Shown here: positions 1 to 64,000 of the stretch, one piece after another
How positions within the stretch are numbered: the first letter of the stretch is position 1
How the letters are laid out: every line of letters starts with the position of its first letter
Origin: Methanomassiliicoccales archaeon
Lineage (GTDB): Archaea > Thermoplasmatota > Thermoplasmata > Methanomassiliicoccales > UBA472
Assembly (NCBI GenBank): GCA_035527755.1
Contig: DATKZX010000006.1
Span: forward strand, 26,057-90,056
Reading direction: 5' to 3'
Length of the DNA: 64,000 nt
Made by a program: the position numbers and the translations under genes
The notes under the pieces: model-generated
The model's database searches: none
What the model saw: only the letters and a program-made list of their open reading frames with translations
Told to the model about the DNA's origin: nothing

Positions 1-300
1 GAACATTATACCGTTTCCGATCCAGGTCTTGTTCTCAATGGTGCTGATATTGATTGGTAATGCCTTGAATATGTATCTCAGGGTAAAAGCGCCAACGATT
101 ATCAACATCAACCCCAATGTCACGCTGATCCCAGTGGTCAAGTACGCCACTGCACCGAACAGGACAGCGAAAACCGCAGTGAACAAAACGGCCTTGGTTC
201 CAGACAGGTCCTTCTCCAAGAACTCCCTCTCGTTGAAGTCAGGAGCTATGAATGTATACTCCTCTTTGACCTCTGGCTCCTTTTTTTTCTTCTGGGCCAT
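1..300 (-). CDS. hypothetical small membrane protein (start complete, C-terminus beyond window edge)
   Basis: Own translation of the minus strand from ATG at 300: MAQKKKKEPEVKEEYTFIAPDFNEREFLEKDLSGTKAVLFTAVFAVLFGAVAYLTTGISVTLGLMLIIVGAF... It has a Lys-rich N-terminus followed by hydrophobic helices, with no stop before position 1. I prefer it to the + strand track ORF 29..325, which looks like a shadow frame. Confidence 0.5.
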   Translation of the reverse strand, partial: MAQKKKKEPEVKEEYTFIAPDFNEREFLEKDLSGTKAVLFTAVFAVLFGAVAYLTTGISVTLGLMLIIVGAFTLRYIFKALPINISTIENKTWIGNGIMF

Positions 301-431
301 GATTCCCCTTATCGTAACTCAGTAATAAATCCTTTTGATATGCAGGAAGCTGCACTGTAATAACTAACAATTAAAGGATGGGTGACCATCCTGCTATTGG
401 TCGGAACACTTTCGACCATCCCCCAAACATC

Positions 432-443
432 TTTTTAATATAC
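432..443 (+). promoter_or_regulatory. TATA-box-like element upstream of radA
   Basis: CTTTTTAATATA lies about 30 nt upstream of the radA ATG (472), in the divergent spacer 301-471. A purine-rich AGGAAGGATAGGTG sits just before the ATG. Confidence 0.4.
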
Positions 444-471
444 TCATGGATAAGGAAGGATAGGTGTAGTT

Positions 472-1413
472 ATGGCTAGCGTCAACATTGAAGAGTTGCC
501 TGGAGTAGGACCTGCAACTGCCGAAAAACTGAGAGAAGCGGGATATACCAATCTGATGACCATAGCAGTGGAATCGCCCAAGACCTTGGCCGATGCCTGC
601 GATATCGGAGAGGCCACCGCCTTGAAGATCATTGATGCTGCCAAGAGGGCCGCCGATGTCGGTGGTTTCGAGCCGGGGGACGTGATTTTAGAGCGGCGGC
701 GAAATCTTAGTCGTTTAACCACCGGCTCCAAAGCATTCGACGAACTACTGGGTAACGGTCTGGAATCCCAATCCATTGTAGAGTTTTACGGTGAGTTCGG
801 CAGTGGAAAGACCCAGATATGCTTCCAATTGGCGGTCAACGCCACATTGCCCGTAGAAAAGGGTGGTTTGGACGGAGACGTGGTCATAATCGATACCGAG
901 AACACCTTCCGTCCGGAGAGGATCGTTCAGATGGCCACTGCTCTGGACCTCGATCCCGAAGCGGTACTGAAGCGCATTCACGTGGCCCGCGCTTACAATT
1001 CCTCCCACCAGATGCTTCTTGTGGAGAAGGCGGCGGATATTTGCAAGATGTATCCCATACGCCTGATGATCGTTGACTCGCTTACCGCCCACTTCCGAGC
1101 AGAGTTCGTAGGAAGGGGGACCCTGGCTGAGAGGCAGGGACTGTTGAACAAGCATATGCACGAGCTGTTGGCCTTCGCTGAGGTCAACAATTCTGTCATC
1201 GCCGTCACCAACCAGGTCTCTTCCAAACCTGACGCGTTCTTTGGCGACCCGACCAGGCCCGTAGGAGGGCATATCGTGGGTCACGCCTCCACATATCGGT
1301 TATACCTGAGGAAGAGCAAGGGAACAAGGCGCATCGCCCGATTGATCGACTCCCCCGACCGTCCTGAGGCCGAAGTGGTCTTCAACGTGACCGAGGAAGG
1401 CGTCAGGGACTGA
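472..1413 (+). CDS. radA: DNA repair and recombination protein RadA
   Basis: N-terminal helix-hairpin-helix ([19 protein letters not shown]), Walker [10 protein letters not shown], and RecA/Rad51-core sequence throughout. The length (313 aa) is typical of archaeal RadA. Confidence 0.95.
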
Positions 1414-1422
1414 TCGGCCAAC

Positions 1423-2427
1423 ATGCCCCGGCAACCGGTCCTGTTTGAGCTTTCGGGTGAACATCCTACACTGCCCCAGGCCGAGGCCTTGGCCTGTCTG
1501 GGAGCAGAATCACCCGGTTTCCGTCAAATAGGTTCGGGGCCTGGTTTTCTATTGGTCGAGTGCCAACCTGAACATTTACCATCTGTCGCCGACCGATTGG
1601 CGTTGACCCACCGCATAGGTCAATACATGGGAAGCTCGTCATTGGAACGGTTGGAGGAGACCGCGGTCGAGCTTCCTTTACCAAGCGGCAGCCTGTGCAT
1701 CCGTATAAAAAAAGTAGAAGGTCAGTACCCTGAGGTGGACACCTTCGAACTGGTGAAAAAGCTCGGGCACGCGCTCTCCAAAGAGCATCCTATCGATCTG
1801 ACCTCACCTGATCTGAACTTAAGGGTCCTGCTTTCCGATCGGGTACATTTTTTCCTTGGTCAGTTCGAGATCGATCGTAAACAGTTTGACCGGCGAAAGG
1901 TGGCAGAGCGTCCTTACTTTTCCCCGATATCACTGCATCCTCGATTCGCTCGGGCTTTGGTGAACCTTACAGGAGTGCATCGGGGAGAGACCGTACTGGA
2001 CCCTTTTTGCGGGACGGGCGGAATCGTACTGGAAGCCGCCCTCCTAGGAATGAAGGCCATAGGCTCGGACATTGACCCTTTGATGGTAGATGGTTGCCGA
2101 CGCAATCTGGAACATTTCGGTGTTAGCGGAGCGGTGGTAGAGGTCTCCGACATCGGCGATATCCATCAAAAATTTGGAGACGTCAACGCCGTTGCCACCG
2201 ATCCCCCCTATGGACGGGCTGCAAGCACGAATAAAGAGGAGATAAATGGTCTCTACGATAGGGGGCTCATAGCAATGGCCGAGTCACTGGTCCCTGGGGG
2301 CCGATTAGGCTTGGTGCTCCCCCGAGAGATCGCCGCGGAAGGGTTGGAACTGATGCAAGTTCACAGGCAGCGGGTACACCGCTCCCTGACAAGATATTAC
2401 CACCTGTTCACTCGACCCTTACAATGA
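1423..2427 (+). CDS. THUMP-domain tRNA (guanine-N2) methyltransferase, Trm11/Trm-G10-like
   Basis: SAM motif I DPFCGTGG and motif IV DPPYG, with an N-terminal region of THUMP-like size. 334 aa. Confidence 0.75.
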   Translation: MPRQPVLFELSGEHPTLPQAEALACLGAESPGFRQIGSGPGFLLVECQPEHLPSVADRLALTHRIGQYMGSSSLERLEETAVELPLPSGSLCIRIKKVEGQYPEVDTFELVKKLGHALSKEHPIDLTSPDLNLRVLLSDRVHFFLGQFEIDRKQFDRRKVAERPYFSPISLHPRFARALVNLTGVHRGETVLDPFCGTGGIVLEAALLGMKAIGSDIDPLMVDGCRRNLEHFGVSGAVVEVSDIGDIHQKFGDVNAVATDPPYGRAASTNKEEINGLYDRGLIAMAESLVPGGRLGLVLPREIAAEGLELMQVHRQRVHRSLTRYYHLFTRPLQ

Positions 2428-3868
2428 AGGTCTGATCAACCCTCAGATAGGTCGTCCCTTGCGCCGTCAGTGATACGGTCTTCACCAATAGCTCCCGGGA
2501 AATGTTATCTTCCCCCATGGGAACTGTGACCTTCAATACGACCACCGTACCGTTCTCGTATGGAATGGCAAGGTCCAGCAGATCCGTGGAATTGTCCTCT
2601 GTATGACCTTGCAGATACAACGAGGCACTCCAATCGTTGGGCACCTGCATGACATCCATCGTAATATTGAGGTTAGTGTTGCCAGTGTTGTTGATGTACA
2701 TTATGAAGTAGATCGAGGAACCTGCCATGATGGTGGTCTCGTTCCCTCCGGGAACATCCATAGTGAAAGAGTGGTCAGGGGTGATCTCCATCAAGGGTAT
2801 GGGGGAGAAGGTGATCAGCAATATCGCCAATGTCAGGGCGCCTATGGCCTTCCCTTTCCCGTTCAGCTTGGACACGTCGTTCAAGGGGGCGGGGTGCTTG
2901 AGCCCCAGGAATACGATGAGCAGGGCGAAGATCAGCCAACCTGTGTAGAAAAGGCCCAGAACAAGGAGCATGGCCACCGTGGCATAGCTCAGGTACTTGG
3001 ACTTGTCACCTAACAGACCGCGCGCTATATGCCCACCGTCCAGCTGTCCGGCCGGCAACAGATTGATCGCCGTTACCAAGAAACCTACCCAGGCGGCGAA
3101 GGCCGTGGGGTGCAGGGAAACATTCTCTGCCAGAGGGATGAAAAGAGCCAGCAGGGCGTATAGCGGTTGTATCATTATGGAGATCGCGCCTTCATCTCCG
3201 ATCATGCCGCTGGAGGGAGTTCCGAGCGAGGTCAACCACAATCCTATCAGCGTCACCGGGATCGTGACTAACAGGCCTCCCAATGGACCGGCCGCGCCGA
3301 TGTCCACTAGTGAACGACGGTCTGGAATGGGGTCCCTCATGGATATGAACGCCCCGAAGGTACCGAGCGGCGGTATCGAGGGAATGAAGAACGGCAAGGA
3401 TGCGGCCACACCATGCCTCTTGGCCGCTAGGTAATGGCACACCTCGTGCGTTCCGAGAATGGCCATAAGGGGCAAGGCAAAGAACAGTCCTCCCCAAAAG
3501 AAGTTGTCCAAACGCATCAGGTCATTGTTGCCATCGTAACTTGCCCAAAGAACAGCCCCGGCGAAGATGGTTGTGATCAGTGTAATGGCCAATAAGATAC
3601 CGTTGACCCAGAGACCGCGGGTCTTTTGGTCAGGCCGTTTGACCACATTGATGGTGTACTCCCCACCCTGGTACTTGAGCACCGGGATCAAGCGTTTTTC
3701 CTTGAACTCCGAACGTAGCTTGTTGAAGTTCTTCTCCAGCATCTGCAGGTCCGGAGAGATGTAGAAGGAGAGGGCTTCGTAACTGACCTTTACATCATAG
3801 ATCGAGAAATACTTGGAAACGGCGGCTTTGATCGATTCCACTTCGGCCGCTGGTTCGGGTGAAGCCAT
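2408..3868 (-). CDS. site-2 protease family (peptidase M50) membrane metalloprotease with a C-terminal extracytoplasmic Ig-like domain
   Basis: HEVCHYLAAKRHG (HExxH) in a TM helix, the downstream NLLPAGQLDGGH motif and multiple TM segments. The last ~125 aa are non-membrane and rich in N-x-S/T sequons. Confidence 0.85.
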   Translation of the reverse strand: MASPEPAAEVESIKAAVSKYFSIYDVKVSYEALSFYISPDLQMLEKNFNKLRSEFKEKRLIPVLKYQGGEYTINVVKRPDQKTRGLWVNGILLAITLITTIFAGAVLWASYDGNNDLMRLDNFFWGGLFFALPLMAILGTHEVCHYLAAKRHGVAASLPFFIPSIPPLGTFGAFISMRDPIPDRRSLVDIGAAGPLGGLLVTIPVTLIGLWLTSLGTPSSGMIGDEGAISIMIQPLYALLALFIPLAENVSLHPTAFAAWVGFLVTAINLLPAGQLDGGHIARGLLGDKSKYLSYATVAMLLVLGLFYTGWLIFALLIVFLGLKHPAPLNDVSKLNGKGKAIGALTLAILLITFSPIPLMEITPDHSFTMDVPGGNETTIMAGSSIYFIMYINNTGNTNLNITMDVMQVPNDWSASLYLQGHTEDNSTDLLDLAIPYENGTVVVLKVTVPMGEDNISRELLVKTVSLTAQGTTYLRVDQTFIVRVE

Positions 3869-3989
3869 GGAAGCCCTATTTCAAGAAGGATTATTACTAT
3901 ATTTTGTTGCTAAAAGACGGGGTCAATATAATGGATTTTGTGCCTGGACCCCCGCTAAATCTTTATTAGAGATATGTCGATGTTCGCTT

Positions 3990-4805
3990 GTGATTCCGTT
4001 ATTTCAGCTCTTCCGGACCGGCAACGTCGTTATGGGGGTGCTCGGACTGTTGATGGGAGTGCTCATTGCTGCTGGAACAGGAATACTAGATCATTGGATG
4101 CCTATCGCCTGGGCCTCGCTGGCAGTATTCACATTCATAGCTGGTGGTAATTCCCTGAACGATTACACAGATCGCAATGTGGATAAACTAGCTCACCCGG
4201 AACGGCCGCTTCCCTCTGGAAGGATGACCCCGAAACAGGTGCTTAATATTTCCATCGCCTGCTTTCTCATCTCTTTCTTTGCATCATTGGCTTTGAACTT
4301 GGAATCCACGATCATTGTTATCCTGGCGATCGTACTCATGCTCACATACGAGGTGCGATTGAAAAAGGACGCCCTTACCGGTAACTTGGAGATCGCCTTG
4401 CTGACGGGAATGCTGTTCCTGCTAGGCGGGGCTATCGTCGGTATGATGGAACGCACATACATAATCGCCTTACTGGCATTCCTGGCAATTCTGGGCAGGG
4501 AGATCATTAAGGACATCGAGGACATGGAAGGGGACTTCGACCGGTTGACACTTCCCAAGAAGATAGGGGCGAGGAACGCCGGGTATCTGGCCAGCGCGTT
4601 TTTCCTGATCGCCGTAGGCCTGAGCCCACTCCCGTATTTGGACGGTATTTTCGGCATCTGGTACCTGGGCGGGGTATTGTTCGCCGATGCAACGTTTATA
4701 TATTGCTCCATAGTTCATTTTCGAAACCCGACAAAAGGACAGAAGATGGCTAAATACGGCATGCTATTGGCCCTGCTGGCCTTCTTAGTAGGGGGATTAC
4801 TGTGA
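3990..4805 (+). CDS. digeranylgeranylglyceryl phosphate synthase (UbiA prenyltransferase family)
   Basis: Asp-rich motifs NSLNDYTDRNVDK and EIIKDIEDMEGD, with about 8 TM helices. It is directly followed by GGGP synthase. The ORF is open from 3813, but a start there would overlap the divergent M50 gene. The GTG at 3990 gives MIPLFQLFRTGNVVMG, a typical family N-terminus. ATG 4032 is an alternative start. Confidence 0.8.
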   Translation: MIPLFQLFRTGNVVMGVLGLLMGVLIAAGTGILDHWMPIAWASLAVFTFIAGGNSLNDYTDRNVDKLAHPERPLPSGRMTPKQVLNISIACFLISFFASLALNLESTIIVILAIVLMLTYEVRLKKDALTGNLEIALLTGMLFLLGGAIVGMMERTYIIALLAFLAILGREIIKDIEDMEGDFDRLTLPKKIGARNAGYLASAFFLIAVGLSPLPYLDGIFGIWYLGGVLFADATFIYCSIVHFRNPTKGQKMAKYGMLLALLAFLVGGLL

Positions 4806-5542
4806 ACGTCAAGGAATACATCATAGAGAAGGTGAAGAAGGGGACCATGCACATGACCTTGCTGGACCCGGCGAAGCAAAGTCCGGAACGGGCCGCTGAG
4901 ATGGCCACCATCGCTGCGGGGATGGACACCGATGCCATCATGGTCGGAGGCTCCACCGGCGTGACCAGCGAGAACCTGGACGCCACGATACTGGCCATCA
5001 AGGAGAAGGTTTCGCTGCCTGTGATATACTTTCCCTCCGGAGCTCACGCCCTGTCTCAACACGCCGATGCCATGTACTTCATGAGCATGCTTAACAGCCT
5101 CAGCGTGAACCACGTCATAGGGGAGCAGATGAAAGGCGCCCCCATCATCAAGAAGCTAGGCGTTCCGACGTTGTCCATGGGTTATATTATCATAGAACCA
5201 GGGATGAAGGTTGGAGAGGTTGGAAAAGCCAAGCTCATTCCTAGGAACGACCTCAAGACCGCCGCGGCCTTTGCCCTGGCCGCAGAGTACTTGGGCATGG
5301 AGTTTGTCTATCTCGAGGCTGGCAGCGGCGCTCCAGAACCGGTGTCCTCAGAAATGATCACCGCGGTGAAGAAGTCAATTTCCGTTCCCTTGTTGATCGG
5401 TGGCGGCATTCGTGACGCTAAAACGGCCGAACGGGTGCGCTTGGCCGGAGCGGACATCGTGGTAACCGGAACTGTGGTTGAGAACGGTGAGCTGGGCGAG
5501 GACCTTAAGAAACTGATCCACGCGGCTAAGGGGATCGCCTGA
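4802..5542 (+). CDS. geranylgeranylglyceryl phosphate synthase (PcrB/GGGPS family)
   Basis: TIM-barrel PcrB-like sequence (HMTLLDPAKQSPE..., C-terminal LLIGGGIRD phosphate-binding loop). The GTG start overlaps the DGGGPS stop (GTGA). Confidence 0.85.
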   Translation: MNVKEYIIEKVKKGTMHMTLLDPAKQSPERAAEMATIAAGMDTDAIMVGGSTGVTSENLDATILAIKEKVSLPVIYFPSGAHALSQHADAMYFMSMLNSLSVNHVIGEQMKGAPIIKKLGVPTLSMGYIIIEPGMKVGEVGKAKLIPRNDLKTAAAFALAAEYLGMEFVYLEAGSGAPEPVSSEMITAVKKSISVPLLIGGGIRDAKTAERVRLAGADIVVTGTVVENGELGEDLKKLIHAAKGIA

Positions 5543-5547
5543 ATATT

Positions 5548-6141
5548 TTACACTAACGAGAAAAGTAGCTGGTGCATTCGGGTGTCCGTGGTCAGCTCGG
5601 GATGGAATGATAAAGCCAGCAGATTATCTTGTCGAGCCATTACCGCCTCACCTTGATGTCTGGAAAGCACCTGGCAGTCACCCCAGACCTTGGTGATCAA
5701 AGGAGCGCGTATGAAAATTCCAGGGAAGGGAGATCCTGATCCGTTTACCATTAACGGTGCCTCGAACGATTCCCGTTGCCGGCCGAAGGCGTTGCGGTCC
5801 ACCGCCATATCCATCAAAGATAGAAGTTCGGTCCCGGTCTTTTCCGCCTGCTCACCTCCCTCCTTGGCCAGCAGAACACAGCCGGCGCATGTGCCCATTA
5901 TAGGCGTGCCGTTCCGACCCATGTCGACTATTTCGTCGAAGAGTTGGAACTTACGTAAAAGCTTGGAGATGGTAGTGCTCTCCCCACCCGGGATGATGAG
6001 ACAATCGATCGATCTAATATCGTCCAATCGCCGTACGGCAATGGCCTGCCCTTTTTTCCCCAATTCGTCCAATGCGATCTGGGACATGTGCAGGTGTTCG
6101 GGAACGGCACCCTGAACGGATATGACCCCCACCTTCATCAA
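5548..6141 (-). CDS. pdxT: pyridoxal 5'-phosphate synthase glutaminase subunit PdxT
   Basis: MKVGVISVQGA..., IIPGGESTT, catalytic GTCAG and a C-terminal HPE motif. 197 aa. No pdxS gene is adjacent. Confidence 0.9.
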   Translation of the reverse strand: MMKVGVISVQGAVPEHLHMSQIALDELGKKGQAIAVRRLDDIRSIDCLIIPGGESTTISKLLRKFQLFDEIVDMGRNGTPIMGTCAGCVLLAKEGGEQAEKTGTELLSLMDMAVDRNAFGRQRESFEAPLMVNGSGSPFPGIFIRAPLITKVWGDCQVLSRHQGEAVMARQDNLLALSFHPELTTDTRMHQLLFSLV

Positions 6142-6319
6142 CAGGCCGATTCGAGGAATGATAGATAATCCTTGTTATGCCAAAGGTCTGCATTGGAGAA
6201 TATTCTCTTTCGAACGCGCGTTCATCAAAATGATCATGAACTTGTACTCGACCATCTCGAAAAATAAGATGAGGGAACAGGTCCCTCGATATCTGATACC
6301 TGGAATTTTCGTTCAATTA

Positions 6320-6460
6320 TTATTCTTTACCACTGACTCCCTTCTTGAGCCCTTTCCCGACACCTTTTGCTGCGCCCCAGCCTTTCTTTAGTCCCTTTCC
6401 AACAACTTCCCCGCTCTTTTCGGCGGTCTCTTCGATCTTGCCTTTATTTTCTTCAGACAT
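6320..6460 (-). CDS. small Lys/Gly-rich protein (46 aa), hypothetical
   Basis: Own translation: MSEENKGKIEETAEKSGEVVGKGLKKGWGAAKGVGKGLKKGVSGKE, stop TAA at 6320-6322. It is below the ORF-track length cutoff. Composition is loosely CsbD-like, but I cannot assign a family. Confidence 0.4.
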   Translation of the reverse strand: MSEENKGKIEETAEKSGEVVGKGLKKGWGAAKGVGKGLKKGVSGKE

Positions 6461-6555
6461 AATGATCCTTATTTTATTCCCCTGCCGAGTATATTAGATT
6501 TTAGGGGATCGTGAATGAGATCGTGATTTGAGAAAAACTATTGCTCGATCGCGTT

Positions 6556-8007
6556 CTAACCGTCGAATCTCCGTCTCTTGTCCACAATTGGCTTCATCTT
6601 GGGGGTGAAATCATTGGAGACCTCCTTCATCTCCACCTCGATGGGATCCAGTAGGTCATTTTCCAGACCGGTCTTGATCTCCTCCAAGGCCAGAATTGCC
6701 TCCAGCACGTTCACCTTGCCTTCCTCCATGTCCCCGTTGAACTCCACTGTAAAATGAAGACGGTCCCTGAAGGAGGGCTTATCGAGCACCAACTGGTAGT
6801 TGAGCACCCCGCGGACATTCATTATGGCCTCATCGAACAGCACCGGGAAAATATGCTTTCCCAGACCGATCTTCGTCGCTGAGTCCCGGCGCCCCTTGGG
6901 TTTGCCGATCTTACCTATGGTGACGTGACCGCATTCGCATGGCGGTTCGATGTAGTGCGATATATCGTAGGAACGGTAACGCAATAGGGGTGAGCCTTGG
7001 AAGCTCAGGGAGGTCCATACCAATTCTCCTTCCTTGCCCGGTGGAAGGCGTTTCCCGGTGTCTGGGTCAATGACCTCCACCATGAAATCGGCCTCATTGA
7101 TGTGCAATCCCGTTTGTTCCTGACACTCGATCGTGGTGGCCAACCCCATCTCGGTCATGCCATACTGGCTTAGGCATTTGCACCCCCAGGCCCCTTCCAT
7201 CTCCCGCCGCACGGCCTCGGAGAGCGGCTCGGAGGAGCAGATGATGGCCTTGACGCCCAAAGAACGGAGGTCGTACTTCTCCCGGGCGAGGACCGTGATC
7301 CGATAAATGAAGGAGGTGAGACCGATTATTACCCGGGCCTGATTCTCCTTCATGACCCTCATCTGCTCATCGACGTCCACCTCGGAACATACCACCGATT
7401 TCAGGCCGGCCACTTTGCAAGCCCCCTCGAGCATCAAACTAGGGTCCCAGGCCACCACCGCCGGGAACATTATGTGGAGGGTCTCGTTGCTCCGCAGCCC
7501 GGCGGAACGCAGGGCCGCGGCAATGGAGTCGATGATGTTCAGAAGATCGTCACGGGTGTAGAACAGGCGTTTGTTCTTTCCGGACGTTCCAGAAGTCGAG
7601 AAGGTGCGGGCGATCTTGCTTTGTGATTGGCATAGGAAGAGGAACGGTTCCTCGGCCAGATCGTCCGGTTCGGTCAATGGCACCTTGTTCAGGTCATCCA
7701 TTGTCCTGATCGCCTCGGGGACCACGCCGGCCTCACCGTACTTCTTCTGATAGTAGTAGCTGTTCTGCATCACATAGGCCAACTGTTTGCGGAATCGATA
7801 CAGCTGGTACTCTTCGAAGATCTTCCGATCTATCTCATCCAATGAACTTCTGCCCAATGCCTTTCTGAACTCCGGGTCCTGCTTGAAGGTGTTTCGCACC
7901 TTCAGCTCAACCCAGTCGTGCAAAGGGTTCTCAACGCCTTCTGCCACTTTCCGGGAGGAGAGCTTGGTACGGGCGTAGGCGATGGTGATGCGGCTCTTGA
8001 TGCTCAT
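6556..8007 (-). CDS. adenylate-forming enzyme, coenzyme F390 synthetase / phenylacetate-CoA ligase family
   Basis: AMP-binding P-loop TSGTSGKNKRLFYTRDD, followed by a PaaK/FtsA-like (COG1541) core. 483 aa. Confidence 0.7.
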   Translation of the reverse strand: MSIKSRITIAYARTKLSSRKVAEGVENPLHDWVELKVRNTFKQDPEFRKALGRSSLDEIDRKIFEEYQLYRFRKQLAYVMQNSYYYQKKYGEAGVVPEAIRTMDDLNKVPLTEPDDLAEEPFLFLCQSQSKIARTFSTSGTSGKNKRLFYTRDDLLNIIDSIAAALRSAGLRSNETLHIMFPAVVAWDPSLMLEGACKVAGLKSVVCSEVDVDEQMRVMKENQARVIIGLTSFIYRITVLAREKYDLRSLGVKAIICSSEPLSEAVRREMEGAWGCKCLSQYGMTEMGLATTIECQEQTGLHINEADFMVEVIDPDTGKRLPPGKEGELVWTSLSFQGSPLLRYRSYDISHYIEPPCECGHVTIGKIGKPKGRRDSATKIGLGKHIFPVLFDEAIMNVRGVLNYQLVLDKPSFRDRLHFTVEFNGDMEEGKVNVLEAILALEEIKTGLENDLLDPIEVEMKEVSNDFTPKMKPIVDKRRRFDG

Positions 8008-8085
8008 CTCCGACTACATGTCCTAATGAGCATATATTTGTTTCAAACCGCAGGGCTATTAAATTAAAAAGGACATCCCTGGGTC

Positions 8086-8859
8086 ATGCCGGACAAGGAG
8101 CGGGTGAGGCAGGCCAGAGAGTTCCGTTCACTGCTGAATCTAGGGACCTACCCCATAGGGGTCAAGCTGTTCGAGAAGGCCTCCGACGCTCTGGCGGTTC
8201 GGGGTGCGCGCAACCTGCGTTCGACGGCCACCTGCCATATGGCGGCCCTGGCTCGACATTATCGAGAAGATGGTGTATGCGTATCCACCACCCACGGTTT
8301 GAAGTGTCTATGGGGCCTGTCCTGCCTAGGAATGATCCAGACCCCGGAAAGATTGGTCAACGGAGAACTGAACAGACCTTTCACCAAGAATGATGAGGCG
8401 GCAAAGGCCCTGCAGGATGAGATATTCATGTTGGGCAACGAAGGGCAAAGGTACAACGCTCTTCTCGTGGGTCCTCTGGACCATATGCCGGTCGAACCGG
8501 ATGTGGTGGTCGCCTATATGACCCCGGGGCAGGCCTTGAAGGTGCTGCTGGGATACGAATACGCGGAAGGACGGGTTCTACGAGGGACCATCGCCGGTCA
8601 ATCCTCGGTCTGCTCTGCGATCGCCAAGGTCATCGCAGGTGAGGACATGGTGATGGACATACCTTGCGTGGGGGACCGGATGTGGGGACTCGTACCAGAC
8701 GACCATCTGGTCATGGCCATTTCCCCGAAGATCATCGATAATTTGTTGGCGGGTATGAAGGCCACCGATTCATTTTCCTCCCACCCTTTCCGTCCTTTCC
8801 TACATTGGTCGGTCATATTTCCTCCGGATATGGAGGCACACGGAAAGGAGCGGGAGTAA
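8086..8859 (+). CDS. DUF169 family protein (COG2043-like)
   Basis: The size (257 aa) and the pattern LLNLGTYPIGVKLFEK ... ATCHMAALA ... CLWGLSCLGM resemble DUF169 proteins as I recall them. No catalytic motif recognised. Confidence 0.5.
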   Translation: MPDKERVRQAREFRSLLNLGTYPIGVKLFEKASDALAVRGARNLRSTATCHMAALARHYREDGVCVSTTHGLKCLWGLSCLGMIQTPERLVNGELNRPFTKNDEAAKALQDEIFMLGNEGQRYNALLVGPLDHMPVEPDVVVAYMTPGQALKVLLGYEYAEGRVLRGTIAGQSSVCSAIAKVIAGEDMVMDIPCVGDRMWGLVPDDHLVMAISPKIIDNLLAGMKATDSFSSHPFRPFLHWSVIFPPDMEAHGKERE

Positions 8860-8923
8860 CGATAGAGTCTTATAGAAACGTAAACGGGGGAAAAGAAATA
8901 TATTAAGAGCGTGGTTACGCTGG

Positions 8924-9241
8924 ATGAGGAAGAAAATGCCGCTTACACCGGAGCTAGAAAGGGCTGGAGTGACCCCTGAACTGATGAACACCACCAGGCG
9001 GTTCAATTGCCCCAACTGCGGAAAGCTATTCAGCCTCATGCAGTCCCGGGCCATCGCCTGCCGCGGCTGCCGTTTTGCCAATCAGAACTGTAAATACGCA
9101 CGATGCCCGCATTGTGACACCGAATTCCCCATCAACCAGGTCATCACCAAGAACAAGTACGGTGAAAAGTACCTGGCCAGCTATATGAACAATATCTTGG
9201 GGAACTACTACAACCAGTTCGGCAAGAGAAACTCCAGATAA
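8924..9241 (+). CDS. hypothetical multi-CxxC zinc-ribbon protein
   Basis: CPNCGK, CRGCRF and CPHCDT pairs within 105 aa. No family recognised. Confidence 0.45.
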   Translation: MRKKMPLTPELERAGVTPELMNTTRRFNCPNCGKLFSLMQSRAIACRGCRFANQNCKYARCPHCDTEFPINQVITKNKYGEKYLASYMNNILGNYYNQFGKRNSR

Positions 9242-9275
9242 TTAAATAAAAATATTGGGGGCTTGCCCCCGGTTC

Positions 9276-10652
9276 TTACTTTTCACTGAACTTTGACCAC
9301 ATCTCATGACGGTAAAGGGTCTTGCCTTCCTGCGAGTTGATATTGAACAAGCAGAACGGTATCAGCTTTCCATCCGGTGTCACGGTGTGAATGCAACAGT
9401 TACGGAAACGCTCCGTCTCTGAGGTCCAAGCATCCTGGAAGGCCATGGTGCTCACCGTCAGATAATTGGTCTTGGCCCGGTCCACGAAGGACCCCCACTC
9501 GTTGACCTCCTCACCCTCTTCTTCGATCTTCAGCGAATCCTCGATGAAGCGCCACAGATCGGAGATCTCCGTTCTGGTCTTGGTGGCGATAGCTTTGGTA
9601 TCCTTGGGAGGACCTAATGCCCTGCTGGTAAGGGGGAAGAGCGAACCATCCTCCATGACCACCGACATCGACTTGGCGTCACAGTGGACGTTGGAGCAGG
9701 ACGTGGGAACGAAACTGTCCACCGTAAGCTCACCGTTGGTCTGTTCTTCAATGGCCTTCAACAGATCGGGTATGGTGACCCGGTCCTCGTCCTTGGGAGA
9801 GATGGGGAAGCGCCCGAAGTACGATATCGGTTGGAAGTGCACCCCCTTGATGGTCGGGACCTTTGATTTGGCGAAGTTGATGACCTCCCCGACCCGGTCC
9901 AGATTGATGTTAGGGGAGACCACGCACACCAGGGTGATGCCCATGCCCACCTTCTCGCAGTTCTCGATGCACTTGAGCTTCTGAGCTAATATGTCACGGC
10001 CGCAGGTCTGTTTGTATATGTCGCCGTGCAATCCGTCGAAAGAGAAGTAAAGCGAGTCTACACCGGCGTCCTTGATCGTCTGCAGGAACTCGATGTCCTC
10101 GGCGAATCGTATGCCGTTAGTGTTGACCTCGATGTGATCGATGCCCATGACCTTGCCCATGCGGACGATCTCCGGCAGATCGTCGCGAATGGTCGGCTCA
10201 CCGCCGCTGATCTGCACGCAAATGGGGTGATCCACATAGTCCAGCATTGTCTGGTACATGCCCTTTATGACCTCGATCGAAGGGCTGAACTTGTAACGCT
10301 CATTGGCGCTGGCAAAGCACACTGGACACTTCAGATTGCAGCCGTTGGTGATCTCCATGACCACCAGGCAGGTGTGTTGCACGTGATCGGGGCACAATCC
10401 GCAGATCTGCGGGCAATTGTTGTCCTCCTTGACGGCCAAACGCAGGGGCTTTGACTGCACCGCCGCGTACCTCTTCATGTCCTCGTAATCTGCCACGCCC
10501 CTCCAGATAAGCACCTTCTCAGTACCGTGCTCTGGGCATTCCTTCAGCAGATATACCTTGTCGTCCTCGGCTATCTTGGTAGCGGGGACGGTCTTCAGGC
10601 ATTTGGGGCAGAGACTGTTCGTATGACCAATGACCTCGCTCATATTGTTCAC
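9276..10652 (-). CDS. radical SAM protein with an N-terminal zinc-ribbon and an extra Cys cluster (MJ0619 / tetraether-lipid-synthase-like architecture)
   Basis: Radical SAM motif GCNLKCPVCFA (CX3CX2C), preceded by CPQICGLCPDHVQHTC and by an N-terminal CPKCLK...ECPEHG ribbon. 458 aa. The specific function is inferred only from this architecture. Confidence 0.85.
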   Translation of the reverse strand: MNNMSEVIGHTNSLCPKCLKTVPATKIAEDDKVYLLKECPEHGTEKVLIWRGVADYEDMKRYAAVQSKPLRLAVKEDNNCPQICGLCPDHVQHTCLVVMEITNGCNLKCPVCFASANERYKFSPSIEVIKGMYQTMLDYVDHPICVQISGGEPTIRDDLPEIVRMGKVMGIDHIEVNTNGIRFAEDIEFLQTIKDAGVDSLYFSFDGLHGDIYKQTCGRDILAQKLKCIENCEKVGMGITLVCVVSPNINLDRVGEVINFAKSKVPTIKGVHFQPISYFGRFPISPKDEDRVTIPDLLKAIEEQTNGELTVDSFVPTSCSNVHCDAKSMSVVMEDGSLFPLTSRALGPPKDTKAIATKTRTEISDLWRFIEDSLKIEEEGEEVNEWGSFVDRAKTNYLTVSTMAFQDAWTSETERFRNCCIHTVTPDGKLIPFCLFNINSQEGKTLYRHEMWSKFSEK

Positions 10653-10721
10653 CGGAATAATTTACGTGAATGGCATGCGACACTATTCTACTTTTGCCAA
10701 ATAATGGATAATGCTCGCGCC

Positions 10722-10763
10722 CATTGAAAAAAAATGAAAATGAAAGGCCGCGTTTAGCGGCCT
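10722..10763 (-). terminator. hairpin plus T-run downstream of the 149-aa gene
   Basis: The minus-strand transcript reads AGGCCGC-TAAAC-GCGGCCT followed by TTCATTTTCATTTTTTTT, starting 10 nt after the stop at 10773. Confidence 0.5.
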
Positions 10764-10772
10764 GAAAATGTT

Positions 10773-11222
10773 TTAAGCGCGCTTCTGTTCGAAGAGACCC
10801 TCTGCGGCAGCCAAGGTCTTGGTGGCGAGGTATTCCTCGACCCAAGCCTCGCCGCAGGCCGGACAGATCAGAGCGGGGCCGTTCCTCTTGACGGTCATGT
10901 ACTCGATCTCTACGTGGCCAGCTGCGATGGCGTGTCCCTTGTCGGCGGACTTCCACTCGGTCTCGCCCATGACGTTGACGATCTTGCCCAGCTTCATCTT
11001 GTGAGCATAGGCGCTCTTGACCACGGCAGTGCCGTTGCCAGAAAGGTCGCACAAAGCGTACACGGTGAGGTCACCGATGACCTTCTTGGCCAAACCGTCA
11101 GTTCCCTTCTTCAGGTAGTGGTTGGTCTGGGCAGCGGTGTTCACGACATCCAAGACGTCGGACTCCTTCAGGCCCCTCTTCGCAATCAGTTCCTTAACGT
11201 TGTCTGGTATAGTTACTTGCAT
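10773..11222 (-). CDS. hypothetical 149-aa protein with a C-terminal CPACG motif, co-transcribed with the MtaA-like gene
   Basis: ATG at 11222 preceded by GGTGA, 10 nt after the stop of the upstream gene. Sequence: MQVTIPDNVKELIAKRGLKESDVLDVV...ICPACGEAWVEEYL. The track ORF start at 11354 overlaps the upstream gene and I rejected it. Confidence 0.6.
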   Translation of the reverse strand: MQVTIPDNVKELIAKRGLKESDVLDVVNTAAQTNHYLKKGTDGLAKKVIGDLTVYALCDLSGNGTAVVKSAYAHKMKLGKIVNVMGETEWKSADKGHAIAAGHVEIEYMTVKRNGPALICPACGEAWVEEYLATKTLAAAEGLFEQKRA

Positions 11223-11232
11223 TTTTTTCACC

Positions 11233-12363
11233 TCACCAGGTTCCGTAGGTACCGAAGTCCCTAGCCGCCTTGACCAAGGCCAACATTTGTCCCGGTATGG
11301 TGTACGGAGGGGTCTCACAAGAGGTACCCAGAATGTAACCCTTCTTTGAGTCACGGCCAGCGAGCAATTGCTCCTTGGCCTGGTTGTAGACCTTGTTCGG
11401 GTTGGGGTCGATCATAAGCTTGGTATCTACCGAGCCCATGCAGGTCGCCTTGTCTGCGAAGGTCTCCTTCAGCAGAGCGGACGGGAATACATTCCTGCCC
11501 TGGTAACCAGCGTGTATCACGGTGAACGGGGACCACATCAGGCCGTCCTTGAACAGCTTGTAGTCGGTCTCATGGTTACCGCACAGGTGATAGAACACCT
11601 GAGGTCCGGCGCCCCTCTTGAAGCACTGGTCCACATAGTAGTACATGTTCTTCACAGAGTACTCTTCGACCGCATCGTCGCTGAAGATATCGTTGTTGGC
11701 CAGCACGGACCCGACGATCAACATCGCCATACCGTACTTGTCGGCCAACGCCTCAGCGCCATTTACGGCGGTGTCGGTGTACTTCCGAACCAGCTTGTTA
11801 GCTGCTTCCGGCTCGGTGAAGGTCCACATGATGAAGTTCTCCACACCCACCATCTCAGCTGCCGCGCCCACTAGGTCGAAACCATATGAGATCGGCACCA
11901 AGGTCATGGGAAGGTTCTTCGCCACGTAGTCGTAGATCTTGTAGAACAGAGGTACAGTCGCGTGAGCTCCTGTCTTGCCTATCAGCTCTTCCTTGCTGGG
12001 TACGTGCATCTTGTCGATGTCTTCCGGGTCCGAATATATCGGTCCGGTAGAGATCGGCGGCAAGGTCTCTTTATAGACCAGCTTAAGACCCAATTCAGTG
12101 ACCCACGGTAACGAAAAGAACCAGTGTGTAACTGGCAGTAGGTCAAAGAGGTGGGAGATATAGCCGACGCAGTGTATACCCAACTCAGGCTTCTCATAGA
12201 AGTCCCTTATGGTGTATCCGCAGGCCACAGCGGCGTTGGACAAGATGATCGGGTCCACGTCTATGCGGTCGTGCGGGGTATCCACAAAGGGGCTTGCAAA
12301 TCTTTTAGCGGCATTACCATGCCACTTGCTATCCATGGGTGGAAATATTTCTTCGTATCCCAT
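11233..12363 (-). CDS. uroporphyrinogen decarboxylase (URO-D) family methyltransferase, MtaA/MtbA-like
   Basis: URO-D-like fold length (376 aa) with the zinc-ligand pattern of methylcobamide:CoM methyltransferases: FYHLCGNHE (H-x-C) and a downstream GTSCETP Cys. Confidence 0.6.
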   Translation of the reverse strand: MGYEEIFPPMDSKWHGNAAKRFASPFVDTPHDRIDVDPIILSNAAVACGYTIRDFYEKPELGIHCVGYISHLFDLLPVTHWFFSLPWVTELGLKLVYKETLPPISTGPIYSDPEDIDKMHVPSKEELIGKTGAHATVPLFYKIYDYVAKNLPMTLVPISYGFDLVGAAAEMVGVENFIMWTFTEPEAANKLVRKYTDTAVNGAEALADKYGMAMLIVGSVLANNDIFSDDAVEEYSVKNMYYYVDQCFKRGAGPQVFYHLCGNHETDYKLFKDGLMWSPFTVIHAGYQGRNVFPSALLKETFADKATCMGSVDTKLMIDPNPNKVYNQAKEQLLAGRDSKKGYILGTSCETPPYTIPGQMLALVKAARDFGTYGTW

Positions 12364-12570
12364 TGAAATCCCCGTCCACTAACAGTAATTGACCGTATAT
12401 AATGATTGTTGATGGCCTACGCAACAACGTTACATTAACAGTACTGAAAATAGTAGTAAATACAAAAAAATTGCATAAATATGGTAATTAATTAAAATAA
12501 TTTACAATAAATGCGTAATTTTAATTCAATCACCTTTCTGATTAATACCTGTTTGGTCCCGCATGTGATC

Positions 12571-13395
12571 TTAGGCCAGCCGTTGATATGCCGCTACGAA
12601 CAGGAACACACCGGCAGCGGTGAAGACGATGACCCCGCTTGTGGCCACGTTGAACAGGGCGGATAGCATGATGCCTATTGAAGAGGCGAATATGCCGAAG
12701 ATCGTGGAGGCGATCAGCGTGCTCTTGAAAGAGCGGTGAAGTTGCAGGGCGGTCAACCCGGGGAGCACCATCAGCGCCACCACCAATATGATCCCTATGA
12801 CCTTTATGCTGAGGGCGATGGTCACCGCCACTAGCAGGTTGAAGGCCATCGTCAGTCCTTGTACGGGAATGCCCTGGAGCTTGGCACCGTCCTCGTCGAA
12901 GGTCACAGCCAGCATCTCCTTGTAGAAGAACACCATGAAACCGATGATGCTCAACGCCAGAACGAACAGGACCAGTACGTCATTGGTGTCGAGGGTGAGT
13001 ATGGAACCGAACAGGTAGCTGAACAATTCCACATTGAAACCGTTGGCCATGGATATGATTATGATGCCCAGAGAGAAGCCCATGGACAACATGACGGCTA
13101 TGGCCGAATCGGATTGGGCCATACCTCTGCGCCTCATGTATGTGATGGCGTAGACCGCCACCGTTGAGACCGCCAGGGCGCCCAGCATAGGTTCGATTCC
13201 CAGGAAAAGACCGAGGGCCACCCCGCCGAACGCGGTGTGGGCCACACCATCCACCAACATCGATTCCTTTCTGAGGATGAGGAACAGACCGATCCATGAG
13301 GATACCACAGCGGCCAGAACCCCGCCGATCAATGCCAGTACGAAGAACTGGTATTGGAAAAGGGAAGGAAGGTCGAAGAGATCAAAGCTGCTCAT
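12571..13395 (-). CDS. metal (Zn/Mn/Fe/Ni-type) ABC transporter permease, ABC-3 family
   Basis: 274 aa with 8-9 TM helices and a ZnuB/TroD-like sequence. Overlaps the ATPase gene by 14 nt. Confidence 0.85.
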   Translation of the reverse strand: MSSFDLFDLPSLFQYQFFVLALIGGVLAAVVSSWIGLFLILRKESMLVDGVAHTAFGGVALGLFLGIEPMLGALAVSTVAVYAITYMRRRGMAQSDSAIAVMLSMGFSLGIIIISMANGFNVELFSYLFGSILTLDTNDVLVLFVLALSIIGFMVFFYKEMLAVTFDEDGAKLQGIPVQGLTMAFNLLVAVTIALSIKVIGIILVVALMVLPGLTALQLHRSFKSTLIASTIFGIFASSIGIMLSALFNVATSGVIVFTAAGVFLFVAAYQRLA

Positions 13396-14170
13396 CGACG
13401 AACACCCCCTGGCACTTATGCTGATGGAAGGCGAAGTGGAAATGTTCGCCGTATCCTTTCTTCAGTACAGCATCCGGGACCGTCCCATCCGATATCTCGC
13501 TACTGTGCACCTCCTTGTTCACACAAAGCACTCTGGACATGCGGCAGAACACCGCTGCTAGATCATGGGACACTATGAGGATCGTCAGACCTTTCTTCTG
13601 ATTAAGGTTGCTCAATTGCATGAAGAACTTCTCCTGGGTGACGGGATCAAAACCAGTAACTGGCTCATCCAGGACCAGAAGCTCAGGTTCACTGACAAGT
13701 GATTTGGCTACAAAGGCCCTCTGCCGCTGCCCCCCGGACAACCGGCCGATCCTTTTATTCGCCAGATCGGAAATGCTCATGATGTCCAAGGCCTCATTGA
13801 CCGCCTTCCAATCATCCTTGTTCCGGAATCGTCCCAGGTTACTGCGGTTGATCCTCCCCAGCCCCACCAGCTCCCGGACGGTCAATGGAAATTGGGAATC
13901 AAAGTTGATGGCAAATTGTGAGACGTACCCTACCTTGTCCCATTGATGGAAGGACTCTATGTCCTGCCCCATGATTTTGACGCTGCCAGATTCCTTGGGC
14001 AGAAGTCCGAGCAGGGCAAGCACCAAGGTCGTTTTGCCACCACCGTTAGGACCGACGATGCCGACGTAATCACCCTTGTTGATGATGAAGGAGGCATTGG
14101 ATATGGCCTCGGAAGTGCCCCGTTTGACCGTTAGGCCCTGCACGTCGATTATAGGACCCGTGACCGGCAT
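13382..14170 (-). CDS. metal ABC transporter ATP-binding protein (ZnuC/TroB-like)
   Basis: Walker A GPNGGGKTT, signature LSGGQRQR, Walker B LLVLDEP. Confidence 0.9.
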   Translation of the reverse strand: MPVTGPIIDVQGLTVKRGTSEAISNASFIINKGDYVGIVGPNGGGKTTLVLALLGLLPKESGSVKIMGQDIESFHQWDKVGYVSQFAINFDSQFPLTVRELVGLGRINRSNLGRFRNKDDWKAVNEALDIMSISDLANKRIGRLSGGQRQRAFVAKSLVSEPELLVLDEPVTGFDPVTQEKFFMQLSNLNQKKGLTILIVSHDLAAVFCRMSRVLCVNKEVHSSEISDGTVPDAVLKKGYGEHFHFAFHQHKCQGVFVDEQL

Positions 14171-14171
14171 C

Positions 14172-15104
14172 TCAGGCCACTCCTAGCCCGGTCTTGAGAT
14201 TGATCAGGTTCTGGGACAGTTGCCCCAGGTAATCCACGTCCTCGTACGGTCCCAGCATAAGGAAGAGGTCCAGCACAAGGACCTCGTGTCCGGTCCTGGA
14301 CGCCAGCTCCGTACTGAGAATGGAAACGTAATCCTGATTGTACACTGGGTCCACGTAGACGGTGAAGATGCTCTGGTCCTGCATGAGGTCCACCAAATGG
14401 GCGATGGCGCTGGCCGAGGGCTCCTCGTCCGCGCTTAGGCCGATGACGCCGTGCTGTTCAAACCCATAGTCGTGGGCCACATAGCCGAAGGCTGCGTGGG
14501 AGACGATAATTGCTGAGACGTTGCTTTCAGCGAGAAGCATGTATTGATCATGAAGTTGTGCAAGAGTTTGATCCAGAACGGTGAACCTCTGCTCGAAGTA
14601 AGCAGCGCCCTCGGGATCGGCCTCGCTCAACGCATTGAAAACGTTCTGCGCCTGTATGCGAGCTTGGTTTGGGCTTAACCAGGTGTGCGGATCGATTCCT
14701 CCGTCGTCCTCATCGCCCCCCTGAATGAACACCACCCCTACCGTGGTGTTCACCAATAACTTGTCATCGCTGCCTATGGAAGGCAGAACATCCGTGACCA
14801 GCCAGGCATCGGCAGGTCCGCCGTTATAGAGAATTATGTCAGCCTTGTCGGCCTCGATCAGGTCTTGAGGCGACGGCTGCCAGGAATGAAGTTCAGAATT
14901 ATAGGGGACCAGGGACGACACCGTCACCCTCTCCCCACCTATGCTATCGGCCATATAGGCCAGGGGATAAAAGGTGGCCACTACCTGAATGCGGTCATCT
15001 TCCCCGGACGTTCCCTTCAGCAGAGTGGACGCTGCGATGAGCAAGACCGCCACGATCACTGCCACGATCACCAAGATGAGCTGCTTCCGGTTCATTGTTC
15101 CCAA
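14172..15104 (-). CDS. metal ABC transporter substrate-binding protein (TroA/ZnuA cluster)
   Basis: N-terminal membrane anchor (LILVIVAVIVAVLLIAAS), the IDPHTWLSP motif and a two-lobe size (310 aa). Confidence 0.85.
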   Translation of the reverse strand: MGTMNRKQLILVIVAVIVAVLLIAASTLLKGTSGEDDRIQVVATFYPLAYMADSIGGERVTVSSLVPYNSELHSWQPSPQDLIEADKADIILYNGGPADAWLVTDVLPSIGSDDKLLVNTTVGVVFIQGGDEDDGGIDPHTWLSPNQARIQAQNVFNALSEADPEGAAYFEQRFTVLDQTLAQLHDQYMLLAESNVSAIIVSHAAFGYVAHDYGFEQHGVIGLSADEEPSASAIAHLVDLMQDQSIFTVYVDPVYNQDYVSILSTELASRTGHEVLVLDLFLMLGPYEDVDYLGQLSQNLINLKTGLGVA

Positions 15105-15123
15105 TATTGTTATATCGAGCTAC

Positions 15124-15135
15124 TTAATAACATTT
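15124..15135. promoter_or_regulatory. 12-nt motif TTAATAACATTT, copy 1 (candidate operator in the ABC importer promoter)
   Basis: Exact 12-mer, repeated at 15282-15293. It lies 20-31 nt upstream of the substrate-binding protein start (15104, minus strand). Confidence 0.3.
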
Positions 15136-15281
15136 TCTGATTTAATTATTAATTATATTGCTTGGGCCGAACTCCATATTGCTAAATAATGGATTTCTTA
15201 AATCTTACTGGTATATCTAATGCGAGCGGAGAACGACCATATTTTACATTATTAAGGAATATTCATAAACTTATATAGTTG

Positions 15282-15293
15282 TTAATAACATTT
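15282..15293. promoter_or_regulatory. 12-nt motif TTAATAACATTT, copy 2 (candidate autoregulatory operator of nikR)
   Basis: Exact copy of 15124-15135. It lies between a TATA-like TTATATA (15271-15277) and the nikR ATG at 15303. Confidence 0.3.
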
Positions 15294-15302
15294 ACATTCG
15301 AA

Positions 15303-15686
15303 ATGCCCATCATCAGCATATCCCTGACCGACAAGAACGTGGAGGACCTCGAGACCTTGCAGAAGGAACTGGGGTTCACAGGCCGTTCAGAGGCCGTCCG
15401 GGCGGCCATGCGCACCCTCATGGCGGAGAACAGCGAGAGACGTTCGATGGCCGGGCTGGTGGATGGCGTGCTGATATTGGTCAACGACACCTGCGCCTCG
15501 GGTCCCATACACGATATCTATCATGACAATCACCCACTGATCAAGACCCATGTGCACAATCACCTGGGCAATGACAAGTGCATGAACATGATGGTGCTCA
15601 GCGGTCAAGCCCCGGAGATCAATGTATTGCTGGACCAGATGTTCCGATTGGATGGCATCGCCTATCTTAAATTCATTCGTTCTTGA
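15303..15686 (+). CDS. nikR: NikR-family (ribbon-helix-helix + ACT-like) nickel-responsive regulator
   Basis: N-terminal RHH MPIISISLTDKNVEDLETLQKELGFTGRSEAVRAAMR. The C-terminal domain has His/Cys residues (HDIYHDNHPLIKTHVHNHLGNDKC). Divergent from the metal ABC operon. I prefer ATG 15303 to the TTG at 15279. Confidence 0.8.
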   Translation: MPIISISLTDKNVEDLETLQKELGFTGRSEAVRAAMRTLMAENSERRSMAGLVDGVLILVNDTCASGPIHDIYHDNHPLIKTHVHNHLGNDKCMNMMVLSGQAPEINVLLDQMFRLDGIAYLKFIRS

Positions 15687-17043
15687 ACTTTTCCACCGGG
15701 AAATCGTTCCTCTTCCAGGCCTGGAAGCCCCCCAGCATGATCCCGACGTTCTTTATCCCGCTGTTCCTTAGGAGGCTGGCGGCGATGCCGCCCCGGTAGC
15801 CGGAGCCGCAGAACAGAACCAGTTCCCGATCCGCCGGCAGTTCTGAAGATCGCTTGATCAATTCTCCGAGATGCAGGACCTTGGCCCCGGGGATCGCTCC
15901 GTCCTCCAGCTCTCTCCGGTCCCGGAGGTCCACGAGCAGCATATTTACCCCGGTCAACTGTTTTGCCCTGATCTCCTGTACCGAGTAGGCGGGTAGGGAC
16001 GAGAGCGGATGTCCCCCCTTGATCCATGCCCCCATACCATGTCTCAGTTGTCCGATGACATCTTCGTAACCCAAACGAACAAGATATCTGACAGCGGTGC
16101 GAACGTGCTCTGAGCTCTCGCCCACCAGGACCAGTGGGCGACCGTATGGGATTGCGTACCCGCCGTAAACGGGAAGTCCATCAAGCCAAACGTTCAGCGA
16201 GCGAGGAATGTGCGCCGCGGCGTAGCTGTGCGGTTCCCTCAGGTCCAGGACCAGTGAGCCCTCTCCCTGGGACTCCTGTACCTGCTTGGGCCTCATCGAT
16301 GGCGGTATCGGCAACGGTCCCAGGATGATGGGTCCTTGAAGGTTGAGCGCCTCCATCCGTTCGAAGTAGGGCGGTTTCTCCATTACCTCGGCCATCTTGC
16401 CCATGACAAAGTCCATGCGCGAAAGGGCCAGTATCCGGTTGTCCCTTACTTCCAGACCGATGGTGGTCGTCTCCCTGTCGCTGATGGCATGCCCGCAGAC
16501 CGAACCGGCGCCGTGGGCAGGAAGCACCATTATCTCTTTCCCCAGGGGCAGGACACGGCGCTGCAGGGTCTCGTACAGCATCTCGGTCAGTTCCCTAACG
16601 TGTTCCGGACCAGCCAGGTCGGTGCGCCCTACGTCCCCGGAGAGCATGGTGTCACCAGAGAACAGCATGAACGGTCCGCGCTTGTCCGCTACCAGGTAGC
16701 TATGGCTCTCGTACGTATGCCCCGGGGTGTGCAGGGCAGTGATCATCAGATCGCCCAGAACGAAATCCTGTCCGTCATTCAACGGATTGCCGTAACCGAA
16801 CTCCAGCTGTCCTCCGTGGTAGATGCCAGCGCCCGTAGCGTTGGCCAGCTCCAATGCCCCGGAGACGTAATCCTCGTTGCGGTGGGTCTCCAGGACCAGG
16901 ACGATCCTGGCCCCCCTCGAACGCGACAGTTCCAGGTATTCGTCGACGTCCCGGCGGGGGTCGATGACCGCTGCCTCTCCGTTCGACTCCATGAAGTAGG
17001 AGATGTGCGCCAACCCCTCGGACCTGACCCTTTTGATGAACAT
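15673..17043 (-). CDS. MBL-fold hydrolase fused to rhodanese domain(s) (persulfide dioxygenase/sulfurtransferase-like)
   Basis: Metallo-beta-lactamase region (LETHRNEDYVSG, HTPGHTYES) and a C-terminal rhodanese active-site loop CGSGYRG. 456 aa. Confidence 0.75.
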   Translation of the reverse strand: MFIKRVRSEGLAHISYFMESNGEAAVIDPRRDVDEYLELSRSRGARIVLVLETHRNEDYVSGALELANATGAGIYHGGQLEFGYGNPLNDGQDFVLGDLMITALHTPGHTYESHSYLVADKRGPFMLFSGDTMLSGDVGRTDLAGPEHVRELTEMLYETLQRRVLPLGKEIMVLPAHGAGSVCGHAISDRETTTIGLEVRDNRILALSRMDFVMGKMAEVMEKPPYFERMEALNLQGPIILGPLPIPPSMRPKQVQESQGEGSLVLDLREPHSYAAAHIPRSLNVWLDGLPVYGGYAIPYGRPLVLVGESSEHVRTAVRYLVRLGYEDVIGQLRHGMGAWIKGGHPLSSLPAYSVQEIRAKQLTGVNMLLVDLRDRRELEDGAIPGAKVLHLGELIKRSSELPADRELVLFCGSGYRGGIAASLLRNSGIKNVGIMLGGFQAWKRNDFPVEKFKNE

Positions 17044-17087
17044 CGTTACAGATACTTATGATCGAACGTCGGTAAATATTCCTTGCC

Positions 17088-17435
17088 TCATTTCCTTTTT
17101 GAAAAGCCGGCATCGGTCAACGCCTTTATGGCGTTTCTGGTCATCTCCAGCGGAATCAGTATGTGATCGTGTCTGTAAGTGGATATAACGAAAATAGGGA
17201 CCTTTTCCTCCATCAGGGCGGCCGACGCCCTCGCCAGTATCCCTATGAGACCCAGATCGAAAGGGCCCATGGTGATGCACACATAAGGTCCGACCGCCCC
17301 CTCCCCAGCCTTTGACGATATCACGGTGGCCTCGTCCCCCTCGTCCACTGTGGCGAAACGTGGTCCTTCGAAGAGCTCCCCCCGAGACAACCGATGAACG
17401 AACAGCGGAGGTTGGTCCATCCAGAATTGGATCAT
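17088..17435 (-). CDS. ACT-domain protein (ACT_7-like)
   Basis: 115 aa with GPFDLGLIGILARASAALMEEKVPIFVISTYRHDHILIP, the pattern I associate with ACT_7 small-ligand-binding domains. Confidence 0.5.
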   Translation of the reverse strand: MIQFWMDQPPLFVHRLSRGELFEGPRFATVDEGDEATVISSKAGEGAVGPYVCITMGPFDLGLIGILARASAALMEEKVPIFVISTYRHDHILIPLEMTRNAIKALTDAGFSKRK

Positions 17436-17554
17436 GTCCCCATAAACGATTTTTTCGATATTAATTTCCTCTCGCTCTTTTCAGAATCTAAGCCCAGGAA
17501 ATGTGATGGACCGCCCCACAATTACGCGGGCGGCGATATAAAATCGGAAATGGT

Positions 17555-17707
17555 TTAGTTCAATTTTCTCATGGGTCGCTTCCTGCGGTCCATGGGGCTT
17601 TTTACCTTATCACCAGAAGGCATCGGAACGTATGATCGACCAGGGGAGTTCGCCCTGCTGTCCTGAGATCGAACCGCCATACCGCATACGATAGTGTTCT
17701 GGTCCAT
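17555..17707 (-). CDS. possible small basic protein (50 aa), hypothetical
   Basis: Own translation: MDQNTIVCGMAVRSQDSRANSPGRSYVPMPSGDKVKSPMDRRKRPMRKLN. It is the only candidate in an otherwise unexplained 400-bp spacer (17436-17838). No RBS or family support. Confidence 0.2.
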   Translation of the reverse strand: MDQNTIVCGMAVRSQDSRANSPGRSYVPMPSGDKVKSPMDRRKRPMRKLN

Positions 17708-17889
17708 GCACCCCCTAGCGACCAGGAGGTATTTACAATATCGAGCGGGATCATTGAAAGTGAGCGAACTATCAGTAAGACCGCTCCAGTCTGGCCGTTA
17801 TATCATATATTTGAAAATCTCATGTAGGCGGTAGTTAATTGAGCAGGGAAGGACATGGTGAAAGGGCTGAGTCGTTCGGAGACACTGAT

Positions 17890-19110
17890 ATGACCTCCGG
17901 CACTCTCATCGATGCCGGTATGGCGAAGGTCAGAGGATTGGTCGATTGGACCATGACCGGGGACCTGCGGCATCGGATCATGGCGCTCATACTGATCGGA
18001 TGCCTGCTCTATGGCATGACCATAGCCCTTGATGCATTGGTATTACGACCGTTCTTCGGCAACGTGCTCAGTGAACCTACCGACCTGGATTTCTACCGCT
18101 TTCGGGCGGAATCGATCCTTGACGGCAAGATACCGTACGTTGATTTCTACTCGGAATCACCGCCGCTCATCATGTACATGTTCGTTCTGCCTCAGCTTGT
18201 TGGAGGCTCGGCACTTGCCTATCAGCTATACTTCGCCGTCTTCTCGATATTGACCTCGCTGACACTGTATCTGGGATTACGCCGACATGACGAGCGGATG
18301 GCCATGATGGCCGGCATAGCGTACTTGGCATACCCGCTCAGTCTGATGGAGTTCGGCATCGGAGTTCAGGACGAGGCCATCACCACTTTCCTCTTCCTGC
18401 TGCCACTGGTCCTGCTGCATCTGGAGAGGGGATGGTCATCTGGCGTCACTTCCTTGGTAGGCGTCCTCACCAAGATGTTCAATGTACTGCTGGTCCCCTG
18501 GATGTTCCTTAGTTCTGACCGGAGGAACCGTGTGGCCATCTTGATCGGCTTTACAGGACTGGCAATGCTGGTCCTGCTGCCTTTGGTGATACTGTTCCCG
18601 GACCAGCTGCCTTCCTTCCACTATTACCTCCTGGGAAACCCGGACTACCCGACCGGTGGTTCATCTATCAGCCCCTGGCATTACCTGAACGCACTGGGAT
18701 TGGGATTGCCGGGCTGGGCCGGGGTGGCCTTGACCTTATCAGGAGTAGGGGGAGCCACCCTTCTCGCCTACAAGAGAAAGCTTTCGCTCTGGCAGGGGGC
18801 AACGCTGGTGATGATGGTGTTCTTCCTGGTCTATCCTAAGATCCTGCTCGTGTACTTCGTCATGCCCACCGCCCTGCTGATGATGTGGGGGTTGGAGGAC
18901 CGGAAGGTAATGCTTCGGCTTTTAGCGATCATATTACCACTGTTCCTTTCCGTCGCCGTCACCGGGAACGGAATGGCCCCGTTGTTCGATGGACCGTGGG
19001 TGTGGGTCATTGGTATGGCCCTGAGCCTTGTCGCCTGGGGCATCATGCTGCAGACCTGGTGGACGATCAGAGATCGGAAGGTCTTCTTTGAACGTGATAA
19101 ATTATGTTGA
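17890..19110 (+). CDS. polytopic membrane protein, possibly a DUF2029/GT-C-type glycosyltransferase
   Basis: About 11 TM helices, with the first loop reading FRAESILDGKIPYVDFYSESPPLIMY, a pattern reminiscent of GT87/DUF2029. The first in-frame ATG (17890) is preceded by GGAG. The track start 17839 is TTG. Confidence 0.45.
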   Translation: MTSGTLIDAGMAKVRGLVDWTMTGDLRHRIMALILIGCLLYGMTIALDALVLRPFFGNVLSEPTDLDFYRFRAESILDGKIPYVDFYSESPPLIMYMFVLPQLVGGSALAYQLYFAVFSILTSLTLYLGLRRHDERMAMMAGIAYLAYPLSLMEFGIGVQDEAITTFLFLLPLVLLHLERGWSSGVTSLVGVLTKMFNVLLVPWMFLSSDRRNRVAILIGFTGLAMLVLLPLVILFPDQLPSFHYYLLGNPDYPTGGSSISPWHYLNALGLGLPGWAGVALTLSGVGGATLLAYKRKLSLWQGATLVMMVFFLVYPKILLVYFVMPTALLMMWGLEDRKVMLRLLAIILPLFLSVAVTGNGMAPLFDGPWVWVIGMALSLVAWGIMLQTWWTIRDRKVFFERDKLC

Positions 19111-19179
19111 ATTGAGAGATGGCACCTGTTTCGTGATAAAAAGGAAAAATGGAAAGGGTTTATACATTTCCCCGGTCGT

Positions 19180-21216
19180 TCAAATGAACAATGCCAGGAA
19201 CTGGCAGATATCGCTGATCTTCATCGCCAGTTCCTCCTGGGCCTCCAGATCGATTATCCAATCGTTGGCCGCCTTCCCGCCGATCTGGCCATCCATCTTG
19301 TCCAGGACGTTGTTCTGCAGGTCCATTATGGCCCCGTAGAAATCGCTATCGTCGACCATGTTGTGCAATGCACCGATGATGTTGGACAAGGCCGCCTTCA
19401 TCTTGTCCGGGTTCTTCTTGAAGGCGCTGTCCGGCAGGTTCTGGATATATTCGTCCATTATGTCCAGGGCACCGTGGGCGTCCACGACCACCACCTCAAA
19501 GGTGTCGGAGTGATATCCAGTGTCATCGTCCCAGACCGTCAAGGTCGCGGTATAGGTGCCCGGAGCCATGTAGATGTGCGACCCTGTCACTGTTCCGGAA
19601 CCATCCGTCTCAACGACCACTGTTGATTCCGTGACGCCGTCTCCCCAGTCCCACTCTGCATCATGCGTGTCCAAGGTGCCCACGTCACTGAAGCTGCCAT
19701 AGAACTCCAGGGTATGAATGACCGGCAGAATGAACTCTGGATTGGGCTGCACCATGGAATCGATGGTCACGACCGGGTTGACGTTGCTGACGGTGACGAT
19801 AGTGTTCTCGACGTCGACACCACCATCGTCATCGGTCACTGTCACCTGGATGGGGTAATCATCGAACGGTGTACCAGTGGGATTGTCGTCCAGGTACTGA
19901 TGGGCAATTGTGTACATGGGTGTCCCGGAGGGATAGTTGACCGTCTGAGGTGAGCCTTCGCCCCAATCGATGACCAGCTCGAAGGTATCGTAGATCCCCG
20001 GGTCATATATGGTGCCGTGCACCGTGGCCATTCCGTTCTCGTCTATCACATCACCGAAGATCGAGATCGATGGTGCCACATTATTGACGGTCACGGTGGT
20101 GATGTCCATATCCCTCAATCTACCATCGAACACCTCCAGGTACACTGTGCCCTCATAGTCATCGTACCAGGTATGGGACACTATGCTGGTAGTGACCCAC
20201 CCGGTATCCCAGGTTCCGTCCCCATCGTAGTCCCAGCGGTACATCAGGGAATCGTCATCCGCGCTTCCGCCCGCATCGAAATGAACGGTGGTCCCCTCAT
20301 CGACCACGTAAGGGCCGCCAGTGTCCGCTACCGGCCTTGACTCACCGGGGAAGGGCTTCAGGTAATTTACTCCCTCGATCCACCAACCCCCACCGTAGTT
20401 GGGCATGTACCAGTAATTGTTATCCACGCTGAATTCCACGTCATAGTAGATGAGGAAATCATCGGGATCGGCCTGGCCCTTATGAGAGTCGGAATCGCTC
20501 ACCCATACCCCTTTGAAATATCCATTCGGGTCAGCGACAGGGTCCACGAGCGGGTCATAGTTGTAGCCCCAGCAAGTAATGGCATGGGCGCCATCCCCGG
20601 TCACTTGGTAGATAGATAGACCGGTGGCATATCCAGCCTGCATGAACAGAGCGATGTTCTGCATCGAGATCGACCCCATGTGTATTGCACCGGCATAATT
20701 CGAGTAATCGTATGAAGATGACCAGAAGTTGCCGCCTTCTACGTCCTCAGAGGACCATCCATCACCGGGATCGGGCAAGTCTCCCATGAACCACCATTGA
20801 TGCCCGTATTCCGTGAAACTGCCCTCGTCGGTCACATGGTTGATGAAATACTGTAAGAAGTCGTCAGTGTCGTCCATGCTCCCCACGAAGCCCCAACCGG
20901 TCCACTCCATCATGTTGGAGGCCGTGGCCGCCCAACACAACAGGTCGTCCTCGGTATTGGTCGGTGATTTCTCGGCATCCGCCCAGAATCCACCGAAGTT
21001 CTCGTAAAGCATGAAACTGGTGCCGGTCGGCGTGTCATGTTCAGATTCCACCCAGGCCGCCGGGGCCCCATCATAGTCCAAGGGTCCCCCCGATCCCAAG
21101 GACGTCGACGAGGTCCCGACGACCTGTTCTCCGGCAGCGAGCGGTAATGCCGCTAATGCCGCCAAAATCATCATCGCGGCCGTGGCGAGCACGATTAATG
21201 TAGCATTTTTCATCAT
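19180..21216 (-). CDS. secreted IdeS/Mac-1-like (peptidase C66-like) cysteine protease fused to three PKD-like domains and a C-terminal helical domain
   Basis: Signal peptide MMKNATLIVLATAAMMILAALAALPLAAG (GGAGG RBS upstream of ATG 21216). DDLLCWAATASNMMEWTGW resembles IdeS DDLLCGAATAGNMLHWW. GAHAITCWGY...GVWVSDSDS resembles IdeS NHVINLWGA...IYVTDSDS. Three segments carry the WD(W/Y)GDG PKD signature. Confidence 0.7.
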   Translation of the reverse strand: MMKNATLIVLATAAMMILAALAALPLAAGEQVVGTSSTSLGSGGPLDYDGAPAAWVESEHDTPTGTSFMLYENFGGFWADAEKSPTNTEDDLLCWAATASNMMEWTGWGFVGSMDDTDDFLQYFINHVTDEGSFTEYGHQWWFMGDLPDPGDGWSSEDVEGGNFWSSSYDYSNYAGAIHMGSISMQNIALFMQAGYATGLSIYQVTGDGAHAITCWGYNYDPLVDPVADPNGYFKGVWVSDSDSHKGQADPDDFLIYYDVEFSVDNNYWYMPNYGGGWWIEGVNYLKPFPGESRPVADTGGPYVVDEGTTVHFDAGGSADDDSLMYRWDYDGDGTWDTGWVTTSIVSHTWYDDYEGTVYLEVFDGRLRDMDITTVTVNNVAPSISIFGDVIDENGMATVHGTIYDPGIYDTFELVIDWGEGSPQTVNYPSGTPMYTIAHQYLDDNPTGTPFDDYPIQVTVTDDDGGVDVENTIVTVSNVNPVVTIDSMVQPNPEFILPVIHTLEFYGSFSDVGTLDTHDAEWDWGDGVTESTVVVETDGSGTVTGSHIYMAPGTYTATLTVWDDDTGYHSDTFEVVVVDAHGALDIMDEYIQNLPDSAFKKNPDKMKAALSNIIGALHNMVDDSDFYGAIMDLQNNVLDKMDGQIGGKAANDWIIDLEAQEELAMKISDICQFLALFI

Positions 21217-21432
21217 ATGAACTCCCCTCCTGCCCGATGCCCGTACAAAAAAACAAATCGATGGACCCCGGGTTTCCATGGGGCTTTTGCCCTATGCTTT
21301 TTTGATTTATCGGCCGCTTTACATACCTTTCGGTTGTATGACCGAGGGATTGGAAGGACAGCTGTATGAAAAATGGTGAGGGGCTGGAAAAGGGGGGTCA
21401 TCGGCAAGGGACCCCCGTTCGCACCTGATCGA

Positions 21433-24400
21433 TTATTGGACCTTCTCCCCTCCCTCCTTCTCCGATCCCTCGCCCTCCTCTTTCTTACGCTTCACATAGT
21501 AGTATGTCAGAAGGACTAGCGCGACGATCAGAAGAATTATGTGCAGCCAAAGTACCCAATCGAACTGACCTCTCTCAGGGGCTTGTGGGGTGGTGATGAC
21601 CGGTTCGGAGGGAGCGCCGTCGCCGATGGTGTTGGTCGCTACCACAAAGTACGCGTATGCCTCCCCATTGATCAATCCCTCATCCGTGTAACCTGCGCTG
21701 GTTACGGAGGCCACCAGAACCGCTTCGCCGCTCTCGTTCACCCGGAACACCTTGTAGCCGGTTATCGGAGCGCCGCCATCGTCGGACGGAGTGGTCCAGT
21801 TCAGCAGGACCATCCCATCGCCAGGCACGGCGACCAGGTCGCTCGGGGCGGTGGCTACCGACTGCAGCGAGATGCTCGCTTCCGAGGAGGCCTCACTCTC
21901 ACCAGCAGAGTTGTTGGCGGTGACATAGTACCAGTAGGTGGAACCGGCTGATGCCTCATCGTCCATGAAGCTCAGCACATCGCCCACCTGTACCAGGAAC
22001 TCCTCCCCGCCGCTTTCCGTACCCCGGTAGATGGAGTAAACAACGATGGGTGATCCTCCGTCGTCCATTGGGGCTTCCCATGTCAGGACCACGAAGTCTT
22101 GTCCCCTTGTGGCCTCCAGGCCGAGCGGTGCGGAAGGCGTGCCTAATATGATCGCCGAGGCAAATTCGGACATGGCTCCCGCGCCTGCGAAGTTGACTGC
22201 CACCACGGAATACCAGTATTCCCGTCCCACCTCCACGGCGGAGTCGGCATAGGTCAGCACGCTGCCCACGGTGCTCAGGAGAACCTCCTCCCCTGGCGGT
22301 CCGCGATACACCTGAAAGTTGGTGATCTGGGAGCCCCCGTCGTTCTCCGGGGCTAGCCAGGTCAGGGTGATGGCCGACGCCCCAGCCACCGCCTGCATGG
22401 ACCGGGGTGCGCCAGGCACGCTTGACGGGGTCGCGGAGACCTTGTTAGAGGAAGGACCCTCACCGGCCTGGTTGACCGCGGTGATATAGTACCAGTAGGT
22501 CTGGCCGTTGGATAGTCCAGCGTCGATGAAGCTCAGTACGTTCCCAGTCTCAACCAGGAACTCCTCACTGCCTTCCTCCATTCCACGGTAAATGACATAA
22601 CCTATGATAGGCACGCCACCTTCGTGGGACGGAGCGGACCAGGCCAGTTCGATTTGGGAGTCCCCGGCCACCGCGATCAACACCGAGTCGTTCGAGGGAA
22701 CGGCCATGGGCATGGCGGAGACCTCGTTGGATGCCGCCCCAGACCCTTCAGAATTCACGGCCAAGACATAGTAGAAGTAGGTGGCTCCGTTCTGCACTTC
22801 GCTGTCGGTATGGTTCGTGCTAGTGACGGTGGTGAGATAAGCCTCCTCCCCGCTGACGTTGCCGCGGAATATCTCATAGCCTGTGATGACCGCACCTCCG
22901 TCCTCCGACGGGGAGGTCCAACCCAGGAACACGATGGAATCTCCGGCGACCGCCTGCAATTCCAGAGGTGCAGAGGGGGCCAACCGGATGATGGTGGTGG
23001 CCTCGTTGGAGGCGGGCCCCTCGCCCAGGGCGTTGACCGCTCTGACGTAGTACCAATATTCCTGTCCGACCTGCGCAGTGTCATCCTGATATGAGGTGAC
23101 CGCGCCGATCGTCGCCAGCAGCTCCTCTCCGCTGGCCTCTTCACCGCGGTAGACCATGTAGCCGCTGACGGGTGACCCACCATCATCCGTCGGGGCGGTC
23201 CAGGTGATGATTATGTTGGAGGGGTCGGCAGAAGCCTGCAGCTCCTGTGGTGCAGAAGGGACGGCTGCCGGGATCGCGGATACCTCATAGGATGCGGAGC
23301 CCGCACCCGCGATGTTGACGGCTTTGACTATGTAAAAGAACTCCATGCCGTTCTCCAATCCAGTATCGGTGTAGTTCGTCTCGCCAACGGAGGTCAGATA
23401 CGTTTCCTCACCGCTAGCATTCCCGCGATGTACTTCGTAGCCAGTCACCGAGGAACCTCCGTCCAGCGACGGAGCGGACCAGGTCAGTGATATCGCTTCG
23501 TCACTGGCCATTGCCATTAATGACAATGGTGAGGACGGAGGTATAACGATCACTGACGATGCCTCGTTGGATGCGACGCTTTCACCAGCACTGTTCACTG
23601 CGGTGACATAATAGTAGTATCCCACCCCTGGCTCGACCGATGTGTCCAGATAGGTGGTGACGTTGCCCAGTGTTATCAATAGAGACTTGTTGCCGCTGGT
23701 AACCCCGCGATATACCTCGTAGTTGGTTATGGCCGAACCGCCATTGGAGGCGGGAGGCGACCAGCCTAGGCCGATGTCCTCCATGCCTGCGATCGCCTGC
23801 AGGTCGGTTGGAGCGGAGGCATGGGTCATCGGCACGGCCGATACTTCGTTGGACGCGGCCCCTTCCCCGACCGCGTTGACAGCGGTGACGTAATACCAGT
23901 AAGTGACCCCATTGGTCAACCCCGCGTCTAGAAAGGATGTTGACCCGTAGACGGCCAACAGGGGTATCTCCCCGCCATTGGTCTGACCGCGATATAGTAC
24001 GTAGTATTGCACCGTTGAACCACCGTCATCGGTGGGCGCGTCCCAGGTGAGCATGGCCTGGCCGTTGCCAGGGATGACCTGCACATCCATTGGTTGCGAG
24101 GGCAAGGCCATTGGCACGACCGAAACCTCGTTGGACACGGTGCTCTCGCCGATGGCGTTCACTGCCACCACGTAGTACCAGTAGGTCTCTCCGTTGACCG
24201 CCGTGGTATCCTCGTACCATTGAACGTCGCCGATGGTGGTCAGCAAGGTCTCCCCACCGCTTTCGCTGCCGCGGTATACCTTATACCCGGTGATGGGAGA
24301 ACCGCCGTCCCAGGTCGGCTCTGTCCAGCTCAGAGTGACCTGGGCGTCCCCGGCGGCCGCCATGAGCTCCAGGGGAGTGGTCGGCGCCACCAGTACCTGG

Positions 24401-25482
24401 TGCGAGTATCTCAGGTTCATGTTGGTGACGTCATAGTAGGTGACATGGACGTTGTTCAGGGAATCGAGAGCCATGGAGGGATAGCGCCCCACGTTACCGG
24501 AGGTGTCCACCGCACCGAGGGTCCATCCGTCCCACGCGTCATTGGCATACCAGATGTCCCCGTTCAGGGAATCGTAGAACACCATATGCACTACGTCGTC
24601 CTCGTCCACGATGAGATCGGTATATATGCCGTTGATGGCTGTGTCACTGATCAGTTCGATTCTCCAGGCACCTTCCTCGTTGGTGGCGTACTTGAGGAAA
24701 CCGGTCGTGGCATCCCAGTAGCAGATGTGCGCCTTGTTCGTGGAGTCCACACCAATGGATGAATACACGCCCACCGTACCTGCGGTATCTATGGACGTAG
24801 TGGTCCAAACACCGCCTGGATTGGTCGCATAGCGTAGGTCCCCGTTGGTATTATCATAATAGGAGATGTGAACGATGTCGTTGTGGTCCACCGCAATGGA
24901 TGAGTACCAGCCCACGTCGTTGGTGCTGTCGACGACGGACAGTGCCCAACTTCCGCCGGAATTGGTGGCGTACTTGAGGTTTCCATTCGTGGCGTCGTAA
25001 TAACTGATGTGCGTGTTGCCGATCGAATCAAGGGCCAGGGAGGCGAATCGCCCCACGTCCCCAGCGGTGTCTATGCCGATCTTGACCCAGCCCCCGCCTT
25101 CGTTGGTGGCGTACTTGAGGTTGCTGTTCGGGTAATTGTAATAGACCATGTGGATGTAATCGTTAGCGTCGACGGCTAGGGAAGTCTCCTGCCCGGCATA
25201 TGCCCCTGTCTCCAGGGCGACGTTGGTCCAGACGCCGCTCTTATTGGTCGCGTACATCAGATAACCGTTGGTCGAGTCGTGGTAGCTGATGTGTACGAAA
25301 TCGTTGGAATCCAGTCCGATGGATGAATAGCTCCCGACGTCGTCCACGCTATAGATCGTATAAGTGCTCCAGGCGGGTAATGGTCCCGCCCCTGCCGCCC
25401 CCGGTGCGAGCACCGGAAGGACGGATATCAACATAATCGCTGCAATCAATGCGCATGCTAGTGACCTCTTAGTACCTTCCAT
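21433..25482 (-). CDS. large cell-surface protein: signal/anchor, 7 beta-propeller-like repeats, 10 FN3-like repeats, C-terminal TM anchor and charged tail
   Basis: ATG 25482 with GAGGGGG upstream. There are seven ~46-aa units ending (L/I)(K/R/M)YATN..G.W and ten ~92-aa units with the Y.VYRG...YWYYV.AVN..GES..S.E pattern. C-terminal WVLWLHIILLIVALVLLTYYYV is followed by KRKKEEGEGSEKEGGEKVQ. Confidence 0.85.
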   Translation of the reverse strand: MEGTKRSLACALIAAIMLISVLPVLAPGAAGAGPLPAWSTYTIYSVDDVGSYSSIGLDSNDFVHISYHDSTNGYLMYATNKSGVWTNVALETGAYAGQETSLAVDANDYIHMVYYNYPNSNLKYATNEGGGWVKIGIDTAGDVGRFASLALDSIGNTHISYYDATNGNLKYATNSGGSWALSVVDSTNDVGWYSSIAVDHNDIVHISYYDNTNGDLRYATNPGGVWTTTSIDTAGTVGVYSSIGVDSTNKAHICYWDATTGFLKYATNEEGAWRIELISDTAINGIYTDLIVDEDDVVHMVFYDSLNGDIWYANDAWDGWTLGAVDTSGNVGRYPSMALDSLNNVHVTYYDVTNMNLRYSHQVLVAPTTPLELMAAAGDAQVTLSWTEPTWDGGSPITGYKVYRGSESGGETLLTTIGDVQWYEDTTAVNGETYWYYVVAVNAIGESTVSNEVSVVPMALPSQPMDVQVIPGNGQAMLTWDAPTDDGGSTVQYYVLYRGQTNGGEIPLLAVYGSTSFLDAGLTNGVTYWYYVTAVNAVGEGAASNEVSAVPMTHASAPTDLQAIAGMEDIGLGWSPPASNGGSAITNYEVYRGVTSGNKSLLITLGNVTTYLDTSVEPGVGYYYYVTAVNSAGESVASNEASSVIVIPPSSPLSLMAMASDEAISLTWSAPSLDGGSSVTGYEVHRGNASGEETYLTSVGETNYTDTGLENGMEFFYIVKAVNIAGAGSASYEVSAIPAAVPSAPQELQASADPSNIIITWTAPTDDGGSPVSGYMVYRGEEASGEELLATIGAVTSYQDDTAQVGQEYWYYVRAVNALGEGPASNEATTIIRLAPSAPLELQAVAGDSIVFLGWTSPSEDGGAVITGYEIFRGNVSGEEAYLTTVTSTNHTDSEVQNGATYFYYVLAVNSEGSGAASNEVSAMPMAVPSNDSVLIAVAGDSQIELAWSAPSHEGGVPIIGYVIYRGMEEGSEEFLVETGNVLSFIDAGLSNGQTYWYYITAVNQAGEGPSSNKVSATPSSVPGAPRSMQAVAGASAITLTWLAPENDGGSQITNFQVYRGPPGEEVLLSTVGSVLTYADSAVEVGREYWYSVVAVNFAGAGAMSEFASAIILGTPSAPLGLEATRGQDFVVLTWEAPMDDGGSPIVVYSIYRGTESGGEEFLVQVGDVLSFMDDEASAGSTYWYYVTANNSAGESEASSEASISLQSVATAPSDLVAVPGDGMVLLNWTTPSDDGGAPITGYKVFRVNESGEAVLVASVTSAGYTDEGLINGEAYAYFVVATNTIGDGAPSEPVITTPQAPERGQFDWVLWLHIILLIVALVLLTYYYVKRKKEEGEGSEKEGGEKVQ
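21610..24390 (-). repeat. intragenic tandem array of ten FN3-like modules (about 275 bp each)
   Basis: Repeated protein blocks (GGS.(I/V)TGY.VYRG, YWYYV.AVN..GEG..SNE) are read ten times in the 21433..25482 translation. The copies are diverged, not identical. Confidence 0.8.
24397..25365 (-). repeat. intragenic array of seven ~46-aa propeller-like blades
   Basis: Blade ends LMYATNKSGVW, LKYATNEGGGW, LKYATNSGGSW, LRYATNPGGVW, LKYATNEEGAW, IWYANDAWDGW and LRYSHQV are each preceded by a (H/Y)(I/M/V).Y(Y/H)D strand. Confidence 0.7.
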
Positions 25483-25834
25483 ATCTGACCCCCTCAAAAT
25501 TGCATATTTATTAATGATTCTCTTTATCGATTATGATATTATAAAAACATTGAGATAACTATAATGGATTTGGTACAATCTTGAAACAAAAAACACGTGA
25601 GATGTTTGACCCACGCATACATCGGTCTGCTATATAGACCGTCCAATAAATATGTTAACATTGTTAACTAGAGGAACTATAAGAGAAAGGGATCGAGAGA
25701 CCGAACATTAGAAAATTATCAAAGGACACCGAGTCACAGTTCAATCTCGACATCGTTCCACAAAATATTGTCCTGCGACATATCAGTAAGGAATTTAACG
25801 GGGCATTCGCCCCTAAGTGGTTTGATATTTACGC

Positions 25835-26017
25835 TTAGAACCTGTCCTTCGGCTTGTGCTTCTGGAAGCAGTCCCTGCAATATACAGGCCTGCCCTCAGT
25901 CGGTTTGAAAGGGACTTGTGTCTTCGCGCCGCAGTCGGAGCAAACTACATCGCTCATTTCGCGCGGCCCATCGTTTCTGGGGCGGAAGCCCCCGGAATTA
26001 CCTCTGTTTCCATACAT
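25835..26017 (-). CDS. small CxxC-x17-CxxC zinc-ribbon protein with a Gly/Arg-rich N-terminus
   Basis: MYGNRGNSGGFRPRNDGPREMSDVVCSDCGAKTQVPFKPTEGRPVYCRDCFQKHKPKDRF (60 aa from ATG 26017). The CSDC-x17-CRDC spacing is the pattern of the archaeal CxxC-x17-CxxC domain as I recall it. Confidence 0.6.
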   Translation of the reverse strand: MYGNRGNSGGFRPRNDGPREMSDVVCSDCGAKTQVPFKPTEGRPVYCRDCFQKHKPKDRF

Positions 26018-26238
26018 TACTAAACTACCTACTGTTGTTTTCCTACACCCTTTCGAATGCAGGACAAACCTGTCCATGATGTCACTACTATTTAAGAGGA
26101 TGTACTGAAGCGGTCTTTGAGCACTAAAACCCCCATTACACGATATTATATCGATATTATTATCAATAAATGTATAAATTAATCAAAGAAGGACGGTTTG
26201 GAACTCAGATCTTGGTCATGAAGCATATTAGGAGCACA

Positions 26239-27186
26239 TCAATCATGGATGAACTCGAGCATCTCCGACAAATGCTGCGCAAAATCATCGGGGAAGTCGT
26301 GACCCAGACCCTCAACGACCTGCAACAAAGTTGGGATACCCATCTCGTCCATGATCCTTTTAACTTCCTTTCCGGTTTCGAACGAGATCGAGTCCATATC
26401 CCCGCATAGAACGCATATTTTTAACCCTTGTCGGGCAAGATTTCGGATCGCCCCCTCCCATTCCTTAATTTCCGGCAAATAGGGGGCGACGAGTATGAGC
26501 CCTTTCGGATGGAGATCCCCATACAATACAGAATAAAATGCCAATCTGGCCCCTCCCGAGAATCCGGACAGGACCCACTCACCTCCGGTGATGTCATGCT
26601 CTTTTTCCAGATCTTGTAGATGGCTGTTGATCTCCATAAGACCTTTTTCAAGGTCTTTCCAAGTGTACGTCCCATGGGATGTGATCTGGGATGATTGCGG
26701 GAAAGCCAGTGAACAACCTTCCAATAACAATGAATGCCAGTTCTTCTCTGTTAGTGCAACGCTGTCCCCGTTTCCGTGCAGCGCCATGAGCCAGGGGCTT
26801 TGCGTGGATGATCCCCCCAGTGGCATTATAATTTTTAGCTCGGCCCGGACCTCTTTCCTTGCTAAGATCTCGCGTTCCCGACAGATATCGGCCAGGTAAG
26901 TGAATTCCTTTTGGTCCCGGATGTTCTTCAGATCATCATCCTGCAGCAGATATTCGTAAGGATACCAATATTCAGTGCCGATGATGGCCTCGCGCATGAT
27001 ATTCATGGCCATTTCCGTTCGCCCCAACTTGCTGGCGATGCAACACTTGAAGTTGAGTATTTGTGCCCGATCACCTTCTACCTCACCCCCATACTTCTCG
27101 ATCAGGTCGAGGGCCCCCTCCAATTTACCCTCATTATAGAGATCGATGGCTTGATGGACCAATCGAAAATAGGTCATTTCGGGCAT
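26239..27186 (-). CDS. TPR-like N-terminal domain fused to an alpha/beta hydrolase (phospholipase/carboxylesterase-like)
   Basis: Nucleophile elbow GFSGGA, downstream GDMD and GLGHDF (Ser/Asp/His order), and a helical-repeat N-terminus. 315 aa. Confidence 0.6.
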   Translation of the reverse strand: MPEMTYFRLVHQAIDLYNEGKLEGALDLIEKYGGEVEGDRAQILNFKCCIASKLGRTEMAMNIMREAIIGTEYWYPYEYLLQDDDLKNIRDQKEFTYLADICREREILARKEVRAELKIIMPLGGSSTQSPWLMALHGNGDSVALTEKNWHSLLLEGCSLAFPQSSQITSHGTYTWKDLEKGLMEINSHLQDLEKEHDITGGEWVLSGFSGGARLAFYSVLYGDLHPKGLILVAPYLPEIKEWEGAIRNLARQGLKICVLCGDMDSISFETGKEVKRIMDEMGIPTLLQVVEGLGHDFPDDFAQHLSEMLEFIHD

Positions 27187-27501
27187 GATGATCTAATTAA
27201 ACTGCACATAGATAATGATTTAAGACCGCAACTTCCGAATCGACAGCCTTTGTACCAGAGTGCTCGGATCGATTTATTAAAACAATTATCAATAAATATA
27301 TTTGAGAACTTCACTGAACAATGCCGAAACGATTTCCCATATCTGATCGCGAACTGTTAGGTGGTTTCTATATCCATTATCGAAAAGGGATCATCGGAAC
27401 CACCCCCCCCCATAAAAATGAAGATTTCCTGAAACATCTAATGCAATTAAATAAATCTGAAAATAGCCCATTCGTGATGTTACGTTGACGGGGTTGATCG
27501 A

Positions 27502-27705
27502 ATGTTCAAATATGAATATAAATTAAATTGGGCTGGAGAAATATATCAAGGTACCCTTGAATGCGAGAACAATGAGGATTCCAAGAGAGAGGTGAAACAG
27601 AAGTTGAAGGAGATAGGAGCCCCGAAAGGAAAATATATTTTCGTAGATATAATAAGACTAGAAGATAACAAGATAATCGTTTCAGAAGAACTATGGATGG
27701 CATAA
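27502..27705 (+). CDS. hypothetical 67-aa protein
   Basis: Track ORF in AT-rich DNA with GGGG upstream of the ATG. No recognisable motif. Confidence 0.3.
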   Translation: MFKYEYKLNWAGEIYQGTLECENNEDSKREVKQKLKEIGAPKGKYIFVDIIRLEDNKIIVSEELWMA

Positions 27706-27844
27706 CGGCATTCTTGAAAGAGATATCCATTATGCCGACGGGGGCCATTATCGCGATTCGGTCGGGTGGTCAATGCAAATATTCAGGAAACGAGTTAGAT
27801 ACTCAGTATCGAATACTATGTATCGAAAATAATGAGGTCGCCCT

Positions 27845-28327
27845 ATGAAATGCATTGTCGTTTACGATAGCGTGTACGGTAACACCAAGCAGGTGGCTGA
27901 AGCGATCGCCGATCAGATAAAGGCCGACGGGAACGAGATCGCCTTGGTAAGTTTGAGAGAGAACACCAAGCCCGTTCTGAACGGGGACATCATGTTCCTC
28001 GGTTCTCCCACACGAGTGTTCAAGATGACCCCTGCGGCCAAGAACTTCGTCAAGGGATTGAAGACCCAGGGCTGGAAGGATCAACCGATCGTCATGTTCG
28101 ACACCATGATGGGCGTACCTGAGGACATGGCCGAGAGGAGCATGGACAAGTGGGCCGTCAAGGGAGCAGCTCCCAAGCTTAGGGACCTTGCCAAGAGCGA
28201 GGGGCTCAACGCCCAGAACGCCGTGCTACACATAGGCGTCACCGGACTGAAGGGGCCGTTGACCGTCACGGGCAAGGAAGAGGCGAGACAGTTCGCGCAG
28301 CAGACCATGGCCTCGCTGAAGAAGTGA
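27845..28327 (+). CDS. flavodoxin family protein
   Basis: MKCIVVYDSVYGNTKQVAEAIADQI is an FMN phosphate-binding loop pattern. 160 aa. Confidence 0.85.
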   Translation: MKCIVVYDSVYGNTKQVAEAIADQIKADGNEIALVSLRENTKPVLNGDIMFLGSPTRVFKMTPAAKNFVKGLKTQGWKDQPIVMFDTMMGVPEDMAERSMDKWAVKGAAPKLRDLAKSEGLNAQNAVLHIGVTGLKGPLTVTGKEEARQFAQQTMASLKK

Positions 28328-28620
28328 GGCCGGAAGTCAATGGACCTTTCGATCGGCAATGATATTGGGAATCGGACTACGGTTTGAATTGCCGAAAGAA
28401 CCCTTCGAGAAAAATGGTCGAACGTATCATTTAAATGGATCCTTTGATCGATGTAGAGAACGACCAGGTCTTCGAAACTTTCTCCAGGCCCACAGACCAT
28501 CGTCCATCAAGAGAACGATCGTTCGAGAATCTAGAGAACGCAACGAGTTTAGCAAACAGATCGATCTTAACGATAGGGTAAACGTAAATAGTCGGATGAT
28601 AACTGTAAATCAGTGAGTGA

Positions 28621-28959
28621 ATGCGGAGAACGATCAAGGAAGCGATCGTGGGCATCGCGCTCATCATCTCCTTTGTGGCATTGTTCTGGTTCGTTCGGTT
28701 GGAGATGACCACTTCCAACGAAGGATTTGTAATCGCCGCGTTGATAATGGGGGCCTTATGTCTCATAAGCATATTTGCCCTGGTCACATTCTCCAGATCG
28801 GGATGGGATCTTGAAGGTTCTCCAGGAGAATGGATCGCTGCTGCTTTTATAGATCCGACAATACTGATCTTTTATAAAAATATAGAAAATGAGGATGCTG
28901 TAGCGATGGAGAGGAAGAACCAGAGATTGGATTATGAATACTGGAATAGAAGAAAGTGA
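28621..28959 (+). CDS. hypothetical membrane protein (2 TM)
   Basis: IVGIALIISFVALFWFV and FVIAALIMGALCLISIFALV helices. The stop is followed by the hairpin TGATCT-CTCGAA-AGATCA. Confidence 0.45.
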   Translation: MRRTIKEAIVGIALIISFVALFWFVRLEMTTSNEGFVIAALIMGALCLISIFALVTFSRSGWDLEGSPGEWIAAAFIDPTILIFYKNIENEDAVAMERKNQRLDYEYWNRRK

Positions 28960-29229
28960 TCTCTCGAAAGATCAATGATCGACCTGGTTGCGCATATTGA
29001 AGCTTTTCACAATAATTCGACCTGAATGTATTATTCTTAAAACGGATCTGTTCGAGACATAATTGGTAGTACTTTATATTGCGAGGTTTTGCATCATTTA
29101 AGTTATTGTAAGATATTTACTGTCGAGATACCTAATGAACAAGAAGAAAGATTATTATTTTCTTAGTTTTTTTATAATTGTAATAGATATGGTCCTTATT
29201 CTTACGCGATCATTTCAAAAAAGGAAAAC

Positions 29230-30042
29230 GTGAACCCCGTGTCTGATCTTGTAACGTATTTCTACCTATTTCCCCTGGGAATTGCCATCGCCATGCTCGC
29301 GATCTCAGCAGGCATATCAGGTTCAAATTTCTGGATCCCGATCTATGTCATCTGGCTAGGGATCGATCCGAAAACATCATTCTGGCTCGCGCTCCTTACT
29401 ATGCTCTTCGGATTCGGCTCTGGAATCGTCAGGAACCTGAAGAGCGGGACGGTAAACTGGTCGATCGTCAAACAATACCTGAAGATCACAGTCCCGTTCG
29501 CCATTATAGGGACGTTAGTGGTTCCTTTTGCCCCGGCAGAATTGCTCCTTGTACTCTTCGGAAGTTTTGTTATTCTCTATGGGGCGTTCCAGATCTGTCG
29601 TAATTGGCTGTTTTCCCGGAATAACGAACCTGCGGTCATAGAGACGGGGGAAAAGATCTACTGGATCCGGGCTGCGATAGCCGGGTTCCTCAAAGGTCTG
29701 ATCGCTACGGGGACAGGGAAAATAATCATGCCCTGCATTCTCAAACACTGCAAGATCCGTACAGCCGCGGAAGCCGTGGGTTCAACGGTCGTCATCATTT
29801 TTGTGGTAAACCTGTTCGCCTTGCTCTTTCGCCTGACCCCCGGTTTTATTTCAACCCTTGTTGAACAGAAAGAACTGATCTTCAATATCATGATCTGGGT
29901 CGCTCCTGGGGTATTGATCGGTGGTCAGATCGGCCCGGAAGTGGCAAAAAAATTGTCGAAGAGGGGAATACAGATCTATGTAGGGATCCTGCTGGTATTC
30001 GTTGGTATTTTGATCTTTCTGCGAACTTTTTCCGGAGTTTGA
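29230..30042 (+). CDS. TauE/SafE (TSUP) family anion exporter
   Basis: 270 aa and about 8 TM helices in the two-half TSUP-like arrangement (GISGSNFWIPIY..., GTGKIIMPCIL...). GTG start. Confidence 0.65.
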   Translation: MNPVSDLVTYFYLFPLGIAIAMLAISAGISGSNFWIPIYVIWLGIDPKTSFWLALLTMLFGFGSGIVRNLKSGTVNWSIVKQYLKITVPFAIIGTLVVPFAPAELLLVLFGSFVILYGAFQICRNWLFSRNNEPAVIETGEKIYWIRAAIAGFLKGLIATGTGKIIMPCILKHCKIRTAAEAVGSTVVIIFVVNLFALLFRLTPGFISTLVEQKELIFNIMIWVAPGVLIGGQIGPEVAKKLSKRGIQIYVGILLVFVGILIFLRTFSGV

Positions 30043-30163
30043 TGCTATATCTACGAGACCACACATGTTTTTTGCGAAGCATTGTTTGCTATCGATAGGG
30101 GGAAATTTCGTATCATCCTAGAGACGAACATCCTGCCCCTGATACCGAACATTTGAACGAGGG

Positions 30164-30874
30164 TCACTCATCTGAAAATGATATATTACCATCATTATCG
30201 ATGATGTCACCAAATTCCGATAGGATGGCTGACCTTATCTCGTCAGAGGCGAACCTCATCAAATGCGACAATACCATAGGATAGTTCTCCAGATAGTTCG
30301 GCAGGACGATCCCACCATTGTCACCGTTCAATCTGATACCTATTGGAGATGGTACGCGATATGTTCTGATGAACTTCAACCGTGAAATTCCCCGCCACTC
30401 CAAATAAATGCCTTTCATTGGTCCGTTTCTCCTTACTATGAAACCTTGTATCCCATTTCGATCATAGACATAGAGATGTCTCAGGTTTACCCTGGTATAC
30501 CATGTGCCTAGAGAGATCGGTATGAAGAACCCGAAAATGATGGATGCCGATAAGGACCCGAACATGTTGTCGGGGATATCACTATCAACCAAGGTAAGAG
30601 CGAATATCAGGAAGAAGAGATCGAACATGAGCATCGATCCGACGACCAATGGTAGACCTGATACGTTCGCCCACGACAATGTCTGTTCGTGTGGACCGGC
30701 CATTCGTCCTAAGGCTTCTAAAGCCTCATTCCTACGTTTCAGAAACGATGTCTGGATGCGTCGAAATGAAACGATCAGTACAAAATTCATAACGAACAGA
30801 AAGATCATTAACAGGAATAACGCACCATCAGCATTCATTTTGAACCAGTGGACCGATGACCGCCAATGAAACAT
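30164..30874 (-). CDS. hypothetical membrane protein with a soluble C-terminal domain
   Basis: Three or four TM helices followed by a ~110-aa beta-rich C-terminus. No family recognised. AT-rich gene. Confidence 0.45.
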   Translation of the reverse strand: MFHWRSSVHWFKMNADGALFLLMIFLFVMNFVLIVSFRRIQTSFLKRRNEALEALGRMAGPHEQTLSWANVSGLPLVVGSMLMFDLFFLIFALTLVDSDIPDNMFGSLSASIIFGFFIPISLGTWYTRVNLRHLYVYDRNGIQGFIVRRNGPMKGIYLEWRGISRLKFIRTYRVPSPIGIRLNGDNGGIVLPNYLENYPMVLSHLMRFASDEIRSAILSEFGDIIDNDGNISFSDE

Positions 30875-31296
30875 TTTAAATTATTGATAGGATGCCAAAC
30901 GATCTGAGCGCACCGATCACTATAGCATTCTTTTCTGACGATCGTACCCCAACTCTATATCTCGCGTTCAAACCGATCGTTGGATGGGGCAACGTTTGTA
31001 AAGTCCTCGGACGAATTTGATCCGAGGTCCCTTTTACCCCTGGGTAATGTAATCATGGTTTTATTCAGGACAGTTGTGTTTTGGCCATCGTTTTCTAGAT
31101 GCTCAGTACGGTGCTTGTCTCTGGTGTTTTAACCCAAACGACGGTAGGAAAATGGAATAGTGACGAGAAATTACTTCGATGTTCTATCCCCAATATTCAA
31201 TGGCAGATTAGAGTTCGAACGCCGGGCAAATGGCTAGACGCAGGGGTCGGTGGGAGCCATCGACCCGATGACCGCCTAGAGTTTTCAAATATCCCT

Positions 31297-31704
31297 TCAT
31301 TCGGTGGGTTTTCCGTCGTACTCCTCGGGCTCTCTGAGCGCATCGGCCTTGGTATGGCGGACTACCTTGTCAATATGCTCGGGTGGCGAATAGATGGTAT
31401 ACAGCTTGAGGTCCTTTGTAGATGAGGTATTGATCACGTTATGCCTTGCCCCCGAAGGTACTATGACCCCGCTGCCGTCATTGACTCGGTGCTCCACGCC
31501 ATCAATGACGACCGTACCCTCCCCTTCCTCGAATCTAAAGAATTGATCAATGGTATCATGGACCTCTTCACCAATATCCTCGCCGGGCTTAAGGTTCATC
31601 AGAACAAGCTGGCTGAACTTTCCTGTGTAAAGCACATGGCGGAAATCGGAGTTCTTCCTTGTTTCTTGCTCCAGATTTGTCGAAAATCCCTTCTTGGTCT
31701 TCAT
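31297..31704 (-). CDS. cupin domain protein
   Basis: Cupin motifs GEDIGEEVHDTIDQFFRFEEGEG and VIVPSGARHNVIN. 135 aa. Confidence 0.75.
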   Translation of the reverse strand: MKTKKGFSTNLEQETRKNSDFRHVLYTGKFSQLVLMNLKPGEDIGEEVHDTIDQFFRFEEGEGTVVIDGVEHRVNDGSGVIVPSGARHNVINTSSTKDLKLYTIYSPPEHIDKVVRHTKADALREPEEYDGKPTE

Positions 31705-32051
31705 GTTTTCACCTTTTTAAAACTAGTTTGATTATAATATCGTTTAGATGGTATCGATATTTATTCTTATACAAAGAAAGTTAATGTGAAGTCAGAGCGA
31801 TTCTATTTATCTAAATAGATTACATAAAACAACTAAGTTTTTCCACAGCCAGTGTAGACAAATATTGGTGTGAGGGTAGTAAATAATTAATTAAAATGAC
31901 CCTTTTAATCCAATGATGCTTCCGTTTGACCTGCCTTCGAATTTCCAGACCATGAATAAAAGTAAGGAATATGATTTCTGTGATCGGGCATAAAAAATGA
32001 TCATCCGATAAAATTATCCTCGCTTGGGAAATCTCATCGGATGGGTATATT

Positions 32052-32201
32052 TTACTTCTTGCCCTTCGATGGTCTATTCAGGTTAGAATTTTTGACCGGG
32101 GCTACAACGGCGGACGAGGGTTTTGAACCCCTGTGGTCTGACCGATTGTTGTTCACGGGGGGGTCATCCGCTCCCTTTTTTTTCTTTTTCATATCGCTCA
32201 T
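32052..32201 (-). CDS. possible small highly basic protein (49 aa)
   Basis: Own translation: MSDMKKKKKGSGDPPVNNNRSDHRGSKPSSAVVAPVKNSNLNRPSKGKK. Low complexity, no family. It could be non-coding. Confidence 0.2.
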   Translation of the reverse strand: MSDMKKKKKGADDPPVNNNRSDHRGSKPSSAVVAPVKNSNLNRPSKGKK

Positions 32202-32707
32202 AGTTACCTGTGAATAATAGGGATGTTTAGATGTTAAAGTTAATGAGACCGATCTAAAAAGCGTATATTGATCGTCTGACTCGAAATGATTCGATCGTTT
32301 GCCTTGACGACCTTGATCATTTTATACACCCAGAACGGGAGCATTTCCATCGCCGTTACTAGGCCAAGGAACGCCAGTATACCCCATATTATCCATCCGT
32401 TATCATACGTGATCTACAGAATGCCGAATATGGAGGTAGAGTCGAGCCGGCAGATGGCACGCCCCCGAACGGACCCAAGTACTTCCCCCCTTTCATTTTG
32501 ATGTTTGATATGGTGTTCTTGATCGGTCCGTATGTAGGCCAGGGAAATCCAATCTCATAAATGTAATAAATGATCGTATGGAGGTACCCCTATTGGGGAT
32601 GCGGACGCGTATCGTTTAATCCATTGTCGTCCCTCTCCTGAGCGTCCGAATATCCTTATCCTACATGGGATATTGTTGTTTGATCTAGCGACGAAGGAGA
32701 CCTGTAA

Positions 32708-33679
32708 ATGAGGATTGCTATTGCAGGCGCGGGTATGTCCGGGGCCTATCTGTTCAGACGTCTCATCAACGACGGTTTCAAAGGCATCGATCTTTTTGAT
32801 GTTAAAAAAAATAACCCGTGCGGGTGCAGACCGTGTGCCTGGGGCTTTGCGCCAAGAGCGGAATCCTTTAATTTGATCGCGAAGGTGACCGATCCCGACC
32901 GTTTCGAACTTCAAGGATCTGAGATGATATCGTTCGATGGGATCGACATCCGTTCTAACATGTTGACAATGAACAAACCTGCCCTGATCAAAGAAATGAT
33001 AGGCGACACTGAAATTAAGCAAGGCCTGATCGACTTGACCAAGTATGATAGGGTCATTGACGCCACTGGAGTGAGCAGAGCTTATCTTCCCCCTATCAAG
33101 GACGATCATATCGCTGAATGTACCCAGTACAGGGTAAGGAGCGAAGAACCGCTTGGGTTTTGGTTCAGAACTTCATCTGTAGGTTATGAATGGTGCTTTC
33201 CGCTCGGCGAAGATGAGTTTCATATTGGGATCGGAAGCCTCAAGTCCGATGTCAGATCATTTCGACCGTTGAAGAACAAGGATGGTCGGGACCTATCTGT
33301 ACAAGTACTGTGCAAATGTCATAGCAGCGTAAGATTGACAGCACCTTTCTTTTCGCAGCCGTTCGTGCAAGACCAGAAGATAGTTGGCATAGGAGAGAGC
33401 ATTGGAGCGGTCTCCCCGCTAGCTTCGGATGGAAATCTATATGCCATGCAGTGTGGGGAGATGCTCCTTGATAATTGGGACGATCTCGATCGCTATTCGG
33501 AAAAGGTGCTTAAAAGGTATGACTGGATGAGAAAAGAGCGAAATGGTTTGGATAAGCTGATGGAGGGGCGGACACCATCGCTCCTCGAGTCAATGAGCAT
33601 GAGGAAGCACCTCAAAACGGTGGGCGTCGAAATAAGGGCCCGCCACATTCTCAGATTATTACGAAATATGTCGAAGTGA
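32708..33679 (+). CDS. FAD/NAD(P)-binding oxidoreductase, short geranylgeranyl-reductase-like
   Basis: Dinucleotide fold MRIAIAGAGMSGAYLFRRL, a Cys-rich NPCGCRPCAWG right after it, and YEWCFPLG. 323 aa. Confidence 0.6.
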   Translation: MRIAIAGAGMSGAYLFRRLINDGFKGIDLFDVKKNNPCGCRPCAWGFAPRAESFNLIAKVTDPDRFELQGSEMISFDGIDIRSNMLTMNKPALIKEMIGDTEIKQGLIDLTKYDRVIDATGVSRAYLPPIKDDHIAECTQYRVRSEEPLGFWFRTSSVGYEWCFPLGEDEFHIGIGSLKSDVRSFRPLKNKDGRDLSVQVLCKCHSSVRLTAPFFSQPFVQDQKIVGIGESIGAVSPLASDGNLYAMQCGEMLLDNWDDLDRYSEKVLKRYDWMRKERNGLDKLMEGRTPSLLESMSMRKHLKTVGVEIRARHILRLLRNMSK

Positions 33680-33886
33680 TTACAGATATCTCTTAAAAAA
33701 ACCAAGTATTGATCGAATAACATGGATGATGCTTGAAATTTTATTAGCATATCCCTCAGTATGACCAGTACATATATTAAATAAAATACATAATTAATAT
33801 TCTGTTTCGATTTCTTTCCATTCCATTCAATGAACGAGCTGATGAAAAAGGATAAGTAAATAACCCCGTTCTTACTTTTTACACCT

Positions 33887-34561
33887 ATGGTACTTGAATC
33901 ACAATTCGGAGCCCAGGCCTTGATGGTATTGGGCGGAGTACTGATTCTTGTACTGTTGCTGTTCTTGTTGGTCGCGTTTATTGTGGTAAGTATTGTCTTC
34001 CTATCAATTAAACATGGGAAATTCTATTTTCCCAAGCTGATAAGGACCGGCTTTACTTTCATGGAGGACGTCATTAAACACATCTGCGCGCTCTATGGAT
34101 TGAAGGAAGCCGATCTCACGATATTTTTCATCCAATTACATAACAGAATGAGCGAAGGTAATTTCGCTAAGGTCGAAACGAAGGACCGCGCCATCTTCCT
34201 CCCCCATTGCCTTAGATCGTTGAAATGCCCCGCTAACCTGACCGAAGAAGGACTGAACTGCAAGCATTGCGGGAAATGCGACCTTGATCATTCCATAAAT
34301 GAGCTTGAGGAGATGGGCTACAAAGTTTTCATCGTTCCTGGCTCCACATTCATCGGACGCATGGTCAAGAAATATATGCCCCGCGCCATTATTGGAGTGG
34401 GCTGCCTGAGAGAGATAAAGGATGGGCTTGAGTTCGCAGATAGGCTCGGGGTCGAAGTCATGGGCGTGATCAATAAGACCGATGGCTGCATTGAGACGCT
34501 GGCTGATTGGCCTGAACTGATGAAGATCGCTTCATTGAAGGCACCGAAGATCGGATCATAG
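33887..34561 (+). CDS. DUF116 family protein (membrane-anchored, Cys-rich)
   Basis: N-terminal TM, FLPHCLRSLKCPANLTEEGLNCKHCGKC, then FIVPGSTFIGRMV...AIIGVGCLREI, the COG1852/DUF116 pattern as I recall it. Confidence 0.55.
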   Translation: MVLESQFGAQALMVLGGVLILVLLLFLLVAFIVVSIVFLSIKHGKFYFPKLIRTGFTFMEDVIKHICALYGLKEADLTIFFIQLHNRMSEGNFAKVETKDRAIFLPHCLRSLKCPANLTEEGLNCKHCGKCDLDHSINELEEMGYKVFIVPGSTFIGRMVKKYMPRAIIGVGCLREIKDGLEFADRLGVEVMGVINKTDGCIETLADWPELMKIASLKAPKIGS

Positions 34562-34733
34562 AATTCTCTGTCATCAGAGAGTGTTACCTTTGAGGACCAG
34601 AGCCACATTGGACCTATTATGACCCTGTGATCATGATTAGGCCGAAGTAGTTACAAATAACATAATCGAATAAACTGATCAACTCTGCGATATTCCAGTG
34701 ACAAACGGGATGATAGTATAAACTTAAAAAAAT

Positions 34734-34760
34734 TGATGCGGGGGAAGGCCCTCGAATACT
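34734..34760 (-). repeat. partial copy of the 3' end (acceptor/T-arm) of tRNA-Leu
   Basis: TGATGCGGGGGAAGGCCCTCGAATACT at 34734 aligns with TGATGGTGCGGGGGAAGGGATTCGAACCCTCGAACCACT at 37091. They share GCGGGGGAAGG (11 nt) and CCCTCGAA (8 nt), in the same orientation. Confidence 0.4.
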
Positions 34761-35241
34761 GAGGTAGCCAGTAATCCTTTAACAATGGTCAATAAGAGGG
34801 TATTTGCATAAATCTTTTATTTTTATTTATGAACAAATATTCTTTTTAGGCTTTGATATATTACTTATTTTACATTAATTTAAAGGTGCAAATGGAGACA
34901 ATACCTCTCTTTTCAGAAGGGCGGATGTGGGCCCGTGCGTTATTGCTAAGCCAGTAAGTATTTTATGAATTTCAATCGAAGATGGAAAATAATGGAAGTG
35001 AAGGTTCGAAGAGAATAGCACGAAATTGTTTACTAGCGGGTTCCGGATCATCTTCTGAACAATGATCGAAATTTCCCTAAGATGTTTGGACGCATGGGGG
35101 GGCGATCTCGACTGAGCCCGCTTCTAATTCCATCGATCGAACTTCCAGTTTGAAGAACAGAGGAGATCTTTTTCGATCCAGGAACTCTCCGATGTTACCG
35201 AAGAATGTATCTGGACCATAAAAAAAATAAAAAGGTTTCGA

Positions 35242-36807
35242 TCAGGGCTGTCCTCCTTTCGGCCCCCTCGTCCTCAGGAAGATCAAGGCGATCGCTGCAA
35301 CGGCCAGGATGATGCCCGTCAAGCAAAGCAGCAGGTAGGTCGTTCCGTCGCTCTCCCGAGCGTCCTGCGCCTCATCCAGGCTCGCCTGCATTGCTGTCAA
35401 ATTCGTCTTCGCTGTTTCCAGGTCGGCTATCGTCTGGTTCAACAAGGTTGAGAGCGCGCTCTTGTCCGCGTTCGACAGCACCAGATCGGACCTCATGATC
35501 GAAGCGTTCGAGTCGGTCGAGTACAGCGAGTCCCTCAGTGAGATGAGCGCCTCCTGCGCCGCCGTCACCTGGTCGATCGCCAATGTCAGGTTCTCGATCG
35601 TGCCGTTCAGCTTGGCATTTACTTCATCGAGGCGCTCGTTGATGGCGTTCAGCTCGTCATTGAGATCGGAGATGTTCTGATCCTGCTCCGAGTTCTCATC
35701 GACATACGTGACGGTGATGCTCGAAGACGCGATGCCTTGCTCAATATCGGATGCCGTTGCCGTTATCGTGTTCGATCCCTCGAGGAGAGGGATGACCACT
35801 GAGAAGTGCCCGTCCGAACCGAGGGACACAACGAATCCATTGATGACCAGGCTTGTTCCCGGGTTTGTGGTGCCGGTCACCTGGATGGTCGGTGAATAGA
35901 CCGTAATGCCCGAAAGCGGGGTCTCTATGGTCACGATCAATGGAGCATAATTTTTTCCGTAGATGTTAGAGGCAGAGCCGTCTTGCTGGTACCATACCGC
36001 CACGGCGTTGTCATCATCGTTCAAGGAGACCTGAGGGCAATAGGCATACCCAGTGCTGTTCCCTAGGAGCGTTACCGTCCCCCAGGCACCGGCGGAGTAC
36101 CGGTTGGCGTAGACGCTAGAGGCAGAGCCGTCATACTGGTACCATACCGCCACGGCGTTCCCTTTATCGTTCAAGGAGACCTGAGGGAGATAGGCATTCC
36201 CAGTGCCGTTCTCCAGGAGCGTTGCCGTCCCCCAGGCACCGGCGGAGTACCAGTTAGCGTAGACACTAGTGTAAGAGCCATCGACCTGTTGCCATACCGC
36301 CAGGGCGTTCCCATCATCGTCCAAGGAGACCTGAGGGTATGAGGCATACCCAGTGCTGTTCTCTAGGAGCGTTGCCGTCCCCCAGGCACCGGCGGAGTAC
36401 CGGTTAGCGTAGACCCTAAGGTAAGAGCCATCGTGCTGTTGCCATACCGCCACGGCGTTCCCATCATCGTCCATGGCGACCTGAGGGTATATGGCATCCC
36501 GAATGTCGTCCTCCAAGAGCGTTGCCGTTCCCCAGGCACCGGCGGAGTACCGGTTGGCGTAGACGCTATAGAAAGAGCCGTCATACTGGTACCATACCAC
36601 CACGGCGTTGCCATCGTCGTCCATGGCGACCTGAGGGTAATAGGCATTCCCCGCGCCAGTCTCCAGGAGCGTTGCCGGGTCCGGCCATCCCGTCCTCGAT
36701 AAGGCCTGTACGTTCGAAGGTACGCCGATGATCGTCAATACAAGGGAGGCCAGTACGATGAATGTAAGCATTCTTTTTGATTCCATATTGATATTTTTAA
36801 TGATCAT
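35242..36807 (-). CDS. secreted/anchored surface protein: signal peptide, five 50-aa repeats, Ig-like segment, coiled coil, C-terminal TM anchor
   Basis: Repeats of YANRYSAGAWGTATLLE......YPQV(A/S)(M/L)DDDGNA(V/L)AVWQQ.DGS. A coiled-coil-like region (NDELNAINERLDEVNAKLNGTIENLTLAIDQ...). C-terminal YLLLCLTGIILAVAAIALIFLRTRGPKGG. Confidence 0.75.
   Translation of the reverse strand: MIIKNINMESKRMLTFIVLASLVLTIIGVPSNVQALSRTGWPDPATLLETGAGNAYYPQVAMDDDGNAVVVWYQYDGSFYSVYANRYSAGAWGTATLLEDDIRDAIYPQVAMDDDGNAVAVWQQHDGSYLRVYANRYSAGAWGTATLLENSTGYASYPQVSLDDDGNALAVWQQVDGSYTSVYANWYSAGAWGTATLLENGTGNAYLPQVSLNDKGNAVAVWYQYDGSASSVYANRYSAGAWGTVTLLGNSTGYAYCPQVSLNDDDNAVAVWYQQDGSASNIYGKNYAPLIVTIETPLSGITVYSPTIQVTGTTNPGTSLVINGFVVSLGSDGHFSVVIPLLEGSNTITATASDIEQGIASSSITVTYVDENSEQDQNISDLNDELNAINERLDEVNAKLNGTIENLTLAIDQVTAAQEALISLRDSLYSTDSNASIMRSDLVLSNADKSALSTLLNQTIADLETAKTNLTAMQASLDEAQDARESDGTTYLLLCLTGIILAVAAIALIFLRTRGPKGGQP
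35950..36700 (-). repeat. 150-bp tandem repeat array (about 5 units) inside the surface protein gene
   Basis: The block GTTGCCGTCCCCCAGGCACCGGCGGAGTACC recurs at ~36081, 36231, 36381 and 36531 (exact 150-bp period), with a degenerate copy near 36661-36680. Long stretches between units are near-identical at the DNA level. Confidence 0.85.
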
Positions 36808-37093
36808 GAATATTCAGTGTGTTGTAGATTTGTGATATATAAATAATGCAATATTTTGAAAATGCCACTTTCTGAGATGTTTTCAATACCGGTGACAACA
36901 TTAATTCTATTCCAGGGGTCATGCGAGTTCTGCAACGACGGAGAAATCTTATTGTCGTAGAAAACAGCAGCAGGCATCGGTCAGCGCCCGAAAACTGTGG
37001 AATGAAAAACCCTCAGAACGGGATGCTGGCCCGATTCCAGATGTCAAAAATCCTCTGATTGACAATAATTAATGGATGCCTGGCTACGCGTGA

Positions 37094-37180
37094 TGGTGCG
37101 GGGGAAGGGATTCGAACCCTCGAACCACTAAGGACAGAATCTTAAGTCCTGCGCCGTTGGCCAAGCTTGGCTACCCCCGC
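37094..37180 (-). tRNA. tRNA-Leu (anticodon UAA), long variable arm, genomically encoded CCA
   Basis: The reverse complement reads GCGGGGGTAGCCAAGCTTGGCCAACGGCGCAGGACTTAAGATTCTGTCCTTAGTGGTTCGAGGGTTCGAATCCCTTCCCCCGCACCA. It has a 7-bp acceptor stem, anticodon loop CTTAAGA, a class II variable arm and the T-loop GGTTCGAATCC. Confidence 0.9.
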
Positions 37181-37322
37181 GTATCTCGCCCATAGATGAA
37201 CCAACATAATAATTTTATTCGTGCATAGAGGAGAGATCTAGCATCTAGAAAATCTATTATCATGCCCGATCGACACGGTCCAGATGTCATTAGGTCATTT
37301 TATTAAGGACGATCTAACCGGA

Positions 37323-37478
37323 TCACCTGTTCTTGATGAACGTCCCCTCCCTCAATTCGGAGAACGCTCGTTCGATCTCCTCATTGGTGTTCATTACGAT
37401 GGGTCCGCCCCATGCTATTGGTTCGCGCAACGGTTCGCCTGATACCAGGATGGACCTTGGCCACCTTCCGGTGAACGG
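37323..37478 (-). pseudogene. C-terminal remnant of a pirin-family gene
   Basis: The minus-strand frame gives ...RSILVSGEPLREPIAWGGPIVMNTNEEIERAFSELREGTFIKNR*, the conserved pirin C-terminus (GEP..EPI...GP.VMNT.EEI..A). An in-frame TGA at 37479-37481 and the next gene's region leave no room for the remaining ~230 codons. Confidence 0.5.
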
Positions 37479-37580
37479 TCATGATATTGACTATGCCGTG
37501 AACAAGGATTAATGTGTTTTGAGACGGGCAGATACCGATTTATCAACGGCAGTCCATATCATCCCCATCGGGGAAACGAG

Positions 37581-37763
37581 ATGGCTAGGAAGATTATCTG
37601 GCATTGCGCTTGCGGGCGGGACTTCGAGATGGAGACCGAGCTACGACCGGACCGCTGCCCGATCTGCGGGGGCGAAGATATAGAAAGGATCGAGCTGCCC
37701 AGCAGATGGTCCAAATTGATCGGGGACCCAAAAAAGAAGGATAAGGTCTGGTGGTGGAGGTAG
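37581..37763 (+). CDS. small zinc-ribbon protein (60 aa), hypothetical
   Basis: MARKIIWHCACGRDFEMETELRPDRCPICGGEDIERIELPSRWSKLIGDPKKKDKVWWWR, with C-x-C ... CPIC ligands. ATG 37581 follows GGGGAAACGAG. Confidence 0.5.
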   Translation: MARKIIWHCACGRDFEMETELRPDRCPICGGEDIERIELPSRWSKLIGDPKKKDKVWWWR

Positions 37764-37831
37764 ATGGACTGGCCCCTGAACAATTGGATCCTCTCTTTCA
37801 GGAGGATCGGTTGAGGGACCGAAAGTAATGC

Positions 37832-39190
37832 TTACTTGACCTTGCATGAATCACCGTCGCAGACCTTGAGTATCGGACCTAGTTCCTGATCGATGATATC
37901 CACCAGGTCCGGTTTTCCTATCTCGACCAGTTCGTAGCGAACGCGTACGATAGGTTTGTTGACGTTCATTATCCGGCGCAGGTCGACCGGCGTTCCGGCG
38001 ACGACGACATCGCAATCGGCCCGGTTGATGGTCTCCTCCATGTCCTCGATCTGCTCGTCGGTGTAGCCCATGGCCGGCAGTATCGGACCCAGGTGCCTGT
38101 ATTTCTCATACATTTCCTTGACAGACCTGACCGCGTAAGGCCTGGGATCGATTATGTCCAAAGCTCCGTTGTCCTCGGCGGCGATGGTCCCGGCGCCAAA
38201 GGCCATTCCCCCATGCGTGAGCGTAGGTCCGTCCTCCACCACCAGTGCCCTCTTCCCCTTGACCATCGAGGGGTCGTCCACCTTAATGGGCGAGGCGGCC
38301 TCGATGACGATGGCCGTGGGATTGTACTTGGCGATGTTCTCCTTTACCCGCAGAATGTTGCGCCGGTCGGCGGTCTGCACCTTGTTGATGATGACCACGT
38401 CCGCCAGACGCAGGTTAACTTCCCCGGGGTGATACGATATCTCGTGACCGGGACGATGCGGGTCGGTCAGAACGATATGCAGGTTGCTCTCGTAGAACGG
38501 CAGGTCGTTGTTCCCCCCGTCCCAGACGATGACGTCCGCCTCCTTCTCCGCTTCTCTCAGAATACGCTCATAATCAACACCGGCGTACACCACGATGCCG
38601 TTGTCTATCAGCGGCTCGTACTCCTCCCTTTCCTCGATGGTGCAGTCCTGCGTTTCCAGATCGGCGTATTCGCCGAACCTCTGAACCGCCTGTTTCGTCA
38701 GGTCGCCATAGGGCATGGGGTGCCTGACCACTACCACCTTCAATCCCTTTTCACGCAGGATGGAGCATATGCGGCGAGTGGTCTGTGATTTCCCGGCCCC
38801 GGTCCTAACGGCGCAGACCGATATCACCGGTTTGTTGGAGCGCAACGTTATACGGCTATTGCCCATCAAACGGAAGTCTGCACCCAAAGAGAGCACCCAG
38901 GAGGCCTTGTGCATCAGATCGGAATGGGAGATGTCGCTGTAGGCGAAGATCACCTGGTCGACCTTCTCGTTCTTGATGATCGAAGGCATGTCCTCCTCGG
39001 CGGTGATAGGTATGCCATCGGGATACAATGAGCCGGCCAAGGATGCGGGGTAGCAACGTCCATCGATATTCGGGATCTGGGCGGCGGTGAACGCCACCAC
39101 GTGGTATTTCTCGTTGTCCCGGAAATATGTATTGAAGTTGTGGAAATCGCGTCCAGCAGCTCCCATGATGACGACCCTGCTCTTCTTCAT
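37832..39190 (-). CDS. COG2403-type P-loop protein, commonly annotated cyclic 2,3-diphosphoglycerate synthetase-like
   Basis: N-terminus MKKSRVVIMGAAGRDFHNFNTYFRDNEKYHVVAFTAAQIP and Walker A RTGAGKSQT. 452 aa. The family assignment is from memory of similar archaeal proteins, and the function is uncertain. Confidence 0.5.
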   Translation of the reverse strand: MKKSRVVIMGAAGRDFHNFNTYFRDNEKYHVVAFTAAQIPNIDGRCYPASLAGSLYPDGIPITAEEDMPSIIKNEKVDQVIFAYSDISHSDLMHKASWVLSLGADFRLMGNSRITLRSNKPVISVCAVRTGAGKSQTTRRICSILREKGLKVVVVRHPMPYGDLTKQAVQRFGEYADLETQDCTIEEREEYEPLIDNGIVVYAGVDYERILREAEKEADVIVWDGGNNDLPFYESNLHIVLTDPHRPGHEISYHPGEVNLRLADVVIINKVQTADRRNILRVKENIAKYNPTAIVIEAASPIKVDDPSMVKGKRALVVEDGPTLTHGGMAFGAGTIAAEDNGALDIIDPRPYAVRSVKEMYEKYRHLGPILPAMGYTDEQIEDMEETINRADCDVVVAGTPVDLRRIMNVNKPIVRVRYELVEIGKPDLVDIIDQELGPILKVCDGDSCKVK

Positions 39191-39303
39191 GTTCGACCCT
39201 ATACTATTATCGAGACCGTTGATGATACACTTTTCTCTACGGTTAAGAGAATAATATCAATAGCCCGAGATAGCAAACATTTGAGTATTCACTTATCGAT
39301 TCA

Positions 39304-39756
39304 TTGCGGATGGTCTACCGCATTCCCTCCGCCAAGGTCCTAGAGGACTCCATACGGAAGATCATTCGAGAGCAGCAGAGCATCCCCTCCCAACGTCGCT
39401 TCGCCGAGCTGGTGCTGGAAGACCTCAAGAAAAAGAACCTTGACTTCAAGGTCGGGGAGGAGCGCATCAGAAGGATGGCCGTCCTTAAAGACCTGGCCAG
39501 GATCACCATCCAATATCGTGAGACCAAGGACGCCAGCCGGAGAGGACGGTGTCCAGTATGCTCCTCGTCAACTGAGGAGCTGCATAACCTGACGTTGGAT
39601 GACAGGAAGGTGGAACTGGGCTACAAGTGCACCAAGTGCCCCTTCTGGACCGGCCCTCGGAAACGGGTGCCAGTGCGTTACATATTCTCCATTCAGGGCA
39701 TGATCGTCCCTCCGACCAAAAAGAAAGGCAAGTACGCTCAGTGGAAGTTCGCCTGA
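39304..39756 (+). CDS. hypothetical protein with a CPVC...CTKC zinc ribbon
   Basis: 150 aa with a basic, helical N-terminal half, then RCPVCSSS...YKCTKCPFW. No family recognised. Confidence 0.45.
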   Translation: MRMVYRIPSAKVLEDSIRKIIREQQSIPSQRRFAELVLEDLKKKNLDFKVGEERIRRMAVLKDLARITIQYRETKDASRRGRCPVCSSSTEELHNLTLDDRKVELGYKCTKCPFWTGPRKRVPVRYIFSIQGMIVPPTKKKGKYAQWKFA

Positions 39757-39814
39757 TCTTTTCAACGATATCCACCCGGAATCGTTTTTAAACGCCAATG
39801 CGCATTCCTTGAAC

Positions 39815-40006
39815 ATGTGCCGAAGCACTGTTTACATGTCCACCGCCGATGGGGTACTGGAGCTCATGCAGGGCGTGGTCAGGATCGTCAAGGAGGAGGA
39901 CCGCTTGGTGATCCTGGACGATCTGGGCGAGCGTTTGGAACTAAGGGATGTCCGGGTCAGGGAGATCAACCTGATGAGCAATAATATCGTGCTGGAAAAA
40001 GAATGA
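39815..40006 (+). CDS. cooT: CooT-family nickel-binding protein
   Basis: MCRSTVYMSTADGVLELMQGVVRIVKEEDRLVILDDLGERLELRDVRVREINLMSNNIVLEKE. It has the N-terminal Met-Cys, a 63-aa length and beta-strand periodicity that parallel Rhodospirillum rubrum CooT (MCMAKVVLTKADGGRVEIGDVLEVR...) as I recall it. Confidence 0.65.
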   Translation: MCRSTVYMSTADGVLELMQGVVRIVKEEDRLVILDDLGERLELRDVRVREINLMSNNIVLEKE

Positions 40007-40035
40007 TATCTCTTTGGAATGCGGGACGCCCATCA

Positions 40036-40980
40036 TCATTCTCCAATGAGCCGGCGGACCTGCCGCTGGTCCAATTTTAACAGCTCGGAGGGAACGAGCC
40101 TTGGCACGATTATCTTCCAGTTACCGTTCCTGGCGAAGACCTTTTTGAACAGCGGGACCGATTCCTCGAAGCGGCCGTTATTTGCCAACGCCACCGCGTG
40201 CCAGAAGACCATCTCCTCATTTTCCGGAAAGAGCGATTCCGCCTTCGAATAGCATTCGAGCGAATCCGCCATGTTCTCCTTCTCCATGGCCGCGTCCCCG
40301 GCGTCCATGCTCTCGTAGGCTTGATGCACGCGCAATAAACGCCTCATCTCCTTCAGCGGTTCGGCGTGATCGTCCACCCTGAGGTCGACAAGACGGTCCT
40401 TCCAGACAGACCCAGTGCTTTTCTCCCGGACCACTACGATAGCGGCGCTCTGCCTTCCCCGAATGTCGCCGCCGGCAGCCTCCGCCGCTTCCAGGACTAG
40501 CATGATCCTCTCACCCAACGGCCCTTCGGAGGAGACGAACGCATCGGCCATGTCCCCCCACACGCTATCGTTCAGCATCATGTTGGCCTGGACGGAGTAG
40601 TTCTTTCCGAAGATATGCCCGGCCTCGGCCACGCATTTCTTTCCCGTGTGGGCGTGGGTGCGTCCCTGGGAATCGATCATCGCCAGCTGCCGGAAGTCTC
40701 TTCCATTGTCCGCTTGGATCATCGGTCCCACGGCCTCCTTCGGCGTCTTTCCTTCGCTGATAAGTGCCAACCCCTGAGGACCGAAGGCCGGATTGGTGAA
40801 GGACTGCGTGACCACCACGCCGATGCCGGCCAGGGCCCAAGGGACCGCGGTACCGACGGAGAACCAATGAGACTGCACCCCAGCGCCCATCTCACCGGTG
40901 CCTTCGTCCCGGGCGACTATGGAATAGGTGTGGGCGAACGGCCCTTTCATTAAATGATCTGGAACCAGCATGATGACCAC
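40036..40980 (-). CDS. DUF1028 (Ntn-hydrolase-fold) protein with a C-terminal helical-repeat extension
   Basis: HTYSIVARDEGTGEMGAGVQSHWFSVG matches the DUF1028 N-terminal TFSIVARD..TGE.GVAV.S pattern. The C-terminal ~90 aa are TPR-like. Confidence 0.6.
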   Translation of the reverse strand: MVIMLVPDHLMKGPFAHTYSIVARDEGTGEMGAGVQSHWFSVGTAVPWALAGIGVVVTQSFTNPAFGPQGLALISEGKTPKEAVGPMIQADNGRDFRQLAMIDSQGRTHAHTGKKCVAEAGHIFGKNYSVQANMMLNDSVWGDMADAFVSSEGPLGERIMLVLEAAEAAGGDIRGRQSAAIVVVREKSTGSVWKDRLVDLRVDDHAEPLKEMRRLLRVHQAYESMDAGDAAMEKENMADSLECYSKAESLFPENEEMVFWHAVALANNGRFEESVPLFKKVFARNGNWKIIVPRLVPSELLKLDQRQVRRLIGE

Positions 40981-41049
40981 TGCCCCGATGATAGAGATGA
41001 AGAAAAATAAAGGTTGGTAAGATGTTTTGCTCGAGCCTCCGGATAAGGC

Positions 41050-42885
41050 TCATTCGCAGTTCTCGAACTGGCTGTTGTACAGGTCGCTGTAGAACCCGCC
41101 CTGGCCCAGAAGCTCCTCGTGCGTCCCCATCTCCACGATGCTCCCTTCCCTCATCACCAGGATGGTGTCGGCATCCTTGATGGTGGAGAGACGGTGGGCG
41201 ATGATGAAGGAGGTCCTTCCCACGGTGAGGTCATCCATCGCCTTCTGGATGATCTTCTCGGTCCTGGTGTCCACGGAGCTGGTCGCCTCGTCCAGTATCA
41301 ACAGTGGAGCGTTCTGCACCACCGCCCGGGCGATGGTCACCTGCTGCTTCTGCCCCATGGATATCTTCGACTCATCGTCCAGCTTGGTGTTGTAGCCGTC
41401 CGGGAGCGTGGCGACGAAGTGGTGTATGCCCGCGGCCTTGCACGCTTCCTCGATCATCTCGTCCGTGACTCCCTCTTTCCGATAGGCGATGTTCTCCCGT
41501 ATCGTACCTTCGAACAGCCAGGTGTCCTGCAGCACCATGCAGAACATGCCGTGCACGTTGTTCCTGGTGAGCTCCTTGGTAGAGATCCCGTCGATCAGAA
41601 TGTCCCCGGAGTTCACCTCATAGAAGCGCATCAGCAAGTTCACGATGGTAGTCTTTCCGGCGCCGGTAGGACCGACGATGGCCACCTTCTGCCCGGGCCG
41701 GACGTGGAAGGAGAAGTTGTGGATGACCTCGCGTTCCGGCGTATAGCCGAACGATACGTTGCGGAACTCCACGTCCCCCTTTACGTCCGTATGGACCAGC
41801 TTCTTGCCGTCCTCGTTCTCCATCTCCGGCTCCTCCAGGAACTCGAAGACCCTTTCGGAAGCGGCTGCCACCGACTGCAGGCTGGTCATTGCCTGTCCCA
41901 ACTGCGTCAGCGGCTGGGTGAATAACCGAACGTAGACCATGAAGGCCACGATGACCCCGATGGATATGGCGCCATTGAGCACTTGCACCGCGCCTACGAT
42001 GCATACGGCGACATACCCGAAGTTACCGATGAAGCCCATCAGCGGCATCATCATTCCCGACAGGAACAACGATTTGAACGCGCTGTCGAACAGCTCGTCG
42101 TTGATCGAGTCGAACTCGTTCTGGGCGGCCTTCTCGCCGTTATACGCTTTAACGATCACGTGTCCGGTGTACATTTCCTCCACGTGGCCGTTCAATCGCC
42201 CGAGATGCTTCTGCTGGCGCTGGAAGTGCTTCTGCGACTTGATCATGATGAAGGCCATGAGCATGAAGCCGGCGAGGGCCGAAAGCACGGCCGCTGCCGT
42301 CATGATCACGTCGTTCATGAGCATCATGACCAGCGATCCGATGAGAAGCGCGGCGGCGCTCATCAACATGCCCACGCTCTGGTTCATGGACATGCTGATG
42401 GTGTCCACATCGTTCGTCACCCGGCTCAGCACGTCCCCGTAGCTCGTTTTATCGAAATACCTCAGAGGCATGCGGTTTATCTTCTCCGAGATGTCCGTGC
42501 GCAGACGCTTGGAAAGCTTCTGCACGATGGTGGCGACTATGAAACCCTGGCCGTACGTAAGGACGGTCGAAAGCAGGTAGATGATCACCAAGAAGGTACC
42601 TATCTCCGCTACGCCGCCCAGATCTATCGTTCCGGACATCATCCCGCCGGCGATGAGGTCCGTCAGCTCGCTCAGCTTGTCGGGACCTATGACCGTGAAT
42701 ATGGTTCCTATGATCACCAGTATGGACGCTACGATCAGCGCCGGGATGTATGGGCGCATATAGCCCAGCATCTTCTTCCAGGCCGTCCTGAAGCTTTTCG
42801 GCTTGCCGGCCATCATCGGGCCGTGCCCGGGACCGAATCCGGCGGGACCCCTAGGCCCTCTAGGCTTGCTATCGTCGGCGCTCAT
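41050..42885 (-). CDS. ABC exporter, fused permease/ATPase (heterodimer partner B)
   Basis: Six TM helices plus an NBD with Walker A GPTGAGKTT, signature ISMGQKQQ and Walker B LLILDEATSSVD. ATGA overlap with the upstream partner gene. Confidence 0.9.
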   Translation of the reverse strand: MSADDSKPRGPRGPAGFGPGHGPMMAGKPKSFRTAWKKMLGYMRPYIPALIVASILVIIGTIFTVIGPDKLSELTDLIAGGMMSGTIDLGGVAEIGTFLVIIYLLSTVLTYGQGFIVATIVQKLSKRLRTDISEKINRMPLRYFDKTSYGDVLSRVTNDVDTISMSMNQSVGMLMSAAALLIGSLVMMLMNDVIMTAAAVLSALAGFMLMAFIMIKSQKHFQRQQKHLGRLNGHVEEMYTGHVIVKAYNGEKAAQNEFDSINDELFDSAFKSLFLSGMMMPLMGFIGNFGYVAVCIVGAVQVLNGAISIGVIVAFMVYVRLFTQPLTQLGQAMTSLQSVAAASERVFEFLEEPEMENEDGKKLVHTDVKGDVEFRNVSFGYTPEREVIHNFSFHVRPGQKVAIVGPTGAGKTTIVNLLMRFYEVNSGDILIDGISTKELTRNNVHGMFCMVLQDTWLFEGTIRENIAYRKEGVTDEMIEEACKAAGIHHFVATLPDGYNTKLDDESKISMGQKQQVTIARAVVQNAPLLILDEATSSVDTRTEKIIQKAMDDLTVGRTSFIIAHRLSTIKDADTILVMREGSIVEMGTHEELLGQGGFYSDLYNSQFENCE

Positions 42886-44627
42886 CGTCTCATGTCCTCC
42901 TCGGTGAGCTGAGACTCCACGATCTCCCTGTACACCGGGCAGGTGTCCAGGAGCTCGCGGTGCTTTCCTATTCCGGCCACGGAACCGTTGTCCAGTACCA
43001 CTATCTTGTCGGCGTCCATTATCGTCCCGACCCTCTGCGCCACGATGATGCTGGTGACGTCGGCCGTCTCCCGCTTCAGGGCGCTCCTGAGACTACGGTC
43101 CGTACGGTAATCCAGGGCGGAGAAAGAGTCGTCGAATATGTAGATCTCCGGGCGGCGGCAAACAGCCCTAGCGATGGACAAACGCTGTTTCTGCCCTCCG
43201 GAAACGTTCGTTCCGCCCTGTGCGATGGAGGCGTTGTATCTTCCGTCCATGGCCTCCACGAACTCCTCACCTTGGGCGATGGCGACGGCGGTACGGACGT
43301 CTGCCTCCGTGCGCTCCACGGACATGTCGCCGTAAGCGACGTTGGAGAACACCGTCCCCGAGAACAGCGTGGCCTTCTGCGGCACGTATCCCATCTTCTT
43401 ATGCAGCGCATCCTGGGTGTAATCGCGGACGTCCACGCCGTCCACCAGGACCTTCCCGTCCGTGACGTCGTAGGAACGCAGCAGCAAGTTCACGATGGTG
43501 CTCTTCCCGCTGCCGGTCGAACCGACGAAGGCGACTATCTCACCTTGGTCAGCCTTGAAGCTGATGTCCTTGAGCACGTAGTCCGCGGCGCCAGGGTACT
43601 TGAAGCTGACCTTGTCGAACACAATCTCCCCGTTGCCCGGTTGGTCGGCAACGGTCCCGTCTTTTATCGACGGCTCGGTCTCTATGATCTCCTCTATCCT
43701 CTTGGCGGATACCATGGCCCTGGGGAGGATGAAGAACACGATGACCAGCATCATGAATCCCATCACGACCTGCATGGCGTACGCCAGGTACACGATCATG
43801 TCCGAGAACAGGGCTATCTGCGCCGGAAGCCCGGAGGCGGCGTCGATGAGGAAAGCCCCTATCCAGTAGATGGATAGCGCCAGAATACCGATCACCGAAG
43901 ACATGACTGGCATCAATAGCGCCATCGCGCGGCTGGTGAACAGGTTGTTCGCCGTCAGTTCTTCGTTAGCCTTCTCGAACTTATTCTCCTGAAATTTCTC
44001 AGCGTTATATGCCCTGATGACGCGAATCCCCTTCAGGTTCTCCCGCATGTGCCTGTTGACGTCGTCCGTCAGCCATTGGATCTTCTTGAAGCGGGGGATG
44101 ACGAAGTACATCAGGATCCCGATGAGAGTGAGCATAACGATGATGGCCACGGCGGTGGCGGTGGTCCACTGCCAGCTCTTGCCAGATATCTTAATTATCG
44201 CCCAGCCAGCCATTATCGGCGCTTTGACGATGACCTGCATCCCGATGGCCACGGCCATCTGCACCTGGGTGACATCGTTCGTCGCCCTGGTGATCAAGCT
44301 GGCCGTGGAGAACTTGTTGATCTCGTTCGCAGAGAACGACTGCACCTTATGGAACTGCATGGAACGGATGCGCTTGGCCAGCGACGTCGCCACGTACGCG
44401 GCGATGTAGCCGATAATAAGCGCCGTCCCCAGGCTGCTCAGCGCCAGGCCGAGCATCGGCCAGCCCTCGTCCATCACCTGCCCCACCGTCCCGCCGGTCT
44501 GCAGCAGGGTGGTGATATGGTACATGTAATCAGGGATCTCCAGGTCCAGCCAAACCTGCAGGACGATGAAGCCCGTGCATGCGACGATGAGAGCCCATTC
44601 CTTCGCTTTGAGATGCTTCAATATCAT
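42882..44627 (-). CDS. ABC exporter, fused permease/ATPase (heterodimer partner A)
   Basis: Six TM helices plus an NBD with Walker A GSTGSGKST, signature VSGGQKQRL and Walker B IYIFDDSFSALD. ATGA overlap with padR. Confidence 0.9.
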   Translation of the reverse strand: MILKHLKAKEWALIVACTGFIVLQVWLDLEIPDYMYHITTLLQTGGTVGQVMDEGWPMLGLALSSLGTALIIGYIAAYVATSLAKRIRSMQFHKVQSFSANEINKFSTASLITRATNDVTQVQMAVAIGMQVIVKAPIMAGWAIIKISGKSWQWTTATAVAIIVMLTLIGILMYFVIPRFKKIQWLTDDVNRHMRENLKGIRVIRAYNAEKFQENKFEKANEELTANNLFTSRAMALLMPVMSSVIGILALSIYWIGAFLIDAASGLPAQIALFSDMIVYLAYAMQVVMGFMMLVIVFFILPRAMVSAKRIEEIIETEPSIKDGTVADQPGNGEIVFDKVSFKYPGAADYVLKDISFKADQGEIVAFVGSTGSGKSTIVNLLLRSYDVTDGKVLVDGVDVRDYTQDALHKKMGYVPQKATLFSGTVFSNVAYGDMSVERTEADVRTAVAIAQGEEFVEAMDGRYNASIAQGGTNVSGGQKQRLSIARAVCRRPEIYIFDDSFSALDYRTDRSLRSALKRETADVTSIIVAQRVGTIMDADKIVVLDNGSVAGIGKHRELLDTCPVYREIVESQLTEEDMRR

Positions 44628-45118
44628 TGCTTCAGCTCCTTCTCCAGCTCGGCTATGTACAAATCGAGCACCCGGAGGTTGTTCTGCACGGCGTCACGGA
44701 CCTCCTGGAGATGCTTGAGCCGTTCTTCAGGGGACCTCTCGTCCAGGGGGATGAAGTTCTCCACCGCCCCCTTCCGCTCCAAGTAAGCCCTTCCCATCAC
44801 TGTCATGGTGCGGGCCATGAACAGTATCCCGGAGGTCATGGTGGCCAGCGTCTCGTCCAGCCATCCCTCGCCTTCCGGGGTGAGGGAGTAATGGTCCTTG
44901 CCCTCCGCGTTCCTCACCGACAGCAGCCCGTGCTCCTGCAGGCGCCGCAGGGCTGGATACACCGCTCCGGTCTGGGGGTCCCATACTCCTTGATAATCCT
45001 CACGCAGCGCCTTGATCAACTCGTATCCGTACATGGGCCGGTCCGCCAGCTTGATCAGCATTATCAGCTGCGACGGGCTGATCCGGTTGCCCTTGTACAT
45101 GTGCGGTTTCCCCATCAT
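44624..45118 (-). CDS. PadR family transcriptional regulator
   Basis: PMYGYELIKALREDYQGVWDPQTGAVYPALRRLQEHGLL is the PadR wHTH. ATG 45118 has AGGAGG 9 nt upstream. The track start 45169 is less likely. Confidence 0.85.
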   Translation of the reverse strand: MMGKPHMYKGNRISPSQLIMLIKLADRPMYGYELIKALREDYQGVWDPQTGAVYPALRRLQEHGLLSVRNAEGKDHYSLTPEGEGWLDETLATMTSGILFMARTMTVMGRAYLERKGAVENFIPLDERSPEERLKHLQEVRDAVQNNLRVLDLYIAELEKELKQ

Positions 45119-45252
45119 GACCTTGGACCTCCTAGGTAGTGGTCTACTAGGTAGAGCGGTACTACACACCTCCTATTTTAAGATTGGTCCCTACATCCGA
45201 ATCGGTACCAGTCAGGGATTAGTATAAATTCGGGAAGTCTTTTCAAAGTGAT

Positions 45253-46023
45253 ATGGAACTGAGCTTTGACGAGATCCCAGAGGACCTTTGGGACGATTGG
45301 GTGTGGCTGGTGTCCCCCGCCGGACTGATGAGGGCGGTGGAGGAAGAGAGCCAGCCCATACTGAGCAGTTCCTATCAGGTGACCTCTACATACACCATCA
45401 ATCTGCCGAAGATGGTGCTTTTCGACCTCATGTGGAGCTCCCGCCTAGAGGTGGGGGAGAATGGAGTGGTGGACGCCATGGACCTCCATCGTACCGTGGA
45501 CCGGAACCCGAACCTCATATTGGATAGCCTCGACTTCCTGCTGAGGAACTACCCCCTGGTGCTCCGCTGGAAACTGAGCCCGGAGCAGATCACGGACCTG
45601 TCACCCAACATCTGGGACGACATCAGCGAACCGCCGGACCTGCTGTGGCACGTGCCCCAGGAACTGGAAGGGATGTCCTTGGACCTCGAGAGCCTGGCCA
45701 TAGATTACTTCAATCCTTTCATCCCCTCCCTGCGCCGCCTTATGGTGCACCGTTCGGTCATAGGGGTCATCTCACCCCTGAAGACCCTGGACCATGTGCG
45801 GATGGCCCGGGAAGATCCGGACCATGTCATGCGCGAAGGGCTCCTGACATCCATCGAAGAACTGAGGTCGAGAGGTCTGATCGAGGTGGGGGAAGGTAGG
45901 GTCAGACGCTTGACCGAAAAGGGGGCGAGAATGATAGGGACCGAGCCGCTCTCGGACTGTCTCGGTTGCCGTTGCCGTGTGGAAGAACTGCTGGAATATG
46001 AGCTGGGTGGCGAAGAGGACTGA
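45253..46023 (+). CDS. hypothetical acidic protein with a possible C-terminal winged-helix
   Basis: 256 aa and Asp/Glu/Trp-rich. The C-terminal SIEELRSRGLIEVGEGRVRRLTEKG looks wHTH-like. No family recognised. Confidence 0.45.
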   Translation: MELSFDEIPEDLWDDWVWLVSPAGLMRAVEEESQPILSSSYQVTSTYTINLPKMVLFDLMWSSRLEVGENGVVDAMDLHRTVDRNPNLILDSLDFLLRNYPLVLRWKLSPEQITDLSPNIWDDISEPPDLLWHVPQELEGMSLDLESLAIDYFNPFIPSLRRLMVHRSVIGVISPLKTLDHVRMAREDPDHVMREGLLTSIEELRSRGLIEVGEGRVRRLTEKGARMIGTEPLSDCLGCRCRVEELLEYELGGEED

Positions 46024-46182
46024 TCTTCCTACGATCTGATGCATATATCGTTGCAATTCCGCTCGATCATTGGACCGAATCGTAGATGAACTTGAACATT
46101 TCGTAGTAATATTCTGAATCCTTTTATGATTCGCATGATAATCTTTATCAGGGGGTACTATATTTGGCGCTTGGGTCCTTAG

Positions 46183-47106
46183 ATGAAGCTTTGGGATTTT
46201 AGTAGGGTCAAGGACGGTAAGGTCAGAATAGGGGATAAAATACGCCACCGTGTGGGCTTGGAGGATGGAAGTCAAGTATATTCCACCCTTTTCAGGTACG
46301 AACACAATGGGGCGCGTGGACATGAGATCGTCCTATCCACGTTCGGACCGGAGAACTACCGGGAGCTGTGCAATCTCACTTTCTACATGATCGATTCGCC
46401 TGGCGCCTGCGCTCAGGCGGCCAAGTTCCTGTCCGACCGAAACGTGGACATCCTGAACTCGGTCTCGGTCAGCATGACCTGCGGCATCTCCATGGTCTGG
46501 AAGATGCTGGTGGACCTTTCCTATTACGGAGACTCCACTCAGTTGACGGAGGACTTTGCGGCCATAAGGCGCACCAGCCCCACCGCCCTCTCGAAGGTGG
46601 AGGGACTTGAGATATCCACCTCCCACATCAGCGACCGCTATACCAAAGGTGTCAGTGGCCCTCAGTCCTCGAAGATAACGGCCAAGGCGCTGCGCAAGGT
46701 TTCTCGCTCCCCTTCACCGATAAAGGACGAGAGCTTCCCCATTCCAAAGGATTACCTGGACCAGCTGGAAGGCGTGACCGAGGGTACGCCGGTCATGATG
46801 GTGGGGGACGTGGACTCCTGGGTGCTATCGATGTCATTCCTGCCTGACGACTGTCTGATCGTGGAGATGTCCTTCGAGATCCCGGACAAGCCCGGCGCCA
46901 TTTACCGGGCCACGGAAGCGTTGGCAGCTCAGGACGTCAATCTACTGGCGGTCTCGTCAAGGGTGCTGGTATACGGGCAGAAGATGGCCCTGGACCTGGT
47001 GGCCGATCTGAGCCACGCCGGCGATCTGGACAAGGTGGTCGAGGCGATCTTGACCTCGTTGGGCGGGGAGTTCAAGCTCCGTTCCAAGGGCGTTGTGGTC
47101 TTTTGA
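46183..47106 (+). CDS. hypothetical protein: AbrB/SpoVT-like N-terminus plus two ACT-like domains
   Basis: DGKVRIGDKIRHRVGLEDGSQVYSTL (swapped-hairpin-like). Two beta-alpha-beta-beta-alpha-beta candidates: CNLTFYMIDSPGACAQAAKFLSDRNVDILN and VEMSFEIPDKPGAIYRATEALAAQDVNLLA. Domain calls are inference. Confidence 0.45.
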   Translation: MKLWDFSRVKDGKVRIGDKIRHRVGLEDGSQVYSTLFRYEHNGARGHEIVLSTFGPENYRELCNLTFYMIDSPGACAQAAKFLSDRNVDILNSVSVSMTCGISMVWKMLVDLSYYGDSTQLTEDFAAIRRTSPTALSKVEGLEISTSHISDRYTKGVSGPQSSKITAKALRKVSRSPSPIKDESFPIPKDYLDQLEGVTEGTPVMMVGDVDSWVLSMSFLPDDCLIVEMSFEIPDKPGAIYRATEALAAQDVNLLAVSSRVLVYGQKMALDLVADLSHAGDLDKVVEAILTSLGGEFKLRSKGVVVF

Positions 47107-47116
47107 GGCCTCAAAA

Positions 47117-47884
47117 ATGCTGATAGGCCGCAAGGTACTGGTGAAAGATGAGGTGACCTCCACCAACGAGGTCGCCAGGTCCCTGGCCCTGGAAGGTGAG
47201 CCAGAGGGGACCGTGGTCACGGCCGTCCGCCAGAGCGGAGGGAAAGGGAGGATGGGCCGCCAATGGGAATCACCTGAGGGCGGGGTCTATCTCTCGGTGA
47301 TCCTGCGGCCAGAGCTACCGGCCTCCGACCTTACATTACTAACGGTGATGTCCTGCCTGCCAGTGGCCCAGGCCATCGAGGAGGCCTGCCATTCCGTCCC
47401 GACCATCAAATGGCCGAACGACGTGAAGCTCAAGGGCCGCAAGGTCGCCGGGGTCTTGGTGGAAGCGTGCTACCGCGGCGGCGAGCCGCGATTTCTGATA
47501 TTGGGCATAGGGATCAACCTGAACACTGAACCTGGGCATCTCAGATCGCCGGAGGCGGGCAGCGTGGCCGACCTTTGCGGCAATAACCTGGACCAGGAAC
47601 ATTTCATGAACGTGTTGTTGTTCAAACTGGATGACATGTACGCCAAGTTCAGAAAGGGCGACCGGGACCTCTCCCTGTACGAAAGGTACAGCGAGTCCCT
47701 GGGCAAGGAGGTCGAGGTGAGGTTGGGGGACCAACACGTCAAAGGTAAGGCGATGCACCTGGATGCCGATGGGTCCCTGGTGCTGAGGTCCGATGACGGG
47801 ATGATATATCGAGCGACCTCCATACACGACGTGATCACATTGGACCGCGGACAGGTACGATTTGAAACGGGTAACGTTCATTAG
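47117..47884 (+). CDS. birA: biotin--[acetyl-CoA-carboxylase] ligase
   Basis: VTSTNEVA..., biotin-binding loop QSGGKGRMGRQWESPEGG, KWPNDV. There is no N-terminal HTH, so it is a group I ligase. I prefer ATG 47117, which lies after the upstream stop at 47106. Confidence 0.9.
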   Translation: MLIGRKVLVKDEVTSTNEVARSLALEGEPEGTVVTAVRQSGGKGRMGRQWESPEGGVYLSVILRPELPASDLTLLTVMSCLPVAQAIEEACHSVPTIKWPNDVKLKGRKVAGVLVEACYRGGEPRFLILGIGINLNTEPGHLRSPEAGSVADLCGNNLDQEHFMNVLLFKLDDMYAKFRKGDRDLSLYERYSESLGKEVEVRLGDQHVKGKAMHLDADGSLVLRSDDGMIYRATSIHDVITLDRGQVRFETGNVH

Positions 47885-47912
47885 CTAGGAGCACGAATAA
47901 AGGGGGAGCATC

Positions 47913-49460
47913 ATGGGCGAGGACAAGGTCAAGGAACTTCGGGAAATGAAGAAGCGGTCGAGGGCCGGCGGCGGAGCGGAGCGGGTCGAGATGCACCGCA
48001 TGCAGGGCAAGATGACCGCCCGGGAGAGAGTGGACACTCTGCTGGACCCCGGATCATTCGTTGAACTGGACCCCTTCGTTTCCCACCAGGCCTATCATTT
48101 CGGCATGGAGAAGCAGAAGATGCTTGGGGATGGCGTTGTCACCGGTCATGGGACCATCGAAGGTCAGCAGGTGTTCGTCTATGCCCAGGACTTCACCGTC
48201 TTCGCCGGATCGGTCGGTCGCATGCATGCCCAGAAGATCTGCAAGGTCATCGATCTGGCGATGATGACCGGCTGCCCCATCATCGCGTTGTTCGACTCGG
48301 GCGGGGCTCGTCTGCAGGAGGGCGTGGATTCACTTGCCGGCTACGGAGATGTCATGCTGAAACATACGCTCGCTTCGGGCGTCATACCGCAGATAGCCAT
48401 GGTCATGGGGCCTTGCGCTGGAAGCGGCGTCTACGCCCCGCATCTCTGCGACTTCGTGTTCATGGTGAAGGAAAAAGCGTGCATGTTCATGGTCAGCCCG
48501 GACGTCATCAAGGTGGTGCAGAAAGAGGAAGTGACCTTGGAAGAACTGGGTGGAGCTAGCGTCCACGCTTCCCATACTGGTTCGGCCCACTTCGTGGCCG
48601 AGGACGATATGGACTGCATCAAGCAGGTGCGCAGGCTGCTGGGCTATCTCCCATACAACAATCTGGAACAGCCGCGGAACAAAGCGACGGGCGATGATCC
48701 CGAGCGCCGTGAAGACTCCCTGGACACCATTATTCCAGAGGACCCCATGAAACCATACGATATGAAGGAGGTCGTCCGCAAGATCGTGGACAAGGGGGAG
48801 TTCCTGGAGGTGCATGAACTGTATGCACGTAACATTATCGTGGGCTTCGCCCGCATGGACGGGAGCACGGTCGGCATCGTGGCCAACCAGCCCATGGTAT
48901 TGGCCGGTACGTTGGATACCGGTTCCTCGCTCAAAGCGGCGCGCTTCGTGCGCTTCTGTGATGCTTTCAACATTCCCTTGATAACCTTGGTGGACGTGCC
49001 GGGCTACATGCCCAGCGTGGAGCAGGAGAACTCCTCTCTGCTTCGGGACGCCACCAAGCTTCTGTACGCTTACGCGGAGGCGAGCACCCCCAAGGTGACG
49101 GTCATCACCCGCAAGGCCATAGGCGGCGCCTACTGCGTCATGGGCTCCAAGCATCTGAGGACGGACATCAACCTGGCCTGGCCGACGGCCGAGATCGCCA
49201 TCGTTGGACCTGAGGGTGCCATCAACATCGTTTTCAAGCAGGAACTGATCATGGCCGATGACCCGCAGGAGAAGAGGGACGTGCTCATCTCAGAGTACCG
49301 CAAGCTGTACGCCTCGGCGTTCTTCTCTGCGGAGCGTGGGTATCTGGACGATATTATAGAGCCGAACAACACCCGCATGCGGTTGATCGAAGCCCTGACC
49401 ATGCTGGACCGCAAGCGGGAGAACCGCCCGGCCAAGAAGCACGGCAATATGCCGCTGTGA
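47913..49460 (+). CDS. acyl-CoA carboxyltransferase (propionyl-CoA carboxylase beta / methylmalonyl-CoA carboxyltransferase 12S-type)
   Basis: Two crotonase-like CT halves, DSGGARLQEG, VMGPCAGSGVY, and the C-terminal GGAYCVMG pattern. 515 aa. Confidence 0.9.
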   Translation: MGEDKVKELREMKKRSRAGGGAERVEMHRMQGKMTARERVDTLLDPGSFVELDPFVSHQAYHFGMEKQKMLGDGVVTGHGTIEGQQVFVYAQDFTVFAGSVGRMHAQKICKVIDLAMMTGCPIIALFDSGGARLQEGVDSLAGYGDVMLKHTLASGVIPQIAMVMGPCAGSGVYAPHLCDFVFMVKEKACMFMVSPDVIKVVQKEEVTLEELGGASVHASHTGSAHFVAEDDMDCIKQVRRLLGYLPYNNLEQPRNKATGDDPERREDSLDTIIPEDPMKPYDMKEVVRKIVDKGEFLEVHELYARNIIVGFARMDGSTVGIVANQPMVLAGTLDTGSSLKAARFVRFCDAFNIPLITLVDVPGYMPSVEQENSSLLRDATKLLYAYAEASTPKVTVITRKAIGGAYCVMGSKHLRTDINLAWPTAEIAIVGPEGAINIVFKQELIMADDPQEKRDVLISEYRKLYASAFFSAERGYLDDIIEPNNTRMRLIEALTMLDRKRENRPAKKHGNMPL

Positions 49461-49468
49461 GGGATGAA

Positions 49469-50977
49469 ATGAAGATAAAGATCACCGACACCGTGCTGCG
49501 CGACGCCCACCAATCCCTCCTGGCGACCAGGATGAGGACAGAGGACATGTTGCCTGCCGCCGCCATGCTGGACGAGATAGGCTACTGGTCGGTGGAGATG
49601 TGGGGCGGGGCGACGTTCGATACCTGCCTCCGCTTTCTGCGCGAGGACCCATGGGAGCGCATCACCAAGCTCAAGAAGGCCATGCCCAACACCCCCTTCC
49701 AGATGCTTCTGCGGGGGCAGAACATAGTGGGCTATCGTCATTACTCCGACGACATCCTGGAGAAGTTCGTCAAGAACGCCAAGCGCCGGGGCATAGATGT
49801 CTTCCGCATCTTCGACGCCTTGAACGATCACCGCAACATGCAGATGGCCATGCGCTGCGTGAAGAAGGTGGGAGGAGTGGTCGAGGCCAGCATCTCCTAC
49901 ACCATATCTCCGGTCCATACCATCGAAGGTTACATCAAATTCGCCCGGAAACTTCAGGACATGGGCGCCGACACCATCTGCATCAAGGATATGGCCGGCA
50001 TGTTGGCCCCGATGGACGCCTATGAGCTGGTCAAACAGCTGCGTGAGGAGATCGGTCTGCCGGTCCATATGCACTGCCACGCCACCTCCGGAATGGTCAT
50101 GGGCACCTACATGAAGGCGATCGAGGCCGGGGCGGAGATAGTTGATACGGCGATCTCCAGCTTGAGCCTGGGCACCTCGCAGACGCCCACGGAGGCCGTG
50201 GTTGCCATGCTCAACGGGACGGAATACGATACCGGCCTGGACCTGAAGAAGCTGAAGGAGATAGCCGAGTACTTCAAGACCGTGCGGGTCAAGTACCATG
50301 CGTTCGAGAGCGATTTCACTGGCATCGACACCAACGTCCTGGTGTATCAGATCCCCGGCGGAATGATGTCCAACCTGGCATCCCAGATGAGAGAGGCCAA
50401 GAAGGAGGACAAGATGGCCGAGGTGCTGGAGGAGGTACCGCGGGTGAAGGCGGAACTGGGACACGTTCCTTTGGTAACCCCAACCTCGCAGATAGTGGGC
50501 ACCCAGGCCGTACTGAACGTCATAACCGGCGAGCGTTACAAGATGGTCACCAACGAGACCAAGAACCTGGTCAGGGGGCTCTATGGCAAGACCCCGGCCG
50601 ATATCTCCCCGGAGATCAGGAGGAAGATCATCGGGGACGAAAAGCCCATCACCGTTCGCCCGGCCGATCTTCTGGAGCCGGAGTTCGATAAGCTTTGCAA
50701 GGAGGTCGAGGAGTACGCCTGCAACGAGAAGATGGTCTGCTCCGAGGAGGACGTGCTCTCTTACGCGCTCTTCCCCCCGGTGGCGTTGGACTACTTCAAG
50801 TACCGCCAGATGATGGAGAAGGGCGTCAACCTGAAGGAGCTGGCGGCGGTCGCCGTGCTCTACATGCGGTCCACCGAGAGGCACGCGTCCAACAAGATGT
50901 CCTCGGGCGGGAGCATGGACGCCTGGAAGCTGGTGGCCCGTAAAGAGGCCGTCGGCAAAGGGGGGTGGCCACTGTGA
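49469..50977 (+). CDS. oxaloacetate/pyruvate carboxyltransferase (5S-type; PycB/OadA-like) without a biotinyl domain
   Basis: MKIKITDTVLRDAHQSL..., an HMGL-like TIM barrel (CIKDMAGML, HMHCHATSGM). It ends without an AMKM lipoyl/biotinyl domain. ATG 49469 follows GAGGGATGAA. Confidence 0.85.
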   Translation: MKIKITDTVLRDAHQSLLATRMRTEDMLPAAAMLDEIGYWSVEMWGGATFDTCLRFLREDPWERITKLKKAMPNTPFQMLLRGQNIVGYRHYSDDILEKFVKNAKRRGIDVFRIFDALNDHRNMQMAMRCVKKVGGVVEASISYTISPVHTIEGYIKFARKLQDMGADTICIKDMAGMLAPMDAYELVKQLREEIGLPVHMHCHATSGMVMGTYMKAIEAGAEIVDTAISSLSLGTSQTPTEAVVAMLNGTEYDTGLDLKKLKEIAEYFKTVRVKYHAFESDFTGIDTNVLVYQIPGGMMSNLASQMREAKKEDKMAEVLEEVPRVKAELGHVPLVTPTSQIVGTQAVLNVITGERYKMVTNETKNLVRGLYGKTPADISPEIRRKIIGDEKPITVRPADLLEPEFDKLCKEVEEYACNEKMVCSEEDVLSYALFPPVALDYFKYRQMMEKGVNLKELAAVAVLYMRSTERHASNKMSSGGSMDAWKLVARKEAVGKGGWPL

Positions 50978-51477
50978 AGCTGCGCATGACCGTCAACGGC
51001 CACGAATACGAGGTGACGGTGGAGAAGAACGGCGGTGACTACCGTGTGGACGTGGAGGACCACGTCTTCAAGTGCATTTTCAAAGAGGAAAAGGTCCTGG
51101 TGAACGGAGAGCTCGTCCCACTGACCATCGAGGGCGATCTGGAGTCCGGGGCCAAGATAACGGCCGAGGACCACACCATGGAGCTGAAGCTGCAGCAGGT
51201 GCGGGAGATCGAACACTTCTCGATAGAGGAGGTCGTTGAAGGTGCCAAGAGCGAGGGAAGTTCCGGAGCGGTGCTGTCCCCGATGCCCGGTAAGATCATG
51301 GCCGTCAAGGTGAAGGCCGGCGATACGGTTCAGGCCAACCAGGTCGTGGTAGTGCTGGAGGCCATGAAGATGGAGAACGAGGTCCAGTGCGAGACCGCGG
51401 GTAAGGTCAAGGACGTCAAGGTCCGGGCCGGTGAGACCGTGGAAGGCGGGCAGGTACTGCTGGTCATAGAGGCTTAA
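50974..51477 (+). CDS. biotin carboxyl carrier protein (1.3S-type), extended
   Basis: C-terminal biotinyl domain SPMPGKIMAVKVKAGDTVQANQVVVVLEAMKMENEV. The N-terminus VKLRMTVNGHEYEVTVE resembles 1.3S MKLKVTVNG. The GTG at 50974 overlaps the 5S stop. Alternative starts are GTG 50965 and ATG 50986. Confidence 0.8.
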   Translation: MKLRMTVNGHEYEVTVEKNGGDYRVDVEDHVFKCIFKEEKVLVNGELVPLTIEGDLESGAKITAEDHTMELKLQQVREIEHFSIEEVVEGAKSEGSSGAVLSPMPGKIMAVKVKAGDTVQANQVVVVLEAMKMENEVQCETAGKVKDVKVRAGETVEGGQVLLVIEA

Positions 51478-52769
51478 AAGTCCAAGGACCCAGCTGCCTC
51501 CACCATCTCCGCCCTCATCCCCTCCCCGGCGCATATGGTGGTGCACACCTTCTCTCTTAACAGGATGTCCTGCGCCACCTTCATGACCTGCTCCGCGGTG
51601 ACGGAATTTATCTCCTCCAGCTGCTCCTCGATGCTCTGCACCTTACCCGTGTCCAGGTAGTGATGCAGTTGTGAGCTCATGTTCTGGTCCGGGCGGCAGG
51701 CGTTGCGCAGCAATGCCCCCTTCAGGACGTACTTGGCCTTCTCCAGCTCACCCTGGACCAGCCCCTCGCGTTTGAGCCTGGACAGTTCCTGTCCGTAGGA
51801 ATCGAAGAGTCTGGGCACCTGCTCCATGGATGTGGAGCAGTAGGTCATCATCGAACCGCAGTCCCTGAACGTGAACGGATACATGCTGATGGAATATACC
51901 AGACCTTCCAATTCCCGTATCCTGTGGTTCAATCGAGAGGATGTGCCTCCGCATAGGATCGTGGAAAGAACGGACTGGGCCATGACCAGATCATGCGACG
52001 CGGGATAGGCTGGCACCCCTATGCCTATGTAGGCGCGCTCCGCACCTTTGACGAAGAAGTTGACCCCTTGGGTCTGCTTTGGTCTACGGCGGCGTTTCCT
52101 GGCGGCCTGTCCCCCGGTCCGATCGAAGTTACTGGCCCATTCGAGCACCCTCTGGAAGTCCACGTTACCCACTGCGCTGACCACCAGGTGCGGCTCGTAG
52201 TAATGGGTGTCATGATAGTCCAGCAGGAACTCGGAGTTGAAATTGTTCAGGCTCTCCGGCGTACCCAGTATCGATCGGGAAAGCGCATTCCCCTTGTACA
52301 TGACCTCCACCATCCTGGTCCGTAAATGGGATGATGGGTCGTTCATGCGCATGCCTATCTCCTGCTTGACGATGTTTCGTTCCAGTTCCACCAGGACCGG
52401 GTCCATGCGCGGGTTCAGGAAAAGATCGGACAGCAGTTCTTCGGCCACCTTCAGCGACTCATCTATGGTGAACGCGTAATAACAAGTGGCCTCGTGGGTC
52501 GTATAGGCGTTCAGGTACCCGCCAGAGGACTCGATCTTATCGTTCACGTCACGGAAGTCTCGGGTCTTTGTCCCCCTGAAGAGCATGTGCTCCAAGAAAT
52601 GCGACACTCCGGACTCGTCCTTCCTCTCATCCCTGGAACCGACCGTGGCGGTCACCGAGAGCGCCACCGTATGAACGTAGGGCACACTCTCCACGATAAC
52701 TGGTACCCCGGCAGGTGTACTCCCGACCTGGATGCGCTGGTCCACTCGGCGGCCGTTCCGTCCGTTCAT
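51474..52769 (-). CDS. M16 family (pitrilysin/insulinase-like) zinc peptidase
   Basis: The inverted zinc motif HFLEHMLFRGT (HxxEH) and a two-domain length. ATG 52769 forms an ATGA overlap with the permease stop. The track start 52775 is also possible. Confidence 0.85.
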   Translation of the reverse strand: MNGRNGRRVDQRIQVGSTPAGVPVIVESVPYVHTVALSVTATVGSRDERKDESGVSHFLEHMLFRGTKTRDFRDVNDKIESSGGYLNAYTTHEATCYYAFTIDESLKVAEELLSDLFLNPRMDPVLVELERNIVKQEIGMRMNDPSSHLRTRMVEVMYKGNALSRSILGTPESLNNFNSEFLLDYHDTHYYEPHLVVSAVGNVDFQRVLEWASNFDRTGGQAARKRRRRPKQTQGVNFFVKGAERAYIGIGVPAYPASHDLVMAQSVLSTILCGGTSSRLNHRIRELEGLVYSISMYPFTFRDCGSMMTYCSTSMEQVPRLFDSYGQELSRLKREGLVQGELEKAKYVLKGALLRNACRPDQNMSSQLHHYLDTGKVQSIEEQLEEINSVTAEQVMKVAQDILLREKVCTTICAGEGMRAEMVEAAGSLDF

Positions 52770-53803
52770 CTCCATCTTACCAGTATCTCTTCCCTACCAA
52801 ATATACGCGTCGCCAAGTAAAAAAGGGTGATGTCGACACATATCATTACAAGAGCGACGGTGAGCAGATAGGGCAGTGTCAGGGCGATCGCTCCCAGGAG
52901 GGCTACGGCGAAGAAGCCCACGATCGGCAATATCACCAAGCTCCCCAGTTGCTGAGCCGAACGGACGTCGTTGACCCTGGAAGAGATGATGACGTTCCCC
53001 AGGATGCTGACCAGGCAGAAGAGGGGGCCTAGCAAGAACACCACCACGATCCAGGTAAGATCGGGAAGGGGCAGATAATCGAGCACCGGACCGGCTATGA
53101 GGTTCACTATGACCACGAAGGGAACGAAGCATATCCAGGTCACCAGCATGCTGGGCAGTAGTATTGATACGACCTTCCCGGTCAGTATCTCCAGGTCGGA
53201 GGTGGGCGTGGCAAGCAGAGGTTCCAGGGAACGGTTGAGCTTCTCCCCCACCATTGTGTAGGATGCGATGATGGTCGGGATGATGGTGGGGATGAGGGCG
53301 AAGAACAGCATCTGGGCGTCCAGCAGGAGCAGCAGAGTGCTCTCGGCCTCGGTGGGCTCCCCCAGCACCCGGCTGTCCTTGAGGGACACGTTGAACCGGC
53401 TGACGTTCTCCAGATTGCACCGGTCCACTACGCATTCGCTCAAGGAACTGTCCATGATATCGCTGTTGCGCACAAGACAATAGTTCATTTCACAGTCTAC
53501 GAAACGGCAGCTGAGGGCCACGATGTTTCCCAGGGTGACCCCGATGAAGAAAGTATGGTTATAGTACCCGTTCAGCACCGTGCCTCCGTACACGATCTCT
53601 ACCGTCTCTATACCCAGGTTCATAGGCTGGTCGGGAGGGTCGCTGGCGAAGGAGGCCACTGGGAGCAGGTAGACCATCGGCAGGATGGTGGTCATGATCA
53701 AGGGCATGAGGATCAGCGAATAGACGATGTACCGGTTGCGCCGGAACTCCGAGAATTCCTTAAGAGCGATGGTCCAGATCTTATCGGGACGCGTTCTCCT
53801 CAC
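52766..53803 (-). CDS. ABC-2 type transporter permease with a large Cys-rich first extracytoplasmic loop
   Basis: TM1 is followed by a ~150-aa loop (including CRFVDCEMNYCLVRNSDIMDSSLSECVVDRCNLENV) and then 5 TM helices. Overlaps the ATPase gene by 23 nt. Confidence 0.75.
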   Translation of the reverse strand: MRRTRPDKIWTIALKEFSEFRRNRYIVYSLILMPLIMTTILPMVYLLPVASFASDPPDQPMNLGIETVEIVYGGTVLNGYYNHTFFIGVTLGNIVALSCRFVDCEMNYCLVRNSDIMDSSLSECVVDRCNLENVSRFNVSLKDSRVLGEPTEAESTLLLLLDAQMLFFALIPTIIPTIIASYTMVGEKLNRSLEPLLATPTSDLEILTGKVVSILLPSMLVTWICFVPFVVIVNLIAGPVLDYLPLPDLTWIVVVFLLGPLFCLVSILGNVIISSRVNDVRSAQQLGSLVILPIVGFFAVALLGAIALTLPYLLTVALVMICVDITLFYLATRIFGREEILVRWR

Positions 53804-54716
53804 CCCCTATTATCCGGAGGTAGACATCCTCCAGGCTTCTCCTGCTTTCGTATACCTGCTGTACCTCGGCCCCCTCTTTGATCAGCCTGCGCACCACCTC
53901 TGGAGCTCTCAGCTGGGGGTCGTCCAGGGTGAAACAGAGACCTTCGTTTTCAAAGGTCACCTTGATCAACCCAGGGATATCGTTGAAACGTGAGAGGTCC
54001 AGGGTCTCCCGCCCCCTCACCTCCACCAACAGATGTCGGCCGAAATAGTCCTGAGCCAGTTCGTTCGGGCGGCCCATGGCCAAGAGTCGGGTGTTGAGGA
54101 CGGCGATGCGATCGCACAGTCTCTCGGCCTCGTCCAAGTTGTGCGTGTTCAGAAATATGGTCCTGCCCTCCTTCTTCAGGTCCAACAGGTAGTTTCGTAC
54201 GGTGACCGAAGCTGAAGGGTCCAACCCGGAGGTGGGCTCGTCCAGGAACAGCAGCTTGGGTTCGTGTACCAACGCTCGGGCGATGGCTATCTTCTGCTTC
54301 ATGCCCTTGGAGAAACCGGCTACTGGTTGGTCGCGACGGTCCCAAAGTTCCAAGGCTTGAAGCAGATCCTTGATCCTTTCCTTCCGGCATTGGGGATCAC
54401 AACCATACAGCTTGGCGAAGAAGTCCAGGTTTCGATAGGCGCTCAACGACTCGTACAGACCAGGTGATTCAGGCAGCAGACCGATCATGCCCCGTATCCG
54501 CAAACGCTGCTCGGGGTCCTTGACGTCCAGACCGTCGATGTAGGCCTCTCCGCTGCTTAGGGAGATCAAACCACAGAGCATCCGCACGGTGGTGGTCTTG
54601 CCTGCCCCGTTTGGCCCTAGGAGCCCAAAGACCTCCCCTTTCTTGATGTCCAGGGAAAGGTCCTCCACTGCAACCGTGGCGCCGAAACGCCGACCCAATG
54701 CCTTGGTCTTGATCAA
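53781..54716 (-). CDS. ABC transporter ATP-binding protein (ABC-2/DrrA-like)
   Basis: Walker A GPNGAGKTT, signature FSKGMKQK, Walker B LLFLDEPTSGLD, plus a C-terminal accessory domain. Confidence 0.9.
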   Translation of the reverse strand: MIKTKALGRRFGATVAVEDLSLDIKKGEVFGLLGPNGAGKTTTVRMLCGLISLSSGEAYIDGLDVKDPEQRLRIRGMIGLLPESPGLYESLSAYRNLDFFAKLYGCDPQCRKERIKDLLQALELWDRRDQPVAGFSKGMKQKIAIARALVHEPKLLFLDEPTSGLDPSASVTVRNYLLDLKKEGRTIFLNTHNLDEAERLCDRIAVLNTRLLAMGRPNELAQDYFGRHLLVEVRGRETLDLSRFNDIPGLIKVTFENEGLCFTLDDPQLRAPEVVRRLIKEGAEVQQVYESRRSLEDVYLRIIGGEENASR

Positions 54717-54793
54717 ATGCGCCTTCCCCCAAATTTTTGAGAGGTTTCTTTCCAGTTCGAAGGAGCGTCGAACTGACCCCTCTTAATCGGATC

Positions 54794-55375
54794 TCACTTC
54801 TTGGATACCTGCTTCTTGGTCAGATAATCCTTCAGCTCGCTCATGTTCAAGTTCAGCATGACCATGTCACCGACGGTCTTGACGTCCTTGGTCATTATGG
54901 TGATCTGGGAAGAGGGAGCGATACCTTTCTTGAGGTCCAAGGCCTGCTTGGCCGACTTTTCCAGCTTCACACCCAGCTTGGTGATGTCCCAGCCTTTTCC
55001 AGCGTCGAAATACACGTTGTCAAGGTAGCCGACCTGCTTGCCGTCCTGGGCCACCACCTTCTTGTTGAGCAGGTCCCCGGCGCTCATGGGGACCTTTTTA
55101 TCCTCCAGCAGCACCTCCTTGACCTGGTCCATTTTGACCGCCAATGTGACCGTGTCACTGACCGAGGATACCTGCGGGGTGGCCACGTGCACTCTCTGCA
55201 ATCCGATCGCTTTCTTCTTCATGTTCAAGGAAGCCTCGTTGCCCTTACGTACGCTCACCCTGATCGCGGGCACCTTCCAGATGTCCGTATCCACTGAGAT
55301 TCCCTCTACAGTGCCGATTATGATGGCATCCGCGCTGATGACCTCCTTTCCGACGATGTCCTCAAGTCCCGACAT
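54794..55375 (-). CDS. tandem PRC-barrel domain protein
   Basis: Two PRC-barrel-like units: IVGKEVISADAIIIGTVEGISVDTDIWKVPAIRVSV and LLNKKVVAQDGKQVGYLDNVYFDAGKGWDITKLGVKL. Confidence 0.65.
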   Translation of the reverse strand: MSGLEDIVGKEVISADAIIIGTVEGISVDTDIWKVPAIRVSVRKGNEASLNMKKKAIGLQRVHVATPQVSSVSDTVTLAVKMDQVKEVLLEDKKVPMSAGDLLNKKVVAQDGKQVGYLDNVYFDAGKGWDITKLGVKLEKSAKQALDLKKGIAPSSQITIMTKDVKTVGDMVMLNLNMSELKDYLTKKQVSKK

Positions 55376-55520
55376 GTTCTTCCAGACCGATTACTGATTA
55401 GGGCTCTATTAATTCTATCGCCTGTAATTTTAATGTTCACTAATTGAGAACGGGCAGCACAGTTTAATATAGCATTCTGTCGGTCCATAAGTGGATGGGG
55501 CATCCATGTCGTTGACATCG

Positions 55521-56009
55521 ATGGGGAAAGTTATCAAGGTCCTGGTACTTGACGACGAAGTCAGTTTCTTGGACCTTTGCAAGGAGTTCTTTCAAAGAGA
55601 GAAATGTATACTGGCTGACTTTGTGACGTCGCCAACACAGGCATTGGAGATGGCCGCGGAGGGCGACTATCAGGTGATCGTTTCCGATCACTCACTGCCA
55701 GGAATGGACGGACTACAGTTCCTTAGGGCGCTTAGATCGCTGCATCGGAACATGCCTTTCATTCTGCTGACCGGGAACGGTTCCGAAGGCTTGGCCATCG
55801 AGGCGGTCCAGAACGGGGCGGACTTCTATATGCAGAAGGCCGGCAATCCAAGCTCCATGTTCTCTCAGCTTTTGAAAACAGTGTGGGCGCTGGGGGACAG
55901 CGATCGGGTGGCCGAATGTCTGTCCGATCCGTTCCAGGTCTACAGCAAGGGTAGCGTGCTCTTCGTCAGCAACGGCGGGGAGAGGGTACTGGCAGCGGCC
56001 AGTAAATGA
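55521..56009 (+). CDS. stand-alone response regulator receiver protein
   Basis: KVLVLDDEVSFLDL..., phospho-acceptor context VIVSDHSLPGMDGLQFL, and LTGNGSE...A. No output domain. ATG 55506 is an alternative start. Confidence 0.8.
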   Translation: MGKVIKVLVLDDEVSFLDLCKEFFQREKCILADFVTSPTQALEMAAEGDYQVIVSDHSLPGMDGLQFLRALRSLHRNMPFILLTGNGSEGLAIEAVQNGADFYMQKAGNPSSMFSQLLKTVWALGDSDRVAECLSDPFQVYSKGSVLFVSNGGERVLAAASK

Positions 56010-57605
56010 TCAGCGTACCGTGGTCCGGCTTTGCTGCCTCATGTATCGGGTCAGATACATGCCCGTACCGCTACCGAGTCCGGTAGAACCTGATGCTTTC
56101 CAACCGCCGAAGGGCTGCGCCCCCACCATGGCACCGGTGGTCGCGCCGCGGGCACGATTGGCATAGCTCAATCCGGCCTCGATGTTCTCAAAGAAGTAAT
56201 TGACCTCTTCCGGATCGAGCGAGTATATGCCTGATGTCAGACCGTAATCCACATCATTGGCTCGGCGCACCGCATCCTTCAGGTCGGTGAACCGCTGCAC
56301 GCAGAGGATCGGCAGGAAAAGCTCGTTCTTGATCAGATAGTTATCTTCGGGCAGGCTGCTGACCACCGTTGGCATGACGAAGTGACCTTTGGCCAGCTCC
56401 GGGGACGGAGCCTTATCCCCACCCGTGTGCACGATCCCGTCCCTTTGGGCCAGGGAGATGTAGGACAGGTAGTCGTCCACCGCCTTCTGGTGGATTACCG
56501 GTCCCATGAACGTGCCTTTCTCCCGGGGGTCCCCCACCTTCATGCGAGAGATGAACATCAACAGTGAGACCATGAAATCGTCGTAGACCAGTTCATGGAC
56601 ATAGGCCCTGGAGCAGGCGCTGCACTTCTGACCGCTGAAGCTGAAGGCCGATAAGGCCACGCCGGCGACCGCTCGCGCCAGGTCCGCCTTCTCGGTCACG
56701 ATGGCCGGGTTCTTGCCTCCCAGCTCAGTGATGACCGGTATAGGTTTTCGGCGCAATGATGATGCCAGCAGCTTGAAGCCCACCTCCTTGGAACCTGTGA
56801 AGGCGATGCCTTCGATCTTCTCATTGGAGACCAGGGCCTCACCGGCCGTCGAACCTGATCCAGACAGTAGATTGATGACCCCGGGGGGCACGCCTGCACG
56901 CTCATAGATATCGTACAGCATGTGCACCGCCAACGGCGCGGGCGTCGAGGGCTTCAGCACGGCGGTGTTCCCGGTGATGATGGCCGCGGTGAGCATGCCG
57001 GTGGAAATGGCGATGGGAAAGTTGAAGGGGCAGATCACTGCCCACACCCCATAGGGACGCATGACACTGATCGGCCTCTCATCTGGATACGCCGCCGGTC
57101 TCTTCTCGGTGAATCCGTTGCGTCTCTTCATCTGCTCCGCGTAATAGGAAATGAAATCGATGGCCTCGTCCACCTCGCCGACCGCCTCATAACGGTTCTT
57201 TCCGTTGTCGAACGTCACCGCCGCGGCGATCTCAAAAAGCTCCCTGCGCATGATCTCAGCGGCCTTGTGAAATATCACCAGCCTCTTGTCCAGGTCCATC
57301 ACGGACCAGGCCTGATACGCCCTATTGGCGGAATCGATGGCCATGGACGCCTCTTTCTTTCCCCCTGACGAGAACTCTCCGATGACCATCCCGGTATCGA
57401 TCGGGCTGGTGTCGGTGAAATATTTACCTGTGGAGACCGGCCTGCCGTCGATCATGCTCTCGTACTTGCTAGCCACGTCTAAGGACTGGGCGAACCTCTC
57501 TACCGCCCTTTCATACCTGGTGTGAAATGAGGCTTCCTCCCCATCTTTGACCATGATCTCGTAAGTGTTCTGATTCTTGAAGGTCACGCCTGTCTCCTCC
57601 ATCAT
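56010..57605 (-). CDS. aldehyde dehydrogenase family, L-glutamate gamma-semialdehyde (1-pyrroline-5-carboxylate) dehydrogenase-like
   Basis: ELGGKNPAIV, catalytic FSGQKCSACSR, EAIDFISYYAEQM, and a C-terminal PFGGWKASGS. These parallel RocA/PruA-type enzymes. 531 aa. Confidence 0.7.
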   Translation of the reverse strand: MMEETGVTFKNQNTYEIMVKDGEEASFHTRYERAVERFAQSLDVASKYESMIDGRPVSTGKYFTDTSPIDTGMVIGEFSSGGKKEASMAIDSANRAYQAWSVMDLDKRLVIFHKAAEIMRRELFEIAAAVTFDNGKNRYEAVGEVDEAIDFISYYAEQMKRRNGFTEKRPAAYPDERPISVMRPYGVWAVICPFNFPIAISTGMLTAAIITGNTAVLKPSTPAPLAVHMLYDIYERAGVPPGVINLLSGSGSTAGEALVSNEKIEGIAFTGSKEVGFKLLASSLRRKPIPVITELGGKNPAIVTEKADLARAVAGVALSAFSFSGQKCSACSRAYVHELVYDDFMVSLLMFISRMKVGDPREKGTFMGPVIHQKAVDDYLSYISLAQRDGIVHTGGDKAPSPELAKGHFVMPTVVSSLPEDNYLIKNELFLPILCVQRFTDLKDAVRRANDVDYGLTSGIYSLDPEEVNYFFENIEAGLSYANRARGATTGAMVGAQPFGGWKASGSTGLGSGTGMYLTRYMRQQSRTTVR

Positions 57606-57681
57606 TGAATATGACGAGCATCTTTAATAAGCGCATCGAAACCTTGCTTCGCCTTCACACACCAGTTCCCGACACTACAAC

Positions 57682-57689
57682 TTTATATT
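57682..57689 (+). promoter_or_regulatory. TATA-box-like element upstream of acsB
   Basis: TTTATATT lies in the 80-bp divergent spacer after the P5CDH start (57605). It overlaps the TTG at 57688 that the ORF track uses as the start. Confidence 0.35.
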
Positions 57690-57783
57690 GGCGGGAACTC
57701 GATGGTACCTTATCGAGCTCGGAGAGGTTCCCTTGACCCATACCCACGATAGATCCGGACCGTTGGCAGCTGGCGATATCCTT

Positions 57784-60699
57784 ATGATCGCACGAACGGA
57801 GCGGAAGCGCTTGCTTACCATGCTGGAAAACGTGGAAGGTGGAAACGTGGTAAGGGAATCGGTGCGTCGGGTGGTTGAGGGAACGAGCCCGGACGACCTT
57901 TGGACCGCCGACCTGGGAAAGATATTGGACCTGGTTAACCGTGACCTGGCCAAAGCGACGGGTTGCGAACCGATGGCTTTGAGGGAGAAGAGGACCTGGG
58001 AGCAGGCTGGGCTACTGGCACCGTTGACGGACGTTCCTCGAGGAGAGGCCTACGATCTGTTGCTGGGTGCCCGCGAATCCTTAGCCTGCTCCATCCTCAA
58101 TTGGTGCTTGAGGGCGCTAAAGGCGTGCCCTGAAGAGATAGATGCCTTGCCGGAACTGCGACAACAGTTGCGGGAGGGAGAGGTCCGAGGATCGCTCCTG
58201 GAAGAGCACGGAGGGACGTGGTGCCTTCGCACCACGGACGATGGCCCGGTACAGCTCGAAGGTCGTCCGGCCCAGGTAATCGCCGCCTTCATGGACATGC
58301 GCCGAGAATTAGCCAGGGAATTAGGTTCGGCGACGGCCCATCTACCCCTGGCCATGAGCACCGGGGATCTGCCCTTGGCCATCGGCCAAGCGTTGATGGG
58401 GTTCCCTGTGCTGCTGACAGACCTCACCCTCGATCCCCTGGCGAAGGAGTTCCTCACCAACACCATGCGAGATCTCTTCCAGGGATCGCTCCTGAGCAGC
58501 GAGGATGACCTGAACAGGGAGATGGAGCGCCGCCGATGGTTGAGCGGGCTGCCCCATCGATACGACCCTCCGTCCCCGGTCGGGGTCAGTAACGTGCAGA
58601 TCATCGCCTCGGGCTTCCAGGGAGCGGAGCTGCTGTTGGCTCTGGCCATGATAGCCGTTCTCTCGACGATCCAGAGGAGGGGAGATGTCCCGGTCGAGTA
58701 TCCTGAGACGGGTTACTCCCTGCCATGCATCCTGGGTTGGGACGGGACGGAGGTCGGCAATGCCAGGGAACTGCTGGACGTGGTGAGAAGGTATTCCAAC
58801 CTGCCAAAGGAGAGGAGCCTGGCCGCGGCGCTGACAGCCGGGCGCTCGGTCCTGATCGCCGTCGAGGCCTTGGAAGCGTTGCGCTATCTGGACGGGGACC
58901 CACACATCGGCTCCTCCACCGTGGGCTTCATCCCGGACAAGGTCCTCAGAGAGCTGGGACTGGCCTTCGTGGACGATACCATCCCCGGAGCGGCCGTGCT
59001 CATGGGCATCCCACATGACCGCAGGCAGCTGGTGACCACCGTCAGAGAGCTGCAGGCGCGGGGATTGCTCATCATGGCCGCGGACGAGGTGGTGCAGGTA
59101 CTGCAGGAGAACGAGGTGCAGATGGGGCTGGAGATGATGCTCTATCCGCTGGGTAACTTCACCCAGCTGGTGCATTCATTGGATTTCCTGACCCGGGCCG
59201 CGCTTTCGTTCGGGGGGGTGCAGAAGGGGGACGCGGAACGGTTGTCCGCCTACTTGGCCAAGAGACCTAAGGCGTTCGTGCTGCACTTTGGACCTCTGGA
59301 CTCCTGCCGGGCGGCCATGGCGCTGGCGGCGCTGACGCACGGGGTACCCATCATCACCGACCAGGAGGTGGAGGGCGTGCCGGACCTTCTGTTCCACAAG
59401 GAACCCCAACATATGCTCCAGGGGGGTCTGGAATCACGAGACATTCGCGTGGCGGTGACCATGGTGGACATCCCCGTGCCTTTCGGACCGGCGTTCGAAG
59501 GGGAGACCGTCCGTCGACCGGACACCTATCTGGAAGCGGGTGGGGGACGGACTCCGTCCTTTGAGCTTCTACGCAGGAGATCGGAGGACGAGGTCCGCGA
59601 CGGAGAGGTTCTCGTCCTGGGACCGGAGGTGGATCAGATGGCCGAAGGCTCACAGACGCCCATGGCCATACTGGTGAACGTCTTCGGCAAACGCATGCAG
59701 GAGGATTTCGAATCGGTCATGGAAAGGCGGATACACCTCTACCTGAACTTCGCCGAGGGAGTATGGCACACCGGGCAGCGCAACATGAATTGGCTAAGAA
59801 TTAGCAAGAAAGCACGTAGGGCGGGTTTCCGCCTGGAGCATCTGGGACGCATCTTGGTCACCAAATTGAAGGAGGAGTTCGGTAACATCGTCTCCAGAGT
59901 ACAGATCATCATAATCACCGATGAGAAGGAGATCGAGCGCCGTCTGCCCGAGGCCCTGAGGGTATATCAGGAGAGGGAGGAGCGCATGGCCGGACTGACC
60001 GACGACAGCGTGGACACCTTCTATTCCTGCCTCATGTGCCAGTCGTTCGCCCCGGACCATGTGTGCGTGATAACGCCGGAGCGTCTGGGGCTCTGCGGGG
60101 CCATCAACTGGCTGGACGCTAAGACCGGCAAGGAGATCGTTCCGTCCGGACCCAACCAGCCCATAGCAAAGGGGGAGCCAGAGGACCTGGAGAAAGGATC
60201 TTGGAAGGGAGTGAACGAGGCGGTGACGGCCTTGACCCGCGGAAAGATATCCCGTTTCTGCGCCTACAGCATGATGGAGGACCCCATGACCTCCTGCGGA
60301 TGTTTCGAGTGCATCGCGGCCATGAGCCCGGACATGCAGTCGGTGATAGTGGTGAGCCGGGAGTTCCCAGACATGACCCCATTGGGCATGAAGTTCTCCA
60401 CCTTGGCCGGTTCCATCGGCGGGGGCCGGCAGACCCCGGGGTTCATCGGTATCGGTCGTCGTTACCTGATCAGTAAGAAGTTCATAACCGGGGACGGTGG
60501 GTTCCTGCGCATATCCTGGATGCCTTCCTCTTTGAAGAACAGCATGAGGGAAGAGCTTATTAATAGGGCCACGGAATTGGGAATGCCAGACTTTCTGGAC
60601 AGGGTGGCGGACGAGACGACCGTCACCGACGCGGAAGGACTGATGAACTGGATGATCAAGGTGGACCACCCCGCCTTGAGAATGCCCTCGTTGCTTTGA
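57784..60699 (+). CDS. acsB: acetyl-CoA synthase, bacterial AcsB architecture, with an additional unassigned N-terminal extension
   Basis: A-cluster ligands CLMCQSFAPDHVCVITPERLGLCG (ORF codons 781/784/793/803, from 60028) and the Cys-Gly-Cys in MTSCGCFEC (60295-60303). N-terminal-domain matches to Moorella AcsB (YPLGNFTQLVHS, VPFGPAFEGE, WHTGQRNMNWLR). The ORF is open from 57688. The first in-frame ATG is 57784. The canonical-length start would be ATG 58522. Confidence 0.9.
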   Translation: MIARTERKRLLTMLENVEGGNVVRESVRRVVEGTSPDDLWTADLGKILDLVNRDLAKATGCEPMALREKRTWEQAGLLAPLTDVPRGEAYDLLLGARESLACSILNWCLRALKACPEEIDALPELRQQLREGEVRGSLLEEHGGTWCLRTTDDGPVQLEGRPAQVIAAFMDMRRELARELGSATAHLPLAMSTGDLPLAIGQALMGFPVLLTDLTLDPLAKEFLTNTMRDLFQGSLLSSEDDLNREMERRRWLSGLPHRYDPPSPVGVSNVQIIASGFQGAELLLALAMIAVLSTIQRRGDVPVEYPETGYSLPCILGWDGTEVGNARELLDVVRRYSNLPKERSLAAALTAGRSVLIAVEALEALRYLDGDPHIGSSTVGFIPDKVLRELGLAFVDDTIPGAAVLMGIPHDRRQLVTTVRELQARGLLIMAADEVVQVLQENEVQMGLEMMLYPLGNFTQLVHSLDFLTRAALSFGGVQKGDAERLSAYLAKRPKAFVLHFGPLDSCRAAMALAALTHGVPIITDQEVEGVPDLLFHKEPQHMLQGGLESRDIRVAVTMVDIPVPFGPAFEGETVRRPDTYLEAGGGRTPSFELLRRRSEDEVRDGEVLVLGPEVDQMAEGSQTPMAILVNVFGKRMQEDFESVMERRIHLYLNFAEGVWHTGQRNMNWLRISKKARRAGFRLEHLGRILVTKLKEEFGNIVSRVQIIIITDEKEIERRLPEALRVYQEREERMAGLTDDSVDTFYSCLMCQSFAPDHVCVITPERLGLCGAINWLDAKTGKEIVPSGPNQPIAKGEPEDLEKGSWKGVNEAVTALTRGKISRFCAYSMMEDPMTSCGCFECIAAMSPDMQSVIVVSREFPDMTPLGMKFSTLAGSIGGGRQTPGFIGIGRRYLISKKFITGDGGFLRISWMPSSLKNSMREELINRATELGMPDFLDRVADETTVTDAEGLMNWMIKVDHPALRMPSLL

Positions 60700-60710
60700 G
60701 GTGTATGTAA

Positions 60711-61661
60711 ATGGCGAACGTACCGTTGCCCAAGGAGAAATGGACAGGTTCCATAGGAGAGCTGGAACTGGGGAACCCCCAGGATAAGGGAGGTTCCCGT
60801 CGCCCGGTGAAGCTGGGTGGCAATCGAGGCATGCCCTTCCTGTCCTTCGAGGACGGCGAGCGTCGGATGATCGCCATGGCTGGACTGGTGGCCGACTCCC
60901 TGGAGGATGTGCCTCAGCCGGTACGGGACGCTTTCGGTGACGACGCTGAGGACCCGGTGCGCTGGGCGAGAGCGTGGGCGGCCCGCGGCGCCGACCTGAT
61001 ATGTCTTCGTCTGACATCCACCAACCCTGAGGAAGGGGACGCGTCCCCGGAGAGCGCGGCGGACACAGTCATGGCGGTCCTGAAGGCGGTGGACCTGCCG
61101 CTGATCGTCTACGGCAGCGGGCACGAGGAGAAGGACTCCAAGGTGCTGGAGAAAGTGGGCGAGAGGGCCAGGGGCGAGCGTCTGCTTCTGGGACACGCGG
61201 AGGAGAGCGCCTATAAGTCCGTGGCCGCCGCGGCCATGGCCAACGGCCACGCGGTGATCGGGTTCTCCAACCTGGACATCAACCTTGCCAAACAGATCGT
61301 GATTCTGCTCACCGATTTCGGGGTGGGTAAGGGCGACATCATGATCGACCCGCTCATGGCCGCCCTGGGCATGGGACTGGAATATTCCTACTCGGTCAAC
61401 GAACGCATCAGGATATCGGCGCTCTCGGGCGACAGCATGCTGCGGGTGCCCATGATCTGTGACTGCACCTCCGCCTGGAAAGCTCGTGAGGCCACGGACG
61501 ACGTTCCCCATGCCGGCGATACCCTGGAGAGAGGGATCTGGTGGGAGGCGACCACTGCCTTGGCCGCCCTGCTGTCGGGCGCGGACGTCCTGGTGCTCGG
61601 TCACCCCGAGGCCATGGAGCTCGCTCGGACGGCCGTTTCGGACCTGGGGGGTGAGGACTGA
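60711..61661 (+). CDS. acsD: corrinoid iron-sulfur protein small subunit (AcsD-type)
   Basis: 316 aa TIM-barrel subunit: KGGSRRPVKLGG, ADLICLRL, DLPLIVYGSG, LLLGHAEESAYKS, IDPLMAALGMGLEYSYSVNERIR. Collinear with Moorella AcsD as I recall it. Confidence 0.85.
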   Translation: MANVPLPKEKWTGSIGELELGNPQDKGGSRRPVKLGGNRGMPFLSFEDGERRMIAMAGLVADSLEDVPQPVRDAFGDDAEDPVRWARAWAARGADLICLRLTSTNPEEGDASPESAADTVMAVLKAVDLPLIVYGSGHEEKDSKVLEKVGERARGERLLLGHAEESAYKSVAAAAMANGHAVIGFSNLDINLAKQIVILLTDFGVGKGDIMIDPLMAALGMGLEYSYSVNERIRISALSGDSMLRVPMICDCTSAWKAREATDDVPHAGDTLERGIWWEATTALAALLSGADVLVLGHPEAMELARTAVSDLGGED

Positions 61662-62986
61662 TGGCCACGGCGATCGAGATTTTCAAACACCTGCCCAAGA
61701 AGAACTGCGGGGAATGCAAGTACCCCACCTGCCTGGCCTTCGCCATGCAGCTGGCCAACAACAAGGCCAAGCTCGATGACTGCCCCCACATGAGCGAGGC
61801 CGGTCGGAACGCCTTGGCCAGCTCATCCGCTCCGCCCATACGGTTAGTGCGCATCGGCACGGGAAGGAACATAGTGGAGATGGGGGACGAGACGGAACTG
61901 TACCGTCACGACAAGCGTTTCTTCCACCCTACCGCCTTCGCGCTGCGGGTAAGCGATGACCTGAGCATCGAAGAGCTGGAGAAGAAGGTCGATCACGCCC
62001 GCTCCTTGCACTTCGAGAGGGTGGGTCAGGTGCTCAAGTTCGACATCGTGGAGGTAGAATGCCGATCCGGAGACGGAGTGAGGTACGTACAGACCCTCGA
62101 CCGTGTCTCCGAGTTGGTAGACTGGCCACTGGTGCTGCGCTGCCGCGACCCGGTCATAATGTCCGCCGCCGCCAACCGGATGAGGGAACGGAGGCCCCTG
62201 TTGCACGGTGCCGACCCTGACAACATCAAGGAGATGGTGGTGACGTCCAAAAGCTCGGGATGCCCGCTGGTCCTCTGCTCTGATGACCTGGGGAAGCTGG
62301 CCGACATGGTAGAAATAGCTCGCAAAGAAGGCGTGGAGGACCTGGTGCTTGACCCGATGCCCGGGAACATGAAGGACATGCTGGAGCGGTGCACGATCAT
62401 CCGGCGCAGCGCCATCCGCAAGACCTTCCGTGGACTGGGGTACCCTATCTACATGGGCATGCCCGTTGGGAAGAACGGCATGCTGATGGCCCTGACAGCG
62501 GTCATGAAGTACGGCAGCCTGCTCTCGTTCGAAGAGATGCCATCATCACAGGCACTGCCGCTCCTGGTACTGAGACAGAACATCTACACAGACCCTCAGG
62601 TGCCCATACAGGTCAAGCCTGATCTGTACCCGGTGAACAACCCCGGGGCTGATGCTCCGATCCTCTTCACCACCAATTTCTCGCTCACCTATTTCACCGT
62701 GCTCTCGGACATCGAGAAGAGCAAGGTGCCTGTATGGCTGCAGGTGGTGGACACGGAGGGTCTCTCCGTGCTCACGGCCTATTCCGCGGGAAAGCTGACC
62801 GCCGACGGTGTGAGGAACGCGCTCGAGGCCAGCGGCGCTAACGGTAGATCGAACAGAGGCGTGCTGGTGATCCCGGGCATGGTGGCCCGGATGAGCGTCA
62901 AATTGAACGAGAGCACCGGACTGCAGATCGTCGTCGGACCCAAGGAATCCTCCGGCCTGCCCAAGTTCCTGAGGTCCATGAGCTGA
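61661..62986 (+). CDS. acsC: corrinoid iron-sulfur protein large subunit (AcsC-type)
   Basis: N-terminal [4Fe-4S] motif CGECKYPTCLAFAMQLANNKAKLDDC (CX2CX4CX16C). 441 aa. The start overlaps the acsD stop by 1 nt (TGATG). Confidence 0.85.
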   Translation: MATAIEIFKHLPKKNCGECKYPTCLAFAMQLANNKAKLDDCPHMSEAGRNALASSSAPPIRLVRIGTGRNIVEMGDETELYRHDKRFFHPTAFALRVSDDLSIEELEKKVDHARSLHFERVGQVLKFDIVEVECRSGDGVRYVQTLDRVSELVDWPLVLRCRDPVIMSAAANRMRERRPLLHGADPDNIKEMVVTSKSSGCPLVLCSDDLGKLADMVEIARKEGVEDLVLDPMPGNMKDMLERCTIIRRSAIRKTFRGLGYPIYMGMPVGKNGMLMALTAVMKYGSLLSFEEMPSSQALPLLVLRQNIYTDPQVPIQVKPDLYPVNNPGADAPILFTTNFSLTYFTVLSDIEKSKVPVWLQVVDTEGLSVLTAYSAGKLTADGVRNALEASGANGRSNRGVLVIPGMVARMSVKLNESTGLQIVVGPKESSGLPKFLRSMS

Positions 62987-63059
62987 ACCCAGTGTTTTTT
63001 TAGAAACCATTATAATTTTCGTCCATCATGTGGGCCCATTTCGGACCTACGGTGAATCG

Positions 63060-64000
63060 ATGCAACAAGGACCATATGACCCAAATCAAGGCGGCCCTCC
63101 GCAATATCAGGGACCGCAGCCGGGACCACAGCAATGGCCCCAGCAAAACCCTCCGAACCAATATCAGCAGGATCAACCGAACCAGTACCAGCAAGGGCCG
63201 AACCAGCAGTATCAGCCCTACCCGCCGTACCAACCGCCCAAGAAGAAACGCAACATGAAGTTGGTGGTGGCCGCGGTCGCCGTCGTGGCGATACTTCTGG
63301 TCGCCTCCATGGCCGTGCTGTTCTGGCCCACTGACGCCAACGGTGATGATCTTCCGGCCCATGAGGTCATACCGAAGATCATCGACATCGGCAGCTTGGT
63401 GACCGCCGCCACTGGCACCATCGGGTCGCTCGGCGGATCGATCTCCGTGAACAACCTGGCTAGCGCCGTGAACGGACTACGGATAGAGGTGCCCCAGGGA
63501 GCACTGGAATCTCCGGTGGACTTTGACATCAGATCCGCCGTGGTCAATGCCGCCCAGGGACTGCCTGACACCGGAAAGATCGTCAGCCGGATGATATCCA
63601 TTGAAACGGACGGAACGAGCGATTGGGATGTCTTCAGGATGTTCGATAAGGTGCTCACTGTCACCCTGCCATACGATGACTCGTTGGTCACCGATGAAGA
63701 AGGGGTGCGTTTCTATCAATATGACGCGGAGAACCAGAAGCTGGAACCGACCGGGTTCCTGTGGCAGGACATGATCGCCAATACCATCACCTTCAATTCC
63801 GCCACCTTCTCCAAGTTCGTGGCCGTCGAATTGGCCATGAGCATATTCGAGGACATGAACTCCAGCTTCGCCGTGGACACTGGCTTCAGACCGAATAACG
63901 ATGGATGGTTCATTCCGAACTACGGCTCCTACCTGGAGAACGGTGGACTATGCCTAGGCATGGTCTCCTACGCCAAATGGTACTACACCTATCACAATAC
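63060..64000 (+). CDS. hypothetical single-pass membrane protein with a Pro/Gln/Asn/Tyr-rich N-terminal region (3' end beyond the window)
   Basis: Own translation from ATG 63060 (GGTGA upstream): MQQGPYDPNQGGPPQYQGPQPGPQQWPQQNPPNQYQQDQPNQYQQGPNQQYQPYPPYQPPKKKRN, then MKLVVAAVAVVAILLVASMAVLFW, then a soluble domain that is still open at 64000. Confidence 0.6.
   Translation, partial: MQQGPYDPNQGGPPQYQGPQPGPQQWPQQNPPNQYQQDQPNQYQQGPNQQYQPYPPYQPPKKKRNMKLVVAAVAVVAILLVASMAVLFWPTDANGDDLPAHEVIPKIIDIGSLVTAATGTIGSLGGSISVNNLASAVNGLRIEVPQGALESPVDFDIRSAVVNAAQGLPDTGKIVSRMISIETDGTSDWDVFRMFDKVLTVTLPYDDSLVTDEEGVRFYQYDAENQKLEPTGFLWQDMIANTITFNSATFSKFVAVELAMSIFEDMNSSFAVDTGFRPNNDGWFIPNYGSYLENGGLCLGMVSYAKWYYTYHN

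What the first reader, a model, noticed from the sequence alone, without database searches (positions are those of the whole stretch)
19180..21216. IdeS/Mac-1-like cysteine protease with an intact catalytic triad, fused to PKD domains, in an archaeon
After a signal peptide, the N-terminal ~300 aa align by eye with the streptococcal IgG-degrading enzyme IdeS (peptidase C66):
- DDLLCWAATASNMMEW matches DDLLCGAATAGNMLHW. This is the nucleophile Cys, codon 20935-20937, residue 94 from the predicted start.
- GAHAITCWGY matches NHVINLWGA. This is the His, codon 20584-20586.
- GVWVSDSDS matches AIYVTDSDS. This is the Asp, codon 20494-20496.

Three PKD-like modules and a helical tail follow.

As far as I know, C66-type enzymes are known mainly from host-associated bacteria. 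An archaeal, secreted, multidomain version sitting next to a giant FN3 surface protein is unexpected. It could process surface proteins or host or environmental proteins.
Basis: partly seen in the sequence, partly recalled or inferred. Interest (0 to 1): 0.7.

Follow-up and report, generated by a model that had tools for sequence, protein, structure and literature searches.

The report
Archaeal secreted IdeS-family cysteine protease
This archaeal gene encodes a secreted cysteine protease truly related to the streptococcal antibody-cutting enzyme IdeS, but it belongs to a large, uncharacterised environmental branch of that family, so it is a sound annotation rather than a rarity.

Summary
The ORF 19180-21216 (-) encodes 678 aa, and the quoted motifs and codon coordinates are exact. 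Homology to peptidase family C66 (IdeS/Mac-1) is real. Pfam Mac-1 scores above its gathering cutoff. A 41-sequence family profile hits IdeS at E=1.6e-14. A confident AlphaFold model (pLDDT 87.9) has only C66 structures as its 12 best PDB matches. Five C66 active-site positions are present: the Cys94/His211/Asp241 triad, the oxyanion-hole Lys83 and its partner Asp243. All are near-invariant in relatives. The window is archaeal (RadA). The full-length model shows a signal peptide, the protease, three beta-sandwich (PKD-type) modules and a confident C-terminal four-helix bundle.

The enzyme is not an oddity. An exhaustive search finds 2,420 cluster representatives. A survey of species genomes finds 172 relatives, mostly Planctomycetota, often PEP-CTERM-tagged. 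The PKD-plus-helix-bundle version groups as one clade across Thermoplasmata, Methanomassiliicoccales, Bathyarchaeia and Asgard MAGs.

A link to the neighbouring FN3 surface protein is not supported by conserved synteny. Substrate and biological role remain inferred. Verdict: a new, divergent member of a known family, of moderate interest.

The parts
19180..21216 (-). Complete CDS, 678 aa plus stop: secreted C66-family cysteine protease, three beta-sandwich modules and a helix bundle
   Evidence: ORF list. The identical 678-aa product is called on at least 12 metagenome contigs.
21222..21230 (-). SD-like GGAGGGGAG, 5 nt upstream of the ATG at 21216. It supports the 678-aa start over the ATG at 21279.
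   Evidence: Read directly from the sequence. The functional role is inferred.
21130..21216 (-). Signal peptide, about residues 1-29 (MMKNATLIVLATAAMMILAALAALPLAAG). There is no lipobox Cys.
   Evidence: Sequence. Modelled as a lone helix 2-22 followed by a disordered stretch. The cleavage site is inferred.
21052..21129 (-). Low-confidence linker, about residues 30-55
   Evidence: pLDDT below 50 for residues 21-56 or 27-41 in the two models. Poorly conserved in alignment A1.
20347..21051 (-). Papain-fold C66 (Mac-1/IdeS-like) protease domain, about residues 56-290
   Evidence: Pfam PF09028 above its gathering score. Family profile against IdeS E=1.6e-14. AF2 pLDDT mostly above 94 in the core. 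The top 12 Foldseek PDB hits are all C66.
20968..20970 (-). Lys83, equivalent of IdeS/IdeC Lys84 (oxyanion-hole side chain)
   Evidence: Aligned K-to-K by HMMER. Present in 72 of 73 genome-derived relatives, the other being a gap. Role taken from PMC12418751.
20935..20937 (-). Cys94, catalytic nucleophile (equivalent of IdeS Cys94), at the N-terminus of helix 94-106
   Evidence: Invariant in A1. Aligned to IdeS Cys94. Helix start seen in the model.
20584..20586 (-). His211, catalytic base (equivalent of IdeS His262), at the start of strand 210-220
   Evidence: Aligned to IdeS HVINLWG. 73 of 73 conserved.
20488..20496 (-). Asp241-Ser242-Asp243. Asp241 is the third triad member (IdeS Asp284). 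Asp243 is the equivalent of Asp286, which salt-bridges the oxyanion Lys.
   Evidence: Aligned to IdeS VTDSDS. D241 in 72 of 73, S242 in 73 of 73, D243 in 73 of 73. Roles taken from PMC12418751 and PMC11833123.
20083..20340 (-). Beta-sandwich module 1 (PKD-type), about residues 293-378
   Evidence: Aligns to collagenase PKD domains. All-beta in the model. The motif RPVAD...YRWD.DGDG.WDT...VFDGRLRD is conserved in archaeal relatives.
19786..20070 (-). Beta-sandwich module 2, about residues 383-477. Ig-like by model only.
   Evidence: All-beta in the model, block-mean pLDDT about 61-87. No Pfam hit above cutoff. Only weak LapB_rpt_80 and MG2 hits.
19486..19773 (-). Beta-sandwich module 3, a PKD domain, about residues 482-577
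   Evidence: Pfam PKD_4 E=3.6e-18, best stretch 501-577, and PKD E=3.1e-8. All-beta in the model.
19183..19479 (-). C-terminal four-helix bundle, residues 580-678. A clade-specific module with no family match.
   Evidence: Helices 580-592, 603-622, 626-641 and 657-677; block-mean pLDDT 89-97 apart from one loop block at 67. No Pfam hit at E<=1. Conserved in L006, L008, L009, L024, L051 and L065, with 16 invariant columns. The profile search finds only 20 fragments, several with PKD domains.

Best explanation
The gene encodes a Sec-secreted, catalytically competent cysteine endopeptidase of MEROPS family C66 (Pfam Mac-1; the IdeS / IdeC / T-Mac family, clan CA papain fold).

Proposed mechanism, by homology:
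- Cys94 sits at the N-terminus of the central helix and attacks the scissile carbonyl.
- His211, on the opposing beta-sheet lobe, acts as the general base and is oriented by Asp241.
- The tetrahedral intermediate is stabilised by the Cys94 backbone amide and by the Lys83 side chain. A Lys in this role is the C66 hallmark, in place of papain's Gln. Lys83 is held in position by Asp243.

The catalytic domain is followed by three Ig-like (PKD-type) beta-sandwich modules. These most likely act as spacers or binding modules. A clade-specific C-terminal four-helix bundle follows. Because the protein has no membrane anchor, PEP-CTERM or PGF-CTERM signal, I infer the bundle mediates non-covalent retention or oligomerisation.

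The most likely biological role is extracellular cleavage of protein substrates in anoxic sediment or soil: either detrital or foreign proteins for nutrition, or specific surface or matrix proteins. The role is not antibody cleavage.

Shown here: homology, conservation of the active-site residues, fold, architecture, archaeal host and phyletic spread. Inferred: activity, secretion, the roles of the PKD modules and the helix bundle, and the substrate.
For: - Family homology: Pfam Mac-1 scores 23.1 bits (full protein) and 26.2 bits (domain alone) against a gathering score of 20.3. 28 of 41 relatives hit Mac-1, best E=1.3e-10.
- Solved structures by sequence: the family profile hits IdeS 2au1 at E=1.6e-14, IdeC 9hb1 at 2e-11 and T-Mac 9mdo at 4.9e-10. 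No other protease family appears.
- Fold: AF2 model with pLDDT 87.9 and pTM 0.82. Foldseek ranks 1-12 are all C66 (E from 1e-9 to 2e-7, TM 0.46-0.52). Cathepsins appear only at about 1e-3 and SpeB at 6.8e-3.
- Active site: HMMER aligns K83/C94 with IdeS K84/C94, and H211/D241/D243 with H262/D284/D286. The roles of those residues are described in PMC12418751 and PMC11833123.
- Conservation: C94 is invariant, and K83, H211, D241, S242 and D243 are at least 90% conserved in A1. They are present in 72-73 of 73 genome-derived domains.
- Topology: Cys at the helix N-terminus; His at the start of one strand and Asp just after the end of the next, in the other lobe.
- Secretion: an N-terminal hydrophobic helix followed by a disordered linker. 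Relatives carry extracellular sorting modules: PEP-CTERM in 19 of 41 and dockerin in 2.
- Architecture.
- Ecology: relatives occur in Thermoplasmata, Bathyarchaeia, Asgard and Planctomycetota MAGs. Extracellular peptidases are reported as widespread in the archaeal lineages among these (PMC9123169).
Against: - There is no biochemical evidence of any kind.
- Identity to solved C66 enzymes is only 17-22%, and TM-scores are moderate at about 0.5.
- Triad distances could not be measured because model coordinates are not exposed.
- The single-sequence hits are marginal: PDB phmmer E=0.0045, and Pfam is only about 3-6 bits above its cutoff. The case therefore rests on the family profile and the fold.
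- The substrate is unknown.
- Characterised C66 enzymes are narrow-specificity endopeptidases that rely on exosites, which sits uneasily with a bulk nutritional role.
- PMC9123169 cautions that the presence of extracellular peptidase genes does not predict protein catabolism.
- The functions proposed for the PKD modules and the helix bundle are inference only.
Confidence: 0.8

Rival explanations
1. Dedicated maturase or sheddase for the adjacent 1354-aa FN3 surface protein. The protease would cleave that neighbour, or other self surface proteins, as part of envelope biogenesis.
For: The two genes are adjacent and co-oriented, at 21433-25497 and 19180-21216, both on the minus strand. The neighbour is a membrane-anchored multi-FN3 protein. 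Characterised C66 enzymes cut Ig-fold-rich substrates (PMC11833123, PMC12418751). A neighbour with similarity to the FN3 protein is also present in two Thermoplasmata loci, L005 and L013.
Against: The gene pairing is absent from the other 11 archaeal loci examined (L006-L010, L016, L024, L051, L054, L065, L078). The two positive cases are close relatives, and their matches may simply reflect repeated FN3 or propeller domains. In L005 the neighbour is on the opposite strand. A 216-bp gap separates the two genes here, and it contains an A/T-rich promoter-like stretch. Most family members are stand-alone PEP-CTERM proteins.
Confidence: 0.1
2. A papain-fold enzyme with non-peptidase chemistry. Examples would be a transglutaminase-like cross-linker, an amidase or cell-wall (pseudomurein or peptidoglycan) hydrolase, or an acyltransferase. 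All of these can use the same Cys-His-Asp triad.
For: The Cys-His-Asp triad on a papain-like fold is shared by many non-protease families (PMC10318531 reviews this diversity). No substrate is known for this clade.
Against: All of the best sequence and structure matches are true endopeptidases, C66 first and then C1 cathepsins and staphopains. No transglutaminase, NlpC/P60 or CHAP entries appear among the top 50 or in Pfam. The C66-specific Lys oxyanion-hole residue and its Asp partner are conserved.
Confidence: 0.06
3. A catalytically dead adhesin or binding module that merely keeps the fold (a pseudo-protease), or a chance or over-interpreted similarity to C66.
For: The single-sequence statistics are weak: phmmer E=0.0045, and Pfam only about 3 bits over its cutoff for the whole protein. 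The protein has an adhesin-like architecture with Ig-like modules.
Against: All five catalytic or oxyanion positions are intact and near-invariant over 73 diverse relatives. That degree of conservation is not expected in a pseudo-enzyme. The profile-level match (1.6e-14) and the fold-level match (1e-9) exclude chance.
Confidence: 0.03

Closest known systems
IdeS / Mac-1 (Streptococcus pyogenes) and IdeC (S. canis), MEROPS C66, PDB 1Y08, 2AU1, 2AVW, 8A47, 9HB1
   Same: - Best sequence-profile and structural matches.
- Secreted papain-fold enzymes with no evident long prodomain.
- Cys/His/Asp triad, Lys oxyanion-hole residue and its Asp partner at aligned positions (PMC12418751).
- The local motifs DDLLC.AAT..N and V(T/S)DSDS are nearly identical.
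   Different: - Only 17-22% identity and TM about 0.5.
- The IdeS-type enzymes matched here are single-domain chains of about 290-320 residues in the PDB from animal pathogens, and they are specific for the IgG hinge.
- This protein is archaeal and carries three Ig-like modules plus a helix bundle.
- It lives where there are no immunoglobulins, so the substrate must differ.
T-Mac, the C-terminal domain of Treponema denticola TDE0362, PDB 9ARC, 9MDK, 9MDM, 9MDO
   Same: - A C66 protease domain fused to Ig-like domains in one secreted polypeptide.
- Second-best structural match, E=2.4e-9.
- It shows that C66 enzymes need not cut IgG: it cleaves C3, C3b, C4 and factor H, but not IgG (PMC11833123).
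   Different: - T-Mac has Asn as its third triad residue (Cys412/His561/Asn585). This protein has Asp, as in IdeS.
- T-Mac's Ig-like domains are N-terminal and are cleaved off. Here the beta-sandwich modules are C-terminal and of PKD type.
- T-Mac is a host-associated spirochaete virulence factor.
Uncharacterised environmental Mac-1-domain proteins of Planctomycetota and Desulfobacterota (PEP-CTERM-tagged or giant multidomain proteins)
   Same: - The closest true relatives, at 35-50% identity.
- Same conserved active-site residues.
- Same sediment and soil metagenome sources.
   Different: - The bacterial versions are mostly proteins of about 260-300 aa ending in a PEP-CTERM sorting signal (19 of 41), or proteins of more than 2000 aa.
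- The archaeal-type clade instead has PKD modules plus the four-helix bundle, and groups separately in an NJ tree.
Secreted hydrolases with PKD modules, e.g. clostridial collagenases ColG/ColH (PDB 4JRW, 4AQO, 2Y72)
   Same: The PKD modules here align with collagenase PKD domains. The general logic of a catalytic domain followed by tandem PKD accessory modules is the same.
   Different: The catalytic class is different: M9 metalloprotease there, C66 cysteine protease here. No collagen-binding domain is present here.

Membership tests
MEROPS C66 / Pfam PF09028 (Mac-1, IdeS family) | Scores above the curated Pfam gathering threshold for PF09028 | tested here: met
   23.1 bits for the whole protein and 26.2 bits for the domain alone, against a cutoff of 20.3. 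28 of 41 relatives also match, best E=1.3e-10. The margin for this single sequence is small.
MEROPS C66 / Pfam PF09028 (Mac-1, IdeS family) | Catalytic triad Cys / His / Asp (or Asn) at positions homologous to IdeS Cys94 / His262 / Asp284 | tested here: met
   HMMER alignments pair C94, H211 and D241 with the IdeS residues. They are invariant or near-invariant in relatives. IdeS numbering is taken from PMC11833123 and PMC12418751.
MEROPS C66 / Pfam PF09028 (Mac-1, IdeS family) | C66-type oxyanion hole: a Lys side chain (IdeS Lys84) held by a salt bridge to a second Asp (Asp286), instead of papain's Gln | tested here: met
   K83 aligns with K84, and D243 with D286. They are present in 72 of 73 and 73 of 73 relatives. 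This is met at the sequence level only. The salt bridge itself was not measured.
MEROPS C66 / Pfam PF09028 (Mac-1, IdeS family) | Two-lobe papain-like fold that is closest to solved C66 structures | tested here: met
   AF2 pLDDT 87.9. Foldseek ranks 1-12 are all C66, at E from 1e-9 to 2e-7. The next family (cathepsins) appears at about 1e-3. TM is only 0.46-0.52, so this is a divergent member.
MEROPS C66 / Pfam PF09028 (Mac-1, IdeS family) | Triad residues in catalytic geometry in three dimensions (Cys S-gamma to His N-delta about 3.5-4 Å; His to Asp hydrogen bond) | not testable with these tools
   Model coordinates are not exposed to the scripting environment. Only the topology is consistent: Cys at a helix N-terminus, and His and Asp on successive strands.
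MEROPS C66 / Pfam PF09028 (Mac-1, IdeS family) | Cysteine-dependent, E-64- or iodoacetamide-sensitive endopeptidase activity | not testable with these tools
   This requires expression and an enzyme assay.
Immunoglobulin-degrading enzymes (functional class: IdeS, IdeZ, IdeC, IdeSsuis) | Specific cleavage of IgG or IgM | not testable with these tools
   Not tested. It is implausible on ecological grounds (an archaeon known from environmental metagenomes). It is also not a requirement for C66 membership, since T-Mac does not cleave IgG (PMC11833123).
Pfam PKD / PKD_4 domain | Scores above the gathering threshold | tested here: met
   PKD_4 scores 65.8 bits against 27, and PKD 33.9 against 23.5, with two stretches each. 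The middle beta-sandwich (383-477) is Ig-like by model only.
MEROPS C10 (streptopain/SpeB, interpain) and other clan CA families (C1, C47, C39-like) | Best profile or structural match is to that family | tested here: not met
   No Pfam hit to Peptidase_C10, C1 or C39 at E<=10. SpeB appears at Foldseek rank 40, E=6.8e-3, and cathepsins and staphopains at E>=8.7e-4. All are at least 4,000-fold weaker than the weakest C66 hit, 2e-7.
Exosortase / archaeosortase cargo (PEP-CTERM, PGF-CTERM) | C-terminal sorting signal: a motif, a transmembrane helix and a basic tail | tested here: not met
   The protein ends in an amphipathic helix...KISDICQFLALFI. It has no PEP/PGF motif, no transmembrane helix and no Arg/Lys tail, and no PF07589 hit. 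By contrast, 19 of 41 relatives have a PEP-CTERM signal.

The most novel reading that the evidence does not exclude
The IdeS family did not originate as an anti-antibody weapon. Its ancestral and still dominant role would be in environmental microbes, where it cuts specific Ig-fold-rich (FN3, PKD, S-layer-like) surface or matrix proteins of the producer or of competing cells. The archaeal clade, with its PKD modules and a previously undescribed four-helix-bundle module, would then be a surface-associated, substrate-specific endopeptidase exchanged among sediment archaeal phyla. These enzymes could be a source of new sequence-specific proteases with an IdeS-like exosite mechanism.
Probability: 0.15. 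Interest if true: 0.7.

Novelty: new member of a known kind. Interest (0 to 1): 0.4.

Why it matters
IdeS-family enzymes are medically and biotechnologically important. Imlifidase is an approved drug, and IdeS and IdeZ are standard antibody-engineering tools. The papers I could search treat the family as bacterial and host-associated. PMC10318531 says 'C66 ... contains bacterial proteins', and the T-Mac survey in PMC11833123 found cysteine-protease hits in only 10 bacterial genera.

This locus shows something different. The family has a very large environmental radiation, with at least 2,420 clusters at 50% identity. It also has a coherent multi-phylum archaeal clade with its own architecture. 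In the standard annotation on record the protease domain goes unrecognised: the precomputed Pfam hits for this protein list only PKD, the named close homologues are 'hypothetical protein', and no NCBIfam model matches the protease domain.

This matters in three ways:
1. For annotating extracellular peptidase inventories of sediment archaea. MEROPS BLAST at 1e-20, as used in PMC9123169, would probably miss enzymes this divergent.
2. For understanding where the antibody-cleaving virulence factors came from.
3. As a pool of potentially very specific cysteine endopeptidases.

It is not a new mechanism or a new kind of system.

Tried and rejected
- **Tail search, single sequence.** The C-terminal tail alone found nothing, because of the word-index limitation.
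- **Tail search, 7-sequence profile.** It found only 20 hits, mostly contig-end fragments and several with PKD domains. The idea that the helix bundle is a widespread archaeal sorting or anchoring module is not supported.
- **Pfam on the tail.** No hit at E<=1.
- **Foldseek of the full-length model.** It returned only generic tandem Ig-like arrays (CD109, S-layer proteins, mastigonemes). This says nothing about the tail or about any multidomain homologue.
- **Synteny test by BLASTP.** ORFs from 13 archaeal loci were compared with the window's ORFs. No conserved operon was found, so I rejected a dedicated partnership with the FN3 protein or the GT87-like glycosyltransferase as the leading explanation.
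- **Sigma-70 promoter and terminator scan.** The counts are close to shuffled expectation (4 against 2.3, and 3 against 2.0), and the scan is not applicable to archaeal promoters.
- **Original IdeS structure paper, PMC536041.** It is not held. Residue roles were taken from PMC12418751 and PMC11833123 instead.
- **Taxonomy of L008, the 'Dehalococcoidia' member of the PKD-fused clade.** Four of the five neighbouring ORFs scanned have no NCBIfam match, and the fifth is an IstB/DnaC-like ATPase. The result is inconclusive, and mis-binning or horizontal transfer both remain possible.
- **Low-GC stretch at 26-36 kb next to tRNA-Leu.** I found no integrase or other mobile-element genes.
- **Literature searches for C66 or PF09028 in archaea or environmental bacteria.** They found no report. 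This is absence in the held library only.
Full report
**1. What is in the sequence**

The minus strand carries an ORF at 19180..21279 (699 aa from the first ATG). Three things favour that start:
- Gene callers used it for the identical protein on at least 12 independent metagenome contigs (ENA ERZ272568xx, JGI 3300031565). The four loci shown have the same neighbours.
- A GGAGGGGAG sits 5 nt upstream.
- It puts a typical signal-peptide-like hydrophobic segment at the N-terminus.

The window is archaeal. ORF 472-1413 is RadA (483.7 bits against a cutoff of 259). There is also a Tes/TrsS-type radical-SAM enzyme, a CODH/ACS subunit and an MtaA-like methyltransferase. The closest named homologues are from Methanomassiliicoccales and Thermoplasmata MAGs.

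**2. Is the IdeS similarity real?**

With the single sequence the evidence is marginal but positive. Pfam Mac-1 (PF09028) scores E=4.5e-5 and 23.1 bits against a gathering score of 20.3. The domain alone scores 26.2 bits. phmmer against PDB sequences gives IdeS at E=0.0045.

With family information the match becomes unambiguous. I collected 46 homologues of the N-terminal 292 aa and aligned 41 sequences (A1). The profile hits IdeS/Mac-1 (2au1) at E=1.6e-14, other IdeS entries at about 1e-12, IdeC (9hb1, listed as 'IgM protease' in the sequence file) at 2e-11, and Treponema T-Mac (9mdo) at 4.9e-10. Nothing else is significant. Of the 41 members, 28 individually match Pfam Mac-1.

An AlphaFold2 model of residues 1-292 built on A1 is confident: pLDDT 87.9, pTM 0.82, and the core mostly above 94. 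Its 12 best Foldseek matches in the PDB are all C66 structures, at E from 1e-9 to 2e-7. Cathepsins and staphopains begin at about 1e-3, and SpeB (C10) is at 6.8e-3. TM-scores are only 0.46-0.52 and identity is 17-22%. So this is a divergent member, but C66 is clearly the nearest family.

**3. Active site**

PMC12418751 (IdeC) and PMC11833123 (T-Mac) describe the C66 active site:
- The triad is Cys94, His262 and Asp284.
- Lys84 is positioned by a salt bridge to Asp286.

HMMER's alignments map these to Cys94, His211, Asp241, Lys83 and Asp243 here. The Lys and the second Asp are additional, C66-specific evidence.

In A1, Cys94 is invariant and the other four are at least 90% conserved. I also examined an independent set of 73 domains cut from species-representative genomes. 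These were selected only on the Cys motif. In that set Lys83 is present in 72 of 73 (the other is a gap), His211 in 73 of 73, Asp241 in 72 of 73 and Asp243 in 73 of 73.

In the model, Cys94 opens helix 94-106, His211 lies at the start of strand 210-220, and Asp241 follows strand 234-240. That is the papain topology.

**4. Architecture**

A full-length model (pLDDT 83.4; pTM 0.57, as expected for beads on a string) gives the following layout:
- Signal helix, residues 2-22.
- Disordered linker, to about residue 55.
- Protease domain, about 56-290.
- Three beta-sandwiches, at about 293-378, 383-477 and 482-577.
- A four-helix bundle, 580-677. Its block-mean pLDDT is 89-97, apart from one loop block at 67.

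Pfam calls PKD_4 (E=3.6e-18) and PKD, with two stretches each. Modules 1 and 3 align to collagenase PKD domains. Module 2 is Ig-like by model only.

There is no transmembrane anchor, PEP-CTERM, PGF-CTERM or lipobox. The mature protein is very acidic (pI about 4.05; 111 Asp+Glu against 15 Lys+Arg). It has only three cysteines: 94, 215 and 671.

**5. The helix bundle**

The tail has no Pfam match. It is nevertheless conserved, with 16 invariant columns. Examples are IQ.L near its start and DG....DWI.D..AQ....K near its end. It occurs in homologues of about 620-890 aa from a Thermoplasmatales MAG (L006), three Bathyarchaeia MAGs (L009, L024, L051), an unclassified archaeon (L065) and one MAG labelled Dehalococcoidia (L008).

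A profile search found only 20 hits, mostly contig-end fragments and several attached to PKD domains. On present evidence the module therefore belongs to this protein family only. Two Asgard homologues (L010, L078) carry a different, longer helical C-terminus. Its function is unknown. In the absence of any covalent anchor signal I infer retention or oligomerisation.

**6. How common is it, and where?**

An exhaustive HMMER search of 1.84 billion cluster representatives (50% identity) with A1 gives 2,420 proteins at E<=1e-3, 1,732 at E<=1e-10 and 676 at E<=1e-30. Lengths among the 150 best hits listed range from 258 to 7,391 aa, and some proteins have two matched stretches.

In one genome per GTDB species, 172 loci encode a relative. 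The best 80 are overwhelmingly Planctomycetota (Pirellulales, Planctomycetaceae, Phycisphaerae, Thermoguttaceae). Some are Desulfobacterota, Anaerolineales or Gammaproteobacteria. The archaeal carriers are Thermoplasmata, Methanomassiliicoccales, Bathyarchaeia, Promethearchaeia and Hodarchaeota. All are MAGs, and the best identity is 52%.

Bacterial members are typically proteins of about 260-300 aa ending in PEP-CTERM (19 of 41), or giant multidomain proteins. A neighbour-joining tree of 73 domains groups all PKD-fused versions together, apart from the bacterial radiation: the window, L006, L013, L007, L010, L008, L009, L024, L051 and L065. The Hodarchaeota copy falls among bacterial sequences. 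The tree is midpoint-rooted, has no support values and no streptococcal outgroup. It therefore suggests, but does not prove, one archaeal-type clade spread across phyla.

**7. Genomic context**

Upstream and co-oriented is a 1354-aa protein (21433-25497) with 10 FN3 stretches and a C-terminal transmembrane segment. Downstream and convergent is a GT87-like membrane glycosyltransferase (17839-19110).

I compared all ORFs of 13 archaeal loci with the window's ORFs. Only L005 and L013, both from Thermoplasmata-class MAGs, have a neighbour resembling the FN3 protein. No other neighbour is shared. There is therefore no conserved operon.

**8. Most likely function**

I commit to the following: a secreted, active C66 cysteine endopeptidase that uses the Cys94-His211-Asp241 triad and a Lys83/Cys94-NH oxyanion hole.

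The substrate cannot be immunoglobulin. T-Mac shows that C66 specificity is plastic: it cleaves C3, C3b, C4 and factor H, but not IgG (PMC11833123). The lineages carrying the archaeal clade are those for which extracellular peptidases are reported as widespread (PMC9123169). That paper also warns that such genes do not prove protein catabolism. I therefore rank generic extracellular proteolysis or processing first, dedicated processing of the neighbour second, non-peptidase chemistry third, and a dead domain or chance similarity last.

**9. Novelty**

By Pfam's own threshold this is a member of a known family, so it is a new member of a known kind. It is, however, a divergent one, with a new architecture and host domain.

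In the held literature I found no report of archaeal or environmental C66 enzymes. PMC10318531 describes C66 as containing bacterial proteins. The protease domain is not recognised in the precomputed annotation of this protein, by NCBIfam, or in the names of its homologues.

The value of the finding lies in annotation and evolutionary context, and possibly in enzyme discovery. It does not reveal a new mechanism.

Noticed in passing
window 19183-19479 (-); also L006, L008, L009, L024, L051, L065: The C-terminal, roughly 100-aa four-helix bundle is a conserved module with 16 invariant columns. It has no Pfam match, and so far it is found only at the end of this protease-PKD protein family. Asgard homologues (L010, L078) have a different, longer helical C-terminus.
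   Followed up: partly
window 21433-25497 (-): The neighbouring 1354-aa protein has a signal-like N-terminus followed by about 330 aa of roughly 45-residue repeats ending in '...Y(A/S)TN/H'. These look like a beta-propeller, though no family was matched. After them come 10 FN3 stretches and a C-terminal transmembrane segment with a charged tail. Partial look-alikes flank the protease gene in L005 and L013 only.
   Followed up: partly
L005 5983-6588 and 6841-8367; L013 6106-7128 and 7118-7897: In two Thermoplasmata-class MAGs the orthologous protease gene is split into two ORFs. This could be a frameshift or pseudogene, or an assembly error.
   Followed up: no
window 26001-36000, next to tRNA-Leu(TAA) at 37094-37180 (-): This roughly 10-kb stretch has clearly lower G+C (0.44-0.48 against 0.51-0.62 elsewhere) and abuts the window's only tRNA gene. 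The ORFs there include an alpha/beta-hydrolase, TauE, DUF116 and a Glucodextran_B-domain protein. No integrase or other mobile-element gene was found.
   Followed up: partly
window 9276-10652 (-) and 6556-8007 (-): A radical-SAM protein scores above the NCBIfam cutoff for 'radical SAM (seleno)protein TrsS' (528.7 against 490) and also matches tetraether lipid synthase Tes. About 1.3 kb away is a DVU_1553-family AMP-dependent CoA ligase match that falls below its cutoff (268 against 300).
   Followed up: no
L008 9165-10556 (-): The only bacterial-labelled (Dehalococcoidia) member of the PKD-plus-helix-bundle clade sits on a 10.6-kb contig, about 1.5 kb from an IstB/DnaC-like AAA ATPase (IS21-helper type), with one ORF between them. 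The other four neighbouring ORFs scanned have no NCBIfam match. The taxonomic label is therefore unverified, and mobility or mis-binning is possible.
   Followed up: partly
window 19183-21129 (-), mature protein: The mature protein is extremely acidic (pI about 4.05; 111 Asp+Glu against 15 Lys+Arg over 649 aa). It has only three cysteines, one of which is the nucleophile.
   Followed up: no
representative proteins P0047, P0048, P0049, P0065, P0087, P0106: Some family members have two matched stretches to the protease profile in one chain, suggesting two protease domains. Others embed the domain deep inside giant proteins of 2,800-7,400 aa.
   Followed up: no
window 57688-60699 (+): The CODH/ACS alpha/beta-type protein (1003 aa) matches its NCBIfam model only from residue 311 onward. 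The N-terminal 310 residues or so are unassigned.
   Followed up: no

Follow-up and report, generated by a model that had tools for sequence, protein, structure and literature searches.

Among described systems, AcsB of Moorella (PDB 1OAO/1MJG; model NF040764) aligns end to end with the synthase encoded in the window, the 64-kb stretch of Methanomassiliicoccales DNA (64,000 nucleotides) that we analysed, and shares with it the A-cluster cysteines and the A1-A3 layout. The window protein differs from Moorella AcsB in carrying approximately 270-285 extra N-terminal residues, in having Val, Leu and Met at the positions aligned to A110, A222 and A265, and in being encoded without an adjoining acsA. 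Its AcsB core is orthologous (53-55% identity) to that of four CODH-AcsB fusions of 1099-1373 aa (P0025, P0026, P0029 and P0044) from Thermoplasmata or Methanomassiliicoccales-like MAGs, in whose clusters the acsB-acsD-acsC order is as in the window, and a cooC-like gene, a gene for a 345-aa protein and RACo lie on the opposite strand. The fusions have a PF03063 domain and CooT/CooC genes nearby; in the window protein PF03063 finds no match, the three cysteine motifs of the CODH C-terminal domain are missing, and nothing corresponds to the remaining ligand regions of the C-, B- and D-clusters. Compared with Ni,Fe-CODHs such as C. hydrogenoformans CODH-II and R. rubrum CooS (PF03063), approximately 350 residues are missing from the CODH remnant that we describe here.

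The AcsB/AcsCD system of Dehalococcoides mccartyi likewise comprises genes for ACS and the corrinoid Fe-S protein (CoFeSP) without an associated CODH. D. mccartyi has the core-MetE methyltransferase (PMC7005905), and the clusters of relatives of the window locus include a gene that is MetE-like by a weak match. In PMC6113397 the Wood-Ljungdahl pathway of D. mccartyi is presented as incomplete and CODH-less (citing Zhuang et al. 2014), and in PMC6113397 and PMC7005905 acetyl-CoA is modelled as being cleaved to methyl-CoFeSP and free CO. Neither of these two papers mentions a vestigial CODH on Dehalococcoides AcsB. Two differences should be kept in mind: the absence of CODH is established genome-wide in D. 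mccartyi, while here none was found in the 64-kb window and the scanned flanks of related loci, and the host here, unlike D. mccartyi, belongs to a lineage of methyl-reducing methanogens.

We present evidence that the acsB gene of the window begins with a translated, conserved and catalytically dead remnant of CODH that, we are confident, derives from a CODH-AcsB fusion. A single frame is open on the plus strand from 57688 to 60699 (1003 codons), as an earlier note on this DNA had recorded. To judge from alignments and domain models, its product is a bacterial-type acetyl-CoA synthase, AcsB, with domains A1-A3 and an intact A-cluster. Residues 12-727 of M. thermoacetica ACS (1OAO_C, 729 aa) align to residues 296-1001 (E 4.5e-215), and the AcsB equivalog model NF040764 scores 886.2 bits (cut-off 800) over residues 311-1002. 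The A-cluster ligands are Cys781, Cys784, Cys793 and Cys803 (CLMCQSFAPDHVCVITPERLGLC begins at residue 781) and Cys870-Gly-Cys872, all in the A2-A3 part and exactly where the earlier note had placed them; they correspond to Moorella Cys506, Cys509, Cys518, Cys528 and Cys595-Gly-Cys597, and both motifs align to 1OAO_C with the offset of 275 that it gave, which becomes 284 at the N-terminus. The N-terminal A1 domain, the feature that separates AcsB from archaeal CdhC, is present as well: PF18537 matches residues 330-401, and residues 296-590 align to Moorella 12-314. Because the 1OAO_C alignment and the matches to the Pfam and NCBIfam AcsB models (from residue ~304-311) begin just beyond this point, the canonical enzyme would begin at about residue 285 (nucleotide ~58540). 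This is close to the 58522 proposed earlier, although the ATG found there is not conserved.

Table 1. Features at the acsB locus, in coordinates of the window.
Feature	Position	Strand	Basis or remark
TATA-like box TTTATATT	57682..57689	+	read from sequence; conserved in L003
Likeliest start codon, TTG	57733..57735	+	alternative TTG 57688-57690
N-terminal helical module	57760..58167	+	ORF ~25-160; AF2
Vestigial CODH C-terminal alpha/beta domain	58168..58542	+	ORF ~161-285; without metal-cluster ligands
AcsB linker/N-terminal helix and A1 domain	58543..59457	+	ORF ~286-590; PF18537; 1OAO_C alignment
AcsB A2-A3 catalytic domains, stop codon included	59458..60699	+	PF03598 E 1.8e-61; PF19436 E 5.7e-113
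acsD, corrinoid Fe-S protein small subunit	60711..61661	+	PF03599 E 2.9e-36
acsC, corrinoid Fe-S protein large subunit, N-terminal Fe-S motif	61661..62986	+	PF03599 E 5e-96; PF04060 E 3.5e-14

Comparison with homologues shows that the upstream 270-285 codons truly belong to the AcsB gene, are conserved with it and are evidently under purifying selection. Twenty-two proteins of 932-1009 aa span 88-99% of the query, 15 GTDB species representatives (all Methanomassiliicoccales MAGs) encode 937-1020 aa without interruption wherever the gene is not cut off by a contig end, metagenome proteins likewise keep a single frame through extension and AcsB, and the frame is unbroken at each of the 17 scanned loci of vestigial type. 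Across the aligned extensions 47 columns are invariant. Relative to the 94%-identical locus L003, dN/dS is 0.166 in the N-terminal, helical half of the extension and 0.146 in the CODH-like half (0.077 and 0.061 in the AcsB core), with dS of 0.26-0.45, values incompatible with neutral drift. Given the regional base composition, a run of 278 codons without a stop would arise by chance with p ~6e-5, and four of the five other frames contain 6-17 stops between 57688 and 58521 (minus frame 1 has only one). GC at codon positions 1/2/3 (0.65/0.46/0.70) resembles that of the core (0.61/0.43/0.79), so that the extension is coding-like in this respect too, and its AF2 model has a pLDDT of 85.7. The orthologue comparison that had been proposed as a check thus upholds the earlier claim that the 278 upstream codons are coding.

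Translation of this frame likely begins at TTG 57733, which is preceded by the Shine-Dalgarno-like GGAGAGGT at 57721-57728, is kept in L003 and was called as the start of P0001, a protein of 94% identity. The sequence TTTATATT is a possible archaeal promoter element for acsB, and its overlap with TTG 57688 argues for a downstream start; the starts of other orthologues fall 8-11 codons further upstream in the alignment, and TTG 57688 is the less likely alternative. ATG 57784, which had been singled out as the first in-frame ATG downstream of the TATA-like box, is ATA (Ile) in the 94%-identical orthologue. Since both it and ATG 58522 are replaced in orthologues, neither is conserved as a start.

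We identify residues ~160-285, by profile and fold comparison, as what is left of a Ni,Fe-CODH (CooS/AcsA) C-terminal domain. BLASTP matches residues 207-292 to residues 556-656 of the fused CODH-AcsB P0025 (E 2e-7), and hhalign gives 98% probability with fused CODHs (E 1.3e-13) and 94.5% with 120 diverse CODHs (E 8e-8), in the latter case with the query cut at RRRW so that no AcsB residues were included. In a Foldseek search of the PDB with the AF2 model the best 50 matches listed are all Ni,Fe-CODH, with probabilities of 0.85-1.00 (1.00 for nearly all), most over ~107 columns at an rmsd of 2.0-3.0 Å (2.3 Å for the ~107-column match) and with marginal E-values of 7e-3 and weaker; the Rossmann-like fold of the CODH C-terminal domain is present in the extension. 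The stretch that matches is the final ~95 residues of CODH, with the E-x-ERRRW motif at its end, and is positioned as in the fused proteins. Residues 1-278 match nothing among the Pfam and NCBIfam models, PF03063 has no match at E <= 1 in residues 1-278 or in the whole protein, and a search of PDB sequences with the extension profile found no CODH, so the homology is visible only to the more sensitive profile-profile and fold comparisons. The standard domain libraries are therefore as silent as the earlier note had said, while the profile and structure searches that it proposed do recognise a known domain in the second half. What it took for a new domain of unrecognised type on the CODH-docking subunit is in that half homologous to CODH and occupies the position of a fused CODH. 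As a leftover of CODH itself the extension is not a new partner-recruiting domain; of the suggestion of a different partner or regulation, a changed relation to CODH is the part that fits the data.

The C-cluster of CODH is held by a His and five Cys, in the motifs HGHNP, GICCTGNE, DYQCIMP, AGCNN, TGCSA and GSCVDN. In alignment with intact fusions the AGCNN, TGCSA and GSCVDN motifs and the lysine motif NHEKAV are deleted from the window protein, the CODH middle domain has no counterpart in the extension, and residues 1-285 contain no CxxC-type motif such as would mark the B- or D-cluster. The five cysteines of the extension are scattered, and one of them is nearly invariant. Lacking a C-cluster, the extension should be unable to interconvert CO and CO2.

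In the N-terminal half of the extension AF2 places six helices between residues 28 and 162 (pLDDT mostly 80-98), and this helical module has 20 invariant columns among 16 homologues, with invariant charged or aromatic residues D70, D75, E100, W104, E105, R129, E130, E163 and R167. We found no significant sequence or fold match of this module to CODH, AcsB or PDB folds, so that a CODH origin is demonstrated for one half of the extension only; one weak match, collinear and obtained via P0033 (E 0.005), is all that points to the helical domain of CODH. The module may be a scrambled piece of that domain or newly evolved sequence.

The relatives of the locus form a series in which acsA and acsB are separate or fused, or the CODH part is decayed or deleted. 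In L025 unfused acsA and acsB abut with a 0-bp gap. In L004 an ACT gene is followed by a fused CODH-AcsB gene (1373 aa), acsD and acsC, after which come a cooC-like gene, the 345-aa gene and RACo in the opposite orientation; L001, L005, L022 and L023 keep the order acsD, acsC, cooC-like gene and ~340-aa gene of L004, but their AcsB is of 970-1006 aa. The window has acsB-acsD-acsC in common with these five loci, and the gene order around acsD is the same in L001, L003, L004, L005, L021, L022 and L023. The vestigial extension thus stands where syntenic CODH-AcsB orthologues have an intact CODH module, and the junction is recognisable from fused to decayed proteins, since E-x-ERRRW and the final ~95 residues of CODH can be aligned between them. 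In intact fusions the PF03063 domain is whole (E 7e-162) and retains every cluster motif. P0024 keeps all segments of the C-terminal CODH domain and has all three cysteine motifs replaced (residues 111-285 align to CODH 448-651, E 1.7e-8), whereas in the window family the segments bearing those motifs are deleted; in P0033 the part that aligns to CODH 392-652 is residues 61-280 (E 8.6e-8). P0024, P0033 and P0036 have other N-terminal sequences ahead of the same CODH stub. In L021 the CODH module is wholly removed, so that the remnant is dispensable in principle.

Window residues V392, L501 and M544 align to Moorella A110, A222 and A265, which we take to be positions lining the CO tunnel; this was reportedly described by Tan et al. 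in 2005, and A222L and A265M are said to be engineered tunnel-blocking mutations. In a reading across 41 homologues, all 23 window-type proteins have V, L or I at the A222 position and L or M at the A265 position. Moorella has Ala at both, as do, apart from one Thr at 265, eight comparison proteins, of which seven are linked to a CODH (six intact fusions and P0034, with acsA adjoining) and the eighth is P0035, a close homologue of P0034. The bulky residues suggest that the tunnel is closed in window-type proteins. They are not an obligatory consequence of losing CODH, however, since P0024, P0027 and P0032 are without CODH function and keep Ala at all three positions.

We found no CODH gene in the 64-kb window, and scans of 17 vestigial-type loci with ~10 kb to either side, or up to the contig end where this came sooner, also found none. 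Among the 120 closest CODHs listed, none is on the 1.95-Mb and 1.89-Mb contigs that carry P0004 and P0007, which is weak evidence. The nearest relative, the 90%-identical L006, keeps a cooC-like gene, a 346-aa gene and RACo downstream. The 338-346-aa gene is conserved in relatives' clusters, has invariant HCCGNTDWP and TPQCGLGG motifs, and matches the methionine synthase model NF002119 weakly (E 2.4e-5), scoring 23.7 bits where the cut-off is 258. This MetE-like gene was not found inside the window; in L006 it lies ~1.6 kb downstream of the expected (unmapped) end of acsC. The presence of the cooC-like ATPase, RACo and MetE-like genes downstream in the nearest relative makes the system comparable to the CODH-less AcsB/AcsCD of Dehalococcoides.

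The series suggests a history in which an acsA directly abutting acsB was fused with it into a single CODH-ACS polypeptide. In a Methanomassiliicoccus-like lineage the CODH part would then have been stripped of the Fe-S and middle domains and of all C-cluster ligands, leaving a ~125-residue alpha/beta stub at the junction and a ~140-residue helical module ahead of it. Purifying selection may have kept this remnant as a folded, non-catalytic scaffold packed beside the A1 domain, probably covering the former CODH-ACS interface surface, while ACS and CoFeSP (AcsCD) would work without a fused CODH and exchange CO with solvent. That the synthase now works without its usual built-in supplier of CO is probable; the particular combination of scaffold and closed tunnel we favour tentatively, judging its chance to be slightly less than even.

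What the extension is could be explained in two other ways. Were the upstream 270-285 codons untranslated, the protein would begin at ATG 58522, which does give an AcsB of canonical length (725 aa), and the frame would be a neutral leftover or a pseudogenised leader. This is highly improbable, as that ATG (M279) falls inside E[MIV]ERRRW, a conserved motif, and many orthologues, among them the closest (94% identical, with Ile), have Ile or Val in its place, and as the frame open in 17 of 17 loci, the dN/dS of 0.15-0.17 and the confidently predicted fold of the upstream segment all speak against it. That the extension is an internal duplication of the A1 (prismane-like) domain might be supposed from the described structural relationship of A1 to the prismane/CODH fold (PMC13370988), through which a copy of A1 could give a CODH-like Foldseek match. 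We find it scarcely credible, given that hhalign returns E 0.23 for the A1-domain profile and 0.33 for the AcsB core as against 8e-8 for CODH, that the best 50 Foldseek matches listed contain no identifiable ACS chain other than two chains of 6ytt, which are CODH-sized (~630 residues), and that what matches is the very end of CODH with its E-x-ERRRW, placed as in the fusions.

What the extension does is a separate matter. The remnant might have been exapted as a new functional module, such as a gate for CO on its way to the A-cluster or a docking site for CoFeSP, the MetE-like methyltransferase or ferredoxin, with the helical half a lineage-specific invention; that half is constrained much like the CODH-like half, has many invariant charged and aromatic residues and folds confidently without a detectable relative. 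No search points to a partner or ligand, however, the N-termini of P0024, P0033 and P0036 differ ahead of the same stub, and L021-type proteins manage without any extension, and we consider exaptation unlikely. We hold it slightly less likely still that a separate CooS/CdhA supplies or removes CO in trans, with a complete carbonyl branch and a remnant that mediates or tolerates docking. Stand-alone CODHs are common in Thermoplasmata MAGs and the visible genome amounts to 64 kb, but the searches around related loci and on the P0004 and P0007 contigs found no such gene, the remnant sits where CODH would be, and bulky residues stand opposite Moorella A222 and A265 in the alignment. More doubtful than the combination of scaffold and closed tunnel is a joint reading in which ACS is uncoupled throughout the clade, CODH has become a conserved pseudo-enzyme module, Ala-to-Val/Leu/Met changes fill the tunnel, a MetE-like thiol methyltransferase replaces AcsE and CODH as the partner of ACS-CoFeSP, and the helical half is functional. 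If it were true, methyl groups would pass from acetyl-CoA to a thiol, either homocysteine or coenzyme M, or the reverse way, the helix-rich half would serve for docking or gating and would not be debris, and this would hold for a whole clade of Methanomassiliicoccus-like methanogens.

A CODH-derived remnant has consequences for annotation, in that genes labelled 'acetyl-CoA decarbonylase/synthase complex subunit alpha/beta' can lead to CODH/ACS being counted as present where the CODH part is dead, which changes the carbon metabolism inferred for environmental Methanomassiliicoccales, for example their autotrophic or aceticlastic potential. The graded series shows, within one gene neighbourhood, that parts of the CODH-ACS interface are retained after the loss of either partner, and the window-type proteins offer natural variants at the positions aligned to Moorella A222 and A265. 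Should the reaction run in the direction of cleavage in vivo, the locus would give an archaeal counterpart, open to testing, of the way Dehalococcoides cleaves acetyl-CoA without a CODH.

Lastly, we note that the reciprocal case was also seen, an intact CODH retaining only a stub of ACS A1.

The window protein belongs to the AcsB family, with every defining feature that we tested present. Its reading frame is open for 1003 codons, as the earlier note had described, and places ~285 residues ahead of a complete AcsB. ORF residues 296-1001 (counted from the TTG at 57688) align with residues 12-727 of the 729-aa Moorella thermoacetica ACS (1OAO_C; E 4.5e-215), the Pfam domains PF18537, PF03598 and PF19436 occupy residues 330-401, 595-749 and 760-1002, respectively, and the NCBIfam equivalog NF040764 scores 886 bits over residues 311-1002 against a cut-off of 800. 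The A-cluster motif CLMCQSFAPDHVCVITPERLGLC begins at residue 781 and the Cys-Gly-Cys lies at 870-872, which is where the note had placed the A-cluster cysteines, and the offset of 275 to Moorella that it proposed holds at the A-cluster in the 1OAO_C alignment. The ACS part of the protein is intact and strongly conserved, and acsB is followed 3' by acsD and then acsC.

The stretch upstream of the core is itself coding, as had been suspected. At the local base composition the chance of 278 stop-free codons is ~6e-5; four of the five other frames of 57688-58521 contain 6-17 stops and minus frame 1 contains only one, and the GC content by codon position is coding-like. When the full-length protein was used as query, 22 proteins of 932-1009 aa matched it at 69-94% identity over 88-99% of its length, the named sources among them being Methanomassiliicoccales. 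Scanning a single genome for each GTDB species added 15 loci, every one from a Methanomassiliicoccales or Methanomassiliicoccus MAG, and at each of these, where the contig is complete, the extension and AcsB form one unbroken frame of 937-1020 aa. The note had also proposed aligning orthologues and checking for selection, and when this is done the extension proves to be conserved: an alignment of 16 extensions has 47 invariant columns, with 42-56% identity to the window and 90% for the closest. In comparison with the 94%-identical orthologue at locus L003, for which dS is unsaturated (0.26-0.45), dN/dS is 0.166 over the first 150 codons and 0.146 over the next 125, against 0.077 in the A1 region and 0.061 in A2-A3; the extension is thus under purifying selection, about twofold as relaxed as the catalytic core. 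Neither ATG put forward as a start fares as well. The one at 58522, taken for the canonical start, encodes the variable residue of the conserved motif E[MIV]ERRRW, where the closest orthologue has Ile, and L003 has ATA in place of the first in-frame ATG, at 57784. The best start candidate is the TTG at 57733, with GGAGAGGT ahead of it at 57721-57728; L003 conserves this TTG, and P0001, the 94%-identical protein, is called from it. The TTG at 57688 is a possible alternative, since several orthologues start 8-11 codons further upstream in the alignment.

Residues 1-278 match no Pfam or NCBIfam model. With the extension alone as query, a word-indexed protein search returned nothing and an exhaustive phmmer search of 1.84 billion representatives returned no more than two short fragments (E 1.8e-5 and 3e-4), whereas homologues of the extension surfaced with the full-length protein as query, and only then; the negatives of the extension-only searches therefore reflect database clustering and indexing, not missing relatives. 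An hmmsearch of PDB sequences with the extension profile gave chance-level matches only (an MCM protein and a response regulator). The full-length search also found relatives, 1358-1373 aa long, that have a complete Prismane/CODH domain fused ahead of AcsB (PF03063, E 7e-162 in the intact fusion P0025). Extension residues 207-292 align by BLASTP with P0025 residues 556-656 (E 2e-7), the extreme end of the CODH module plus the junction, and the profile of the extension family matches that of the fusions' CODH part at 98% probability (E 1.3e-13). With the query cut at RRRW, and so free of AcsB residues, and a target profile drawn from 120 diverse CODHs of archaea and bacteria, residues 204-284 match the last ~95 CODH residues at 94.5% probability (E 8e-8). 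A confident AlphaFold2 model (mean pLDDT 85.7, pTM 0.85), computed from the 16 aligned extensions, predicts helices within residues 28-162, followed by an alpha/beta part of strands and helices within 169-286. The 50 best Foldseek matches listed against the PDB are all Ni,Fe-CODHs, most over ~107 columns at an rmsd of 2.0-3.0 A and a probability of 0.85-1.00 (1.00 for nearly all), with E-values of only 7e-3 and weaker.

The C-terminal half of the extension is thus homologous to CODH, by BLASTP, profiles and fold, and descended from a fused CODH-AcsB; the description of the extension as a domain of unrecognised type falls for this half and stands for the helical half, which has no significant match. 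AcsB A1 has itself been described as prismane-like (PMC13370988), and an internal duplication of A1 was considered as the source of the extension; we reject it because the extension resembles neither the A1 domain (E 0.23) nor the AcsB core (E 0.33). Descent from CODH does not make the extension a CODH family member in any functional sense, as it has neither a profile match nor the ligands. Only one of its five cysteines is nearly invariant and none forms a cluster-type motif, so that it is unable to bind the B, C or D clusters.

Neither CODH nor AcsB nor any PDB fold matches residues ~25-160 significantly. The N-terminal 205 residues give E 0.13 against CODH by hhalign, the 120-sequence CODH profile yields no second match, adding P0033 (another AcsB with a decayed CODH stub) to the profile brings no CODH match for the helical half, and the helical module modelled alone with AlphaFold2 retrieves by Foldseek only generic helical bundles (E > 0.7). 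The sole hint of a CODH origin, an indirect one, comes through P0033, whose residues 43-157 align with residues 138-251 of the CODH helical domain (E 0.005); P0033 aligns with the window protein over window residues 131-333 (E 6e-12), barely reaching the helical half. The sole pairing within that half, which is non-significant, sets window 81-170 against P0033 80-164 (hhalign E 0.002, 13% probability); MAFFT gives the same pairing, with window RDLAKATGCEP and REKRTWEQAGLLAP opposite P0033 QTARSLGMDP and KIRSQALRDLGLIP. It is plausible but unproven that the helical half is a scrambled piece of the CODH helical domain. By dN/dS against L003, it is as constrained as the CODH-like half.

The gene order of related loci places the extension precisely (see table). 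The loci L001, L005, L022 and L023, which encode AcsBs of 970-1006 aa, have in common the core acsB-acsD-acsC-CooC-like-~340-aa gene, and the window shares acsB-acsD-acsC with them and with L004, the locus of an intact fusion; because loci with and without the intact fusion share this order, the extension sits exactly at the place of the CODH module. Intermediates of its decay can also be seen. In intact fusions the C-terminal CODH domain has its three C-cluster Cys motifs, AGCNN, TGCSA and GSCVDN, together with ANHEKAV. P0024, an AcsB with a decayed CODH stub, keeps all segments of this domain with all three cysteines replaced (residues 111-285 against CODH 448-651, E 1.7e-8), and in P0036, of the same kind, in P0033 (61-280 against CODH 392-652, E 8.6e-8) and in the window family the motif segments are progressively deleted. 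At L025, where acsA and acsB directly abut, the loss of one stop codon would fuse the two genes. Decay has also gone the other way: in P0061 (832 aa) an intact CODH runs on into only ~160 residues from the start of AcsB A1 and the remaining ACS is gone, and at L024 an intact CODH precedes a separate AcsB fragment. In a neighbour-joining tree of AcsB cores, computed without support values, the window family groups with P0024, the intact fusions and the L021 type form their sister, and P0033 and P0036 fall outside, a pattern that points to repeated, independent decay. Decay in both directions keeps the junction-side piece of the lost partner; such a pattern is consistent with structural interdependence across the former CODH-ACS interface, though it is no proof of it.

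Coordinates of features in the window and at related loci
Feature	Locus	Position (strand)	Details
acsB frame	window	57688-60699 (+)	open for 1003 codons
V392 codon	window	58861-58863	aligns to Moorella ACS A110
L501 codon	window	59188-59190	aligns to A222
M544 codon	window	59317-59319	aligns to A265
Intact fusion locus	L004		ACT-domain gene, CODH-AcsB, acsD, acsC; other strand CooC-like ATPase, 345-aa gene, RACo
Upstream of fusion	L004		CooT, second CooC
acsA, acsB	L025	6646-10809	668-aa acsA ends 8652, 718-aa acsB starts 8653, no base between; adjoin MTHFR, CooT/CooC, NiFe hydrogenase
acsB region without CODH module	L021	1773-4995	716 aa, directly after ACT-domain gene
CODH, AcsB fragment	L024 (CP070767.1)	10001-12544	670-aa CODH; 176-aa ORF with AcsB N-terminal PF18537 only
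338-346-aa gene	L001	16463-17503 (-)	
338-346-aa gene	L004	17183-18220	
338-346-aa gene	L006	15401-16429	
338-346-aa gene	L022	15730-16746	
338-346-aa gene	L023	7774-8793	
Radical SAM, URO-D-family genes	window	9279-12363 (-)	458 aa, HMPTM-type zinc ribbon; 376 aa
Two large predicted surface proteins	window	19183-25497 (-)	699 aa, PKD domains; 1354 aa, nine fibronectin type III repeats
tRNA-Leu	window	37094-37180 (-)	anticodon TAA
Carboxylase cluster	window	46183-50974 (+)	ACT-domain protein, biotin ligase, carboxyltransferase, HMGL/PYC_OADA carboxylase subunit
Aldehyde dehydrogenase	window	56010-57605 (-)	531 aa, PF00171
ORF off window end	window	63016-64000 (+)	Gln/Pro-rich low-complexity N-terminus, then one predicted transmembrane helix

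We found no CODH in the 64-kb window, none within ~10 kb (less at contig ends) of the 17 loci of the vestigial type that were scanned, and none on long contigs carrying window-type AcsB among the best 120 CODH matches listed. Tan et al. reportedly engineered A110C, A222L and A265M in 2005 to block the CO tunnel, and V392, L501 and M544 of the window protein align with these three Moorella residues. In all 23 window-type proteins the 222 position is V, L or I and the 265 position is L or M. Ala is found at both in Moorella and in eight AcsBs used for comparison, one Thr at 265 excepted; the eight are six intact fusions, P0034 (adjoined by acsA) and its close homologue P0035. P0024, P0027 and P0032 keep Ala at these positions, so the bulky residues are a trait of the window family and not a rule for all CODH-less forms. 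It is possible that the remnant acts as a folded pseudo-enzyme scaffold over the former interface, that the internal CO tunnel, if the positions aligned to A110, A222 and A265 line it, is closed, and that ACS-CoFeSP would exchange CO with solvent. Dehalococcoides is the closest physiological precedent. The searchable literature, genomic papers on the order included, yielded no account of a CODH, fused or vestigial, on Methanomassiliicoccales AcsB, and a July 2026 survey of ACS architectures lists AcsB in Methanomassiliicoccales and mentions neither fusion nor vestige.

At L006, the locus of the nearest relative (90% identical), a CooC-like ATPase, a 346-aa gene and RACo lie just downstream, and in every type of cluster a conserved gene of 338-346 aa that belongs to no Pfam family stands between those for the CooC-like protein and RACo. 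The match of its product to the archaeal core methionine synthase model PRK00957 is weak (E 2.4e-5) and falls far short of the cut-off. The product's HCCGNTDWP and TPQCGLGG motifs, both invariant, resemble the zinc-ligand motifs of MetE-type thiol methyltransferases. The gene may encode a MetE-like methyl-corrinoid:thiol methyltransferase standing in for AcsE.

Lastly, we note several other genes of the window. The aldehyde dehydrogenase gene lies between a response-regulator gene and acsB, as it does in L003; L001 lacks it there and has a gap of 131 bp. The ORF that runs off the window end stands where L001 has a 167-aa gene and a CooC-like gene after acsC. The carboxylase cluster upstream of the acs genes is also present in L001 and L005, and at L004, L021, L022 and L023 an ACT gene is immediately 5' of acsB. 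The URO-D family, a member of which adjoins the radical SAM protein, includes the MtaA/MtbA methylcobamide:CoM methyltransferases. The tRNA-Leu gene is the sole RNA gene detected in the window.

Follow-up and report, generated by a model that had tools for sequence, protein, structure and literature searches.

An archaeal acs operon with a bacterial-type acetyl-CoA synthase that probably retains a non-catalytic remnant of a once-fused CODH

CODH/ACS is among the oldest carbon-fixing machines and is usually described as two coupled enzymes joined by a CO tunnel. The monomeric, bacterial-type ACS of Carboxydothermus hydrogenoformans (PDB entry 1ru3) can exist without bound CODH and is active as a stand-alone enzyme; the partner CODH and several other CODHs are still encoded in this organism, and its ACS carries no fused remnant. 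In the archaeal ACDS (CdhABCDE; Methanosarcina, PDB entry 9c0s) the CODH is CdhA/B, and CdhC has no N-terminal domain. Dehalococcoides mccartyi has an incomplete Wood-Ljungdahl pathway with AcsB and AcsCD, without CODH and AcsE, and with a core-MetE (Zhuang 2014; Deobald 2020, PMC7005905). Two archaeal CooS-AcsB fusions have been listed as 'fused with ACDS beta subunit' (Inoue et al. 2019, Suppl. Table 1). A form of AcsB with a vestigial CODH is not described in the open-access literature.

We analyzed a stretch of 64,000 nucleotides from a Methanomassiliicoccales contig (referred to as the window). Positions 57733–62986 quite probably represent an archaeal operon for a bacterial-type ACS with a non-catalytic remnant of a once-fused CODH, together with both CFeSP subunits. 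In comparison with Moorella thermoacetica (AcsA/AcsB/AcsC/AcsD; 1oao, 4djd), the AcsB core is alike over its full length, including the three domains, the A-cluster ligands and the alcove residues. AcsC and AcsD match in size and sequence, and RACo and a CooC-type ATPase are likewise found nearby. Unlike in Moorella, however, a separate AcsA is missing, the N-terminus of AcsB carries a fused CODH stump without ligands, the cluster contains a MetE-like methyltransferase instead of AcsE, and the host is an archaeon. The ACDS shares the homologous catalytic C-terminal half of ACS and the use of a corrinoid protein, but its hallmarks (a short CdhC, long CdhD and CdhE, adjacent cdhA and cdhB genes) are all absent from the window locus; CdhD and CdhE are longer, with NCBIfam models of 432–442 aa compared to 313 aa. 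As in D. mccartyi, ACS and CFeSP occur without a functional linked CODH or AcsE (locus and ~84 kb of contig), and a short MetE-type methyltransferase is a candidate methyl outlet. The window system differs from D. mccartyi in its archaeal host, in a CODH loss that is visible as a fused fossil, and in the location of the MetE-like gene inside the cluster.

The acs operon and its surroundings

The operon and its flanks comprise the following features.

56010–57605, minus strand: aldehyde dehydrogenase, P5C/glutamate-semialdehyde-dehydrogenase-like, divergent flank outside the system
57682–57689, plus strand: TATA-like box TTTATATT upstream of acsB, from sequence reading only
57722–57729, plus strand: Shine-Dalgarno-like GGAGAGGT, 3 nt 5' of TTG 57733, from sequence reading
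57733–60699, plus strand: acsB, bacterial-type acetyl-CoA synthase with N-terminal extension, 988 aa
60711–61661, plus strand: acsD, CFeSP small subunit, 316 aa (NF003376; best PDB match 4djd_D)
61661–62986, plus strand: acsC, CFeSP large subunit, 441 aa (NF003195; best PDB match 2h9a_A)
61706–61783, plus strand: N-terminal CX2CX4CX16C motif of acsC (motif scan)
62995–63001, plus strand: T7 run directly 3' of the acsC stop codon, from sequence reading
63060–64000, plus strand: PQ-rich membrane or surface protein of 705+ aa, running off the window end

The three acs genes are co-directional, with a gap of 11 nt between acsB and acsD and an overlap of 1 nt between acsD and acsC, in agreement with the tightly coupled trio described in the initial annotation. 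The open frame of acsB comprises 1003 aa from the first in-frame TTG (57688) and 988 aa from TTG 57733. The TATA-like box overlaps the former, and the latter agrees with the N-terminus of a 94%-identical homologue (P0001), so that TTG 57733 is the most likely start. The T7 run is probably an archaeal oligo-T terminator. A scan for sigma-70 promoters and intrinsic terminators yielded nothing relevant, as expected for an archaeon.

The archaeal context of the locus was borne out: RadA, UbiA/DGGGPS and PcrB/GGGPS are encoded within the window, and L44e, S27e and aIF2alpha lie just upstream of it on the same contig. Relative to two related loci (L001 and L047), the aldehyde dehydrogenase is missing from the equivalent position there, and the PQ-rich protein is inserted between acsC and an AcsF-like ATPase. 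Elsewhere in the window, a radical-SAM gene (9276–10652) with a Pfam zinc-ribbon name suggestive of methanopterin biosynthesis was rejected as such, because the NCBIfam assignment is TrsS.

A Pfam screen of 40 window ORFs revealed no Prismane (CODH), Pterin_bind (AcsE) or CbiA (CooC) domain. We also read the same contig past the window end (ENA ERZ27256828 k141_4363979, locus L005). At a distance of 1.8–7 kb beyond the end it encodes an ATPase of the CooC/AcsF type (nickel insertion), a MetE-like zinc methyltransferase and the corrinoid activator RACo. The window operon forms the 5' half of a conserved cluster, in which these three genes follow it. The trio had been thought to lack CODH, methyltransferase and maturation genes alongside. 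This holds for a functional linked CODH and for AcsE (no Pterin_bind in the window or within 10 kb downstream), but not for the ATPase, the MetE-like protein and RACo, all within 7 kb; the apparent absence of maturation genes is a window-edge effect.

The ATPase (252 aa) contains a CxC motif. By orthology it corresponds to the ATPase encoded downstream of ACS and not to the CooC next to CooT. Its NCBIfam matches are generic MinD/ParA models only, and its CooC/AcsF nature is assigned because of the motif and the orthology. The methyltransferase (343 aa) is a single-barrel protein with the MetE-type zinc motifs HCC...PQCGL. It matches PRK00957 weakly, and the top Foldseek matches are MetE and MtaA-like proteins. 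Its position adjoining the cluster is suggestive of a functional link; the family also occurs in Methanomassiliicoccales without ACS. RACo (636 aa, Fer2 and RACo domains, L005 17509–19419) scored 567 bits with the AcsV model NF040756, below the exception-level cutoff of 800.

The ACS core and the CFeSP subunits

The core of AcsB contains the following elements.

58618–60696, plus strand: AcsB core, domains A1–A3
58675–58890, plus strand: Pfam CODH_A_N
59470–59934, plus strand: Pfam CdhC
59965–60693, plus strand: Pfam ACS_CODH_B_C
60028–60096, plus strand: A-cluster [4Fe-4S] and bridging Cys motif CLMCQSFAPDHVCVITPERLGLC, including the F512-equivalent residue
60295–60303, plus strand: nickel-binding motif Cys-Gly-Cys of the A-cluster

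AcsB exceeded the cutoffs of NF040764 (bacterial-type AcsB; 886 bits, cutoff 800) and NF007078 (880 bits, cutoff 809). The alignment with Moorella ACS (1oao_C) runs end to end (residues 12–727, 720 bits), whereas archaeal CdhC (9c0s_E) is matched with 343 bits by the C-terminal part only (residues 578–982). The score with the C. hydrogenoformans enzyme is 676 bits. Together with the CODH_A_N match, the full-length Moorella alignment supports the earlier view that AcsB has the ~300-aa N-terminal domain (A1) absent from CdhC. The A-cluster ligands Cx2Cx8Cx9C and Cys-Gly-Cys are all present, and the motifs YPLGNFTQ and VPFGPAFEGE were located. The equivalents of the alcove residues F229 and F512 are kept in every class of relatives, including all CODH-less classes. 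By these criteria the ACS half is intact with respect to the A-cluster, the CO alcove and all three domains.

Both CFeSP subunits are of the bacterial type suggested by their sizes and by the cysteine motif. AcsD scored 329 bits with NF003376 (cutoff 280) and AcsC 517 bits with NF003195 (cutoff 306). Their PDB matches are bacterial CFeSP subunits only, the best one for AcsD being the Moorella small subunit. AcsC carries an N-terminal 4Fe-4S motif and a CdhD-type barrel.

The N-terminal extension and its relatives

In front of the core, AcsB has ~295 additional residues, which can be subdivided into two parts (residues numbered from 57688).

57760–58182, plus strand: helical part of the extension (residues ~25–165)
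58183–58572, plus strand: vestigial C-terminal subdomain of Ni,Fe-CODH (CooS) and junction helix (residues ~166–295)

The protein had been read as a plain AcsB of ~700 aa. It has 988–1003 aa, with ~295 conserved extra residues that end in a degenerate CODH subdomain, and the earlier reading of the N-terminus missed this relic of a CooS-AcsB fusion. Full-length-type homologues (940–1009 aa) cover 93–99% of the window AcsB. More than 25 homologues share the extension at the amino-acid level, and the motifs along it are strongly conserved. An AF2 model of AcsB has a pLDDT of 85 and a pTM of 0.84, the helical part (helices 28–162) reaching a pLDDT of ~90.

The relationship to CODH was found by several routes. 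A single continuous BLASTP alignment connects residues 207–1003 of the window protein with residues 556–1372 of a CooS-AcsB fusion of 1373 aa (P0025). Alignment of the subdomain with CODH by hhalign resulted in probabilities of 97.3% and 95.7% (E = 2.5e-11 and 8.9e-9). The top 50 Foldseek matches of the extension in the PDB are all Ni,Fe-CODHs (~110 columns, r.m.s.d. 2.5–3 Å). A profile of the extension matched the Pfam Prismane region of an intermediate form (P0162) with E = 7e-11 (library of 1.8 billion proteins). The profile search against 1.84 billion representative proteins returned four matches only and did not reach bona fide CooS at library-wide E-values, and the extended-AcsB family appears narrow by this measure. 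Against the PDB sequences the profile weakly matched R. rubrum CODH (E = 0.21, not significant alone). Pfam Prismane/CODH (PF03063) did not match the window AcsB; the fusion P0025 scored 540 bits and the intermediate P0162 181 bits with this model.

No homologue of the helical part was detectable outside the extended-AcsB family, and residues 1–168 gave no signal with hhalign against CooS profiles or against P0162 (probability 0.1–0.2%). As judged from these comparisons, CODH descent is demonstrable for the last ~110–130 residues of the extension only, not for the N-terminal ~140 helical residues.

All equivalents of the CODH ligands H261, C295, C333, C446, C476 and C526 as well as the B- and D-cluster cysteines are deleted or substituted in the extension, and graded intermediates of the loss exist (P0162, P0024, P0036). 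To judge from this pattern, the CODH function of the extension is lost; homology and fold here show family descent, not membership among the enzymes. The remnant is under purifying selection: dN/dS is 0.08 for the CODH subdomain, 0.15 for the helical part (L001 versus L047) and 0.12 for the whole extension, compared to 0.05–0.08 for the AcsB domains.

The cluster shows conserved synteny across Methanomassiliicoccales and Thermoplasmata in more than 40 loci. In about 20 related species, CooS and AcsB are encoded as one fused ORF of ~1360 aa within the same gene cluster; in other relatives the CODH part is truncated, decayed or fully deleted. These fusions (Methanomassiliicoccales, Thermoplasmata and 'Euryarchaeota RBG' MAGs) agree with the window in gene order, are 55–60% identical to its protein over the AcsB part and share the junction motif E-x-ERRRW-x2-GL-x-H-x-Y. 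They retain every B-, C- and D-cluster ligand and have CooT and CooC upstream, whereas the window protein retains only the ligand-less last ~110–130 residues of CODH and has a different, helical N-terminus.

In a neighbor-joining tree of the AcsB core (no bootstrap), the archaeal sequences form one clade, which is the sister of Firmicutes AcsB and does not fall inside the archaeal Cdh clades. Extension-bearing and AcsB-only sequences nest among the fusions (neighbor-joining trees, no bootstrap). Given intact, truncated, decayed and deleted CODH parts among the relatives, more than one loss of CODH seems to have taken place, whereas ACS and CFeSP have persisted.

Proposed reaction, alternatives and implications

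Based on these results we propose the following scenario. CooS and AcsB would once have been fused in one polypeptide, sister lineages keeping the intact single-chain enzyme. In the present lineage the N-terminal and middle domains of the CODH half would have disappeared together with all ligands of the B-, C- and D-clusters, and the leftover part may be retained as a structural pseudo-enzyme domain. Since the ACS half is intact, it is expected to catalyze CH3-Co(III)-CFeSP + CO + CoA <-> acetyl-CoA + Co(I)-CFeSP, without an in-cis CO2/CO step; the enzyme apparently works without a built-in source or sink of CO. The methyl group probably reaches or leaves CFeSP via the MetE-like methyltransferase, with a thiol as acceptor or donor, and not via a pterin and AcsE.

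The direction of the reaction is the least certain part. Cleavage of acetyl-CoA to supply methyl groups, with CO as a by-product as in Dehalococcoides, is slightly favored, although we hold it only tentatively. The Dehalococcoides-style rationale is weakened by the abundance of methyl groups in a methylotroph. Synthesis with CO from an unlinked CODH is the alternative, and we would give it a chance in the same range, below one half.

The initial annotation had considered an ACS/CFeSP module without linked CODH. This reading is viable, with no functional linked CODH at the locus and with Dehalococcoides as a precedent (PMC7005905), but it overlooked the N-terminal relic. A serious competitor, to which we assign somewhat less than an even chance, is a complete CODH/ACS with its CODH encoded elsewhere, either a free-standing CooS (e.g. 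clade E) or CdhA. CO would then arrive by diffusion or docking, and ACS would work anabolically with methyl groups from methylotrophy. Methyl-reducing methanogens have an ample supply of methyl groups and reduced ferredoxin, which speaks for such an arrangement, and the conservation of F229 and the A-cluster is in keeping with continued binding of CO at low concentration. Free-standing clade E-2 CooS genes (620 aa) are present in the Methanomassiliicoccales RumEn M1 and M2 (Inoue 2019 supplement), and therefore an unlinked CODH may supply or remove CO. However, ~84 kb of the window's contig yielded no CODH, none of the best 120 of 7718 homologues of the fused CooS lies on a large contig carrying an extended AcsB, and no second CooS locus was detected in MAGs with the extension or with AcsB only among 80 GTDB loci (the latter two tests are of low sensitivity). 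Within 10 kb of extension-bearing loci we did not detect the CooT-CooC pair seen next to the intact fusions, and the repeated disappearance of the fused CODH is more readily understood if ACS can do without it.

The other explanations concern the origin and integrity of the locus. Horizontal acquisition had also been suggested, and all three proteins are indeed closest to bacterial enzymes, with a GC content (0.60–0.65) slightly above the window mean. A recently acquired, foreign bacterial island is nevertheless very improbable. Relatives with 73–94% identity share the cluster and its neighbors (PRC-barrel and response-regulator genes upstream; ATPase, methyltransferase and RACo downstream), the single archaeal clade spans Methanomassiliicoccales and Thermoplasmata, and the trio does not fall outside the neighboring genes in its GC3. 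Any transfer from bacteria therefore looks ancient and lineage-wide, with vertical inheritance since then. Slightly less probable still is that the whole module is a non-functional relic that decays after the loss of CODH. The CODH half has clearly decayed, but the reading frames are intact, dN/dS is low in all parts (0.05–0.12), the catalytic motifs are all conserved in every CODH-less class, and the maturation ATPase and RACo are retained. Finally, at a GC content of ~61% long open frames can arise by chance, and gene callers disagree on the length of AcsB (962, 978 or 988 aa), so that an over-extended ORF with a true start near residue 300, or a chimeric contig, could be imagined. We consider such an artefact next to negligible, given the conservation, confident AF2 fold and purifying selection of the extension. 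The contig is not chimeric, because independent assemblies from at least four samples show the same arrangement, which also occurs in a relative on a contig of 1.96 Mb.

Extending our scenario, we regard it as possible, if speculative, that environmental Methanomassiliicoccales possess a pterin-free carbonyl module. In this module methyl groups would be exchanged directly between ACS/CFeSP and a thiol (CoM or homocysteine) via the MetE-like enzyme. The fused CODH would have been discarded independently in several lineages, with the ligand-less stump kept as a structural pseudo-enzyme domain, and ACS would act as a CODH-independent acetyl-CoA decarbonylase or synthase, convergent with Dehalococcoides.

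What is new here is that CODH and ACS were first fused in one chain and that the CODH half was then destroyed, apparently more than once, whereas strong selection preserved ACS, CFeSP, the maturation ATPase and the activator. The system makes it possible to test the role of an ACS without CODH, the purpose of a dead CODH domain, and the entry or exit of methyl groups at CFeSP by a MetE-type enzyme instead of a pterin. The intact natural fusion of ~1360 aa is a ready-made single-polypeptide CODH-ACS for engineering. In Methanomassiliicoccales MAGs, genes of this kind are easily scored as "CODH/ACS present" or "partial carbonyl branch", and this bears on whether autotrophy or acetate use is inferred for wetland methanogens.

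The acs genes and their surroundings

We located three adjacent open reading frames, acsB followed after an 11-nt gap by acsD and, with a 1-nt overlap, by acsC:

57688–60699 (+), AcsB: Pfam domains CODH_A_N, CdhC and ACS_CODH_B_C; NF040764 at 886 bits (cutoff 800)
60711–61661 (+), AcsD: NF003376 at 329 bits (cutoff 280)
61661–62986 (+), AcsC: FeS domain; NF003195 at 517 bits (cutoff 306)

This placement agrees with the initial annotation, and its description of the trio as bacterial in type also holds: all three proteins pass their NCBIfam cutoffs and match bacterial structures best. AcsB aligns end to end with Moorella ACS (1oao_C residues 12–727, 720 bits) and scores 676 bits against the ACS of C. 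hydrogenoformans; only the C-terminal 400 residues match Methanosarcina CdhC (343 bits). Solved-structure matches of AcsD and AcsC were to bacterial subunits of the corrinoid iron-sulfur protein (CFeSP) only. The AcsB motifs quoted at the outset, the A-cluster cysteines and the CX2CX4CX16C motif of AcsC were all found. The setting is archaeal, as proposed, with RadA, a UbiA-type DGGGPS and PcrB/GGGPS inside the window and ribosomal L44e, S27e and aIF2alpha just upstream of it on the same contig. A Pfam screen of 40 window ORFs likewise bore out, for these ORFs, the absence of Prismane (CODH), Pterin_bind (AcsE) and CbiA (CooC) domains. What had been missed is an N-terminal extension of AcsB.

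The further claim that no maturation genes lie alongside was an effect of the window end, because an ATPase with a CooC motif and RACo follow on the same contig (ENA ERZ27256828 k141_4363979, 99.6 kb; locus L005). Downstream of acsC, in order, are:

PQ-rich 705-aa protein, then a 148-aa membrane protein
252-aa CbiA-family ATPase with a CooC-type GPGCYC motif
343-aa MetE-like protein, L005 14931–15962 (−), ~3.3–4.3 kb past the window end
methyltransferase and radical SAM protein
636-aa RACo, AcsV-like (567 bits)

The ATPase kept in the extension-bearing loci is 52–54% identical to the ATPase downstream of ACS and 31% identical to CooC; by sequence it is the orthologue of the former, not CooC. 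No AcsE was found in the cluster as read on this contig. The 343-aa protein carries MetE-type zinc motifs (HCCGN...PQCGLGG) and gives a weak match to the model for short archaeal methionine synthase. With its AlphaFold2 model (pLDDT 90) as query, Foldseek ranked MetE structures first, followed by a Methanosarcina MtaA-like methyltransferase. Thus it looks like a MetE-type methyltransferase. Counterparts of 343–346 aa occur at L001 16463–17503 and L003 17183–18220. The acs clusters of Methanomassiliicoccales lack AcsE, and in nearly all of them the gene adjoins the AcsF-like ATPase. This zinc enzyme is a candidate CFeSP methyltransferase.

Elsewhere in the window, positions 26000–36000 have a low GC content (0.44–0.48, versus 0.55–0.60 elsewhere) and may form a genomic island; several ORFs there are without a Pfam match, and others encode a TauE exporter, a flavodoxin and a DUF116 protein. 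A tRNA-Leu lies at 37094–37180. The radical SAM protein at 9276–10652 (−) matches the TrsS equivalog (529 bits, cutoff 490) and adjoins a DUF169 protein (8086–8859 (+)) and an AMP-binding enzyme (6556–8007 (−)). A URO-D family protein at 11233–12363 (−) is weakly similar to MtaA/CmuA methylcobamide:CoM methyltransferases, which hints at corrinoid-dependent methyl transfer in the host organism. Two large surface-type proteins are encoded at 19180–25497 (−), one of 1354 aa with at least nine fibronectin type III repeats and one of 699 aa with PKD domains.

The N-terminal extension of AcsB

The AcsB models cover only residues ~305–1003 of the ORF and are preceded by ~300 residues. An ORF-calling artefact was rejected on four grounds. 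Twenty-two homologues of 940–1009 aa (69–94% identity; named members: Methanomassiliicoccales archaeon) cover 93–99% of the window AcsB; the extension contains strongly conserved motifs; AlphaFold2 predicted a confident fold (pLDDT 85, pTM 0.84); and dN/dS, computed between two closely related loci (L001 and L047, both from relatives), was 0.12 for the extension and 0.05–0.08 for the AcsB domains. Regarding the start, a TATA-like TTTATATT overlaps the earliest in-frame TTG (57688). The TTG at 57733 has a GGAGAGGT motif before it and gives a 988-aa product whose N-terminus agrees with homologue P0001 (94% identity).

Distant homologues of 1358–1373 aa contain a complete Prismane/CODH domain fused ahead of AcsB. 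BLASTP against one such fusion, P0025, gave a single unbroken alignment (query 207–1003 to subject 556–1372) that continues upstream of AcsB into the C-terminal portion of the CODH domain. Profile-profile comparison matched the extension to CooS (probability 97.3%, E 2.5e-11) and to a 123-sequence CooS profile (95.7%, E 8.9e-9). In a search of 1.84 billion representative proteins, its profile matched P0162 (1141 aa, E 7e-11) exactly at the Pfam Prismane stretch. The top 50 Foldseek matches of the model in the PDB were Ni,Fe-CODH chains only (~110 columns, rmsd 2.5–3.0 Å). For the first ~140 helical residues, no CODH similarity was detectable.

The CODH ligands (B/D-cluster Cys motif, His261, Cys295, 333, 446, 476 and 526) form a graded series from intact fusions to the window class:

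Full fusions P0025, P0026, P0042, P0041 and free CooS P0043, P0044: all ligands kept
Truncated, P0162: last three cysteines kept; N-terminal motif and middle domain lost
Decayed, P0024 and P0036: segments still present but without the cysteines
Window protein and close homologues: no ligand position preserved

Judged by sequence and modelled structure, a dead CODH domain forms the last part of the extension.

Distribution and origin

A scan of GTDB species representatives with ORF classification gave the following classes:

Single ORF of ~1357–1385 aa with all CODH and ACS motifs: ~20 species (Methanomassiliicoccales, Methanomassiliicoccaceae, Thermoplasmata, "Euryarchaeota RBG")
Separate adjacent cooS and acsB: other Thermoplasmata, Firmicutes
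Normal-length AcsB without CODH part or adjacent cooS: several Methanomassiliicoccus MAGs
Window-type extension: L047 (MAG OWC_0010, JAJRAK01) and L001 (a 1.96-Mb contig, ENA ERZ21831156 contig_1)

Single-ORF fusions were seen at L009–L023, L025, L026 and L030 and in P0025, P0026 and P0029. An intein interrupts some AcsB or fusion ORFs: L029 10001–15670 is an open frame of 1896 aa with intein and homing endonuclease, and P0028 contains intein Pfam domains. In six Methanomassiliicoccus sp. MAG loci (L032, L040–L044), an AcsB of ~690–750 aa directly follows the ACT-domain gene; since neither a CODH part nor an adjacent cooS is present, the same cluster appears to have lost its CODH half by a clean deletion. 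Some of these loci still have a recognisable CooT upstream.

A tblastn panel showed one conserved cluster:

[CooT–CooC] .. ACT – [CooS~AcsB] – AcsD – AcsC – AcsF-like ATPase – MetE-like methyltransferase .. RACo

The CooT–CooC pair was not found within 10 kb of the extension loci. The fused-type loci have the ACT gene immediately before cooS-acsB. In the window it is at 46183–47106, followed at 47093–51477 (+) by the genes of a biotin-dependent (de)carboxylase set (biotin ligase, carboxyltransferase, OADA/PYC-type subunit, biotin carrier) that is syntenic in L001. The 5' side of the cluster was thus rearranged in the window lineage. The aldehyde dehydrogenase at 56010–57605 (−) and the 705-aa PQ-rich surface protein at 63060–64000 (+) are species-specific insertions compared with L001 and L047.

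Neighbour-joining trees of the AcsB core, calculated without support values, united all archaeal AcsB in a single clade whose sister group is Firmicutes AcsB. The fusions surround both the extension-bearing clade (sister: P0024) and the AcsB-only group. P0162 and the pair P0033/P0036 branch at other positions, which suggests several independent CODH decays, their number being provisional with such trees. A recent horizontal transfer was rejected, as was a chimeric contig: GC3 of the trio (0.72–0.82) lies within the range of the neighbouring genes (0.66–0.85), and several samples assemble the same arrangement. It is plausible that the archaeal AcsB clade as a whole came from bacteria long ago.

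Proposed ACS function without a linked CODH

The A-cluster ligands, the F512 equivalent and F229, a CO-alcove residue (PMC11321310), are conserved in the fused, vestigial and CODH-less classes; at this level the ACS half is shown to be intact. Selection has also kept CFeSP, its activator and the nickel-insertion ATPase. On this basis we infer that the enzyme would still interconvert methyl-CFeSP, CO and CoA with acetyl-CoA, with no in-cis CO2/CO step. The CODH stump would then be a structural pseudo-enzyme domain, perhaps serving dimerisation or supporting domain A1. Methyl groups would likely enter or leave via the MetE-like methyltransferase in place of AcsE; since the family also occurs in Methanomassiliicoccales without ACS, this link is one of adjacency only. 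Of the interpretations offered initially, the CODH-unlinked ACS/CFeSP module stands; a recently acquired island and a lack of maturation genes were not borne out.

The closest functional precedent is Dehalococcoides, in which AcsB and AcsCD, without CODH or AcsE, cleave acetyl-CoA and release CO, and a 343-aa core-MetE is the proposed methyl acceptor from the corrinoid protein (PMC7005905). By analogy, the module described here might also cleave acetyl-CoA. In methyl-reducing methanogens, however, methyl groups are already abundant, which speaks against a simple carry-over. So do the free-standing clade E CooS genes of other Methanomassiliicoccales (Inoue 2019 supplement); indirect tests of low sensitivity found no second CODH.

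CODH/ACS genes of environmental Methanomassiliicoccales and relatives have been reported at pathway level by Speth & Orphan 2018 (PMC6147122), Zinke et al. and Cozannet et al. (CdhDE). The only earlier mention of single-ORF fusions is in the supplement of Inoue et al. 2019, where a table gives CooS as "fused with ACDS beta subunit" in two RBG Euryarchaeota MAGs. No paper that we found describes the vestigial-CODH form, reports that the CODH half was lost repeatedly, or counts the MetE-like gene among the members of acs clusters. The finding is of interest mainly for the fossil CODH domain and its implication that an archaeal ACS would work without CODH.
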